Part shown: positions 1 through 64,000 of the stretch, in pieces
Numbering within the stretch: position 1 is the stretch's first letter
Layout of the letters: every line of letters starts with the position of its first letter
Origin: Macrostomum lignano
Lineage: Eukaryota
DNA length: 64,000 bases
Assembly (NCBI GenBank): GCA_002269645.1
Contig: NIVC01000305.1
Location: 124,001-188,000 of the forward strand
Direction: 5' to 3'
Made by a program: the position numbers and the translations under genes
The notes under the pieces: model-generated
Told to the model about the DNA's origin: nothing
The model's database searches: none
The model's input: only the letters and a program-made list of their open reading frames with translations

Positions 1-262
1 TATGACCCTCTATTAGCAGTTTATGAGCACCCATTAGCAATGTCTCTGACCCTCCATTAGCAGTTTATGAGCACCCATTAGCAGTGTCTATGATCCTCTA
101 TTAGCAGTGTTAATGAGCACCCATTAGCAGTGTTTATGACCCTCTATTAGCAGTTTATGAGCACCCATTAGCAGTGTCTATGATCCTCTATTAGCAGTGT
201 TAATGAGCACCCATTAGCAGTGTCTATGACCCTAGCTATTAGCAGTCCTTATGACCCTCCAT
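1..262. repeat. Minisatellite (~20-23 bp alternating units, tatgaccctctattagcagtt / tatgagcacccattagcagtgtc) in the intron upstream of the NPC2 exon
   Basis: Tandem units visible from base 1; ends ~30 bp before the CAG acceptor at 293-295. Confidence 0.9.
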
Positions 263-295
263 AAGCCAGTGTCAATATGATCATCAATTCCGCAG

Positions 296-743
296 GCTCA
301 ACAGCCGGCAAGATCGTCAGCGTGGACATCAATCCCTGCCCGAAGATGCCGTGCGAGTTCAAGCGCGGCACCAAAGTTGGCGCAAGCATCACCTTCCAAT
401 CCTCGGAAGCGTCCACCGCAGTCAAGTCCGTGGTGCATGGCATCCTCGGTGGCATCCCGGTGCCTTTCCCGCTACCAGATTCGAACGCTTGCAACACGAT
501 GAGCCCGAAATGCCCCCTGGCAACTGGCAGTCAATACGTGTACACCAACCAGCTAGAAGTACTGCAGTCTTATCCATCGGTAAGAGGCATGCAAAAAACC
601 ACAACTCGTCTCTGTAACCTTCAGTATTAACTATCAATTCTCTCCCACAAAAATTCCAGCTCGCCGTGTTGGTCAAATGGGAACTGATTGATCCCAACAG
701 CAAGGATTTGGTCTGCTTTGAGATTCCCGTCAGGATTGTTTAA
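296..743 (+). CDS. NPC2: NPC2/ML-domain sterol-binding protein, 5'-partial; exons 296-579 and 660-743 (signal-peptide exon lies outside the window)
   Basis: Translation (G)STAGKIVSVDINPCPKMPCEFKRG...PVPFPLPDSNAC...CPL...YPS / LAVLVKWELIDPNSKDLVCFEIPVRIV* has the NPC2 cysteine pattern and C-terminus; ag acceptor 294-295, gtaag donor 580, ag acceptor 658-659, TAA 741-743. Confidence 0.9.
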
Positions 744-1172
744 TAAGTTGTCGCCAAAAAAGAACTATGTATAAAGCATTGGTTTCTGGGACATTTCACT
801 TACCGATAATAAACTATAATATCTAGGCTGACTTCAATTTATCTGGTTTCAGACAATAATTCTAAATACACTCTACCTACTTACAGTATTATATGCAAAC
901 TAAAATACACATCATACGAAAAAACCTCAACCTGACAAAACAAAACAACAACTAAAAACTTGACATTATGAACATGTGGCGACAAAATAATAGAAAATAT
1001 ATTTAATGTCAATGCTAGCAATGCACTTATTTTCTGCAGTATGACTATATAAACTACGAAAAGCAACGAAGGATGTTTAGTCAAAATACAATGATCTAAT
1101 TAGCTGACGAGGCATTGTAATCATAGTTGTACTCCAACCGTTTACCTTAATATTAAAATGCAAGTTATAGAA

Positions 1173-4100
1173 TTACACAGGAACATTGGCATACTTGGCG
1201 TAGGCCTTATTATTAATCTTCTGTAGAATATAGCCCAATTGTTGACCGGGACCAACTTCGTAGACGTTCGGTTGCGGTGTATCGGAGCGTCGTCTAGTGA
1301 GAGAGGTGACAATCTGATGCCATTTCACACTGGAGTGCATCTGCTTCACCAACAGCTTCGCTATGGACTCAACTGTACGCGGCGGTTTCACAGCTACATT
1401 TGAATAAACTGGAATTCGAGGCACCCGAATAGTGCACTTGTTCAGAGCTCGGGTCAGAGTCTTGGCTGCTGGGTACATCAGATCCGTGTGGAAAGCGCCA
1501 CTCACTTCTAGCGGCTTGCAGGAGGCGATGCCAAAGTCTTTATGATGCTGTTGGATGTACTGCATTGCCTGGTGTGAACAGTGTTAATAGTATTCGGTAA
1601 GCCGATATGCCATGGCTCAACGGGGGAGCTGCTGAGATGCCATAGACTCAAGGGGAGTTGCTGAGATTCCATAGACTCAAGGGGGGTTGCTGAGATGCCA
1701 TAGACTCAGGGAGAGCTGCTTAGATGCCATAGACTCAAGGGTAGTTGCTGAGGTACCATGGCTCAATTGGGGAAGTTGCTGAGGTGCCATAGACTCAGGG
1801 AGAGCTGCTGAGAGGCCATAGACTCAAGGGTAGTTGCTAAGGTACGATGGCTCAATGGGGGAGCTGCTAAGATGCCATAGACTCAAGGGGAGCTGCTAAG
1901 ATGCCATAGACTCAAGGAGAGCTGCTGAGATGCCATAGACTCAAGGGTAGTTGCTGAGGTACCATGGCTCAATTGGTGAAGTTGCTGAGGTGCCATAGAC
2001 TCAGGGAGAGCTGCTGAGAGGCCATAGACTCAAGGGTAGTTGCTGAGGTACCATGGCTCAATTGGGGAAGTTGCTGAGGTGCCATAGACTCAAGGGGGGT
2101 TGCTGAGATGCCATAGACTCAAGGGGGGTTGCTGAGATGCCATAGACTCAAGGAGGAGTTGCTGAGAGGTCATAGGCTCAAGAGAGAGTTGCTGAGATGC
2201 CATAGGCTCAAAAGAGAGTTGCTGAGATGCCATAGACTCAAGGGTAGTTGCTGAGGTACCATGGCTCAATTGGGGAAGTTGCTGAGGTGCCATAGACTCA
2301 GGGAGAGCTGCTGAGAGGCCATAGACTCAAGGGTAGTTGCTAAGGTACGATGGCTCAATGGGGGAGCTGCTGAGATGCCATAGACTCAAGGGGAGCTGCT
2401 GAGATGCCATAGACTCAAGGGGGGTTGCTGAGATGCCATAGACTCAAGGGGGGTTGCTGAGATGCCATAGACTCAAGGGGGGTTGCTGAGATGCCATAGA
2501 CTCAAGGGGGGTTGCTGAGATGCCATAGACTCAAGGGGGGTTGCTGAGATGCCATAGACTCAAGGGGGGTTGCTGAGATGCCATAGACTCAAGGAGGAGT
2601 TGCTGAGAGGTCATAGGCTCAAGAGAGAGTTGCTGAGATGCCATAGGCTCAAAAGAGAGTTGCTGAGATGCCATAGACTCAAGGAGGAGTTGCTGAGAGG
2701 CCATAGGCTCAAGAGAGAGTTGCTGAGATGCCATAGGCTCAAAAGAGAGTTGCTGAGATGCCATAGACTCAAGGGTAGTTGCTGAGGTACCATGGCTCAA
2801 TGGGGGGAGCTGCTGAGATGCCATAGACTCAGGGAGAGCTGCTAAGAGGCCATAGACTCAAGGGTAGTTGCTGAGGTACCATGGCTCAATTGGGGAAGTT
2901 GCTGAGGTGCCATAGACCCAGGGAGAGCTGCTGAGAGGCCATAGACTCAGGGAGAGCTGCTGAGATGCCATAGACTCAGGGAGAGCTGCTGAGAGGCCAT
3001 AGACTCAATGGTAGTTGCTGAGGTACTATGGCTCAATGGGGGGAGTTGCTGAGATGCCATAGACTCAGGAAGAGTTGCTGAGAGGTCATAGGCTCAAGAG
3101 AGAGTTGCTGAGATGCCATAGGCTCAAGAGAGAGTTGCTGAGATGCCATAGACTCAGTGGGAGTTGCTGAGATGTCATAGACTCAAGGGGAGTTGCTGCG
3201 ATGGAATAGACTCAGGAAGAGTTGCTGAGATGCCATAGACTCAAGGGGGGTTGCTGAGATGCCATAGACTCAAGGGGGGTTGCTGAGATGCCATAGACTC
3301 AAGGAGGAGTTGCTGAGAGGTCATAGGCTCAAGAGAGAGTTGCTGAGATGCCATAGACTCAAGGGGAGTTGCTGCGATGGAATAGACTCAGGAAGAGTTG
3401 CTGAGATGCCATAGACTCAAGGAGGAGTTGCTGAGAGGTCATAGGCTCAAGAGAGAGTTGCTGAGATGCCATAGACTCAGGGAGAGTTGCTAAGATACCA
3501 TGGCTCAAGCGGGGCGCTGACTAAAGCCTTGAATGTCTTTGAAAATGCTGTTTTATGCTTTAAGTACCAGTATCTTTCCTTTTTCTTTCTACTGTAATTG
3601 AAATTTAACAAAAGTGATAAGTGAGCATTATACAGCTTAAGGCAATACCCATACCTCTCGATGACCAGCCAGCACAACACACCTGGCATACAGGTGGCTA
3701 GCCACATTGCACACAGGCCGAATCATGGCGTGTTTAGTCTGGCAGTGGTCTCTGGCAGCTTTCATTGCTTTGCCAATATCGGCGTCAGCTGTCAGCAGGC
3801 AGGTGGTCATGCCGCCAGGGATTTGATCGCTCACCGATTGCATGGCCTGAGCTCGGACCTGTACTAGGCGAAGGCCTGTGGGAGATGGGAGAGGCAAAGA
3901 GATGAGGATAGATTGGACTACAATACAAATAAAGATATACATGTATTACACTCCGAATAAAGACAGATTAGACTACGAATAAAGACAGATTAGACTAAGA
4001 ATAAAGACAGATTAGACTAAGAATAAAGACAGATTAGACTAAGAATAAAGACAGATTAGACTACGAATAATGGGATTAGACTACGAATAAAGACAGATTA

Positions 4101-5217
4101 GACTACGAATAATGGGATTAGACTACGAATAAAGACAGATTAGACTACGAATAATGGGATTAGACTACGAATAAAGACAGATTAGACTAAGAATAAAGAC
4201 AGATTAGACTAAGAATAAAGACAGATTAGACTAAGAATAAAGACAGATTAGACTACGAATAATGGGATTAGACTACGAATAAAGACAGATTAGACTACGA
4301 ATAATGGGATTAGACTACGAATAAAGACAGATTAGACTACGAATAATGGGATTAGACTACGAATAAAGACAGATTAGACTAAGAATAAAGACAGATTAGA
4401 CTAAGAATAAAGACAGATTAGACTAAGAATAAAGACAGATTAGACTACGAATAATGGGATTAGACTACGAATAAAGACAGATTAGACTACGAATAATGGG
4501 ATTAGACTACGAATAAAGACTAATTAGAATAAAAAGGATAAGACTATAAAAATCCTATTATTTTAGGTTAAGACTACTTTTATGCTATATAGTTACACTA
4601 CGAATGCACAACATCAAAAAGGAATCTGATGGAGAATGCAACCACAACTCACCCTCTTCAAAGGTGAAAGTACCAGCAAAAGTGTAGGCGGCAAACTCTC
4701 CCACACTGAATCCAGCGGTGCCAATGCACCTGGGCACAGCATCCGGATGGAGCTCCTCCAGAGCCAGCAAAGCAGCCATTGAGGTGACAAAAATGGCCGG
4801 CTGACTAAACTGAGTCAAGGCTAATTTACGCTCGGGCCCAGACAGGCACAGTTTGAGCAGATCGTACTTTAACACCTCGCTAGCGTGCTCAAATACCTCT
4901 TTAGTTCGGGGAAATTGCAACAGTTTGGATCCCATGCCGACGAACTGACTGGCTTGGCCAGGGAACAGAATGTAGCTGGTGTCTGCCGGGTCCACGCCTT
5001 CGGGACCGCGGTAAACGAAATCCGTGTGCGCTTCGTACTGAGGCCCGGTTGGCTTCGATTCTGCGCTACTGCTGTCGTTGCTAGGGACGCTGGTTTCAGT
5101 TGCTAAGCAACGCTTTGTCGAGTTAAATATGCCGGGAAATCGGCATGCTGCGCAAAATAACCGGCGACTTATTGCTGTCGAGGCCATTGGTAATTCTCTC
5201 AGCAATTTGAAAGTCAA
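1173..5217 (-). CDS. MCAT: Mitochondrial malonyl-CoA:ACP transacylase; exons 5217 (or ATG 5187)-4653, 3875-3655, 1568-1173
   Basis: Motifs LFPGQASQ, FSQPAIF, catalytic GFSVG, VSGAFHT, YEVGPG; phases consistent across GTGAGT and GTAT donors and CAG acceptors; N-terminus is R/S/A-rich like a presequence. Confidence 0.93.
1600..3500. repeat. ~30-bp minisatellite (gctgagatgccatagactcaaggggagtt variants) filling MCAT intron 2
   Basis: Tandem units visible; gives the spurious MASQQL/RCHRLK ORFs. Confidence 0.95.
3955..4520. repeat. 21/18-bp minisatellite (gaataaagacagattagacta / gaataatgggattagactac) in MCAT intron 1
   Basis: Tandem units with two interleaved variants. Confidence 0.95.
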
Positions 5218-5241
5218 CTAAAGTGCAAGGTCTGGCAAAAT

Positions 5242-5836
5242 CGCCCCTCAAACACCCTCTGGAATCGCCTCTCAAGCACCCTCTGGAATCCCCCTAAAAC
5301 ACCCTCTGGAATCGCCCCTCAAACACCCTCTGAAATCGCCCCTCAAACACCCTCTGGAATTGCCACTCAAACACCCTCTGGAATCGCCCCTCAAACACCC
5401 TCTGGAATCGCCCCTCAAACACCCTCTGGAATCGCCCCTCAAACACCCTCTGGAATCGCCAAACACCCTCTGGAATCGCCAAACACCCTCTGGAATCGCC
5501 AAACACCCTCTGGAATCGCCCCTCAAACACCCTCTGGAATCGCCAAACACCCTCTGGAATCGCCCCTAAAACACCCTCTAGAATCGCCCCTCAAACACCC
5601 ACTGGAATCGCCACTCAAACACCCTCTGGAATCGCCACTCAAACACCCTGGAATCGCCACTCAAACACCCTCTGGAATCGCCCCTTAAACACCCTGGAAT
5701 CGCCACTCAAACACCCTCTGGAATCGCCCCTCAAACACCCTCTGGAATCGCCCCTCAAACACCCTCTGGAATCGCCCCATAAACACCCTCTGGAATCGCC
5801 TCATAAACACCCTCTGAATCGCCACCCCCAAACACC
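5242..5836. repeat. 24-bp minisatellite (ctctggaatcgcccctcaaacacc) between POLR3K and MCAT
   Basis: Tandem units; reverse complement of the array at 6337-7462. Confidence 0.95.
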
Positions 5837-6008
5837 CTGTCTGATGTCATACGTATGTGTAGATAAAAGTTAAATCAAAGTTAAAGATTTAAGCTGAGTT
5901 AAACTTCAGACGCAAATGCCAGTTTAATATTATATTTACAACAAAAGACAATTATCAATCGACGATTCGAGCGTTCACAAAACTGCCAAAAACGAATGCA
6001 TTTAAAAA

Positions 6009-6326
6009 TCAATCTTTCCAAACGAAGGCGCACTTGGCGCATCGATACTTGGTAGTCATGGGCTCGTCAGCTGATCTAGTTTGCATCTGAACAAAGTAGC
6101 ACTGCATGTGAGAGCATTCCGGGCAGCGCTCTTCTGTGGTAGCCGCATTCTTCCAAGCATCCTCGCCGCCAAGAATATCGTCAATCTCTTTCAATTGTGG
6201 GTATTTTGTCTGCTCCATCGCGCACAGCACGTTGTAGATGTAGGGGCAGGAGCTGCAGGCGAATCTGTAGCACCGATCACCCAGCTCCAGCCGGAGCAGA
6301 TTTGAGCAGTTTGGACAAAAGTGCAA
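6009..6326 (-). CDS. POLR3K: RNA polymerase III subunit RPC10/C11; single coding exon lacking a genomic ATG
   Basis: (M)LHFCPNCSNLL...FACSSCPY...LKEIDDILGGEDAWKN...CPECSH..YFVQMQTRSADEPMTTKYRCAKC: two Zn ribbons and the TFIIS-like RSADEP motif; first codon TTG directly follows the TTTTAG acceptor (AG at 6328-6327). Confidence 0.95.
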   Translation of the reverse strand: MHFCPNCSNLLRLELGDRCYRFACSSCPYIYNVLCAMEQTKYPQLKEIDDILGGEDAWKNAATTEERCPECSHMQCYFVQMQTRSADEPMTTKYRCAKCAFVWKD

Positions 6327-6336
6327 CTAAAATGAG

Positions 6337-7462
6337 AGGTGTTTGGCGATTCCAGAGGGTGTTTGAGTGGCAATTCCAGAGGATGTTTCAAAGTCGATTC
6401 CAAGGGGTGTTTGACGGGCGATTCCAGAGGGTGTTTGAGTGGCGATTCCAGGGTGTTTGAGGGGCGATTTCAGAGGGTATTTTAGAGGCGATTCCAGAGG
6501 GTGTTTCAAAGTCGATTCCAGAAGGTGTTTGAGAGGCGATTCCAGAGGGTGTTTCAAAGTCGATTCCAGAAGGTGTTTGAGAGGCGATTCCAGAGGGTGT
6601 TTCAAAGTCGATTCCAGAGGGTGTTTCAAAGTCGATTCCAGAGGGTGTTTGAGAGGCGATTCCAGAGGGTGTTTGAGGGGCGATTCCAGAGGGTGTTTGA
6701 GGGACGATTCCAGAGGGTGTTTGAGGGGCGATTCCAGAGAGTGTTTGAGGGGCGATTCCAGAGGGTGTTTGAGGGGCGATTCCAGAGGGTGTTTGAGGGG
6801 CGATTCCAGAGGGTGTTTGAGCGGCAATTCCAGAGGGTGTTTCAAAATCGATTCCAGGGGGTGTTTGAGGGGCGATTCCAGAGGATGCTTGAGGGGCGAT
6901 TCCAGAGGGTGTTTCAAAATCGATTCCAGGGGGTGTTTGAGGGGCGATTCCAGAGGATGCTTGAGGGGCGATTCCAGAGGGTGTTTGAGGGACGATTCCA
7001 GAGAGTGTTTGAGGGGCGATTCCAGAGAGTGTTTGAGGGGCGATTCCAGAGGGTGTTTGAGGGGCGATTCCAGAGGGTGTTTGAGGGGCGATTCCAGAGG
7101 GTGTTTGAGCGGCAATTCCAGAGGGTGTTTCAAAATCGATTCCAGGGGGTGTTTGAGGGGCGATTCCAGAGGATGCTTGAGGGGCGATTCCAGAGGGTGT
7201 TTCAAAATCGATTCCAGGGGGTGTTTGAGGGGCGATTCCAGAGGGTGTTTGAGGGGCGATTCCAGAGGGTGTTTGAGGGGCGATTCCAGAGGGTGTTTGA
7301 GGGGCGATTCCAGAGGGTGTTTGAGGGGCGATTCCAGAAGGTGTTTGAGGGGCGATTCCAGAGAGGGTGTTTGAGGGGCGATTCCAGAGGGTGTTGGAGA
7401 GGAGATTCCGGAGGGTTTGAGGGGCGATACCAGGGGGTGTTTGAGTCGTGATACCAGGGGTT
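6337..7462. repeat. 24-bp minisatellite (gaggggcgattccagagggtgttt) between MED30 and POLR3K, inverted relative to 5242-5836
   Basis: Tandem units, with ttcaaa(g/a)tcgattcc variant blocks forming higher-order repeats. Confidence 0.95.
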
Positions 7463-7708
7463 GTTATTCAGCTGACAGGTTTGCGCAGTTACGCATTAAA
7501 TAATTGACAAAATCGTATATAATTTGTACAAACTTTGTAAGTTGTTTGAACCGAATATATTTTTAAAGAAGGAACTAAGAAGTTGACACCAATAAAGATG
7601 AACGATAGTGACAAAAATTAATTGTGAACTGAATTTTGTGACATTGATAATTATACACAAAAATGCTTTTACAATTTTGTAACCGAAACATTTATGAACC
7701 TTTTTTTC

Positions 7709-7960
7709 CCGATGAAAACGGTACCTAAGGCTAAGAAGTGTCTCAGAGCCACTTGCGTTGTACCAGCGTAGTTGCAGGTACATTGGTAGAGTAGGAAGGA
7801 TTCGCGGTACAAGTCGCCAAAAAAGTCGTCAGAGTCTCTTTAGAGTCAATTTGAGGCGTTCTATTGTCTGCGACTCCGGGGCCACAAAGTCGGGCCACTC
7901 AACTGTTGCATTACAGTCCTTTGAGTCGTTAAAAAGTGACAAAAGCCGCTAGTGAGTTTT
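7709..7960 (+). mobile_element. Fragment of a dispersed DNA-transposon-like repeat (left end)
   Basis: cccgatgaaaacggta...ttgcgt...gttgcag matches 16580-16660, and ggtacaagtcgccaaaaa(a)gtcgtca matches 17896-17920. Confidence 0.5.
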
Positions 7961-8047
7961 TAGCGATTCTGGTCACGATAACGTTTTCAACGGGTTAGTG
8001 TTTGAACAACAAACTAAGACAATAAATTATAACAGATCAATCCAGAT

Positions 8048-8545
8048 TTAGCTAGTAGGCAGTTCACTTAGCATTACCGACAGCTGGTGAATGAGTTGAG
8101 AATTGCCGGATGCTAAACGTTTTATAACAGCATTCAACTGGTTGACCTGCTCAATCAGCTGTTTCGCTTCGCCGGTTTTTGCAGCGGAAGCGGCTTCAAT
8201 AGATTCTGCTGCCTGCTCGTCTGCACTGTCACCTTCTAGAGGCAGCAATCTGATGGGATCAGGCTGGGCCACTTGCTTACTAGCCGCTGCAACTCTGGTG
8301 TACACAACTCGAAGTCGCTTTAGTTTTTGCTCCAACGAGTTAACCAGATCGGTGAGAGTTTGCCGCTGCTGATGAAGCGGAGCCTGAGACTGTTGAGAAC
8401 CGCCAGTGAGACTGCTCTGGGTCGGTCGATAGAATGAGCAAATATCTGACACGGATTGAAGTATTTCAAACACCAGATCGCTGCCTTCTTGACAGAGTGC
8501 GCCCGATTCAATCAGGTTCAGTGGAGCCGGCTGGTCTGTTGCCAT
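8048..8545 (-). CDS. MED30: Mediator subunit 30-like, single exon
   Basis: LCQEGSDLVFEILQSVSDI, KLKRLRVVYTRV, DPIRLLP and QLIHQLSVML resemble MED30 blocks (recognised from memory); ATG 8545 in GCCATGG context, 5 nt after a CCTTAG acceptor. Confidence 0.72.
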   Translation of the reverse strand: MATDQPAPLNLIESGALCQEGSDLVFEILQSVSDICSFYRPTQSSLTGGSQQSQAPLHQQRQTLTDLVNSLEQKLKRLRVVYTRVAAASKQVAQPDPIRLLPLEGDSADEQAAESIEAASAAKTGEAKQLIEQVNQLNAVIKRLASGNSQLIHQLSVMLSELPTS

Positions 8546-8759
8546 GGCAACTAAGGATTTAAGTGTCATGAAATGAGGCAAAAATTATAGATCGATTTAA
8601 GACCCAATAATATTTATGATAATTTATTAAACCTGCCCTAATAGGCAGATGTGCAACCGACAGCTCAGCCGCAGCTATTGCGCAGCGCATCTGAAGGCTG
8701 CGCACGGCTGTTCAGTCCAAGGAACAAGGTGTGTGGGGTCGCCACACACACACACAGCC

Positions 8760-8999
8760 TCAATTACCCCAGCTAATGCTGGCACCCATTTTACAGCTGG
8801 GTGAACTGAAGCCATGCAGAGCTACGTGTCTTGCTCAAGGATACAAACTGTTACAGTGGGATCGGGAATCAAACCCCCGACCTTTAAGTCGTGAGTCCAA
8901 CGCTCTAACCACTAGGCTACAACCCCCTTTGTTCCAATGGGATCGGGAATCGAACCCCCGACCTTTAAGTCGTGAGTCCGACGCTCTAACCACTGGGCT
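8760..8999 (-). mobile_element. tRNA-derived CORE-type (MIR-like) SINE with a duplicated tRNA head
   Basis: Minus strand reads tagcctagtggttagagcg (A box)...gggggtt(t/c)gattcccg (B box) twice (8856-8920, 8938-8999); plus strand cattttacagctgggtgaactg...gtgtcttgctcaagg resembles the antisense CORE domain; anticodon stem does not pair, so not a tRNA gene. Confidence 0.7.
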
Positions 9000-9410
9000 T
9001 TGTTTCATTCATTTTCACTTGAAGTATCGGATACTTAATTTTAAAATACTTGAAACTCTTGAGACCTCCAGACTTATAAAGTGGAGATCGCAAATTATCT
9101 ACAACTTCTGCGTGTGGGTCAGAGGGGCTCTGCAGTGTAGAGGGTAAGGTAGAGACTACGAAACCAGCTTCTATCACAACCTACCTAGGAATGTATCAAG
9201 GTGCAACAAATAATAACCAAATTAAACACTAAAACAGAATTTCTCATACAGTTTTAAACACAATCAGCTCTTATATTTGAACAAAATTGAACTACGAGAA
9301 CTAACATCAGTTTCTACAGTCAGTCATAGGATTTGTAGAAATAGGATTAGTCATATAGATTAGTCATTTGTAGAAATAGGGTCAGTCATAGGATTAGCAT
9401 TACAGACAAT

Positions 9411-10399
9411 CTAAAACTTCGGCTTAATGTTGCCGCCCGACTTGACATCAATTTTAGCCAGCAGATCCGCATGGTAACCAGACCGTCTGGCTAATTTCAA
9501 TTGCTGTTCAATTTTCTGAAACGGATCAGAGCCAAACGTGCGCAGCTTCATATGATGCAGCTGCTCTTGAAATTCCGCTTCTTTCTTCTTTTCCCGCAGC
9601 AGGCGTTTATCGCGCAGCATTGCCGCGCAACGCTTGCGAAACTTCTTCAATTGGTGGCGTTTCATTCTGCGGCGCCGGTTGACAATGTCCAGGTGACCGC
9701 GGGGCCAGATTATGGTTCTGGCGGGCTGGGTTATTGCTGCGGCTGCCTCTAGTAGCAACCGATTGGGTCTCGGCTGGATTGGACTGCAGCAAATTGAGGA
9801 ATATTGTCGAGAAATTGTTGACGCCAGGCCCAGCTGTGGCTTTTTTGAAAGGCCTGTGAAAATTAATTGATTTATGCGTTTATAGTTATTAGGAAATTAT
9901 TAAGAATATTGAAGTAGGTATGACTATTTAGTTAGCAAATATTCACAATCACTTAAATCTTCACAATCCTCAAATCTTCGCAATACCCAAATCTTCACAA
10001 TCACTTAAATCTTCACAATTACAATCCCTCAAATCTTCAAATCCCTCAAATCTCCACTATCCCTCAAAATCTTTACAATTCCCCAAACTTTCACAATTTC
10101 CCAAATCTTCACTATCTCAAACTCTTCACAATAGTCAAACCTTAAAAATCCTTTAATTCTTCACAATACCCGAATCTTCACAATCGTTCAAATCCCGACT
10201 AACCAAAAATCGATGCATTCGAACATGACGATGCGTGAACTTTTTGCTGTTGCTGGCCATGCAACAATAAAGGGCCCATGCAGATGGTTGGCCTCCTGAG
10301 TAAGACGGCACTGCCCATTGCTTGCTGGTTGCCAAATGCTAGTGCTGAAGAAGCACTGGTCAATAGTCGAGACGCTGTCAAACGTGCTGCAGCAAGCAT
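9411..10399 (-). CDS. AURKAIP1: Mitoribosomal small-subunit protein mS38 (AURKAIP1/COX24-like); exons 10399-10204 and 9853-9411
   Basis: Presequence-like MLAAARLTASRLLTSASS..; basic block IVNRRRRMKRHQLKKFRKR...REKKKEAEFQEQL; phase-1 intron GTTAGT...CAG restores the frame. Confidence 0.75.
9945..10185. repeat. Degenerate short tandem repeat (aaatcttcacaat-like) in the AURKAIP1 intron
   Basis: Repeated aatcttc(a/g)caat motifs. Confidence 0.75.
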
Positions 10400-11535
10400 A
10401 ATTACAGCTGCACACCTCACTGCAAAAGATATTCATTTTATACATTTATATGAGATGCATTGCATCTGACAAGTGTGTTTATAGTCGATATATTAATTTT
10501 ATTAACTGCTATATTTTTGCTGTAGGTATGGATATGGCTACTGATATGGTTTCGGGAATGCATATTTCACATATTTAAAGCTCTTGATTTAATGGATGGG
10601 AGGGGTAGAACAAGGAATGAACGTTGCCAGTTTGAAAGCTTTTGTGGGGGGAACTTTCAAGTTCCGGAGGTTGAGGACTCAAGCAACAGAGATTTTCAAT
10701 TCCATTATATAAATTGCATAAGGGTTATGGGCACCTTGGCACAATGCCTGCCTTTGATGAAATTTTCCAACAACCAGTGCTAAGAAACATGAAGTTTGGA
10801 TTGGCCTTCATAAGTGTGAATTGCACAAAACCCTCCCAGCCTTTTTGAGAACAATCCTCAATTTAATGAGGCTGTGCATAGCATCCAACCTAAAGGTTAT
10901 GGCATAAGAGTAAATTAAGCTTATTGTTGAGTTATTTTTCTCCCCAATACCCAAGCATAATAAAAAAATATTGCAAGACTAATAAAAAACATTTTTATAA
11001 TATTGTATTAGACCTCATTCTTAGTAATTATTTATATATTATATATAAACCAACTACTATAAGTTGATTTGCTTGCTATGAGCAATTACCATTTTGTTAG
11101 CCTATTTAAGTTTCTTAAATTTCTACAATAGCTTGTACTTAAAAGTTTATGTCAATATTATTAGTGAAAGTTAATATAACTATCTACAAATTAAAGTTAT
11201 ATAACAAATGCTAGGCTTTAGTTTTTTCTTTTGGTTTACATAAGTTTTTTTAGTTTAAATTATAGATCTATTATTTTGAAAAGATTAAAATCAAATTATA
11301 AATTATTTCTTTTATATCATATCTATGATACATACTCTTAAATATATTTTTGGGAAAACTCTCATATGCAACAAGGTCCCAGGCAGTCTAGTACTGCCTG
11401 CATAGTCATGCATAGTTGCAATAATTTTTTGAAGTAAGTATCTTACAATAATATTGCAATATATATGTTAACTTTATATATATGTGCCATGTCAGACATT
11501 ATTGATATTTCTATTCCATAAGATACTTTTGCTTC

Positions 11536-11828
11536 ATACATGTGCAACAGTTGGCCGAGTCAGCCGATCCGGCTGACCGATTTGGCGGCCAACCAAGGAA
11601 GTCGCAAAAATGCCCACCCAAAAAAACACCAAGTAGTAGTACTAAGTAGCTGATGAGGCACTTTGGCTTTATAAGACAGTTATAGTTATTCCTGCTGTTT
11701 ACCAAAAGTTGCGTTAATTTTGCTTTTGGGTTTTTTACATGTAAGTTGCATTTTTGGCCAAAAACTACATCGCATTTTTGGTAAAACTAAGTTGCACGGC
11801 CGACCAAATTTTGAAAGTTGCGCATATA
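11536..11828 (+). mobile_element. MITE family 1, copy 1 (~270-290 bp, short TIR ATACATGTGCAAC)
   Basis: Aligns by eye with 35255-35527 and with the reverse complement of 14878-15135; ends atacatgtgcaac...gttgcgcatat. Confidence 0.75.
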
Positions 11829-12126
11829 GGTTTTGCTTCATGCAGATGCAGCATGCTGACAAAGTAATTTTTATTTAAATTTTTGCATTTTTTGATTTAA
11901 AGTTCATTTCTAATTTTAGATTTCTTGACTTTTGTATTGATTAATTTATATTGCACTGATTATAGTTGCAGCAATAGCATTAGCATTGATTGATTTCAAT
12001 ATTATTTAGGAATTTTAAAGGTGAGATAGAGTCAAAAAAAATTTCATTGTCATGTCAGCATCAGAAAGATCATTAGACTCTGAATAAAGCAACTTGGGCA
12101 AGGGCAGAAGATAGTTGCAGCCATAT

Positions 12127-12290
12127 ATGTGCAACCTTGGGAATCACCTGGCTGTTTCTATTGGCAATATGCACATTAAGTTGCTATTGGCTGAGAGCAG
12201 TCATGTGACTACTATTCTGTCCAATAGTAACTTACATGTGTGTTGCCAATAGAAATGGCCAGGTGAATCCCTAGGTTGCGCCCAAGCATG
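12127..12290. mobile_element. Palindromic MITE family 2, copy 1 (~165 bp)
   Basis: gtgcaaccttgggaatcac...gtgaatccctaggttgcgc fold-back; near reverse complement of 14341-14511. Confidence 0.75.
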
Positions 12291-13231
12291 GCTACAGCAA
12301 CAATGTCAATAAGAAGCAACAACAATAACAAAGTCAACATCAAAGCTTGGCTGATCAAATGGAAAGAGACTATCAACAATAAACTTTTTGCTTTATTACT
12401 AACCTCACCACTAGTCACAACCACTATATTATATTTATCTTTAGAGTTTGTTTATATATTATAAAAACAGTTGCTTTTATACATATTTTCCTAATTTGTT
12501 ATATTATATACATTGTTTTGTTTAATTCAACATTTAAATTTTTTGGTCTTTAGGCTCTTATTATAGTCCAAAATGTCTATTTTCTTTAGACATACTATAA
12601 ATATTATAAGTATGTCCATCAGAATCAGATCACTAAAAGTTAGTTTGTTGGCCTAACAAATAGTTAAAGTTTTCTAAGGCTAAATGTTTAGCTTTATAAT
12701 TTTATAGGTACTATAGCCACTATTAGTCCTATCACAAAGCCTCTTCCTTACTGAAGTTATTGAACTTACTAAAATGAAACAGTGAAACCTATTTAATAAT
12801 TAAGATTAATAGAATTTGACTTTACATTGAAATTATAATCAGATATTTATAAAATGATTTACTCCTTGTCCAATCTCTCCTTTAATCTCAACAATTCTTC
12901 CATTCATAGCATTCTCAGTCTTGATGGCTAAGGCCAAGGCCAAGGCCAATCAGCCTAGGCAGGCCAACCAAGGTTGCATTCAAAAGGGGAAGGCAATGAT
13001 TGCCAATCTACTAAGGAGTCATAACCATCAAATCCATACTACTGTCTAAATTGTCTAGAAGCTAGGAAACTTACACACAAATGTAATATAGTTGAGAAAC
13101 AACAACTATATGAGACCATTTTGGAAGTTTGCAAACATAGCCTATGCCACTAGCCTATCAATTGATATAGCCCAAGCTTCTAGCCTATCAACAAGAGCAG
13201 CTAGTATACTTGTAATGGAATAGCTAGTGCC

Positions 13232-13362
13232 TAGCTTAAGTACTAGCAACATCATGAAAATTTTTAGCTTAAATACTAGCAACATCATGCAATTTTTAGC
13301 TTAAGTACTAGCAACATCATGCAACTTTTTAGCTTAAATACTAGCAACATCATGCAACTTTT
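13232..13362. repeat. ~31-bp tandem repeat x4 (tagcttaagtactagcaacatcatgcaattttt)
   Basis: Four visible copies. Confidence 0.8.
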
Positions 13363-14340
13363 TTATGCTATGAGTCATCAAGCAACAGCTGGACAATCCG
13401 ATAGGCACATTCTACATATCAGGCAGCAAATCAGTCTACATTGCTGCTAGTCAATCATAGTCGCAAGTCAATGTCAAGAACAAGAAATGTGGCCAAGTTG
13501 CTAATCTACAAGCATTCTGAATCATGCACGATAGACGATTTTATTTATTGTGTGTCATGTTTTACACTTGCTTAACAGCTTTATCCATTTAATGTCAATT
13601 GCTTTATTGCATATTCAATTATGGCATAAGAAAGGCACCTGCATTAGCAATGGCATAGCAAAGTACATTCTTGCTATTGTCATAGATGAAACTACTATTG
13701 TGGAGCTCTTTGTAGCCAAGGATATTCTGGCCATGAAGGAGTTCACTGTTATCTAAGGTTTGACTCTTTATACAGATAGCAATAAGCTTTTAATACCTAG
13801 AGCTATTTTCTAGTCTCTTGTATAGACAAAAAACAATTTTTTTATATTTGACAAATAGGCTACTAAATACTTTAATGCCAAAAATCCCTTTAACCTTCCA
13901 AAAACCCTGTCTTAATATTGCTGCTTAATCTCTCAGCTTGCTAAAAAGTGACTTATTAAGACTTCTAAATATTGATCCCATTAAACTGTTTTGGCAAGTG
14001 CTTAGAAAAGTATATGCATATAATTTGCAAGGTTATATAGTCTAAAAATGGCTAGGATAACTAGGCTATTAGCACTAGTTAATGACACTATTGTTGCCAT
14101 GGTAGTCATGGAAAGGCCTGCATCTTGAGGTAAAAACACAGTCTGGCAGTCATATGATGATATAGCTGAACAAGGCTATTATCAATATATCAGTATATAA
14201 TGATCCACAGTTTTATAGAGCCACTTGCCAAGAAAAATATTGGCTTCTTAGCTTTATAATCTATTAGGATAGCAATAGTAGGTCAAATAGGTTTGCAATA
14301 GTTATGTTATTGTCTACTTTCATTCCTAAGTGTATCCAAA

Positions 14341-14511
14341 GCATGCTTGGGCGCAACCTTGGGATTCACTCGGCCATTTCTATTGGCAACACACATTTAA
14401 GTTGCTATTGGACGGAATAGTAGTCACGTGACTGCTCTCAGCCAATAGTGACTTACATGTATGTGTTGCCAATAGAAACAGCCAAGTGAATCCCAAGGTT
14501 GCACATGCATG
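14341..14511. mobile_element. Palindromic MITE family 2, copy 2
   Basis: gcgcaaccttgggattcac...gtcacgtgac...gtgaatcccaaggttgcac. Confidence 0.75.
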
Positions 14512-14877
14512 ATCCAAAGCAGAACTCTGTCTCCTATACCTATAGTCAAGAAAGTGGCCTATGCCATAGAAAATTCTAGTGTACAAAAGGGGTCCTTGGT
14601 ATACTTGGTGCACAAAAGTGGAGCACACTGAGGCCCCAAATATGTGATGCACAATTATGGTATATACTTATAGTCACTAAAATATGTGGGACATATTAAC
14701 ATGACTTGGTCACTATGCTTTTTGACTCATTGTATCTATACTTATGCAGTGTATTTGCAGTAGAAGTTTGCAATTGGATACTATACAGTAAAACAAACTG
14801 TTCTAAATAATTCTTTTTAGAAAAATAAAATACCATTTAAAACAAAAAATTCCTTTTCTGTTTCTTTTTTAAATGAC

Positions 14878-15135
14878 TCAGCGCAACCCCCCTGATTTAC
14901 ACTGGCCATGTGACTTACTTTTTGACCAAAAATGTGACTTACCTGTAAAAGAAACCCTAATGATTTTTAAGTAAACGGCAGGAGTAACTATGACTGTCTT
15001 ATAAGGGCTAAATGCCTCATTATCTAATTAGTACTAAATCTATTCTTTAGGCTGGGCATTTTTGCAACTTACCCCTGGTTCACCACAATTTACGGTGGCC
15101 AGATCGGCCAGGTTGGCCAGCAGTTGCACATGTAT
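14878..15135 (-). mobile_element. MITE family 1, copy 2 (inverted)
   Basis: gcgcaaccccccctgatttacactggcc...cagttgcacatgtat is the reverse complement of 35255-35527. Confidence 0.75.
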
Positions 15136-16579
15136 GCTCCAAAAGGCACAAAAAGCTGCAATGAATATTGCCACCTGTTAGGAATAGACTGCAAGGGTAT
15201 CTTTAAAAAGGATGTCTATAAATACTTTAAAGATATAGCAAGTAGCAATAGCATGAATGCCCATTATAAAACTCAAAATATCCAAGCTATTAGGCCTACC
15301 TACAACTTTAATAAGGTAATTAATAGGCCTAACTAGTCAGTGTCCATTCATATTGCCCATTTATTGACTGCTCAAAAAAAAATAAAGATTGACTAAGAGG
15401 ACCTGCCCCGTAGTCAAGATCATGGCACATTTGCACTAGAACAAATCCTCTTTAAAAAGTTTGATTATGCCATGTACTTGAATAAATCTTATGAAAAAAA
15501 TTTCTTGTGTCATGCACCAAAATTATTATTAATTATTATCAAAAAAGTTTGTTTGTGCTATGTGGTATGCAACTTTTGAAAAATGCAAAAATTGGTCATT
15601 TTCCATTTAAAAAAATACTAGGCCTAGTAAAACTTGTAGGGCCTATCAGAAATGTTTTATAAAAAATGCAATGTATAAAATTTTGTAAATTAGGCCCTAA
15701 TTTTAAAATGCCATCAATACATGGGCAAGCAAAAATTGCTAATAAAAGTAAATTACATGTTAATATTCTGTCAGAGAAAATACTGTCTTGTCTTAGGGCC
15801 TATCAAGGTAATATTTTTTTGGATTTGGCAAGACAAATTTTATATGCAATAGCCAAGCCAAATATATCCTATTTTTTAGTTTTAAAGCTTAGAAATTAGC
15901 TTTAATAGCTTTAAGAAAAAATCTTTTATAACCAAATAAATAAAACTTTTGCAATGCAGCAATGCCAATATAAAAGTCTGCTTAGTGACCTTTCGGAAAT
16001 GGAACAACTTTCTTTTACTTTACTGTACTAAATGACTATAGCATGTCCTAATTTTTGTAGGCCTTGTTGAGCATTAATCAGCATATAAAAGTTGTTTCCT
16101 GACTGAGCTAACAAAGCTAGGGCCTAACCTGCTAAAAAAGCCATACAAAGTTGATTAGGCTAAAGTAAAGACAAATAATTGAAAAAAAAATTTTAAGTCG
16201 CCCCAATGCTTAGGACTAACAATAACATGTATGGTACTTTTTTTACAAAGACTAGCAACTACTATCGCCCCGTTAAGCTTCGGATACGTAGATGATTCAT
16301 TGAAATGGATAGGAGATTTTGTGGGCCATGGTGGCCCATGGGGGGGGTCAGGTCAGGGTCTCATGACGCACTCAAGACGCAAATTTAAATTTAAATCGGG
16401 CGCCCTGCGCCAGCGAATTTCCAGGAACGGGTCTCCTTGTTAAAACAAACCCTGTACCTGTACCATCTGCGAAAGACCCGACGTAGAGATTTCCAAGTTG
16501 AGAAAAGTAACTAAACCGAGAGCTAGGTGATACATAGATGCATTCTTTACATTAGCTACAGTTAGTAGTCCCTACCATG

Positions 16580-18484
16580 CCCGATGAAAACGGTAACAGG
16601 CCAAGAAGCGTTCCGGAGTGACTTGCGTCGCCCCAGAGTCACGTTGCAGATGACATAGGTTAAATGGGAAAGAAGTGATTCTAAACGCCTCTAAAGCGAC
16701 GAGATGTGTGATAAAAGGCAATTAGATAAATAGCATGCACGGTGAGCAATAGGCCCTAGACAAACCTACTTGGAGCGTTCGGAGATTTTAAAGCTATTGG
16801 CCCTAATTGCCTATCGCCGGTCGGCGAGTCCTACCAGTCTTTCTCCAATAGTCACAGGTACAGTACAAGAAAGAAAGAACACGAGGGAACACGAACCGAA
16901 TAGATTTAGAGAGTGATAATCCTAACGAGAATAGCTAAATCTTATTGCTGACGGTTTAATTTGATCAGTAAAGTTACAAGATTCTCAATACGATTCACGG
17001 CGCAGATAAATTGACACTGATGATAACGAGTAATAACGATACAACGATTAGCGATAATAAATTAATAACGCAACTGGCAAGCGGATCTCAGCTAAAGAAG
17101 AAGAAGAACCGAACACGACCACGGAGAAGACTCCTAACCCCTGGCTTAAACCAGAACCTACACTCAAACGAGAGTCCTGCCGAATTGACCGTTCAACGGA
17201 GCACTGACTAAATTCTATCAGTACTGCCCTTCAGTGTGACACTGAGGCCCTCAGGATCGAGGCCACGTACTTGGTCAAACCCGACAGTCTCTATCTAACC
17301 GCGCTTGATAGCGACGACTTCAGACAGAAATTTGCCGTAGACGTTACGCTACAAGACTGAAGCGGTCGGGCGGGGACAAAAATATGGACCGGGGGTGATG
17401 AACTCAAGCGCCTCAAAAGCGCGAACCAAAACAGCAGGGCAAGCGGCCGGGAAGCTGGACAAAACCAAGAACCGGGGAAAGAAAAGAAGGGAAAAAGGCG
17501 AGATCCGATTGCCATATACACTTTCATATATAGTCATTGTCAGACCCTCAAAACCCCCCTTCAAGCCGGGTGGTGGTCGTCTGGCCGGCCGCTTGCTAAG
17601 CCGAATTGCACTGTGCCCGCGGCGCCGGGTAGAACTGGAACTTGCCGCGTGCCAGGGTCCAGGCCGGTTCTGATTGGCTGGCCGCGCGCAAAGCTGGGGT
17701 TCGCAGAAAACTCAACCCTCCGCTGAGTCACAAAATTGGCGTCTGACTTCTAACCTGTTTACGCAAAATAAACTCTAACTAACAAGAAAAGTACATTGAA
17801 AACGTGACTAAATTAAAGCAAAATAATAATTCAATAACAATAATGCAAAACCTAACTAATAGAATACGCAAAAGATGCTCACACTACAGATGTCACGGTA
17901 CAAGTCGCCAAAAAGTCGTCAAAGAGTTGCCCCAGATCATCACTTTGAAGCGTTTTATTGCCTGCGCTACTCTGAAAAGATTCCTGGCGCGACGCAAGTG
18001 ATTTTGGCGCGACTCTAGTGACTCTAGGGCGATAGTATAACGATTTTGGAGCCGTAAAGTCGTATTTGAGGCATTCCAGAGTCGCATTGGAGTCGCTGAG
18101 TTGCGTTTGAAGTGCATTTGCGTCGCTTAATGAATTAGGGGCTCGTAGAGTCACTTTTCCGGCGTTTCAGCGGCGTTCTGCAGTCGCTAAAAAGTAGCAG
18201 AAGAAGCGACTTTAGCGTCACTGTAGAATCGTTACTGCGTCACTTCCGAGGCACTCTAGACGCGTTACGGAGTCTTTATTAACGGCCTCAAAACAGACTG
18301 CTGGATCGTCATTTCTGGGGGGCGAATAGAAAATTCATGCTTATCGTCTGAGAAGTGATGCACTAACGATTTTACTTACAATGACAACTAAAGCGCTTCT
18401 TTTGCGACTTTTAGGCGACTTGTATGTGCCCATTACTCTAGCTGCTGCGTTCAGTGGCTTGCCAGTACGAGCTATGTACGCGGG
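16580..18484. mobile_element. Probable non-autonomous TIR element (CCCG...CGGG ends, subterminal TACAAGTCGCC/GGCGACTTGTA inverted motif) with a ~1.2-kb internal insertion
   Basis: Left end matches 7709; the homologous sequence resumes at ~17893; ggcgacttgta at ~18414-18424 is the inverted copy; no transposase ORF. Confidence 0.45.
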
Positions 18485-19452
18485 GGTGGAGAAATGGGGT
18501 TTAAACTGTACATTGTACAAAAGTTACGAGCAATTTTATATTTTTATTTCGTTAAAAAAATAAGTGCAAAGAGTACGAGAGCGCAAAGGCCGCGCGGCAG
18601 CAAAAATCGACAGACCTCCCTCCTCAGGAGTCAGTTTGCTGCTCCTCCCTTTGATGCTTTGCTGCGGTGTCGCCGCCGATCTTGCTCGCCAAACGAAGCG
18701 CTTTGCTTGCAGCTCTTTGTCTGTCCATCCTCATGATTTAACCGTGACATCTCGTTGTTAATTTAGAGTCGTTTAGAATCATTTCTTTCCTATTTGACCT
18801 AGGCTTGGCGACATGATAGTTTGAAAGAAACTCTAATCCATTAATTCCTAGCACTCCTCCATTACTTACATGTAGTAGCACTGCTGCAAGAACTAACAGG
18901 TCTACGAGATTATCTGCGAGCATATTTACCACCAGACTAACAATTGCTTCTGGACACAAGTATATTAGTCTTTCTCAATTGTTGCAAGTTAATGCCTTGA
19001 TTGCGTAAAAGTCAACTAAAGCCGTGAGAAAGGCTACATCAGTTTTTTCTCTCCAGGGCCTACACTACTCGTAAATATGGAAGCTTATTTTCGTGACAAT
19101 AAGCGCGGTGGTACTGGTTTGAGCAGGATTGTGCTGCTGCTGCAATCAGCGTACATGTACTCATTTGAAGCAAAAAACCAGTTCCAATTAGACCGTCAAG
19201 ACTCAAGACGTCGTGTACTTAATTCTAGCCAAGGCGGAAGTATTTTTATTGATAAGAGTTTGGGAAAAATAGCTCCTGGTGGTCCTACATGGTACGTGAC
19301 AAAAGCTGAAAACTCCGTAATACCAGCCAGCATAAAAATTTAGAGACCTTTAGCCAATAAACAATTCGAATTCGAAACAACGGAAGGTAGCTAAGAATAG
19401 TTATCGTTAACAAGTTTTAAGTCGCATTGAGTCTCAAAAACTGGCTTTCAAG

Positions 19453-21036
19453 GCAAAATTAGCCTCGATTTTGCTGCTATGTAGCCTCATTGGCTGCGTT
19501 GCTAGCTGTAAGTGCATCTTTGATTTCCTGTCGTTACATGCATCTACTCAACAACATTGAAAAGTCGCCATCGCAGAAGATTCCGTCTGTGGTCGCCACT
19601 TTTGAGAGTGCAGGTAGTCTCTCAATCCTTGCGAGTGACGCAACTTAGCTACGCCACAGGACAGACTTGGGTTGAGGAATGAAGTGGGGGCCGTGGTATA
19701 GGAGCGGTATTCGAGGGTTGGACGGATTATAAAGAACCCCGATCATAATTTTCTCGTATCCTTTGATTCAGAATAGTCCAAGAGAAATTGTTCACTGGCG
19801 CATAGAGTGGCGACTTTTCAATTTTGCTGAGTTATACTTTCAGTTGCGTTTCGACGTTAAAGTGATTTTAATCATAGCATGGCTTCACAAGCTTTCTTGT
19901 TTACGGTGTAGATTGCCCTCAGGGCAGCGAGTGGATCGAGTACAATGGCAACTGCTACTATTGGTCAAGGACTATCGTCGAGAATTGGTTCCGAGCCGAG
20001 CTCACCTGCCAGAAATCGGGAGGTCACCTGGTTTCCATTGGCAGCCTGAGTGACAATAACTTCCTGCTGCGGCTCACGCAGTGCAGGGTCTCCTTTTGGA
20101 TCGGACTGGTGAACACTGTTCACTCGCTGAAGGCTCAGCACAGAGGCTATGAGTGGTGGGATCATCGCCAGCACAACTACACCGCCTTGAATCCGAGATC
20201 GAACGACTACTTCGATTGCGTCTACTTCGATAGAGTTGGAAAGTGGTATAACATCTACTGTCAGTACGGCTATACATTTGTGTGCATGGCTCCTGCTTCC
20301 CGTCCGAGCTCACAAGTAGAGGAAACTCACATGCACATCCAAACACCCGCGGCACTCGCCAGCCAACCGGATGTCCAGTACGAACAAGCTGACTACTCTC
20401 TACTGAGCAACTCAACTCAGGCAGTTGTCACAACTCCCAGACCAACTTTAGCCCCGATTAGGGTAATAAAAATATGAAACCAATTCAAGTTAATTACAAA
20501 TTAAACGAACTTGTTATATTGTCCAATTCCAAACAGTGCCCATCGGGCTGGCAGCTCCTTGACAACAGCTGCTACTACGTGATGTTCAACAAGACAAACT
20601 ACTTCAACGCTCAAATGTCGTGCCAGGCGATGGGAGCCACCGTGACGAGCATCCTGACGCCCAGGGAGCACACTCTGCTGACGGTGGCCATCGGCTGCAA
20701 TGCGCCTACTTGGATCGGTCTGGAGAAAGCGAGACCGTGCTTCAGGCAGCCCAGTAAGCCATCAAAGTCAATCAACCGCGCCTCATGTATTTTATGACAT
20801 ATCGTCAATGTTTTCACATTTCAGACAGAGACCACTGCTGGGTGTGGATGGACCGGAGTCCCACTGTTCACTTCGACTGGGCCTCCGGTCAGACTGTTGA
20901 CAGGCGGGATGCCGAGTGCGTGATTCTCGACGGTCAGTGGAAGGTTGTGAACTGCTACGCTGAGTACGGATACATCTGCAAGAGACACTCGTACGACCTG
21001 GCCAAGGATGTCATCGAGGAGGACAGCAAACAGTGA
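19453..21036 (+). CDS. Secreted protein with two C-type lectin domains; exons 19453-19507, 19912-20462, 20537-20753, 20825-21036 (initiator ATG possibly a micro-exon at 19289-19291)
   Basis: Signal peptide AKLASILLLCSLIGCVAS; CTLD1 CPQGSEWIEYNGNCYY...FWIGL...DCVY...W...C..GYTFVC; CTLD2 CPSGWQLLDNSCYY...TWIGL...ECVILDGQWKVVNCYAEYGYIC; intron phases 1, 0, 1 are consistent. Confidence 0.85.
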
Positions 21037-21831
21037 ATCCAATTGGTTTTCGTGGAGGTGGACGTGAAATTGTTGACAAACTTAAAATGAAACCTGAACT
21101 GATAATATTCATAAAGGGCATCATCGTCAAGTTGAAAGTATACTTAGCTATGCAAGCATAAACCTCTAGTGTCGTGGCTAATTAAGAACTAAGACAATCT
21201 TGAGCATATTATCTAATGTTTTATTGTAATTATGTTTCAGATTTTTCTTCTAAAGTATTGATGCATTCATTAGAATTTATGCTGCTGCTTACATGCTGCA
21301 GAAGCCTCATATTTACATGCAAATGTAAGTGTATACCGGAAGTTAGAGTTTATCTTCAGATTGCAAGCACTCCCCAAGTGTAATATTACTCGTATTCCGG
21401 AAGTCAAAGTTGGTCCTCACCAAAAGTAATTCTATAGCTCGTACGTTTATTGTAGCGAAATGCAGATATACGAGGTAAATACCTAACTACATGTACTATA
21501 GTAGATCACCCTCAGACTGCCCCCATTGGATACAGCATATGATTGGCGGTTTGATTCCACGAGAGAGCATAAGCTTGCACCTGTATAGGAGCTAGAAATG
21601 ATGAAGATACATTTGAACAGCGCTTCTACCTGTTAGGCTCACGGTTAAGCTTCACATTGTGCATCTGCATTGAAGGTTTCATCCTTATTGCATTGTAAGT
21701 AATACATCTGGTAATTTATTAAACCAGAACGAATCCATGACTTTAAAGAAAACGTGTATTATACGGAAAATTTCTGCATAGACCGAACTTCAAACCCTAA
21801 TTTTAAGAAACATTTTTATTCAACCTGGGAA

Positions 21832-22776
21832 ATGTTCTCATTAAGAATTGTTCTTCAAATCGTCATCTGCTCTATCGTGTCTGTCGCGGTTCAAGGATTC
21901 ATAGGTGGCATTGTAGGAGAAGTCCTGGAAACTTTTTCTAGCCAGACGTCATCGTCAGCCCACGGAGCCGCGGCTGCATCAGCCAATCAGCAACCTGTCG
22001 CAATATTCGACAAGATCAAAGGTGTCGATTGCGTTAACAAAAGATTCATTGCAACCGTTCAGCAAGTGCCAACAGCTGCAGCAGGCCAACCTCGTTGCGA
22101 CCCTCGACAGTGCAGTCTGGCCTGCGCACCTCGACCTGACTGCGTCGCATTTGCTTCAATCGACACCCGGCCTGGCCGGCCACCCTGCAGATGCCGACTG
22201 TTCATCCTACCACCTCGCGGACAGCGCGCCTGCTCCGCCGACCATTGTGGACCACCGATTCAAGTTCAAGATGAAGAGTACTGCAACCAATTGAAGACCA
22301 TCTACGTACGCCGTTTGCCAGGCGTGTCACCCGGTAAGCTCTGTCCATCCAGCTACTATGGCTCTGCCGGCTACCGAGGACCGTACGGGACTGCTTACAG
22401 AGCTGTCACTGGCAATCTTAACTGGAAAAGCGCCTTAAACAAATGCTCCGCTGATGGCGGCCTTAGTGTCGGTTTAGCTGAGGCTCCAACTGCCGAGCAT
22501 CTGAAGGTGTTGCTAAAGATAGCGGCTGAAAAATCTGAAAATACCTTTTTCATCGGAGGCAGGCAGCTGTTTTACACAAAGTATGAGTGGCGTTGGCACA
22601 GCTGCAACAACTCGGTGGCAAATGGGCTTTGGGAGACGCGACAGCCGGATGGTGTCGGCTACCCCAGTGGAAACGGATGTCTCAGTGTCGATAGCTCCTT
22701 TTCCGGAGGACTCGATGACTACGGCTGTACAAATGCCATTGGCTACATTTGCGAGTGTCTGTCGATTTTTGATTAA
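21832..22776 (+). CDS. Intronless secreted PAN/Apple-like + C-type lectin domain protein (314 aa)
   Basis: Signal peptide MFSLRIVLQIVICSIVSVAVQG; PAN-like C..RQCSLACAPRPDCVAF...CRL; CTLD NWKSALNKC...FFIGG...WRW...QPD...GCL...LDDYGC...YICE. Confidence 0.8.
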   Translation: MFSLRIVLQIVICSIVSVAVQGFIGGIVGEVLETFSSQTSSSAHGAAAASANQQPVAIFDKIKGVDCVNKRFIATVQQVPTAAAGQPRCDPRQCSLACAPRPDCVAFASIDTRPGRPPCRCRLFILPPRGQRACSADHCGPPIQVQDEEYCNQLKTIYVRRLPGVSPGKLCPSSYYGSAGYRGPYGTAYRAVTGNLNWKSALNKCSADGGLSVGLAEAPTAEHLKVLLKIAAEKSENTFFIGGRQLFYTKYEWRWHSCNNSVANGLWETRQPDGVGYPSGNGCLSVDSSFSGGLDDYGCTNAIGYICECLSIFD

Positions 22777-23484
22777 CAAAACTGTACAATAACTCGTTAC
22801 CATAGTTACCTTCTTTAGCATTCAAAAAAGCAGGGCGACTTATAAACAGGCTTGAACCGATGTTCTTTTCCAATGCTATTTGGATGACTGTCTGAGCCAC
22901 CAAATCTTCTTTAAAGAAACTAAACTTTCTGAACACCTCAAACGACGGCAGATATGTAACACTATTTAAAAATGTTGCCTGTCTGTCCAAACAAAGCTGA
23001 ATGCTATAAAAGCTAAGAAGCAAACTAATGCACTATCTTTCCTGGAATTTTAATGCCAGTCAAAAAAAACTTTTAACGATTGCATACGTTTTTATCACAA
23101 TAGTATCGCAACACTGCTAAAGGAATCGCTTCAGAAATCTGGCCTTTTACGTTCTAACTTGCTTTGACAGTAACTAAAGCTTTTAGGGTAACTGCATAAA
23201 AAACTGGGGGGGCTTTTAAAATGAGTTGGTGAAATTTTGCACTTCCCCTATTAGCTCACGTGGAGATTTATGTTTGTATCAACACAAGCAACACATGCAT
23301 GCCATGTGGGGGGGTGACACCTTGGGAGAAAGAAATAAGCATCTTAATATCCATTCACCTGTGGCGTCGAAAGTAAAATGGATCCCAAAGTTTGTCAGTC
23401 AGTCAGGTCTCTCTGAGAGTCAACCAGCAAGAACAGTCAAATCTTCAGTCGCCGTCAAGAGGCCACGATGATCCATGGGGCGAG

Positions 23485-23820
23485 TAAAGCAGCTCAGCGG
23501 TAAACCCGTCTGACTCTCGGTGCTCTCGGGGTCATTTGGGGCTTGTTTTCACGAAGATTGACCGCGAGGTTGTCGTGTGATTCAAACCATGAGTACCAAC
23601 CCTCAAGACACAGAGAGTGTACATGCCGGACGATTTGAAAGTCAACGGGCCGGCTGTACACCCCGTGTGAGCGTGTGTGCAGCTGAGTACAGTATTGCGA
23701 ACATACAGTATGTGCTCAGGATTCAAGCGGAATGGCCGCAGAACTGGTTGTGAGAAGATTACGGCGAAATCGTTGCACCAGCGAGCTCACTGTGGCGGTA
23801 CCTACGGTGTAGCTTGTATA
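23485..23820 (+). mobile_element. Possible SINE-like insertion
   Basis: A-box-like gcagctcagcggtaa at the start of a GC-richer island ending in an AT-rich tail; single copy in the window. Confidence 0.3.
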
Positions 23821-24421
23821 TATATCCAAATCAAAATAATTTAAGTTGCACACTTGTACATCTGCAATACATTTATAATTTAGTAAAAAGCAAAAATCTA
23901 GCTAAAATGTTTATGTTTAGGATATTCGTAGCATCAAGAATAGAAAAAAAAATCTTGGATAATCTGAAGAATACCAAACCACATCAGCCAATACATTTGG
24001 AATGCATAAATTAAACACAATGGGCGCCGTGAATACACTGGGATCTTCAAAATACACGCATCTACTGGTTAAGAATAACTATAAATTTTGTTACATAAAT
24101 TTTTAGATACAATTTCGTATTAAATATGAATATGAAGAATTTAAAAAATAAATTAAAACAAAATAAAAATGTTAAAATAATAAAATACTGGCTACAGCGG
24201 ATAAAAAGTTTCACAAAAATGGTAAAAATACAAGCGATAAATAATATTTGTTTTACTTTTGAATAAATACTTCTATATCAGACGCAAAAAATGATATTTA
24301 GTGTCGAAAATATTAGTTTTTATATTATTAGTTTTACTAGGCTAGTAATAAATTTTGAATTCGTGCCTTGCGAGAAATTAGTCGATATTGTTTAAGATTC
24401 AAAAGTGCGCGTCTCAGTCAG

Positions 24422-26704
24422 TCACAGGTACACCGGCGGGCTGTACGGTGGAGGCGGCTGCGATGATGTCGCAGTGGACGAACCCGACGGTCCTTCAGCA
24501 GCGGCAGCTGCACGCGGCAGCTCAGGCTGAGATGTGTACGGCGGCGGCGGTTGTTGAAGCTCCTCGCCGGACACCTTCAGCGACACAGTCGGCACTGGCA
24601 AAGCTTCACTGTTGTAGAACGCAGCCGATCCGTACGCGGGCGCCGACGGCTCCGACAGGACGCCGAAGATGCCGACGCCGCAACGACGGAAGCTGGAGGT
24701 CAGGCGGGAAGCGAAGCTCGTCTGAGTTGCCGCAGGGGCTGAGGCTGCGGCGGCGGTGGTGGCGGCTGCAGCTAATCGCTTCTTTTTGCACCGGATGGCG
24801 CAGATGATGGCGATGATAGCCGACACGGCAAGGACGATGAAAACCGACAAACAGCCGAGCACGATCGCGAACGGCTTTGGTGGATAATCGTCTATAATAA
24901 TTCCTGGATTAGGGAGGCCAGGGGATGGGGGATTAGTGCGAAAGTTAAACATAAAATTCATTGATTTGTCGTTTTCTTTTATTGTTACTACAAGTAGGTT
25001 TTAAAGAAAATGTAGATCTAAAATAACTACTGTACTTCTGTCTTCAAAAGCCAACAACACCTAATTCGTCGGTTGCTCGAATTTCAATCAAGTGAATCTA
25101 AATAAATTTAAAGGTGAGAGGGCCAGCACCAGGGCGCCAGCACCAGGGCGCCAGCACCAGGGGCGCCAGCACCAGGGACAGCACCAGGGGTAATTATCCC
25201 ACGAGACAAATCAACCGAGCACTCTGGGACTCACTCGGAGTTCCGCAGTTAGCACCAGTGCAGTTCAGACTCTGCTCTTGTTTCTCGCTGTACGCCTTTG
25301 AGCCGAGGCAGGTGTCATCCGAGCCGGCAGTCCAGTGTGTGTACGGACAAGCGCAGCGACGGTCGCGAGTTCGAATTCGTTTGTACTGTCGGTGAGGCGA
25401 GAAGGAACCGTAGCTCCAGGTGCTCCAGTACTCCCAGGGGCACCACACGGTGTCGTAGTAGGGTTCCGGACTGCAAATTGGGATAGATAGACACTTTCAT
25501 GTTCGTGTCAGTAGGTCTAGTAGCTACAAAACTTGACACAGTACAGTAATAACTGCTCTTTACGACCCTCGCTCCGGTGTTGAGAATGCGGAGTACTTTA
25601 TTTGTGACTGCATGCTCCGCCCTCACTCAGGACAGGCTCGTGCTTCTACCTCGGCCCAAACCCGGATCTCTCCGACGTTTTTAGGCCTAAGAATTTCTGC
25701 CAGCTTGTCCGCTACCTACATGTAAGGGCTACCGGGCGAGCGACTATCTACCTCCTGGACTCTCTGGAGGGGGGCCGCCCTGTGGACACCGGCACCACAC
25801 CGGATCTCCCTGCGCGACAACACAGCACTAGCTTGATTTATGTTGTCTTAAATTCAATGCACTGGAGTGCCTCTGGATGTAGTTCAAGACAAAAAATTGT
25901 CTCGGAAGATGCCTCCAGATGAAAGGTTAATGGATCTTTACAAGTGCCTTGGAAAAACTCAGATATGTACCTCAAAAAGTGTAAGAAAGATTTAGGCTAA
26001 AAGGCAACTAGAATTTCCTGGAAGTCTGTTCATGTATCGCGGAGAAAGTGTCCAGAAGGAGTGTTAGTGTACTCGTATTAACCATAAAAGCTTGTAGAAC
26101 ACTGATTTAGAAGTGCTCGAGACGTAGGCAGGGAAGGACCCCTAGAGTATGCCTGACTGAAAGGAGGTTCATGAACCACTAAATAGATCGAAGAACCTGA
26201 TTCTTATAGAAAACGTCATTAAAGTGCATTGGAGAAAGTTCATAGACTCCTAATTAAGGCATCAATAACTCACACAGGATAGGCAGTGGCGCACGCGTTA
26301 ACCTTCAAAGAAGTCGAGAAAGTTCTCCAATGAGTCGATCTATTGGCTGGACAGCTCATGCCTCGATAATAAACAGCTCTAGCCATGTTTTTAATCCATT
26401 GCTCGCCGCCTTCTTCCCTACGCCACGAGTCCTTATCTGGTCCCGGACACGACGTGGCAGAAGCTGGAGGCTCAGTGTTGCAGCAAAACCGCTTCCTTCG
26501 CATCCGGCATTCAACTGTTTCATGCATGTCGGACCAATCATCCGGAGTTCTGTGAGTCTCGCAAGTCCACGGCAGCCAGTCGCACCAGCCGGTCAGTTCG
26601 TCTGCTGTCACTGACGCATCTTTTGCTGCCCCTAGAAGAAGCAGAACAGTTACAGCGACCAACATTGCCCGGGAAATCAGCGCTTTAGGCTGCGTATCGG
26701 ACAT
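24422..26704 (-). CDS. Type I membrane protein with thrombospondin type-1-like repeats and two cytoplasmic PPxY motifs (~382 aa); exons 26704-26274, 25470-25235, 24903-24422
   Basis: Signal peptide [15 protein letters not shown]; WCDWLPWTC...[10 protein letters not shown] and [11 protein letters not shown]...[12 protein letters not shown]1-like motifs; [25 protein letters not shown] followed by KKKR; PPPPY twice; GTGAGT donors in phases 2 and 1 join the ORFs in frame. Confidence 0.75.
25124..25190. repeat. 13-bp tandem repeat (gcaccagggcgcca-like)
   Basis: 4-5 copies in intron 2 of the TSP1 gene. Confidence 0.8.
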
Positions 26705-27298
26705 CGGACTTTCTGTTATTACACGCGAACTGAGTGAGTTGTTGAACTTGAGCTGTTCTGGCGAAAAAGCTGCGCCCCAGCTTAATAAACATGTTGATGA
26801 TGATGGGGCGTTGCTAGAGCTAAGTTTTTCTGCTCTCTTGTCTGCCCCCCCCCGTCTGCACATGGGAAAGTACATTTACAGCAGAGGATAGAGATAGAAG
26901 TTTCTCTGCACCCCGTACGCGGTTTCTTGCTGCAGCCCTCCGCCGTGGATCAATAGCTGAGGTCGGGGAGGGGGGTACAAGGAGTCGAAATGAATTTCTT
27001 CTCGTGAGTACGCGCACAGCGTTATAAATATCCAACAGTTTAGAACAAAAGACCCTTGCGCGTCTGCGTTTCTATACTTTGCTTAACTAGATCTCTCTAG
27101 CTAGAGTCAAGAGAGTCAAACAAACGAAGCAAAACGGTCTTAATAGTTCAGTAGATGAACCAACGTCGGTTAAAGAATTTATGACAGATAAAAATTTTTA
27201 ACCAAGTAGCTTTGACTTTACTTTAAGTAGCTGCAGAGCAAAAGTATATTTAAATTGCAGATGTCACGTGACTGTCCTAGCAGAACGATTCCATGTAT

Positions 27299-27692
27299 CT
27301 TTAATTGAGTGGCGATTCTATGCTTAATTGAGGGGCGATTCTATCCTTAATTGAGTGGCGATTCTATGCTTAATTGAGGGGCGATTCTATCCTTAATTGA
27401 GGGGCGATTCTATCCTTAATTGAGGGGCGATTCTATCCTTAATTGAGGGGCGATTCTATCCTTAATTGAGGGGCGATTCTATCTTTGATTGAGGGACGAT
27501 TCTAACCTTGATTGAGGGGCGATTCTATCCATAGTTGAGGGAAGATTCTATCCATAATTGAGGGAAGATTCTATCCTTAATTGAGGGGCGATTCCATCCT
27601 TAATTGAGGGGCGATTCCATCCTTTATTGAGGGGCGATTCTATCCTTAATTGAGGGGCGATTCTATCTTTAATTGAGGCTCGATTCTATCTG
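27299..27692. repeat. 23-bp minisatellite (ttaattgaggggcgattctatcc) downstream of RWDD4
   Basis: Tandem units; shares the GAGGGGCGATTC core with the POLR3K-flanking arrays. Confidence 0.92.
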
Positions 27693-27829
27693 TAGCCCAG
27701 TCGCTTATCAAGATAAGTAAATATTCAAGGCCACTAAAGCATCAAATTAACATCGCAATCCGAAAGACTTGACCAGCAATAGTTATTAGTAAGCAAGAAG
27801 CGCAGAAGAGCAAAGGTTCATTTAACAGG

Positions 27830-28932
27830 TCACTGCTGCTGCGAGCCAGTCTGGGACAGGTGCCGGATGACGTCAACCCAATCCCAGCCCCTGGGCAGCT
27901 CGCCTTTGTTATCTAACCGATCATACAGACGCCGCTTCTGCGACTTGGTCATCTGCTCCTGCTTGCCCGCTGCCTGCTGCTGCTTTGCAGAAGAAGCAGA
28001 CGCAACAGAAGGAGCGGCGGCAGCGGCAGCCGCCGACTGCTGCGCTTGCGGCGACTGAAAATTTGCCGTCAACTCGGCCAGATTGTCCTTCACGTGCTGG
28101 AACAGCGTGAAAGTCATTGGAGCGCCCAGCCAGTTCTCCGCTTCCTTAGCAACCGCTGTTGTCAAGGCCGCTTTATCAGCTGCGGCGATGTGCCGATTGT
28201 AGAATGCGTCCAGGCTGATGAGGGGCGCCTCGGATGGGTAGTTGGGGCCCCAGCGAATGTCCAGCAGCAGCGACTTGCCGGCATCATCGGTCTCGAACTG
28301 CGGATTTCCGGGCGATAGGGCATTGTGGATTAGGACGGGTCTGGGATCTGGGATCTAGGATCTAGTATCTAGGATCTGGGATCTAGGATCTGGGATCTAG
28401 GATCTGGGATCTGGGATCTGGGATCCAGGATCTGGGATCTAGGATCTGGGATCTAGGATCTGGGATCTAGGATCTAGGATCTGGGATCTAGGATCTGGGA
28501 AATAGGATCTGGGATCTAGGATCTGGGATTTAGGATCTGGGATCTAGGATCTGGGATCTGGGATCTAGGATCTGGGATCTGGGATCTAGGATCTGGGATC
28601 TAGGATCTGGGATCTAGGATCTGGGATCTAGGATCTGGGATCTAGGATCTGGGATCTTGGATTCAGGATCTGAGATGGGTACAACAACAATGCAATGCAA
28701 AACATATGATGCAGAGGCACACCTTGTACTGATAATGATTATCAGCCAGCACAGTGAAGCACTCGTCACCATCATAGATGCTGAGCAGAACGTCTTTCTC
28801 TTCCTGGATAAAATTGATAAGTTGATAAAATTTATTCTAGTAAAATCAGACACAATGCTATTTATTATTCATGTAAAAAGTCTATCATAAAAAGATTACC
28901 ATCTGATCCTGTGTTAGCAGAACCTCTTCCAT
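27830..28932 (-). CDS. RWDD4: RWD domain-containing protein 4; exons 28932-28900, 28803-28723, 28297-27830
   Basis: EEKDVLLSIYDGD, WGPNYPSEAP (YP motif), MTFTLF, KSQKRRLYDRLDNKGELPRGWDWVDVIRHLS; all introns are phase-0 GT-AG. Confidence 0.92.
28343..28670. repeat. GGATCT(A/G) 6/7-bp satellite in RWDD4 intron 2
   Basis: ggatctgggatctaggatct tandem. Confidence 0.92.
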
Positions 28933-29224
28933 CGCTGCAGGATCAGAGCAGTTCAAATATTTGGTTTAAACAAAACTGAAAAAAAGAAATTGAGAAAGGA
29001 CAGGTATTTTTAGCTTATCTGATAAATTTGGACAACTAAGAAGCTACTTAAAGTAGAAAGTATAACTTTGTGTCTTTTTAATTTAGAGTCAGAGTAATGT
29101 ATATATTAATATGTAGCACGTAATTACTGTATTACAGAAGTGAATATAGATTGTATTCCAATCTAATAAATCAAAAATTAATTTCAATTGATGATTTAAA
29201 ATAGTGTCAGTTTACAGGGAGCAT

Positions 29225-29286
29225 GCGGATACTGAATTGCGGATACTGAATTGCGGATACTGAATTGCGGATACTGAATTGCGGAC
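29225..29286. repeat. 14-bp tandem repeat (gcggatactgaatt)
   Basis: Four full copies plus a partial. Confidence 0.85.
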
Positions 29287-29439
29287 ACTTCAAGTAGGTC
29301 AGGAAATATACAGACTAAAATAGCATATTGGCACTGGGATTGCTAGCATTTTAGTCAGATCGACTCGCTCTGCAAATCAATAAGCTCTGAGAACCCCTTA
29401 CTGTTAAACCAGCACAATCTGCTCTAGAATCTACCAAAT

Positions 29440-30362
29440 TTACTTTAAATCTACCCACACTACTCTAGAATCTACTCAATCTACTCTAGAATCTACCCAC
29501 TCTACTCTAGAATCTACCCACTCTACTCTAGAATCTACCCACTCTACTCTAGAATCTACCCACTCTACTCTAGAATCTACTCACTCTACGTACTCTAGAA
29601 TCTACCCAATCTACTCTAGAATCTACCCACTGAACTCTAGAATCTACCCACTTTACTCTAGAATCTACCCACTCTACTCTAGAATCTACCCACTCTACTC
29701 TAGAATCTACCCACTCTACTCTAGAATCTACCCACTCTACTCTAGAATCTACCCACTCTACTCTAGAATCTACCCACTCTACTCTAGAACCTACCCACTC
29801 TACTCTAGAATCTACCCAATCTACTCTAGAATCTACCCACTCTACTCTAGAACCTACCCACTCTACTCTAGAATCTACCCACTCTACTCTAGAATCTACC
29901 CACTGCACTCTAGAATCTACCCACTCTACTCTAGAATCTACCCAATCTACTCTAGAATCTACCCACTCTACTCTAGAATCTACCCACTCTACTCTAGAAC
30001 CTACCCACTCTACTCTAGAATCTACCCACTCTACTCTAGAATCTACCCACTGCACTCTAGAATCTACCCACTCTACTCTAGAATCTACCCAATCTACTCT
30101 AGAATCTACCCACTCTACTCTAGAATCTACCCACTCTACTCTAGAACCTACCCACTCTACTCTAGAATCTACCCACTCTACTCTAGAATCTACCCAATCT
30201 ACTCTAGAATCTACCCACTCTACTCTAGAATCTACCCACTCTACTCTAGAATCTACCCACTCTACTCTAGAATCTACCCACTCTACTCTAGAACCTACCC
30301 ACTCTACTCTAGAATCTACCCACTCTACTCTAGAATCTACCCACTGCACTCTAGAATCTACG
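29440..30362. repeat. 21-bp minisatellite (ctctagaatctacccactcta) between LZIC and RWDD4
   Basis: Highly homogeneous tandem units; gives the spurious WVDSRVE ORF. Confidence 0.95.
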
Positions 30363-30449
30363 CACATCGATTTAAGCACAAACCAATCCACTCAAAAAGC
30401 AGTCTGAACCATCCATCAAGCAACAGATCAGTTTACAGAAATAAGCCAG

Positions 30450-31849
<1,400 letters not shown>

Positions 31850-31997
31850 CGCTGCTGCTGCCTCTGCACTCTGATTGAGCAAAATGTGCCGCTGCGCCTG
31901 CTGGCCGATAGGCTGAATGCAAATCCAACATGCAATATGCGGGATAAATTTATGCTGCTGTCCGTCAGACTGGCACCCTGTGGCGGCGTCTGGATCA

Positions 31998-32000
31998 GCC

Positions 32001-32033
<33 letters not shown>

Positions 32034-32195
32034 GCCTGTATGTCTGTCTGTCTGTCTGCCTGTCTTTCTGTATGTCTGTCTGTCTGTCTGTCTGTCTGTC
32101 TGCCTGTCTTTCTGTATGTCTGTCTGTCTGTCTGTCTGTCTGTATTAGTATCTGTCCGTTTATCTGTCTGTCTGCCTGCCTTTCTGTCTATCTGA
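31998..32195. repeat. (TCTG)n microsatellite upstream of LZIC
   Basis: Tetranucleotide tandem. Confidence 0.92.
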
Positions 32196-32671
32196 TAGCT
32201 ACACCACAAAAACAAGGGCATATTTTTGTCCCTGCTTGGAAAGAATTCTGTACCTACTTTTAAACCCCTAATTTTTTAAACGATTTTTATTACAGGGCTA
32301 AAGAAATAAAAATTCAGTAAATCAATAATAAATTCATACAAAAAACCGAGCGCTAAACGTGTATTTGGCAACAGGAAAATGGCAATAAAAACAATATTTT
32401 ATAATCCCCATGAGTATAAGAATTTGACTGGATTCTGTAGACTATAAACTAAAAAATGCAAAAGAAAATGAACTCGAAAAAATGTAAAACAAAATTCTGT
32501 GCGTCTTGGCAGTTACATGTAAACTCAAGAGCTGCGACCTGAAAATGAAAAAAAATACTTCTACAGTAAACAGAAAATGAAGTGTTGAAGCTCTGCTGCT
32601 GCAGACATACTTTTAATGGAGGGCGGACTTGCGGAAGTCAGAAAACGATTCACGCAATAGAACTTTTGCTT

Positions 32672-33400
32672 CTGTGTCTATCTACCTGTCTGTGTGTCTA
32701 TCTACCTGTCTGTGTGTCTATCTACCTGTCTGTGTGTCTATCTACCTGTCTGTGTGTCTATCTACCTGTCTGTGTGTCTATCTATCTGTCTGCGTGTCTA
32801 ATTACCTGTCTGTGTGTCTATCTACCTGTCTGTGTGTCTATCTACCTGTCTGTGTGTCTATCTACCTGTCTGTGTGTCTATCTATCTGTCTGCGTGTCTA
32901 TCTACCTGTCTGTGTGTCTATCTACCTGTCTGTGTGTCTATCTATCTGTCTGCGTGTCTATCTACCTGTCTGTGTGTCTATCTACCTGTCTGTGTGTCTA
33001 TCTACCTGTCTGTGTGTCTATCTACCTGTCTGTGTGTCTATCTATCTGTCTGCGTGTCTATCTACCTGTCTGTGTGTCTATCTACCTGTCTGTGTGTCTA
33101 TCTATCTGTCTGCGTGTCTATCTACCTGTCTGTGTGTCTATCTACCTGTCTGTGTGTCTATCTATCTGTCTGCGTGTCTATCTACCTGTCTGCGTGTCTA
33201 TCTACCTGTCTGTGTGTCTATCTACCTGTCTGTGTGTCTATCTACCTGTCTGTGTCTATCTACCTGTCTGTGTGTCTATCTACCTGTCTGTGTGTCTATC
33301 TACCTGTCTGCGTGTCTATCTACCTGTCTGTGTGTCTATCTACCTGTCTGTGTGTCTATCTACCTGTCTGTGTGTCTATCTACCTGTCTGTGCGTTAATC
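32672..33400. repeat. 20-bp compound repeat (tctacctgtctgtgtgtcta) between AIG1 and LZIC
   Basis: Tandem units; gives the spurious CLSTCL ORFs. Confidence 0.95.
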
Positions 33401-33709
33401 TACCTTTCTGTGTTTATGTACCTGTTTGTGTTTATCTACCTGTCTGTCTGTTTATCTTCATGTTTTTGTTCCTCTACCTTTTTGTGTTTACGTACCTGTT
33501 TATGTGTGTAAGTGCATAATGGAGAATAACAGAGTACCTTAAGGTGTCTGAGGATGCGCAGAAAAACATTTTTTGTTATTAATTGTTTTGAAACTACTAA
33601 AAGGATACAATTTTATTGATTTCAATGCTTGTAGTTGCAGTTGTTATAGTATATAGTTATAGAACAGAGAAGCCAAACACCCGATCTTATTATATTTTTG
33701 AATCGCAAG

Positions 33710-36700
33710 CTACATCTTCTTATAATCGCCTTTAGCTTCAACACTGCGACCAATTGGTTTGTCGCCAGACTTTGGGCAGCAACGCTGATCTGAACGCGAC
33801 TTAACAGCGTACACAGCGCATGTGAACGGTACAACAGAGCCGGCGCATCCACTGATAAACAGCAGCCGCTGGCCGGGTGTGAGAACCTCCAGTATGGGAT
33901 AGACCCACCAGCCTGTGACACTGTGGATCACGTGAACCCAAGCTATGTAAGCCAGGCCAAGGCTCATGCTGGTTAGCAACAGAACCCATAGGCGGGGTGA
34001 GTCGCGGCTAGGCAGAAGACAGTAATTCACCAGCGAGGCTGCACGGTAGTGGTGGGCGGAGAGTCAGGTGCTTTGGATTGCACTTTTATTTTATCTCCCG
34101 CTATGTTTATCCCATCTCCCACTGTGTTTGTCTCATTTCTCGCTGTGTTTATCTTATCTCCCGCTGTGTTTATCTCATCTCCCACTGTGTTTATCTCATT
34201 TCTCGCTGTGTTTATCGTATCTCCCACTGTGTTTATCTCATCTCCCGCTGTGTTTAACTCATTTCTCGCTGTGTTTATCTCATCTCTTGCTGTGTTTATC
34301 TCATCTCTTGCTGTGTTTATCTCATCTCCCACTGTGTTTATCTCATTTCTCGCTGTGTTTATCGTATCTCCCACTGTGTTTATCTCATCTCCCGCTGTGT
34401 TTATCTCATCTCCCGCTGTGTTTATCTCATTTCTCGCTGTGTTTATCTCATTTCTCGCTGTGTTTATCTCATCTCTTGCTGTGTTTATCTCATCTCTTGC
34501 TGTGTTTATCTGATTTCCCGCTGTGTTTATCTTATCTTCCGCTGTGTTTATCTCATTTCTCGCTGTGTTTATCTCATCTCCCGCTGTGTTTATCTTATCT
34601 TCCGCTGTTTTTATCTCATTTCTCGCTGTGTTTATCTCATTTCTCGCTGTGTTTATCTCATCTCTTGCTGTGCATATCTCATCTCCCGCTGTGTTTATCT
34701 CATCTCCCGCTGTGTTTATCTCATCTCCCGCTGTGTTTATCATATTATAGGACCAGTAACAGGCATTAACATAAGTTACCTGGCAAAATAGCTGTGTGCA
34801 AAGCGTGATTATGCCACACAGGTATGTACTCATCTAGCTCAGTTGGATAGACCAACTCTCGATTAATTAGAAACAGTGTCCAAAATAGAACAAAGACCAA
34901 CTGAAACGAAAGGCAGGAATAGGATAATGACAGTACCTTGCAAAAGGAAGTGAATTAAAAGTAAAAGCAATATTAAATAAACAAACATTATTAAAATTCT
35001 CACTAAAGAAACAGCCGAACTGGTACCAGCAAGGACTGCATTGAATTTGTGCAGAATATTCCTATTGTCTAGGAGGCAGCAGATGACACTGAAGACTAGA
35101 CAGCCACATAGAAATACCTAAAAAATTAAAAGTAAAAATCATGCAGACATGTATTCACATACAATTATTTAAGGTATACAATAGCCATTTTACTTCAATC
35201 TAAAATTGAATATAGCATAAATCAAAATATTCTTGTGTCAAAATAGCTAGTTTCATACATGCGCAACTGCTGGCTGACCTAGCCAATCTGGCCACCGTAA
35301 ATTGTGGCGGACCAGGGGTAAGTCGCAAAAATGCCCACCCCAAAGAATACAGACATAATACTAATTAGATGACGAGGCATTTAGCCCTTGTAAGACAGTC
35401 ATAGTTACTTCTGCCGTTTATCCAAAATTGCGGTAATGTTGCTTTAGTTTCTTTCACAGGTAAGTCGCATTTTTGGTCAAAAAGTAAGTTGCATGGCCAG
35501 TGTAAATCAGGGGGGTTGCACATGTATAGCTAGTTTATTTTAAATTATTGTAATACTAATCCATAGTTGGGATTGTATGTTAGTGTACCCTAAGTTTAAT
35601 GCCAGAAAAAATGACAAGACCTCATTTGTAAGCCAGGTTTATGCACCAATATACAAAATTTGTCATTTGACTCAATGTATCTGCTATGTCATGTACACTG
35701 GGATATACCCTGGTGTATGCAAAAAATGATAAGATTCTTGTTGTACACCAAGAAATCCCAGCGTACATGTTGCCTTCCAAACTATAGATACTAATATATA
35801 TACAAAAATTTTACTTGAATATTTCACCTAAAGTCAAATTCTACTAGATTCTTATTAGTGTTCTGCCATAGCCGGCAAATATGGTAAAATAGGTGCATAT
35901 GGCAGCTACTGATACGCCTATGGTAGCTAGCTGCTCTTATTGCTACGACTACAGAAATATGGTAGTTGCTGTCACATTCCGTAGATTCCCATAGCCATAG
36001 TTATTAATGTTAAAAATTGAAAAAATATTAGAAACAGGTAGAGTAAAACAAAGATCCTTTTAGTAAAATGTATTATCAACCTAGAAACTTATAAAATATA
36101 CCTAAAAAATATAATAAAACACTAGAAAATTCTAATTTTTATTAATGTGAAAAACTTTAGTGTTAGTACTTTCAATAACAATTAAGTATTGTTGCTCTTG
36201 TAATAGGCCTTCTTCTTTTAGTAGTTTACATTTCTTAGAAAAGGTATAAATTCAAAAAAGCTATTATTTTGTTTTACTACACGAATATTTTGTATACTTT
36301 GTATATTTTCTACATTCTTTATATTACTTTTTGTTTGAAATGACAGGAAAAATTATACTATAAATAGAGGCCATTTGAGAGCCTAGCAAACCAACTTGCT
36401 CTTGTCTGTTCCTCGTTGAACAATAAGCAATTCTCAGTTGAGAAGAAATTCCATCAGCCTTGAGCTCGTATTTGCTCGTGTTACTTATTTCAAGTAGTGG
36501 ATAGTAGTTTAGGAGTTGCCCCAAGATGGGGAGTTCAGTCCATTCTCAGAGAATGAGAAATCCTAGACTTAGGAGTCTAGTAACCCGCCTTTAGGAGGCA
36601 GAAATCCTACCATAGGGTAGAGAAATCCAGGCTTAGAGTCTGCGAAACCCGCCTCAGGGCAGAATACCCAGCGAAGTGCACTGTGACCCTCTGATCTCGG

Positions 36701-38345
36701 CAACGCCCGGACTGAGAGAAACCCTCCTTAGAGGAGTGAATTGGGGGATACATAGAGTTAGAGGATTAGTGCCAGGAGACTGCTCAGGCCAATAAAAGTA
36801 CATATGCTACCAATAAAAGTACATACGCTACCAATAAAAGTACATACGCTACCAGTAAAAGTACATACGCTACCAATAGAAATACATGCACTACGAGTGA
36901 AGGTCAAGTAATAACTAGCAATATTAACAAAAAGGAATAACCCCTGCAACAGCTTGGTGGCAGCTAGTAAGGCTAGCAAAAGGAATAATTAAGAGCCCTG
37001 GGACAGCTTTTGGTGTCAGCGGTTGAAATTGTATAGAGAGACGGAGCCCTACGACAACTTTGGTGGCATAACAGTGAAATTCTCATAGAGAGCCAAAGGG
37101 CCTACGACACTCTAAAAAAAGACTAAATATAATCTTACAAAGATAATTAAGTGTTTCTTTTATTTTCTAATTTAATTTGCAGTTGTTTAAGCACTATGTT
37201 ATCTTCTTGATTCAAAATATTTTGTTTTTTAGACTTTTTGTTAAAACTATAGCTACAGCTACGGGAACTATAGGAATATTGTAATTTCGGGTCTCTACAG
37301 CTACGGAATACACAGCATATGTTGAATTTATGCCAACTATTGCAAAGCAGACCAAATGTACGCCGAATATCTTTGGCTATGCCGATGCACACTGGAATTT
37401 TTGATGAAAAAAGCTACCTTCCTGACTATGGTGTGCAAGCAATGCAGTTGTGGCAATGCAACATAGTGCAGGTTGTTATAGAATGTTTAAAAGCACTGTA
37501 TATCAAATATAAAAAAATTATAAATTGAAATTAAAAATCTATCAAACTACGTTTTAAAATATAGAAACTACATAGGCCCATATTATTATTATAAATTACT
37601 TTTATTATGAAATTTAAAGAGGCAATATATTTAAATAATCCTAGAAATATGCTACATAATAGTGCCAAATATAGCAATAATATATAGTTTATTATAATTA
37701 ATATGTGAAACTAATAAAACAATTTTGAAAACAACATAATTTATTCAAAAAATGTGAGAAAACTATAATTAAAAAAGAGATTTTTTATCTTAAGTTTTTT
37801 AGGTTGATTATTGACCTTCTAATGTATGAATTTGAATATTACTTTTAGAAGGCCTGTTTAAATTACATTGATTACAATTAATTGCTAATGAAACATAAAA
37901 AATACTTATAAAGAACAACAATTATATAAAACCCTAATCAGAAAATGTCTTTACTTAGTCTTAACAGATAAGATTGAGCATAATAAGAAGTTTGATTAGT
38001 TAGACAATAGTATACATTGGCACAAAAGAAAAGGCAAGTTTAATTGGGCAGAACTGCAATATCCAGATTAAAAAATTATAACTATACTACAGGTACAAAC
38101 TAAACACAATTGAACACAGTATACAGTAGGGGCCTAGACTTCATCTTCTACTTAAATATTTACTAATAAATAATACAGATACTTACAATGTTCAAATTTG
38201 TTAGCATAGTGTACTTTCCAGTAAAAATGCTGCTTTCCGTTAAATCATCTCCAAAGACAATGTGCTTCTCATTGTAGTAGACAACAAACGAAAAAAATAA
38301 GGCTAAAAAGACGCGAATGCACACTGAATTTGACAGTCGCGACAT
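33710..38345 (-). CDS. AIG1: AIG1/ADTRP (FAR-17a) family multipass membrane hydrolase (~240 aa); exons 38345-38187, 35117-35004, 34900-34780, 34038-33710
   Basis: GKYTMLTNLN (catalytic Thr position), VLFWTLFLINRELVYP..LDEYIPVWHNHALHTAILP (catalytic His position), YIAWVHVIHSVTGWWVYPILE; phases 0, 0, 1 join in frame. Confidence 0.85.
34090..34742. repeat. 21-bp minisatellite (tttatctcatctcccgctgtg) in AIG1 intron 3
   Basis: Tandem units; gives the spurious INTAGDE ORF. Confidence 0.95.
35255..35527 (+). mobile_element. MITE family 1, copy 3, in AIG1 intron 1
   Basis: atacatgcgcaac...gttgcacatgtat 13-bp TIR with one mismatch. Confidence 0.78.
36788..36885. repeat. 21-bp tandem repeat (ccaataaaagtacatacgcta)
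   Basis: 4-5 copies. Confidence 0.8.
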
Positions 38346-39061
38346 TTTATTGCTTCTCTGCACTTTTAATTCGAAATAAGCCTACGGATTAAAATAATAT
38401 GCACACATCACCGTCAAAAGAAGCTAACTCTAATTTCTGGTCTGTTGATTTAAATTTCTGATATGAGAGAGAAAACCTGTACGGTAATTCCAGGAAATCA
38501 CCGTGTTTAAATACTAATATCATGGGCCTGTACATAGCGTTTGTTGTGTACCTTAAAACAAATTTATGTAAGCCTGAAAGTTTACAACCACTATTACTGA
38601 TGCTTTTTTTCCATCAATATACTCATAATTTCAGTTGACTGACTTTAAATTATCTGGTTTCTCGCTTCTTTCTGCAACATGCAGTGTCATCCAATGACGC
38701 TTATTGGGCTCGTTGTTGCCTAATATTAAAACATGTCGTAATTATTGCATGTACTTTTTCAGAAATTCATTTACACTGCGATATCAGCATAAGTACATAT
38801 ATAATTATAATTTGTCTTACATTGTGCTGAGCATAACCTTTACCTGTACCTTGTACCTTAATGCGTCCTTCAATACATCAGATAAATATACATTTATGAC
38901 ATGATTACATGTATGTGCCCGTGACTCAGCCCCAGTGGATAATTTTAAGCAATAAAGTAATGATGAATTTTAATTACTGTACAGAATCTTCACTACAGGT
39001 ACATTTCATAAGCAAAATGAATGGCCACATTGAAGTGTAAATTTATTTTATCTAGATAATA

Positions 39062-41049
39062 TGATGGGTTTCGACCTTCGGGCTCCTTGTTAGGGAAGCC
39101 TTCGGACCTCAGGCTCAGAAATAAATCAATTAGAGACCTGGCCCCCCACTCCTGTCAGATGGTCAGCCCCATGGTAGCTTGATCGTGTGGCGAGCAGTCT
39201 AGGTCCTATAGCTAAGAGAGGGACAGCGAGAGACGAGCAGGGAGAATTTTGAAAGTAGAAATTAGCTAATCCGCAGATCAACTAACTTGCTGCCACCAGC
39301 CCGTGCGCCCTGGCTCACCACACCGGGACTCTCGAAATCGGGCTTCCGACTAGAAGGGGCTTTGCACTTACCTGCCAACTAGTGTCTTTTTGCTGTCAAT
39401 CTCGAAGTCATAGCCGATGATAAGGGACACTGCTGGGACTAGATCGCGTTGGCCATGCAGGTACAGAGGGGACTTGTGCAGGGGATTCCTGCGGTGGCGA
39501 GTCTATGAGGTAGCTACATGTACTATTACATTGCTAAATACGAAGATATGTACTTTTAGCCTTCAACGCGCCAACTAGCCTCTCATAGCGCTGATGATAG
39601 GCTAACTCGAACTTCAGAGACCTCGCATGATTCATTACCCGAGCCGCTTGGCTAACCTAGAGTGCACAAAGTACATCTCTGGCGCCGATTCTGCACTTCT
39701 GGCAGTTTTGCTCACTGATTTGATTGATTGATCGACTGAGAACCGCCTTGCCATTGGTCCACTGTGACCGGCGCCTACTAGCTTAGCTACTCATCTGAGC
39801 CATCGGCGAACAAAGAACTAAAACCGATAAAAATAACTGTCAGATTTAACCTTCTCCTTAGATCACTTCACACTTCGGATCGAATTGGAGTTTCAGACTA
39901 CTGGCAGTATTATTGAATGATTTCTGCCTCAGTAACAGCACCACTGAACAAAATGAGCAAAAGTGTGCGCCTAATTCAGCTACTGAAACAGGGGACAGAT
40001 AGGGAATCACCCAATCAAGCAAGTCCAGGTAGCCTCTCACCCAACCAATCAGAAACTCAACAGCCGGAGACCAGGTAATCCACAGTGACCGAATCGGCCT
40101 GATGCTCTGCAGCTGTAGACTCGGGATGATGCTGTCAAGATCTTCACTGTCAGCTAGCAGGTGATGCTCTTCACTTGATGTTCGCTGCTGATGACCGGGG
40201 GACTCGTCCTTGATGATGACGGGGGGGAGTCGCAATCCGGGGATCAAGAGACGACGGTCAGGCTCCGGGAGGTCTCTAGCTAGGCCAAGTTCCCAGGAGG
40301 TTGAGGTCCGAGCGGGCCAAAAACACCGGTTTAAATAGCCGCCAACTGGACCGCCGTTTGTTATAACAGAACACGTCGATTCTGATTGGCTGAGCCGTTT
40401 TGTTAAAATGAGCGTCGAATTTTCTGATTGGCTAAGCTTGTTGCTACCCAGAATCACGTGACCGAGAGATCCTATCAGTTCCCACAGGGTCGTAAAAAGA
40501 TGACAGGTGCGGCCATAAATCACTCAAAATCGCAACAAAATGATTTATGACTTTTCGCGTAGGATTGACAGAAATTAATGAAAAAATATACATTAGAAAG
40601 CTCTTATTAAATAGAAAGTGAAGATAATGAAGAGAAATTGCTAATCGCTAATCCCAAAGTACTTTTAGGGGTAAAACGCATAGCTGTCAAAGCTGTCACA
40701 TGCTTGAGTGAATCCGAACAATAGGCTCTGACCTCATAAATCTTGATGGCCTGTCAAAACGATGAGAAAAAAGCTACCGCCCGCATCCTCTCAGACCATC
40801 TGGCGCCCGTCTCAACACTGAGTGAGGCGCAGGTGGCTGTCAGACCAGCTTCGAAAGCGATGATTTATGACCCAAAAAGCAATGCCTATGTTATTATGAC
40901 TACTAGTATGGCCAGACATTATATCTAGTATAGATTCTATGACAATTTGCAGAAAAAGGATAAAAATGCCCATCGCCCACTGTTAGTAGGCTAGTAAATT
41001 TAGAGCCCATGTGCTAGCGCGGGATTTGGAAAAAAGTGCGTCCTCATCA
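39062..41049 (-). repeat. 3' LTR (1988 bp)
   Basis: Direct repeat of 46608-48593; preceded on the minus strand by the PPT. Confidence 0.93.
40330..40460 (-). promoter_or_regulatory. LTR U3 promoter motifs: E-box CACGTG (40455-40460), two AGCCAATCAG CCAAT boxes (40423-40432, 40382-40391), TATTTAAA (40330-40337); same motifs at ~47874-48004
   Basis: Motif order E-box > CCAAT > CCAAT > TATA in the element's sense direction. Confidence 0.6.
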
Positions 41050-41062
41050 TATGCCCCCCCTA
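41050..41062 (-). other. Polypurine tract (AGGGGGGG-CATA adjoining the 3' LTR)
   Basis: Plus strand tatgccccccct immediately after the LTR end at 41049. Confidence 0.8.
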
Positions 41063-42722
41063 TTTGTGAGTTGATCGCAGATTAACTCAAAAACAACGAA
41101 GAAAAATGAGCGCAGTTTTGTACAAAATCGCAGCTAGCACATCATAAAGAATAGTAAAAATAATAGTTACTCACAAATAGGTATAAGAATATTAAAATAA
41201 CACGCGTCCCAAGAAAGGAAATCCCAAAAGAGAAAGAAATTGGGGAAGGGAAAGAATGAAGAAAGAATGGGATCAAAAGAAAGGTGCTTAAAAATAGATA
41301 TCGCATTTGCCAATACAGTATTAAGTGCGAGATACATGTAAGGGAATAATAAACAGATAAATTATTGCCGCGCGAGTAGACATAGTTCAAAATGTGCGAG
41401 ATGGGATAAACAGCGCATGTTCAACGAGACTAAGCTTCATTGTTCGCGTTCGAGTCAGTCTCGATTCTACCTGTTAAGCCTCTTGATGGCTTAATTCCTT
41501 TGCCGCGCGGCCGACCCGAGCCAGGATGGGCGAGGAGCTTGGGAAATGCGTTGCACATTCTCCCCTCCCGCCTGTGGAGTCCACGTGCCAGGGGTTGCCG
41601 TGCTCATCTGGCGGCTGTTGGCGAATGGCGACCCTCAGAGGATTAAGGGACCCTCGAGTCATCTTTGCTGACTGGCTGAGACGCTGCTGGGGGAGGATGA
41701 CCTCAACCGCCTCGAGTTCGCAGGGAGATAAAAGCGACTGACCACTCAGGTCATCCACAAATTATGATTTTCATCTTCGAATCCTGCGTCAGCCTTCTAC
41801 TCGTCAGCCAGCACTTCGCCACTGCCACCTTTGCTGATTTCGCATCAGGCCAGGCCAGCCACTGCAGACCTCCGATCTTCAACTGGTAAGTCTCATCTCA
41901 GCTCTGTGATACTCTACCGTACACGTTACTCAATCGAATAATCCCAGACCCATCCCACAGTCTCAGCAACCTTCAGGGTACACTCCCTCTTGTTCATTTG
42001 CCCATTCGGTGCTGTGTAGGATATGTATACTTTAAGATGTATTATGAATAGAGTTTCAGATAAGAGGCAGAATGATTTTGAGCACTAGTGTTATATTTTA
42101 AAAGTTCTTTCGAAGATTTTTGTCTTCAAAACTCCGCTTCAATCGCATTCTCTTCCAAGTTTAATTCACACAATCCTATTTTGTTTTACACTCAGTATTA
42201 CTACGTATCAGTAGTATCGCACGGCCGCGAAATTCAGCTTTAAATTTACCACTCCTAATTTGATTTAGCAATTCGTATTAATTCAGGTGGACCATTCGTA
42301 CCTTATTTAAGACTTTTATTAGTTTAATTATGCCTAGTATTCTTCTATATTAATTACCTAATTCGCTCATCGTTGATCTCTTTCTTCGCCTTGGCTCAGT
42401 GAGTTTAGTAACACGAGAAGTCCTAAATTTCAGTTTCAAACTAACTCAAACCAAGGTTCAGTTTCACATTTAATTTCGAAAGCACTCACGACAAATTAAG
42501 CACAATAAGCAAGCAGTCACATTCACGCACACAACATATTGTTTCCGCCACCATTTGACGAACCTTTTACAAAAACATCAGCTCGAGAGCTTCTAAATGT
42601 TACAGACTTCCTAGGGACAATGAAATCGGGTACAAGATTCATTTTCCTTTTGCCACTGTTTACTAAATTTGCCCTTAAAAGTCCAGAAGAGGGGTGAGTG
42701 TGGGCGCCACCCATCCCTACTC

Positions 42723-44080
42723 TCAGTTTTCCGAACCGGCTGGCCCAGACGGAAGATAGAAAGAGGGCCGCTGTCTCTGCGCTCTAGGCGCCGGGGTTGG
42801 CGGGGGGCTCCAGCTTTCTTCTCCTACTCTGCTCTCTCCCTGGGTAGGAACACGCAGGGGAGGCGGGCGCGCGCGTGCACTGTTGCGCAACTGCGGGGGC
42901 CGGTAAATCTCAGTTTTTTCAATCTGCTTGGCCGGGTCACCATAAATCGCATTCTGCCTCTGTAGCGCGGGCTTCTCTGACAGATTTTGAGATGAGGGGG
43001 GCGGGGACTTGCCCTCAGGCGGTTGGCTAGCTCGCTCAGTATCTTCTACCACTGTGAGGTCTCCCTCCCAATGACCTGAGTGGCTTATCATGGCCCGATC
43101 GATCTTCTCCGCTACCTGACTCATAGCGCCGTAAATCTTGCCGACGGTTTCATCAAGGCTGTTTTGGCGCTGCTGTAAATCTGTCAATGCCTCTTCTACT
43201 TCCCTTCCTTCCTCCGACTCTAGCATGCGGACCCACCTGCGTTGATATTCTCTGTCGCTGGGGCGATTCTGATCTCTGTTTCTATCGTCCCTACGCTGAT
43301 CATACCTGGGCTGGTCTCGCGCTAAGCGCCGGGAAATCTCATCTGCCTCTTGGAGATTCTGCTGTGCTGCCAGCACTTCATCAATGCTGCGAAACTGTTG
43401 CCCTAGCAGCGACTTGCGCACATCTGGGGCGATGTCAGCTGTTTCCAAGTAGGCAAAGATCACCTCCGACTCTAACTGTCTAGGACTCATGTCGGGGTAA
43501 GCAGAAGCTATCACACTACGCACCATGGCCGAATAGGCGTGGTGATTCTGGCCTGCCTTCTGTTTCAAATTCCGGACTTTGTTCCTCTTCGCTAATTCTG
43601 AACTGGCCTCTCCTACCTGGCGACCTAACCTTTCTATGAATTCTTCGAAGTCAAGGCCGGGATGGAGGGCAATAGCAAGACTCTGCAGATCTGGGGGGAG
43701 GAGCGAGATTACTGTGCTCTTCTTCTGCTCTCTGTCCCTAATCTCTTCAGATCTGAGTTTGTATTTGACTCTGTCAACCCACTGGGGAAGCAGGATTCTG
43801 CTGGGTTGAATTTCTCAACGCTAATCTTGACACTCTGTGTCTCTCTGCCCAATCCAATAGCTGCAAGGGCTTGCGCTAATTGGGCTGCCATGTCGGCGGC
43901 TTGGGGTTGAGGTGGGGCTCTCTGCGGTGATGATCCGCACTCTGATCTCTCGGGGGAGCCTGAGCCCTGGGACGAAAAATCGCAGGCGGCTGCAGCGGCG
44001 GCTGCTGATCCGTTCCTATTCCCTCTACCTCTTCTGCCTCTACCTCCTGACTTACTGGTACTGGAATTACATGTTTCCAT
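42723..44080 (-). CDS. Gag (capsid-like) protein of the LTR element, interrupted by one apparent 1-bp frameshift at ~43784-43787
   Basis: VEKFNPAESCF(P)/QWVDRVKYKL...RNLKQKAGQNHHAYSAMVRSVIASAYP resembles retrotransposon capsid motifs; joins ORFs 43709-44116 and 42723-43568; no CCHC knuckle. Confidence 0.7.
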
Positions 44081-46586
44081 AGTTCGGGCACAACACCAGT
44101 TGCCGGGACAGAACAAAAGAATGAAAATCTGAACCGGGGTGGAAAGAATGAATGCAATTGGCTACTAGCCGAAATTGGGTGTCTGCTTCAAAGCAAGACA
44201 ATGGCAATGAATCGAATCGAATGGGGAAGGGGGGAGATTGTGCAAAAAGCCTAACTAGGGTAGGGTTTTGACACAAGTAAGCAATGGGGGGTTGAGCGCC
44301 GCGAGTTGGGGAGCTCAAAGCAAAAACAATAAATTACAAGCAAAAATAAGCAAAAAGCATAAAACACGCAAATAAGCAAAAGATACGCGATCTATATACA
44401 AAAAGCGTACAATACGAGCGCGGGGCTTGCGATAATGATCGCAAACACAGCACAAAAATGGAAAAAAATGCAAAAACCAACGAAGCGGAAACTTCACTTA
44501 TTCCACTCACACCGCAGTCACACTTGACTCAAATTTTTTTCACACCTAAAAATCCTTCTGTCTCTGCCTTGAATCCGATCTCGGATTTTCTCGAATTGCT
44601 GCTTTTAAACTCACTGGTTCTCAACTGGGCTAAGGCCACGGCTTTCCGCAGGCTACTACAGTCTCAGTCTCTCTTTCTCTCTGAGCGGCTCTTTTTGCTT
44701 CCGAATAATTTTAATGGGCTAGTAAATCATGGAGGGTCTCATCAGCTCTCATTAGTCTAAATTGCAGGCGCCAATATGTGGGCACCTCATGTGTATCAGA
44801 GCTCTCCTGCGTGGTATCGCCACTAGGAAACCGTCCGGGTGCTGCTACGGCTAGACAGATTCACAATCCCCATCAAGGCTGATCTTTTAGCGGAACTTGG
44901 ACGTCTGACCCAGCGCGCCCAGTGGCCCCTCTGTGTAGCTTTCGTCAGCATTGACCGGTGAGGGCGGATTACACCTAATATACGATACTCGCGAACAGAC
45001 AGATAATACACAAGGAGTTAAGCAGGTCCGTAGTGTAGTGTTCACTCCGCAACAAAACCTTATGGCACGGTCCCTAAGACTTTTGATCATAGAAAAAGCT
45101 ATGGGCAGCAGGAAAGTTTGTCAAATATTATGACCCTACGTTATCGGGTCGGGTATTTTTATAGCGGCGAACCACAGAAGACATCTGTGTCTTGAGTCAG
45201 TAGAGTCTGTCCAGACAAAGCTGCGCTCCCCTCCTCTTGCTATCATAAAAATGAATAGCCACGGCGTTTTCTGCTCTCTGCAGAATCGTTAACCAGAGCG
45301 GTAGCTGGAATTCGCACATACTACCATGGCACCGTGTGGGTAATTCTCTCCGCTTTCCTTACTGTATTTACATTAGACACCCCTCCGATTCTAAGAAAGA
45401 ACCAAAAGAGCAAAAGCAAACTTCCAAACCCTAAATTCCGCAACCAGGAAAAATTACATGTGCACTGGCAAACTGTACTACTGAAAGTAATACCTACACA
45501 CTTCCCAGACTCCTAGGCTAAGCAGATGGTAAATGTACGAACTTAAAGTAACTTCAGACCTCACAATTCTGTACCCAAACCCAAAGTAGCGTGGCTGTTC
45601 TCGCGTTCCGGTAGCCATCAACCCCAGACATATTTTTCAGGACATGGATGTCTGACCCAGCGCATCCAGAGGCCCAACGGCACAGCACTTGCCATTGTTA
45701 GCCGGAATACCGAGAATTGCGGTGGGAATTTGAGCTCTCCGTTGCCACTTAAAGCGATTTATACCACCAAAGCCCGAATAGCGGACAACAATTCGTGAGA
45801 AGCACTCAGATAGAACACCCCGATTTAGATCGAAATGATACTATAATCACACAGTACGCTAATCCGACTGTCCCGTACTAATCTGCTCCAGAGTATAACC
45901 TTTGAACCCAAAACCCGTGAGGCCCTGCGTATGAAACCAAGGCTTCGCACATCCAAAAAGCTGCCTGATTCTAAATTTTGCAAACAAGACAAAAACTACG
46001 AGCGCTGTCAGCATTCTATAATGAACGTTTTGGCCGAGGAAGCATTATCATTCGGATAATGGCCTCTTGTCTACACGACAAAAATTAATAGCTTAATTTC
46101 GAGTGATCAGTTCGAAACTTTTCTGTTTAGCAAAAGTACAAGAACTATCCTAAGTCTCTATTTTCCGCATAATTAGCTGGCTGAAATCAAAACTGGAGAA
46201 CTAAGCAGAGAGCCTAGATAACTGATCAAGCTGAGAGAGTTATATGTGCGGGGTTGATTTTTTTTATATGCTCTGGCTTTTTGAATTTTTATAATTTTTT
46301 TGGTTGATTTTTTGGAATAGGCATGCATTTAATGGTAATCAATTCATACTAGTAATTTTTTTGGTTCCAGTAGCATAAATTTTTTTGTGCATTTTTGGAC
46401 TCTCATAATTCAGACTTGAAAAGCTATCGCAGCTGACTACTTACAGTAATCTAATAGAAACCTAAATTCCCAATTTTGAAATCTAAACGGCGCAACTTGA
46501 TTTTATTATTCTGTCACAATTTGCCATTTACCAGCTATCACTACCGGTCAGCACTTTACCACTTCCTACCGGCTAGTGTTTACCAA

Positions 46587-46605
46587 AATCCCACCGCTGC
46601 CACCA
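46587..46605 (-). other. Primer-binding site complementary to the 3' end of tRNA-Leu
   Basis: Plus strand aatcccaccgctgccacca equals the 3' end of eukaryotic tRNA-Leu(AAG/UAG) plus CCA; 2 nt from the 5' LTR. Confidence 0.9.
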
Positions 46606-46607
46606 TT

Positions 46608-48593
46608 TGATGGGTTTCGACCTTCGGGCTCCTTGTTAGGGAAGCCTTCGGACCTCAGGCTCAGAAATAAATCAATTAGAGACCTGGCCCCCACTCCTGT
46701 CAGATGGTCAGCCCCATGGTAGCTTGATCGTGTGGCGAGCAGTCTAGGTCCTATAGCTAAGAGAGGGACAGCGAGAGACGAGCAGGGAGAATTTTGAAAG
46801 TAGAAATTAGCTAATCCGCAGATCAACTAACTTGCTGCCACCAGCCCGTGCGCCCTGGCTCACCACACCGGGACTCTCGAAATCGGGCTTCCGACTAGAA
46901 GGGGCTTTGCACTTACCTGCCAACTAGTGTCTTTTTGCTGTCAATCTCGAAGTCATAGCCGATGATAAGGGACACTGCTGGGACTAGATCGCGTTGGCCA
47001 TGCAGGTACAGAGGGGACTTGTGCAGGGGATTCTTGCGGTGGCGAGTCTATGAGGTAGCTACATGTACTATTACATTGCTAAATACGAAGATATGTACTT
47101 TTAGCCTTCAACGCGCCAACTAGCCTCTCATAGCGCTGATGATAGGCTAACTCGAACTTCAGAGACCTCGCATGATTCATTACCCGAGCCGCTTGGCTAA
47201 CCTAGAGTGCACAAAGTACATCTCTGGCGCCGATTCTGCACTTCTGGCAGTTTTGCTCACTGATTTGATTGATTGATCGACTGAGAACCGCCTTGCCATT
47301 GGTCCACTGTGACCGGCGCCTACTAGCTTAGCTACTCATCTGAGCCATCGGCGAACAAAGAACTAAAACCGATAAAAATAACTGTCAGTTTTAACCTTCT
47401 CCTTAGATCACTTCACACTTCGGATCGAATTGGAGTTTCAGACTACTGGCAGTATTATTGAATGATTTCTGCCTCAGTAACAGCACCACTGAACAAAATG
47501 AGCAAAAGTGTGCGCCTAATTCAGCTACTGAAACAGGGGACAGATAGGGAATCACCCAATCAAGCAAGTCCAGGTAGCCTCTCACCCAACCAATCAGAAA
47601 CTCAACAGCCGGAGACCAGGTAATCCACAGTGACCGAATCGGCCTGATGCTCTGCAGCTGTAGACTCGGGATGATGCTGTCAAGATCTTCACTGTCAGCT
47701 AGCAGGTGATGCTCTTCACTTGATGTTCGCTGCTGATGACCGGGGGACTCGTCCTTGATGATGACGGGGGGAGTCGCAATCCGGGGATCAAGAGACGACG
47801 GTCAGGCTCCGGGAGGTCTCTAGCTAGGCCAAGTTCCCAGGAGGTTGAGGTCCGAGCGGGCCAAAAACACCGGTTTAAATAGCCGCCAACTGGACCGCCG
47901 TTTGTTATAACAGAACACGTCGATTCTGATTGGCTGAGCCGTTTTGTTAAAATGAGCGTCGAATTTTCTGATTGGCTAAGCTTGTTGCTACCCAGAATCA
48001 CGTGACCGAGAGATCCTATCAGTTCCCACAGGGTCGTAAAAAGATGACAGGTGCGGCCATAAATCACTCAAAATCGCAACAAAATGATTTATGACTTTTC
48101 GCGTAGGATTGACAGAAATTAATGAAAAAATATACATTAGAAAGCTCTTATTAAATAGAAAGTGAAGATAATGAAGAGAAATTGCTAATCGCTAATCCCA
48201 AAGTACTTTTAGGGGTAAAACGCATAGCTGTCAAAGCTGTCACACGCTTGAGTGAATCCGAACAATAGGCTCTGACCTCATAAATCTTGATGGCCTGTCA
48301 AAACGATGAGAAAAAAGCTACCGCCCGCATCCTCTCAGACCATCTGGCGCCCGTCTCAACACTGAGTGAGGCGCAGGTGGCTGTCAGACCAGCTTCGAAA
48401 GCGATGATTTATGACCCAAAAAGCAATGCCTATGTTATTATGACTACTAGTATGGCCAGACATTATATCTAGTATAGATTCTATGACAATTTGCAGAAAA
48501 AGGATAAAAATGCCCATCGCCCACTGTTAGTAGGCTAGTAAATTTAGAGCCCATGTGCTAGCGCGGGATTTGGAAAAAAGTGCGTCCTCATCA
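46608..48593 (-). repeat. 5' LTR (1986 bp)
   Basis: Direct repeat of 39062-41049; by eye 3 substitutions and 2 homopolymer indels. Confidence 0.93.
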
Positions 48594-48903
48594 AATATAT
48601 TATAAGAAAGATTAGAAATTTCTGTTCAAGCTAGAATAACAGTATATAATTTGACTGGAATAGTTGGCTTAAGCAGACAAAACGTCAAAAATTGATTTGG
48701 AAGGCACATCGAATAACATACATGCACATCTAAATGTATTTTTCAAGGGAATTATAAAGTTGGATATGCCAATGTGAAAAATTATCTATAATCAGCTATA
48801 GTGATCTATGAATAAATATAGCTTGTAAGCATCAACTAAATAATTAAGCATCAAACACAACCGAATGTAAAAAATAGCGACAATTTGCTTAACTAAGCTA
48901 CTG

Positions 48904-51900
48904 TCAGTAGGCTCGCATCGAAGCCTGATAGATACCGGCAATATCGTCGCGGGTCTGCGGACAGGGCGCAATGCTGCGCAGTCGCTGCTGCGGCAGGACA
49001 CCCTCGACAAGCGAGTCGATGTGCGAAGCGTCAAAGCCCAGTGCCTGAAGGCCGTCGGGCACGTCAAGATCGTGCATAAGCTGGCGCACCTGGTCGGAGA
49101 GAACCTGAATGAATACGAAGGAAAAATGATTAGAAAACTCAAAAAGTGCACATGAATAGAACAAAAATACCTATCCATACCATAAATTATATTGAATTTT
49201 TTTGATACACCACTAATATTAGAAATATAAAAAATACGCTAAGAAATTAATCAATTAAATTGAGGCTACAAATTATAACGAGCTTTTATTTAAAACTCTA
49301 CTAAAAGTAGAAATACAAGAAAAATAGGCTAAGAAAATAGTCAAAAAATTTAGGCTTCATAGTATACCGAATTTTTATTTGATACTCTACTAACAGTAGA
49401 AATATAAGAAAATACGCTAAAAAATTATTAAATCTTGTTGAAAGCTGTACTGTTTATCTTCTAAGATTCTAAACTAATATTTTATAGCCACTAAACAACA
49501 CCCACCTTCCCAGCATCCTCCCGTTTCTTCCAGGTCACATCGGCGCCCAGCAGTCGGGCAGCCTCCAAGTGCCGGTCAGGCGAAGCGGCACCGGTGAACT
49601 CGAACACCTTCGGCGCGGTGATCACCACTGACAGTCCGTGCGGAATCAGGGCGTGCTGATCGGAATAGCCTTCGGACCTGTAGCCGCCGCTGCTTACAGA
49701 CGTCCCCAACCCGGAGATGGGGTAGGACAGGCCGTGGCACAGGTGCACCCCAGCATTGCCGAAGCCAACGCCAGCCATGCAGGCGGCCAGGTGCATGGCC
49801 GACCGAGCCTCCGAGTCGCTCGGGTTGCGTACGGCCCGACGAAAATAGCGGGCCGACGCGTCCAGGGCCCAGCGGCACCAGACATCGCTGATTGGATTGG
49901 AGCCCTGTGGCATGGGATGTGATTGACAGGTTGGAGACCCCTGTGTCAGACAGGTTGGAGACCCCTGTGTCAGACAGGTTGGAGACCCCAGTGTCTGACA
50001 GGTTGGAGACCCCAGTGTCAGACAGGTTGGAGACCCCAGTGTCAGACAGGTTGGAGACCCCAGTGTCTGACAAGTGAGAGACCCCAGTGTCAGACAGGTT
50101 GGAGACCCCAGTGTCTGACAAGTGAGAGACCCCAGTGTCCGACAGGTTGGAGACCCCAGTGTCCGACAGGTTGGAGACCCCAGTGTCTGACAAGTGAGAG
50201 ACCCCAGTGTCCGACAGGTTGGAGACCCCAGTGTCCGACAGGTTGGAGACCCCAGTGTCTGACAGGTTGGAGACCCCAGTGTCTGACAGGTTGGAGACCC
50301 CAGTGTCAGACAGGTTGGAGACCCCAGTGTCTGACAAGTGAGAGACCCCAGTGTCTGACAGGTTGGAGACCCCTGTGTCTGACAGGTTGGAGAGCCAGTG
50401 TCTGAAAGGTTGGAGACCCCAGTGTCTGACAGGTTGGAGAGCCAGTGTCTGAAAGGTTGGAGACCCCAGTGCAGACAGGTTGGAGACCCCAGTGTCTTAC
50501 AAGTGAGAGACCCCAGTGTCTGACAGGTTGGAGACCCCTGTGTCTGACAGGTTGGAGAGCCAGTGTCTGAAAGGTTGGAGACCCCAGTGTCTGACAGGTT
50601 GGAGAGCCAGTGTCTGAAAGGTTGGAGACCCCAGTGTCTGACAGGTTGGAGACCCCAGTGTCTAACAGTTAACTACTCCGTGTCTAACAGGTAACTAATC
50701 CGTGTCTAACAGGTAACTAATCCAAGGCCAAACCTGATAAGCCGGCCTCAGCTTGGGATCAATGGGTCGCGGCGTTCTCTGATCGAACGGCAGTGCAGTG
50801 AAAGACTCCAACGCGTGACAGACAACATCGAAGCCGCTGTAGGCAGACACGCGGTTGGGCATGCTGGCTGTGTGATCGGGATCGATCAGGCCCAGAGTGG
50901 GTCTGAGGGCTCTATTGGCGATCCCAGTCTTTGCGTGCATAGATTCCAGGTCGAAAACGGCTACCCCGGTTGTCTCGCTACCGGTGCCCGAGGTGGTTGG
51001 CACCGCAATTAACGGCTTAAGTTCGTGAGTGACAGGCAGGCCGCGACCAATGGGAGCGTTCACGTAGTCTAAGAAGTCGGCTTTGGGGTTGGTGACGTAG
51101 AGATTGGCAGCTTTGGCCGTGTCGATCACGCTGCCGCCGCCTACGGCAATGAAAGCGTCGTAGTTAGCGGCTCCGGCAGCCTTGATTGCCGCTTTGAACG
51201 AGGAGTCCGTGGGTTCGACTCTGACGTCTGGATAGACGTCGAATGGGACTGAGTTGGATGCGAGACTGTCGGCTACCTGAGATGCGTGGAGTGTTGGTTT
51301 GGAGCTGGTAATGTCTAACAGCAGTGTATGATCCGTGTCTAACAGTGTATGATCCGTGTCTAACAGTGTATGATCCGTGTCTAACAGTGTATGATCCGTG
51401 TCTAACAGCAGTGTATGATCCGTGTCTAACAGTGTATGATCCGTGTCTAACAGCAGTGTATGATCCGTGTCTAACAGTGTATGATCCGTGTCTAACAGCA
51501 GTGTATGATCCGTGTCTAACAGTGTATGATCCGTGTCTAACAGCAGTGTATGATCCGTGTCTAACAGCAGTGTATGATCCGTGTCTAACAGTGTATGATC
51601 CGTGTCTAACAGTGTATGATCCGTGTCTAACAGCAGTGTATGATCCGTGTCTAACAGTGTATGATCCGTGTCTAACAGTGTATGATCCGTGTCTAACAGT
51701 GTATGATCCGTGTCTAACAGCAGTGTATGATCCGTGTCTAACAGTGTATGATCCGTGTCTAACAGCAGTGTATGATCCGTGTCTAACAGCAGTGTATGAT
51801 TCGTGTCTAACAGCAGTGTATGATCCGTGTCTAACAGCAGTGTATGATCCGTGTCTAACAGCAATGTATGATCCGTGTCTAACAGTGTATGATCCGTGTC

Positions 51901-53798
51901 TAACAGCAGTGTATGATCCGTGTCTAACAGCAGTGTATGATCCGTGTCTAACAGCAGTGTATGATCCGTGTCTAACAGTGTATGATCCGTGTCTAACAGC
52001 AGTGTATGATCCGTGTCTAACAGTGTATGATCCGTGTCTAACAGCAGTGTATGATCCGTGTCTAACAGCAGTGTATGATCCGTGTCTAACAGTGTATGAT
52101 CCGTGTCTAACAGCAGTGTATGATCCGTGTCTAACAGTGTATGATCCGTGTCTAACAGCAGTGTATGATCCGTGTCTAACAGCAGTGTATGATCCGTGTC
52201 TAACAGTGTATGATCCGTGTCTAACAGCAGTGTATGATCCGTGTCTAACAGTGTATGATCCGTGTCTAACAGCAGTGTATGATCCGTGTCTAACAGCAGT
52301 GTATGATCCGTGTCTAACAGCAGTGTATGATCCGTGTCTAACAGCAGTGTATGATCCGTGTCTAACAGCAGTGTATTATCCGTGTCTAACAGCAGTGTAT
52401 GATCCGTGTCTAACAGCAGTGTATGATCCGTGTCTAACAGCAGTGTATGATCCGTGTCTAACAGCAGTGTATGATCCGTGTCTAACAGTGTTTGATCCGT
52501 GTCTAACAGTGTTTGATCCGTGTCTAACAGTGTTTGATCCGTGTCTAACAGTGTATGATCCTTGTCTAACAGCAGTGTATGATTCGTGTCTAACAGCAGT
52601 GTATGATCCGTGTCTAACAGTGTATGATCCGTGTCTAACAGTGTATGATCCGTGTCTAACAGTGTATGATCCGTGTCTAACAGTGTATGATCCGTGTCTA
52701 ACAGCAATGTATGATCCGTGTCTAACAGTGTATGATCCGTGTCTAACAGCAGTGTATGATCCGTGTCTAACAGCAGTGTATGATCCGTGTCTAACAGCAG
52801 TGTATGATCCGTGTCTAACAGCAGTGTATGATCCGTGTCTAACAGCAGTGTATGATCCGTGTCTAACAGCAGTGTATGATCCGTGTCTAACAGCAGTGTA
52901 TGATCCGTGTCTAACAGCAGTGTATGATCCGTGTCTAACAGCAGTGTATGATCCGTGTCTAACAGCAGTGTATGATCCGTGTCTAACAGCAGTGTATGAT
53001 CCGTGTCTAACAGCAGTGTATGATCCGTGTCTAACAGCAGTGTATGATCCGTGTCTAACAGTGTATGATCCGTGTCTAACAGCAGTGTATGATCCGTGTC
53101 TAACAGCAGTGTATGATCCGTGTCTAACAGCAGTGTATGATCCGTGTCTAACAGTGTATGATCCGTGTCTAACAGCAGTGTATGATCCGTGTCTAACAGT
53201 GTATGATCCGTGTCTAACAGCAGTGTATGATCCGTGTCTAACAGTGTATGATCCGTGTCTAACAGTGTATGATCAGTGTCTAACAGCAGTGTATGATCCG
53301 TGTCTAACAGTGTATGATCAGTGTCTAACAGCAGTGTATGATCCGTGTCTAACAGCAGTGTATGATCCGTGTCTAACAGCAGTGTATGATCCGTGTCTAA
53401 CAGCAGTGTATATGTCTAACAGCGGTATGTGATCTCTCTAACCGGGTCTACCTAATTCATGATCCGTGTCCGTTCAAATTTAAATTTAACCCTTGCCTAA
53501 CCTTTTTAAACGGCGGCAACTCAGCCAGGTTGTTGTCGGTAAATACAAGAACTCGCTTAGCGCCCAGATTGACAACATCCTGCCCGATTTCTCGGGTCAC
53601 TCCGGGGCCGTAGCGCACGGTAGATACGGCCATCTCAAAGGCGTACTCAGTCTCTTGCACAGTCTGATGGCAGCGCCTCAGCACCCCGCCGTGATGGCGA
53701 TGGCCGCAGGCGCTATGAGCGGGACAAGCGTTGCCAGCGCCACGTTCGAGCACCTCTCGCATAGCGGTCAGCACGCGAGAGCGCAATTGTTGTGTCAT
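48904..53798 (-). CDS. ADHFE1: Mitochondrial hydroxyacid-oxoacid transhydrogenase (Fe-ADH family, ~479 aa); exons 53798-53502, 51276-50734, 49904-49506, 49104-48904
   Basis: [80 protein letters not shown]; all introns are phase-0 GT-AG. Confidence 0.95.
49920..50720. repeat. 24-bp minisatellite (gacaggttggagaccccagtgtct) in ADHFE1 intron 2
   Basis: Tandem units. Confidence 0.95.
51313..53430. repeat. 21/24-bp minisatellite (tgtatgatccgtgtctaacag +/- cag) in ADHFE1 intron 1
   Basis: ~2.1 kb, very homogeneous, two length variants. Confidence 0.97.
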
Positions 53799-55131
53799 TT
53801 TTATTGAATTGTTATATAATTAGTTTTTCTGTCACTGAAAAGCCTACTTAGTAGCGTTCAGTAGTGTGTAGCGCAAATTGGCGTCGAAATTGACGAACTG
53901 AAAATTTTGCGTGCGAAAAAAAACTAGAAATTAACCTCATCTTTGTAAATAAAATCATGTTATCTCCGAATAGTTATACGTAAGACTAAAAAATCGTGAA
54001 AATCTTCTGGTAAGATCTAAATATTGTACATATTTTTCATAGTTAAAGAAGAACGGATATCTAATTTTAAAAGCCTATAAAGTAAAGATAGGTTGGGCCA
54101 TAGACATACGCAAATCGCTGAGTATACACTGTTAACCTAGACTTCTGGGACCTTCTATATTGCAACGATGTCTATGGCCAAAAATGGGTTTAAATCAGAC
54201 TGTTATTTCTTGATTTCATGAACGAAGCATTTCTGTCATCTAAGACCATTGCCTCCATAGCATCACAAATCTCTTTTTATTGACCCTCCATTCCTCTTAT
54301 TGACTCTCCATTCGGTTTTCGGGGTTTTCTGAAAAACTTCCAGATTGCAGTTTTTCTAACTTACGGAAGAAAGTCACATTTTAAACCCACCAGTTGATTT
54401 TAGTCGGAAAAATGAAATTGTAAGTGTTTTAATGAATTATGCCTGTCTTTGACCCAGTTGTGTCATTTTGTGGGTGTGTGTGTGCTGTCAATGGTCCAAC
54501 CTATTTTTTATTCTAAAAGCTAGGAGCTTTAGCTTTGCATTTCAGTCTCCTGTTTTTACTAGATTAAAAAAGCTTTTCTCAGAAGTCAGTAACTTCAGCA
54601 CTAACAGGGTATCGCAAAGCAACTTTTAATCTCTGTCAGATATGCAAACTCGAAAATTAGAAGCTACATAAGGCTTTGGTTTATCAGATTCTTAGAACTC
54701 TTAGAAGTTAGTTAACTTCTTGAATTTATCAGCATAGGGGCAAGAGTAAGGTTATTGCTGGGGTTGACATTTACAGTCATTTTGCAAATCTAAAGCTCAA
54801 ATGTTTCTAAAATAATCTCGCGAATTCTCACCCAGAGCTCACCCTTTCCTCGAAAACCAATTATTAGAATAAGCAAATGAAAATAAAAAAAGCTTTTTTT
54901 CTAAACACTAGTCTTTCATATCGAAACAAGATCGAAGATCATCGTTCGATATGTTGCCCATTTAAACTAGAGCACAACAACCAACATATATTGAAGCAGA
55001 CAATCAAAATTGACATTTAGAAAATTTTATTTTAGACCTAATAATAATATAATCATTCGCAACGCCTGACACGCACTCAAACTCACGCTCACACAGCGGG
55101 TCCCCTGACTGTCTAATCATCAGCCATGTAC

Positions 55132-55145
55132 ACTCTCTCTCTCTC

Positions 55146-55200
<55 letters not shown>
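55132..55200. repeat. (CT)n microsatellite
   Basis: Dinucleotide run. Confidence 0.95.
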
Positions 55201-55202
<2 letters not shown>

Positions 55203-55505
55203 GCCTTGGGGGTTTTTTTTTATTTTTATTAGAGGCAGGGGGGGTTGTGTGCACCCTGGCGCACTTTAAGCGACATAGGCACACAACCGGCGAGAGGCAT
55301 TGCTGCCCATTCCGCCGACTCCCCTGAGCAGGCATACAAGCGCGCGGATACGTACGCAGGCACACACTCACACAGGAGTGTACAGCGGCCCTAACTTTTT
55401 TTTATCGTTAGGCATGTACACTTCACTGCGCCTTGGGGGGTTGGCTCTCAAGGCCGTTAATTGCACAAGCGAGCCAAGCCGAAATTCCAATTCAGCCCCA
55501 AATTA

Positions 55506-55580
55506 ATGTGGCTGCACTTGGAATCGAGCCTGGGTCGCGGCACACCAGAGCAGCTGCGCTACCGCTGGGCTACGGCCCCC
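55506..55580 (-). mobile_element. tRNA-like SINE head within a repetitive island (55120-55700)
   Basis: Minus strand gggccgtagcccagcggtagcgc (A box)...ggctcgattcc (B box); cloverleaf incomplete. Confidence 0.5.
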
Positions 55581-56194
55581 CTCGCGCCTTGGGGGTTGGC
55601 CCGCATGGCTGTGAATCTCGTGAATGTGACTGCTCACAGAATCGAACCAAGGGCTCGTGGCGCATTCACCATTGTGGAGTAAAACATTTAAACAAAAAAC
55701 TTGGACTAACAGAGGAGAGGACAAAATAAAAAAATTCTGCTGTCACAACTAAAAAAAACAAATAAATTTTAGGAAATTGACGACGCAAAAAGCCATCGTG
55801 ACAAAAAACGCTAGTGGATTGGTGTGTAGTAAATATCACTAGCAAGTCTAATAAAAAATCAACACATTACAGTCGATGGACATTGCTCAGAAAAAAAATT
55901 TACTTAAAAACAGCTTCGCTACAGCGGAAAGACAACAGACAGACGAATACAATTGAGAGCAAGATAATTGCGAAGAAACCATAAAATTGAACTCTAAATA
56001 AAACGTCAGCTTCTTAAATTGAGGAGTATCTAAGAGATTCAAAATGGAATATAACCAGAAGCGTAAAAAAATCGTAATAACTATTAGAAAGCTGTCCTGT
56101 TAAAGTGCACACACACATAAGTATAATAAAAAATAAAAAGGAGTACACACTGTGCTCAGTTGTGACATTTGAAGTTGCTAGCAAGTCAGAAAAA

Positions 56195-57595
56195 TTTTGC
56201 GGATTTCCCGAAGCTAAAATTGGGGGATTCCCTAAGTTAGAATTGAGGGATTTTCCGAAGCTAAAATTGGGGGATTCCCGAAGCTAAAATTGGGGCATTC
56301 TCGAAGCTAAAATTTGGGCATTCTCGAAGCTAAAATTGGGGGATTTTCCGAAACTAAAATGGGGGATTTCCTGTAGCTAAAATTGGGGGATTCCCGAAGT
56401 TAAAATTGAGGGATTTTCAGAAGCTAAAATTGGGGGATTCCCGAAGCTAAAATTGGGGAATTTCCCAAAACTAAAATGGGGGATTTCCTGTAGCTAAAAT
56501 TGGGGCATTCTCGAAGCTAAAATTTGGGCATTCTCGAAGCTAAAATTGGGGGATTTTCCGAAACTAAAATGGGGGATTTCCTGTAGCTAAAATTGGGGCA
56601 TTCTCGAAGCTAAAATTTGGGCATTCTCGAAGCTAAAATTGGGGGATTTTCCGAAACTAAAATGGGGGATTTCCTGTAGCTAAAATTGGGGGATTCCCTA
56701 AGTTAAAATTGAGGGATTTTCAGAAGCTAAAATTGGGGGATTCCCGAAGCTAAAATTGGGGAATTTCCCAAAACTAAAATGGGGGATTTCCTGTAGCTAA
56801 AATTGGGGGGATTCTTGAAGTTAAAATTGAGGGATTTTCCGAAGCTGAAATTGGGGGATTTTCCGAAACTAAAATGGGGGATTTCCTGTAGCTAAAATTG
56901 GGGGATTCCCGAAGCTAAAATTTGGGCATTCTCGAAGCTAAAATTGGGGGATTTTCCGAAACTAAAATGGGGGATTTCCTGTAGCTAAAATTGGGGGATT
57001 CCCTAAGTTAAAATTGAGGGATTTTCAGAAGCTAAAATTGGGGGATTCCCGAAGCTAAAATTGGGGAATTTCCCAAAACTAAAATGGGGGATTTCCTGTA
57101 GCTAAAATTGGGGGGATTCTTGAAGTTAAAATTGAGGGATTTTCCGAAGCTGAAATTGGGGGATTTTCCGAAACTAAAATGGGGGATTTCCTGTAGCTAA
57201 AATTGGGGGATTCCCGAAGCTAAAATTTGGGCATTCTCGAAGCTAAAATTGGGGGATTTTCCGAAACTAAAATGGGGGATTTCCTGTAGCTAAAATTGGG
57301 GGATTCCCTAAGTTAAAATTGAGGGATTTTCAGAAGCTAAAATTGGGGGATTCCCGAAGCTAAAATTGGGGAATTTCCCAAAACTAAAATGGGGGATTTC
57401 CTGTAGCTAAAATTGGGGGGATTCTTGAAGTTAAAATTGAGGGATTTTCCGAAGCTGAAATTGGAGGATTTCCGAAACTAAAATTGGAGGATTCCCGAAA
57501 CTAAAATTAGGGGATTTCCGAAGCTAAAGAGGAATTTCCCGAAGCTAAAACTGGGGGATTTCTCGAAGCTAAACTTGGGGGTTTCCCAGTGAAAT
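56195..57595. repeat. ~21-23-bp minisatellite (gaagctaaaattgggggattcc variants) with higher-order structure, between the CoA-transferase and ADHFE1
   Basis: Tandem units with recurring multi-unit blocks. Confidence 0.95.
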
Positions 57596-57809
57596 TGGGA
57601 GAACTATCTAAAAAGAAAAGGTTAATTTTTTAAATCTTCTGCTAGACTCATAAAAGTTTTCAAAAACCACAAAAAATCCACACACACGATCCGACTAAAA
57701 CAGACACGAAACAATTTGCTTTGCTAAAAAATCTGTCGTTATAATATTGCTGGAAAAATACAATTAGTTTCCGGATTGCAACAGCTCAGGGCTCAATCAA
57801 GCGTGCCTT

Positions 57810-60800
57810 CTAATCAGCGGAGGGCATGCAGCCCAGCCGTTCATAAGCCGCCTTCTCGAGAGCCTCCCGATGGTCCGGATGCGCGATCTGCACCAGATGG
57901 TGGGCTCGCTGGCGGAGATTCTTGCCCCACAGCTGGGCGATGCCGTACTCAGTCACCACGTAGTGAACGTGAGCTCGGGTTGTCACCACACCGGCGCCTG
58001 GCACAGTGGAGTGGATGAGTTTGGTGATTAATTTTAGCTGAGACTGCGGATCTGGGATATTTGGGATTTAGGATAATGGGATCTGGGAGATTGGGATCTA
58101 GGATGATAGGGATCTAAGATATTGAGGATTTGGTATATTGGGATAATAGTCCAGGTCTGTGATAATGTGGGATCTGGGAGATTGGGATCTGGATGATCAG
58201 GAACCTGGGAGATTGGGATCTGGGATACTAGGACATGGGATATTGGGATCTGGGAGATTGGGATCTGGGAGATTGTGATCTGGGAGATTAGGAACTGGGA
58301 GATTAGGATCTGGGAGATTGGGATCTGGGAGATTGGGATCTGGGTGAGATTGGGATCTGGGAGATTAGGATTAGGATCTGGGAGATTAAGATCTAGGATG
58401 ATGGGGATATTGAGGATTTGGGACACTGCGATCTGTGATAATGTGGGATCTGGAGGATTAGGGATTTAGGATATTAGAATATGGGATATAGGGGATCTAA
58501 GAGATTAAAAAACTTGAGAAATTGGGATATGTGATCTTGGGATCTAGGATATTGAGGATTGGGGATACTGGGATCTGGGAAATAGGAAATCTACGAGTTC
58601 AGGGATCCAGAAGGGTGGCCCAGCAGCGGCGGACAACGTCTCAGGCTCTCACCCTCCTTGATGAAGGGTACAATTTTGCTACCGCCCTTCTTCGTGGCGG
58701 ACTGCAGCGCGATGATGGGCACCCCGAGACCGTCCGTAGACAGGGCGGCACCGCGGATGAAGTCCATCTGGCCGCCGACGCCGGAGTAAATGCGGGAGCC
58801 GATCGAGTCGCTGACCACCTGGCCTGTCAGGTCGATCTCGATGCACGAGTTGATGGCGGTGACTCGGGGATTCAAGTTGATGACCGACACCTTGGGGAGA
58901 AAATTTTGCCGTTGAGGCAAAAAAATTATGTTCAAAAGTATCGTTACGTGCAATACTAGAGACCTGGACGTGATAGTTTAGAGCATGCATTATATCCTGC
59001 ATGAGCCCTCCAGCCCTTACTTCAGAAACCCTTTATCCCACCCTTCGGGAAACATTCAGGAACTCTTCAGCCCATCCTTCAGGAACCCTTCATCCCACTC
59101 TTCAGGAACCCTTCATCCTACCCTTCAGGAACCCTTCATCCCACTCCTTAGCAACCCTTCATCCCACTCTTCAGGAACCGTTCATCCCACTCTTCAGGAA
59201 CCCTTCATCCCACTCTTCAGGAAACCTTCATCCCACTCTTCAGGAAACCTTCATCCCACTCTTCAGGAACCCTTCATCCCACTCTTCAGGAACCCTTCAT
59301 TACACTCTTCAGGAACCCTTCATCCCACTCTTCAGGAACCCTTCATCCCACTCTTCAGGAGCCCTTCATCCTACCCTTCAGGAACCCTTCATCCCACTTT
59401 TCAGGAACCCTTCATCCTACCCTTCAGGAATCCTTCATCCCACTCTTCAGGAACCCTTCATCCCACTCTTCAGGAACCCTTCATCCCACTCTTCAAGAAC
59501 CCTTCATCCCACCCTTTAGCAACCCTTTAACCCACCCTTCAGGAACCCTTCACCCCACCTTTCAGAAAGCCTTCACAAACGCCACAAACCAACCTGATTA
59601 ACGAACTGGATATCGCACAGTTCAACCATAGCATTATCGTCAATAAAATTAAAAACTTTATTAGTGCCAATCACGAATCCGGTGACAATTTTTCCGGGTT
59701 TAATTTTCTTCCTAGAATTCGTAATCGCGCCGGCTTCGGTTAAGTCGACAACCCCATCTGAGAACATCTCGGTGTGAACCCCTAGTTCTTTGTGCTCGGT
59801 GAGCGAGCCCAGAACAGCATCCGGTATGCTGCCAATGCCAGTCTGCAGGGTGGCGCCATTGGCCACCAAGTTGTCAGCAATGAGTTTGCCGATCTTTTGC
59901 TCCTCTGGGTTGATCTCGCGACCGGCCAGTTCGTGCATCGGCTGCGGCATGTGCACCATGCAGTCGATGTGCGAACAGTGGATAGAGGCGTCTCCGCGAG
60001 TACGGGGCAGTTTGGGATTCACCTGTTAAATGCGAATTGTTTTTATTTTTTTCTTAATCTGATCTTATCCCCTAATTACAAGGCTAACCCCTAATTGCAC
60101 CTCTAATCTGCTAATTACCACGCTAATCTCCTAATTACGCCTCTAATTCCCCTAATTACTCCGCTAATCCCATTAATCACACCTCTAGTCTCCCTAATTA
60201 CACCCCGAATCCCGCTAATAACAACTCTAATCCCCTAATTACCCCGATAATTTCCTTAATTATGCCTCTGATCCTAATTACCCCGCTAATTCCCGAGCTA
60301 ATTCCACTAATTACGCCCTTACTCCCCTAATGCTACTTCTAACCCACTAATTATACCTCTTATGCTTTAATTACGCCTTAACCCCCAGCCTCCCAATTAA
60401 ACCTGTATTAATAACCTTATTACACATGTAACTCCCTAATTAAACATCTAACCGCCTACCACTGTGTGCTTGTGTGTGTGTCTCAGCCCTGCAGCAACTC
60501 TCACCTGAGCAACAATATACCTAGCATTCTGAATGGCAGCCCTGGTACAATCAACAGACGGTCCCAGACTGCAGAATCCATGCCTATCAGGCGGCGTCAC
60601 CATAATCAGAGCGACGTCCAACTGAACGAATCCGCGCCTAAACAGCAGAGGAATCTCGGACAGAAAAATCGGCGTAAAGTCGGCCCGGCCAGCCTGGATG
60701 GCCGACCGACAATTAGACGATGTGAAGAGTGAATTGCTGCGAAAGATGCCGTCACAGTCTGGCTCATTGTAGGGCGCCTCGCCCTCGGTGTGAATGTGAA

Positions 60801-62307
60801 TAAGTCCGATGTTGCTCAGCTGCCTGCGTTTCCCAGCCTCCACCATCCGCTCGATAAGGTGAGCGGGGGTGGCCGCGCCGCCGTGAATGAAAATCTTCTG
60901 ATTGGAGTCGAGTAGCTTATCGAATACCTTTGAAATTCCAATATTATATCGCAGATTTAATAAATACTGAAAGCGATATGATTTTAAGCTTAGCACTGGT
61001 TAGAAGATCAGACAGACAGATACTCTTTAGAAAACGGGGCAGAGACACTATAAGACGCATCAAGAAGACAGGCACACAAAGACACATTGAAAGAAGCTGA
61101 GACACTCAATTCTCGAGAAAAAAAGGCAAAAACAGACACTGAGACAGGCAATAGGAGACACTGAGACATGCTATAAGAGACACTGAGACAGGCTATAAGA
61201 GACACTGAGACAGGCTATAAGAGACACTGAGACAGGCTATAAGAGACACTGAGACAGGTTCTATAAGAGACACTGAGACAGGTTCTATAAGAGACACTGA
61301 GACAGGCAATAAGAGACACTGAGACAGGCTCTATAAAAGACACTGAGACAGGCTATAAGAGACACTGAGACAGGCTATAAGAGACACTGAGACAGGCAAT
61401 AAGAGACACTGAGACAGGCTATAAGAGACACTGAGACAGGCAATAAGAGACACTGAGACAGGCAATAAGAGACACTGAGACAGGCTCTATAAAAGACACT
61501 AAGACAGGCTATAAGAGACACTGAGACAGGCTATAAGAGACACTGAGACAGGCAATAAGAGACACTGAGACAGGCTATAAGAGACACTGAGACAGGCAAT
61601 AAGAGACACTGAGACAGGCAATAAGAGACACTGAGACAGGCTATAAGAGACACTGAGACAGGCAATAAGAGACACTGAGACAGGCTATAAGAGACACTGA
61701 GACAGGCAATAAGAGACACTGAGACAGGCTATAAGAGACACTGAGACAGGCTCTATAAGAGACACTGAGACAGGCTATAAGAGACACTGAGACAGGCTAT
61801 AAGAGACACTGAGACAGGCTATAAGAGACACTGAGACAGGCTATAAGAGACACTGAGACAGGCAATGAGACACTGAGAGAGACACTAAGACAGACACTGA
61901 GACAGGCAATGAGACACTGAGACAGGCAATGAGACAGACACTGAGACAGGCAATGAGACAGACACTGAGACACTGAGACAGGCAATGAGACACTGAGACA
62001 GACACTAATACAGACACTGAGACAGACAGACATGATGAAGAAAGCCCACGAGACACATCAAGACAGAAACGCTATGATAGACACTATCACACATTTACAA
62101 TGAGTCACATACCTGATCAGCATTCAGCCACACGGGGTATTTATTAGGAATAGGGTGGAACGGCTCCTGTTGAGTGTGCAAAGTGGATGCGTAGGTGTGC
62201 GACCACCTGCTCAACCTGTGAGCGAACCCTCTGCATCGATTGGTGAGCAGCGGCAGCGAAGATGCGGCACAATTAGATACTACTTTGAGTAGGAGGCGGC
62301 TTGTCAT
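57810..62307 (-). CDS. Family I CoA-transferase, acetate:succinate CoA-transferase / 4-hydroxybutyrate CoA-transferase / acetyl-CoA hydrolase-like, mitochondrial (~490 aa); exons 62307-62113, 60927-60505, 60022-59594, 58890-58653, 57997-57810
   Basis: IFIHGGAATP, IHIHTEG, DFTPIFLSEIP, LQTGIGSIPDAVL, GVHTEMFSDG (catalytic Glu motif), IEIDLTGQVVSDSIG...SGVGGQMDFIRGA, VVTEYGIAQLWGK...IAHPDHRE; phases 0, 0, 0, 1 are consistent; presequence-like N-terminus. Confidence 0.9.
58045..58600. repeat. GGGATCT/GGAGATT satellite in CoA-transferase intron 4
   Basis: gggatctgggagatt tandem. Confidence 0.88.
59000..59575. repeat. 23-bp minisatellite (ttcaggaacccttcatcccactc) in CoA-transferase intron 3
   Basis: Tandem units. 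Confidence 0.93.
60060..60450. repeat. Degenerate ccctaattac-type repeat in CoA-transferase intron 2
   Basis: Recurrent ctaatt/ctaat motifs at ~20-bp spacing. Confidence 0.7.
61135..62030. repeat. 21-bp minisatellite (gagacactgagacaggc(t/a)ataa) in CoA-transferase intron 1
   Basis: Tandem units. Confidence 0.95.
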
Positions 62308-62446
62308 TATTATTTTAGCTCCAGCTGAAATAAAAGTACAAGAAGTGCTTTTTTATAACAATCATTATAACAATATTTATAGTGTTTGCAATGCTGTTGG
62401 ATTAAAGGACTGGGCGGTAGCTACTCGAGAAGTGTACAATCAATTA

Positions 62447-63582
62447 TCTGAATGTTCAGGATAGAAAGAAATGACTCACCCTGAATGTTCAGGACAGTAA
62501 GAAATGACTCACCCTGAATATTCAGGACAGTTAGAAATGACTCATCCTGAATGTTCAGGACAGTTAGAAATGACTCATCCTGAATGTTCAGGACAGTAAG
62601 AAATGACTCATCCTGAATGTTCAGGACAGTTAGAAATGACTCATCCTGAATGTTCAGGACAGTTAGAAATGACTCATCCTGAATGTTCAGGACAGTTAGA
62701 AATGACTCATTCTGAATGTTCAGGACAGTTAGAAATGACTCACCCTGAATGTTCAGGACAGTAAGAAATGACTCATCCTGAATGTTCAGGACAGAAAGAA
62801 ATGACTCACCTGAATGTTCAGGACAGTAAGAAATGACTCACCCTGAATGTTCAGGACAGTAAGAAATGACTCACCCTGAATATTCAGGACAGTTAGAAAT
62901 GACTCACCCTGAATGTTCAGGACAGTTAGAAATGACTCATCCTGAATGTTCAGGACAGTTAGAAATGACTCATTCTGAATGTTCAGGACAGTTAGAAATG
63001 ACTCATCCTGAATGTTCAGGACAGTTAGAAATGACTCATCCTGAATGTTCAGGACAGTAAGAAATGACTCATCCTGAATGTTCAGGACAGAAAGAAATGA
63101 CTCACCTGAATGTTCAGGACAGTAAGAAATGACTCACCCTGAATGTTCAGGACAGTAAGAAATGACTCATCCTGAATATTCAGGACAGTTAGAAATGACT
63201 CACCCTGAATGTTCAGGACAGTTAGAAATGACTCATCCTGAATGTTCAGGACAGTAAAAAATTACTCATTCTGAATGTTCAGGACAGTTAGAAATGACTC
63301 ATCCTGAATGTTCAGGACAGTTAGAAATGACTCATCCTGAATGTTCAGGACAGTAAGAAATGACTCACCCGAATGTTCAGGACAGTTAGAAATGACTCAT
63401 CCTGAATGTTCAGGACAGTTAGAAATGACTCATCCTGAATGTTCAGGACAGTAAGAAATGACTCACCCGAATGTTCAGGACAGTAAGAAATGACTCACCC
63501 GAATGTTCAGGACAGTAAAAAATTACTCATTCTGAATGTTCAGGACAGTAAAAAATTACTCATTCTGAATGTTCAGGACAGT
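62447..63582. repeat. 33-bp minisatellite (ctgaatgttcaggacagttagaaatgactcatc) immediately upstream of the CoA-transferase gene
   Basis: ~34 tandem units, most containing TGACTCA and a cctgaa(tg/ta)ttcagg near-palindrome. Confidence 0.95.
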
Positions 63583-64000
63583 ATACAGACCAACTAAAAA
63601 ACAAAAGTTGGGCACACTAAACTTACAGGGAGACGAGACTGACTATAAGGCTTGTTGCAAGAGATTAATCAAATGCCCAAGAAAAAATGTGATTAGATAG
63701 AAAGGGCTCAATGTTTCCCTAATTGCACGATACCCTAATAAAGCTCAGAGGATGAATAGAAAGGAATCTCTAGCTTTCCTAATTAAATGGAGAGAAAACA
63801 ACGCTCCATCTAGCCTCGGGATGGAGAACTCAAACTGCTCATTTCCCATACGAACCTATCAGCAAGAGCTGTACTCAGACTACTGTACAAAGGCCTGAAA
63901 AGTACTCTCCCCAGACATAGTAGATTCTCTACCCGGCAAAGAATGGACAAAATCACGAGGCAGAGGCGTGATTGCGTTGAGTTAGGAGAAGTCGCCACAG

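What the first reader, a model, noticed from the sequence alone, without database searches (positions are those of the whole stretch)
6009..6340. POLR3K has no genomic start codon; a spliced-leader AUG probably supplies it
Seen: the RPC10 frame starts TTG CAC TTT TGT CCA (L-H-F-C-P) directly after a TTTTAG acceptor. I found no ATG-GT micro-exon between here and the MED30 stop; most of that spacer is minisatellite. Known: RPC10 homologues begin M-L-x-F-C-P, and flatworm spliced leaders end in AUG that can serve as initiator. Inference: SL-AUG + TTG gives M-L-H-F-C-P, so translation of an essential Pol III subunit would depend on trans-splicing.
Basis: partly seen in the sequence, partly recalled or inferred. 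Interest (0 to 1): 0.8.

Follow-up and report, generated by a model that had tools for sequence, protein, structure and literature searches.

The report
Start codon supplied by spliced leader
This copy of the flatworm Macrostomum lignano's RNA polymerase III subunit RPC10 gene has a splice acceptor where its ATG should be, so the start codon most likely comes from the trans-spliced leader RNA, a mechanism already known in flatworms; a sister copy in the same genome still has a genomic ATG.

Summary
On the minus strand, 6326..6009 is an intronless RPC10/POLR3K reading frame. It begins at TTG (Leu2 of the conserved M-x-x-F-C-P N-terminus) and is directly preceded by cctctcattttAG; that TAG is also an in-frame stop. 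The organism is Macrostomum lignano, whose 35-nt spliced leader ends in ATG.

Between the MED30 stop and this acceptor there is no ATG|GT and no GTRAG donor. The last 561 nt contain no AG, and the 24-bp minisatellite array contains no ATG.

The main new result comes from two other copies in the M. lignano assembly. One (L001) has the same TAG|TTG. The other (L002) has ATG|TTG at exactly that position. All seven coding differences among the three copies are synonymous, so the ATG-less copies remain under constraint.

Best explanation (about 0.78): leader trans-splicing at 6327/6326 creates AUG-UUG-CAC, giving MLHFCP. I could not reach any cDNA or read evidence.

The mechanism has been known since 2006 in schistosomes and tapeworms, so this is a new member of a known kind. 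The claim that Pol III depends on trans-splicing is overstated, because an ATG-bearing copy exists.

The parts
6009..6326 (-). RPC10/POLR3K coding exon: 105 sense codons starting at TTG (Leu2), stop TGA at 6011-6009, no intron and no initiator ATG
   Evidence: Human RPC10 matches at E=4e-40; Pfam PF02150 and PF01096 match; residue 1 aligns to residue 2 of homologues.
6327..6329 (-). TAG. Its AG (6328-6327) is the proposed trans-splice acceptor, and as a codon it is an in-frame stop that closes the frame upstream.
   Evidence: The same TAG is present in L001. It is replaced by ATG in L002.
6330..6340 (-). Polypyrimidine tract acctctcatttt (10 of the 11 bases before the AG are pyrimidines)
6345..7445 (-). 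24-bp minisatellite (46 copies; minus-strand unit CCTCTGGAATCGCCCCTCAAACAC), the proposed outron or intercistronic spacer. It has no ATG and only 3 AG on the minus strand; the last 561 nt before the acceptor are AG-free.
7446..8047 (-). Unique spacer / MED30 3' region. It holds 5 ATGs, none followed by GT, and no GTRAG donor. It includes an insertion of about 147 nt (roughly 7745-7892) that is specific to this copy and carries the only long upstream ATG reading frame (ATG at 7783).
8048..8545 (-). MED30 coding sequence, the upstream same-strand neighbour and candidate first gene of a polycistron. A candidate acceptor ccttAG has its G at 8551.
   Evidence: PF11315 on the L001 and L002 orthologues.
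5923..5928 (-). ATTAAA, the likely POLR3K poly(A) signal, 81 nt after the stop and upstream of the second minisatellite array
5239..5838 (+). Second array of the same 24-bp minisatellite, inverted relative to 6345-7445. It lies between the POLR3K 3' end and the MCAT acceptor.
4653..5217 (-). First coding exon of the downstream same-strand MCAT gene (malonyl-CoA:ACP acyltransferase, PF00698), preceded by cactttAG (G at 5218). A leader ATG would be in frame with it, 10 codons upstream of the genomic ATG at 5187.

Best explanation
The window carries one of at least three copies of the Macrostomum lignano RPC10 (POLR3K) gene. In this copy the triplet that should be the initiator ATG is TAG.

Proposed mechanism:
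- The gene is transcribed as a precursor whose 5' part is an ATG-free, nearly AG-free, pyrimidine-rich minisatellite. Transcription is probably together with the upstream MED30 gene.
- The spliceosome uses the first good acceptor after that stretch (cctctcattttAG, G at 6327).
- No cis donor lies upstream, so the acceptor is joined in trans to the 35-nt spliced leader CGGTCTCTTACTGCGAAGACTCAATTTATTGCATG.
- The mature mRNA then reads ...UUGCAUG|UUGCACUUUUGUCCA. The leader's terminal AUG becomes codon 1 and translation gives MLHFCPNC..., the canonical RPC10 N-terminus with its first zinc ribbon.

Shown: the gene's identity, the missing ATG, the acceptor, the absence of any upstream ATG exon or consensus donor, the ATG/TAG difference between copies, and the purely synonymous divergence.

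Taken from the literature: the leader sequence, its terminal ATG, and its use as an initiator in other flatworms.

Inferred: that this acceptor is trans-spliced, and that the leader AUG is the codon used.
For: 1. The protein is a full-length RPC10 lacking only Met1.
2. The organism is M. lignano (the identical protein is found on GCA_002269645.1 contigs). Its single spliced leader ends in ATG, and 30-39% of its genes are trans-spliced, with conserved genes enriched (PMC8629364; PMC5730564). PMC10468722 states that the Macrostomum leader's final ATG is a likely translation start.
3. TAG preceded by 10 of 11 pyrimidines sits exactly at the codon-2 boundary. Such sites occupy 0.27% of window positions.
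4. The spacer has no ATG|GT and no GTRAG donor in any of the three copies. The only long upstream ATG reading frame lies in an insertion absent from L001 and L002. The 561 nt before the acceptor contain no AG, and the array contains no ATG.
5. L002 has ATG|TTG where the window and L001 have TAG|TTG. This shows that TTG is Leu2 and that the protein starts exactly one codon upstream.
6. All 7 coding differences among the copies are third-position synonymous changes. Four of them are transitions separating the two ATG-less copies. One third of possible transitions in this sequence are synonymous, so P is about 0.012 for those four. Given 2.2% divergence in the flanking non-coding DNA, about 5 non-synonymous changes would be expected and none is seen. 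Neighbouring MED30 does show amino-acid differences between copies.
7. MED30, POLR3K and MCAT lie on the same strand. The MED30-POLR3K distance minus repeats is about 620 nt, under the published 1-kb operon criterion (PMC8629364).
Against: - There is no direct evidence. No cDNA, leader-containing read or peptide for this gene could be found.
- The acceptor is TAG, not the CAG of the most enriched M. lignano trans-acceptor motif [T/C]TNCAG. That motif is present at only 9551 of 21754 sites, so this is a weak objection.
- The copies are young (2-3.5% divergence), so the selection test rests on few substitutions.
- With an ATG-bearing copy in the genome, the ATG-less copies are not strictly needed.
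- The spacer including repeats is long (1.7 kb).
- No canonical AATAAA or ATTAAA was found for MED30 in the spacer, so the layout of the transcription unit is uncertain.
Confidence: 0.78

Rival explanations
1. Start-codon loss in a redundant copy. The window copy (and L001) lost the ATG and is not translated into RPC10; the ATG-bearing copy of L002 type supplies the protein. The acceptor-like TAG is a coincidence.
For: M. lignano is a hidden polyploid with many duplicated genes (PMC10468722). L002 encodes the identical protein with a genomic ATG. The copies are only 2-3.5% diverged, so a recently dead copy could still look intact.
Against: Two separate copies keep the TAG form with an intact 105-codon frame and 4 of 4 synonymous differences between them. 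About 5 non-synonymous changes would be expected at the flanking non-coding rate. The replacement triplet, together with 10 of 11 upstream pyrimidines, forms a good acceptor exactly in phase; the chance of that is about 0.3%. The L002 contig is the one that looks degraded, with a 1-nt frameshift in the neighbouring MCAT.
Confidence: 0.08
2. Initiation without a leader. Translation would start either at the UUG itself (near-cognate start) or at the first genomic AUG (Met37), giving a 69-residue protein with only the C-terminal TFIIS-like ribbon.
For: TTG is a possible near-cognate initiator. No out-of-frame ATG precedes Met37 in the exon, and the array upstream has no ATG, so a scanning ribosome on an unspliced 5' end would reach Met37.
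Against: L002 shows TTG is read as Leu2 after an ATG. UUG is a weak initiator and here has T at position -3 (general knowledge of start-site context). Three of the seven synonymous-only differences lie in codons 5-23, upstream of Met37, and all four N-terminal zinc-ribbon cysteines are kept, so the N-terminal part is under coding constraint.
Confidence: 0.06
3. A cis-spliced upstream exon supplies the ATG, giving a conventional two-exon gene with an intron through the minisatellite.
For: The acceptor at 6327 could serve cis splicing just as well. ATGs at 7783, 7691 and 7644 have in-phase GT dinucleotides downstream.
Against: There is no ATG|GT. None of the in-phase GTs matches the M. lignano donor consensus GT[G/A]AG, and no GTRAG occurs anywhere in the spacer of any copy (consensus from PMC8629364). 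ATG 7783 lies in an insertion absent from L001, which shares the TAG acceptor. Any such exon would add an unconserved N-terminal extension, whereas L002 and 15 of 17 homologues start directly at M-x-x-F-C-P. L002 has no AG at that position, so the copies would need different gene structures.
Confidence: 0.04
4. Sequence or assembly error: the true sequence is ATG and the TAG is an artefact.
For: Mlig_3_7 is a long-read assembly, and the 1-nt homopolymer deletion in the L002 MCAT may be such an error.
Against: The TAG form is present in two different sequences, the window and NIVC01000730.1, which differ from each other at other sites. The TAG/ATG difference is three adjacent substitutions, not the indel typical of long-read errors.
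Confidence: 0.01

Closest known systems
Flatworm mRNAs that use the spliced leader's 3'-terminal AUG as initiator methionine (Cheng, Cohen, Ndegwa and Davis 2006, J Biol Chem 281:733; Schistosoma mansoni and S. japonicum; Echinococcus granulosus in PMC3510090)
   Same: The leader ends in AUG. The acceptor lies directly in front of codon 2 of a conserved protein. The genome encodes no initiator that would give the conserved N-terminus. PMC9851317 reports more than 40 S. mansoni cDNAs that need the leader AUG. PMC3510090 reports cDNAs in which the leader AUG is required to match orthologous N-termini.
   Different: The species is a free-living macrostomorph rather than a parasite (Neodermata). 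I found no published gene-level example for M. lignano or for POLR3K. The evidence here is genomic only, without the cDNA and translation assays of the 2006 work. In addition, the same genome holds both states of the gene, genomic ATG and leader-dependent.
slORFs: reading frames created by leader addition in nematodes, ascidians and euglenozoans (slORFfinder, PMC9851317)
   Same: The start codon is contributed by the trans-spliced leader rather than by the gene.
   Different: Those cases mostly use NUG or internal leader codons and often create new or alternative frames. Here the leader AUG would restore the canonical frame of a universally conserved protein.
Downstream genes of M. lignano / C. 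elegans-type operons resolved by leader trans-splicing (PMC8629364)
   Same: Three genes lie on the same strand. The repeat-adjusted intergenic distance is under 1 kb. An acceptor without a cis donor sits at the 5' end of the downstream gene. Repeats inflate the spacer, as that paper describes.
   Different: Co-transcription of MED30, POLR3K and MCAT is not shown. The raw spacer is 1.7 kb, against a typical mode of about 100 bp.
RPC10 (POLR3K in human, C11/Rpc11 in yeast), the TFIIS-like RNA-cleavage subunit of RNA polymerase III (PDB 7fji_I, 7a6h_I, 5fj8_I)
   Same: The alignment runs end to end (E=4e-40 to human). Both zinc ribbons and the RSADEP acidic-loop region are conserved.
   Different: The gene is intronless and lacks its own initiator codon at this locus. 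It has KYRC instead of the usual FYKC/FFKC, and a shorter C-terminal ribbon loop that it shares with the marine relative L003.

Membership tests
Gene initiated from the spliced leader AUG (flatworm type) | The organism has a spliced leader whose exon ends in AUG | tested here: met
   Organism identified as M. lignano through an identical protein on GCA_002269645.1. Leader sequence ...TTATTGCATG taken from PMC8629364. No leader RNA gene lies in the window itself.
Gene initiated from the spliced leader AUG (flatworm type) | A 3' splice acceptor directly upstream of the conserved frame, in phase 0 with it | tested here: met
   cctctcattttAG|TTG CAC TTT TGT, with TTG as Leu2.
Gene initiated from the spliced leader AUG (flatworm type) | No genomic AUG able to give the conserved N-terminus | tested here: met
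   An in-frame TAG lies immediately upstream, and the first in-frame ATG is codon 37.
Gene initiated from the spliced leader AUG (flatworm type) | No cis donor or upstream ATG exon that could pair with the acceptor | tested here: met
   No ATG|GT and no GTRAG in the spacer in any of three copies; candidate ATG 7783 is not conserved. The search was limited to the MED30-POLR3K spacer.
Gene initiated from the spliced leader AUG (flatworm type) | Leader sequence found joined to the exon in cDNA or RNA-seq | not testable with these tools
   No M. lignano transcript-derived proteins or contigs are in the collections. The paper supplements that are held do not list the gene.
Gene initiated from the spliced leader AUG (flatworm type) | Translation actually starts at the leader AUG | not testable with these tools
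   This needs N-terminal proteomics, ribosome profiling or a reporter assay.
RPC10 / POLR3K (RNA polymerase III subunit) | N-terminal RPB9-type zinc ribbon followed by a C-terminal TFIIS-type zinc ribbon in a protein of about 108 residues | tested here: met
   PF02150 scores 27.0 bits (cut-off 25.2) over residues 1-31. PF01096 scores 61.6 bits over residues 67-104.
RPC10 / POLR3K (RNA polymerase III subunit) | Closer to RPC10 than to the paralogues RPB9, RPA12 and TFIIS | tested here: met
   Human RPC10 scores E=4e-40 and yeast RPC10 1e-24, against 1e-9 for RPA12 and 2e-8 for RPB9.
RPC10 / POLR3K (RNA polymerase III subunit) | Invariant cysteines and the Q.RSADEP motif of the catalytic hairpin | tested here: met
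   C4, C7, C24, C27, C68, C71, C96, C99 and Q82, R84-P89 are invariant in an 18-sequence alignment.
Operon (polycistron resolved by trans-splicing) in M. lignano | Adjacent same-strand genes with a repeat-adjusted distance under 1 kb (criterion of PMC8629364) | tested here: met
   MED30 stop at 8048 to acceptor at 6327 is 1721 nt. Subtracting the 1101-nt minisatellite leaves about 620 nt.
Operon (polycistron resolved by trans-splicing) in M. lignano | The downstream gene is demonstrably trans-spliced and co-transcribed with the upstream gene | not testable with these tools
   No transcript data could be reached.

The most novel reading that the evidence does not exclude
Within one polyploid genome, sister copies of an essential, universally conserved gene exist in both states. 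One has a genomic ATG (L002). Two have that very triplet replaced by a trans-splice acceptor, so the leader AUG takes over (window, L001). If all are expressed, this catches the hand-over of a start codon from gene to spliced leader (or back) in progress. It would suggest that gene redundancy after genome duplication lets genes become dependent on trans-splicing. The AG-free, ATG-free minisatellite outron may be what makes the acceptor choice unambiguous.
Probability: 0.4. Interest if true: 0.5.

Novelty: new member of a known kind. Interest (0 to 1): 0.33.

Why it matters
Practically, genes of this type are mis-annotated as 5'-truncated or missed. The public gene call for this protein starts at residue 11 of the window's reading frame (P0001). 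Macrostomum annotation pipelines therefore need to add the leader ATG at trans-splice sites.

Biologically, this would extend leader-AUG initiation from parasitic flatworms to an early-branching free-living flatworm, and to a core transcription subunit. The ATG/TAG pair of sister copies offers a simple natural experiment on how dependence on trans-splicing arises.

It does not open a new mechanism. Initiation from the leader AUG has been established since 2006.

Tried and rejected
1. Direct transcript evidence. Exact look-ups of MLHFCPN..., LHFCPN..., MHFCPN... and the Met37-start protein were all absent from the 15-billion-protein collection. The same held for six MED30 variants. The collection evidently holds no M. 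lignano transcriptome assemblies.
2. Supplementary tables. Wudarski 2017 and Grudniewska 2016 contain no POLR3K or MED30 entry. Ustyantsev 2021 has no supplements held.
3. Other flatworm RPC10 genes. I wanted to test whether leader-AUG use is conserved for this gene. A profile search returned 1797 hits, but none of the 120 listed hits that carry a source name is from a flatworm, so I did not pursue this.
4. The closest relative found is L003, from a marine sample (Logan ERR14224704 and a TARA scaffold), 63% identical. It has a genomic ATG 5 nt after a ttttcag acceptor. This shows a genomic ATG in a relative but does not settle which state is ancestral within M. lignano.
5. Retrocopy idea: that the L002 ATG is a relic of a retro-copied leader. 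The 14 nt ending in ATG match the leader's 3' end at 9 of 14 positions by eye (L002 sequence, leader sequence). That is not distinguishable from chance in T-rich sequence, so I rejected it as unsupported.
6. Shared acceptor word YTTAG|TTG. It occurs at MED30, POLR3K and MCAT, with 10 hits in the window, all on the minus strand, against about 6 expected. The other seven sites show no convincing downstream genes, so I treat it as a curiosity, not evidence.
7. A window-wide screen of stop-to-stop reading frames for further genes without an ATG was uninformative because of the many minisatellites.

Full report
**What is at the coordinates.**
On the minus strand the sequence reads ...ggaatcgccaaacacctctcattttag|TTG CAC TTT TGT CCA AAC TGC.... 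TTG occupies 6326-6324. The preceding triplet TAG (6329-6327) is in frame, so the frame cannot continue upstream. The frame then runs 105 codons without an intron to TGA at 6011-6009.

The product is a complete RPC10/POLR3K. Pfam finds the N-terminal RPB9-type and the C-terminal TFIIS-type zinc ribbons. Human RPC10 structures match at E=4e-40, far better than RPA12 or RPB9. Residue 1 of the window protein aligns with residue 2 of the yeast chain, and residue 2 aligns with residue 3 of the human chain. In an 18-sequence alignment, 15 of 17 homologues begin M-x-x-F-C-P, and the window protein begins exactly one residue after that Met. The first in-frame ATG is codon 37, downstream of the whole first zinc ribbon.

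**Organism and leader.**
The database gene call for this protein is P0001, which is truncated to start at residue 11 of the window's reading frame. It lies on two contigs of GCA_002269645.1, which the papers read here call the Mlig_3_7 assembly of Macrostomum lignano. That paper trail gives the single 35-nt spliced leader CGGTCTCTTACTGCGAAGACTCAATTTATTGCATG. It also reports that 30-39% of genes are trans-spliced, with conserved genes enriched (PMC8629364; PMC5730564). [quoted passage not shown] No leader RNA gene lies in the window.

**Upstream region.**
From the MED30 stop (8048) to the acceptor is 1721 nt. Of this, 1101 nt (6345-7445) is a 24-bp minisatellite.
- On the minus strand the spacer has only five ATGs, at 7911, 7783, 7691, 7644 and 7496. 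None is followed by GT.
- No match to the species' donor consensus GT[G/A]AG occurs anywhere in the spacer, in this copy or in the two others.
- The array contains no ATG and only three AG. The last 561 nt before the acceptor are AG-free.
- The acceptor has 10 of 11 pyrimidines before the AG. A YAG with at least 9 of 11 pyrimidines occurs at 0.27% of positions in the window.

An acceptor with no cis donor upstream is the stated requirement for leader trans-splicing (Conrad et al. 1993, as cited in PMC8629364).

**Three copies, two states.**
Aligning the window with the two assembly loci shows that L001 (NIVC01000730.1) has the same cattttAG|TTGCAC. L002 (NIVC01004936.1) has cattcATG|TTGCAC, a genomic ATG exactly where the leader AUG would land. 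All three copies encode the identical 105 residues from TTG onward.
- The seven nucleotide differences in the coding sequence are all third-position and synonymous.
- Four of them are transitions separating the two ATG-less copies. One third of possible transitions are synonymous, so P is about 0.012 for these four.
- The other three are transversions specific to L002.
- Flanking unique non-coding DNA differs by 2.2-3.5%. At that rate about five non-synonymous changes would be expected between the window and L001 if these copies were drifting, and none is seen (my inference).
- MED30 next door does show amino-acid differences between copies.
- The only upstream ATG with a long reading frame and in-phase GTs (7783) lies in a 147-nt insertion found only in the window copy. 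It cannot explain L001.

**Mechanism.**
The best explanation is that the precursor is trans-spliced at 6327/6326. The precursor is probably a MED30-POLR3K(-MCAT) polycistron, because the repeat-adjusted spacing of about 620 nt meets the published under-1-kb operon criterion. The mature mRNA then begins ...UUAUUGCAUG|UUGCACUUU, and the leader AUG starts translation of MLHFCPNC.... An ATTAAA at 5928-5923 probably ends the mRNA before the second minisatellite array. The trans-splicing event and the use of the leader AUG are inferences.

**Rivals.**
- *Dead redundant copy.* The synonymous-only divergence, the quality and exact phase of the acceptor, and the fact that L002 is the contig with a frameshifted neighbouring gene all argue against it.
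- *Initiation at UUG or at Met37.* L002 reads TTG as Leu2. Coding constraint covers codons 5-23, and the four N-terminal cysteines are kept.
- *A cis exon supplying the ATG.* There is no consensus donor and no conserved upstream ATG reading frame, and the N-terminus is fixed at M-x-x-F-C-P.
- *Assembly error.* The TAG form is seen in two distinct sequences, and the difference from ATG is three substitutions.

**Comparison with what is known.**
The flatworm leader's 3'-terminal AUG as initiator methionine was demonstrated by Cheng et al. (2006). I could not read that paper itself. Later papers summarise it as more than 40 S. mansoni cDNAs that need the leader AUG (PMC9851317) and 35 S. japonicum genes with conserved use in Echinococcus (PMC3510090). 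It is treated as a general flatworm feature (PMC7653826; PMC12582326).

The present case fits every genomic criterion of that class. The two criteria that need RNA or protein data could not be tested. I found no paper linking POLR3K to spliced leaders and no gene-level description for M. lignano. This is therefore a new member of a known kind. The one feature I have not seen described is the coexistence, within one genome, of ATG-bearing and leader-dependent copies of the same gene.

The mechanism is well supported but unproven. The statement that an essential Pol III subunit depends on trans-splicing is too strong, given the ATG-bearing copy.

**What could not be done.**
No M. lignano transcript data are reachable with these tools. 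The ancestral state, ATG or TAG, cannot be polarised. The closest relative found (L003, 63% identical, unknown marine organism) has a genomic ATG 5 nt after a ttttcag acceptor. However, the M. cliftonense and M. hystrix loci were not available.

Noticed in passing
window 5239-5838 and 6345-7445; also L001 2142-2942 / 3528-4480 and L002 2449-2937 / 3517-3963: POLR3K is bracketed by two arrays of the same 24-bp minisatellite in inverted orientation, with arms up to 170 nt at 96% complementarity. The layout is shared by all three copies. In a polycistronic precursor the arrays could pair into a long double-stranded stem that loops out the POLR3K mRNA. The consequence is unknown.
   Followed up: partly
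window 5218 (acceptor G), 5217-5185, minus strand; L001 about 4530-4564; L002 about 3993-4036: The downstream MCAT gene has cactttAG|TTGAC..., 30 nt before its genomic ATG (5187). A leader ATG joined there would be in frame, giving MLTFKLLRELP-MAST..., a possible longer mitochondrial presequence. The acceptor and the open frame are kept in all three copies. L001 has an extra in-frame ATG in this stretch.
   Followed up: partly
window 8551 (acceptor G), 8550-8543, minus strand: MED30 has ccttAG|TTGCC ATG GCA. A leader ATG joined here would be out of frame and open an 11-codon upstream reading frame overlapping the MED30 start. The AG is absent in L001 (ccttaattgcc).
   Followed up: partly
L002 about 4385-4400 (window equivalent about 4836-4850, minus strand): The L002 copy of MCAT has a 1-nt deletion in a C run (GGGCCCGAG to GGGCCGAG) that leads to a stop a few codons later. 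This is either a long-read homopolymer error or decay of that copy. No MCAT gene was called on L002.
   Followed up: partly
window about 7745-7892, minus strand: A 147-nt insertion in the MED30-POLR3K spacer is present only in the window copy, not in L001 or L002. It carries the ATG at 7783.
   Followed up: yes
window 8857-8926, minus strand: There is a weak Rfam tRNA match (31.8 bits, gathering score 29), and ARAGORN finds no tRNA. A similar-looking sequence lies upstream of MED30 in L002 (not tested there). It is probably a tRNA-derived repeat element.
   Followed up: no
whole window: The word YTTAGTTG occurs 10 times, all on the minus strand (about 6 expected over both strands). Three of the hits are the candidate acceptors of MED30, POLR3K and MCAT. 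The other seven have no obvious gene downstream.
   Followed up: partly
whole window (for example 1607-3509, 3945-4528, 29418-30365, 32673-33457, 49924-50668, 51312-53411, 56201-57587, 61134-61972, 62448-63583): The window holds at least 15 separate minisatellite arrays with 14-33-bp periods, each hundreds to 2100 bp long. Some may lie in MCAT introns (gene structure beyond exon 1 was not checked). They create many long spurious reading frames.
   Followed up: no
L003 139-465 (Logan ERR14224704) and L004 (TARA metagenome scaffold): An unidentified AT-rich marine organism carries the closest RPC10 relative (63% identity). It shares the unusual CYFVQMQ...KYRC features and is intronless, with a genomic ATG 5 nt after a ttttcag acceptor. 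It may be another macrostomorph or flatworm.
   Followed up: partly
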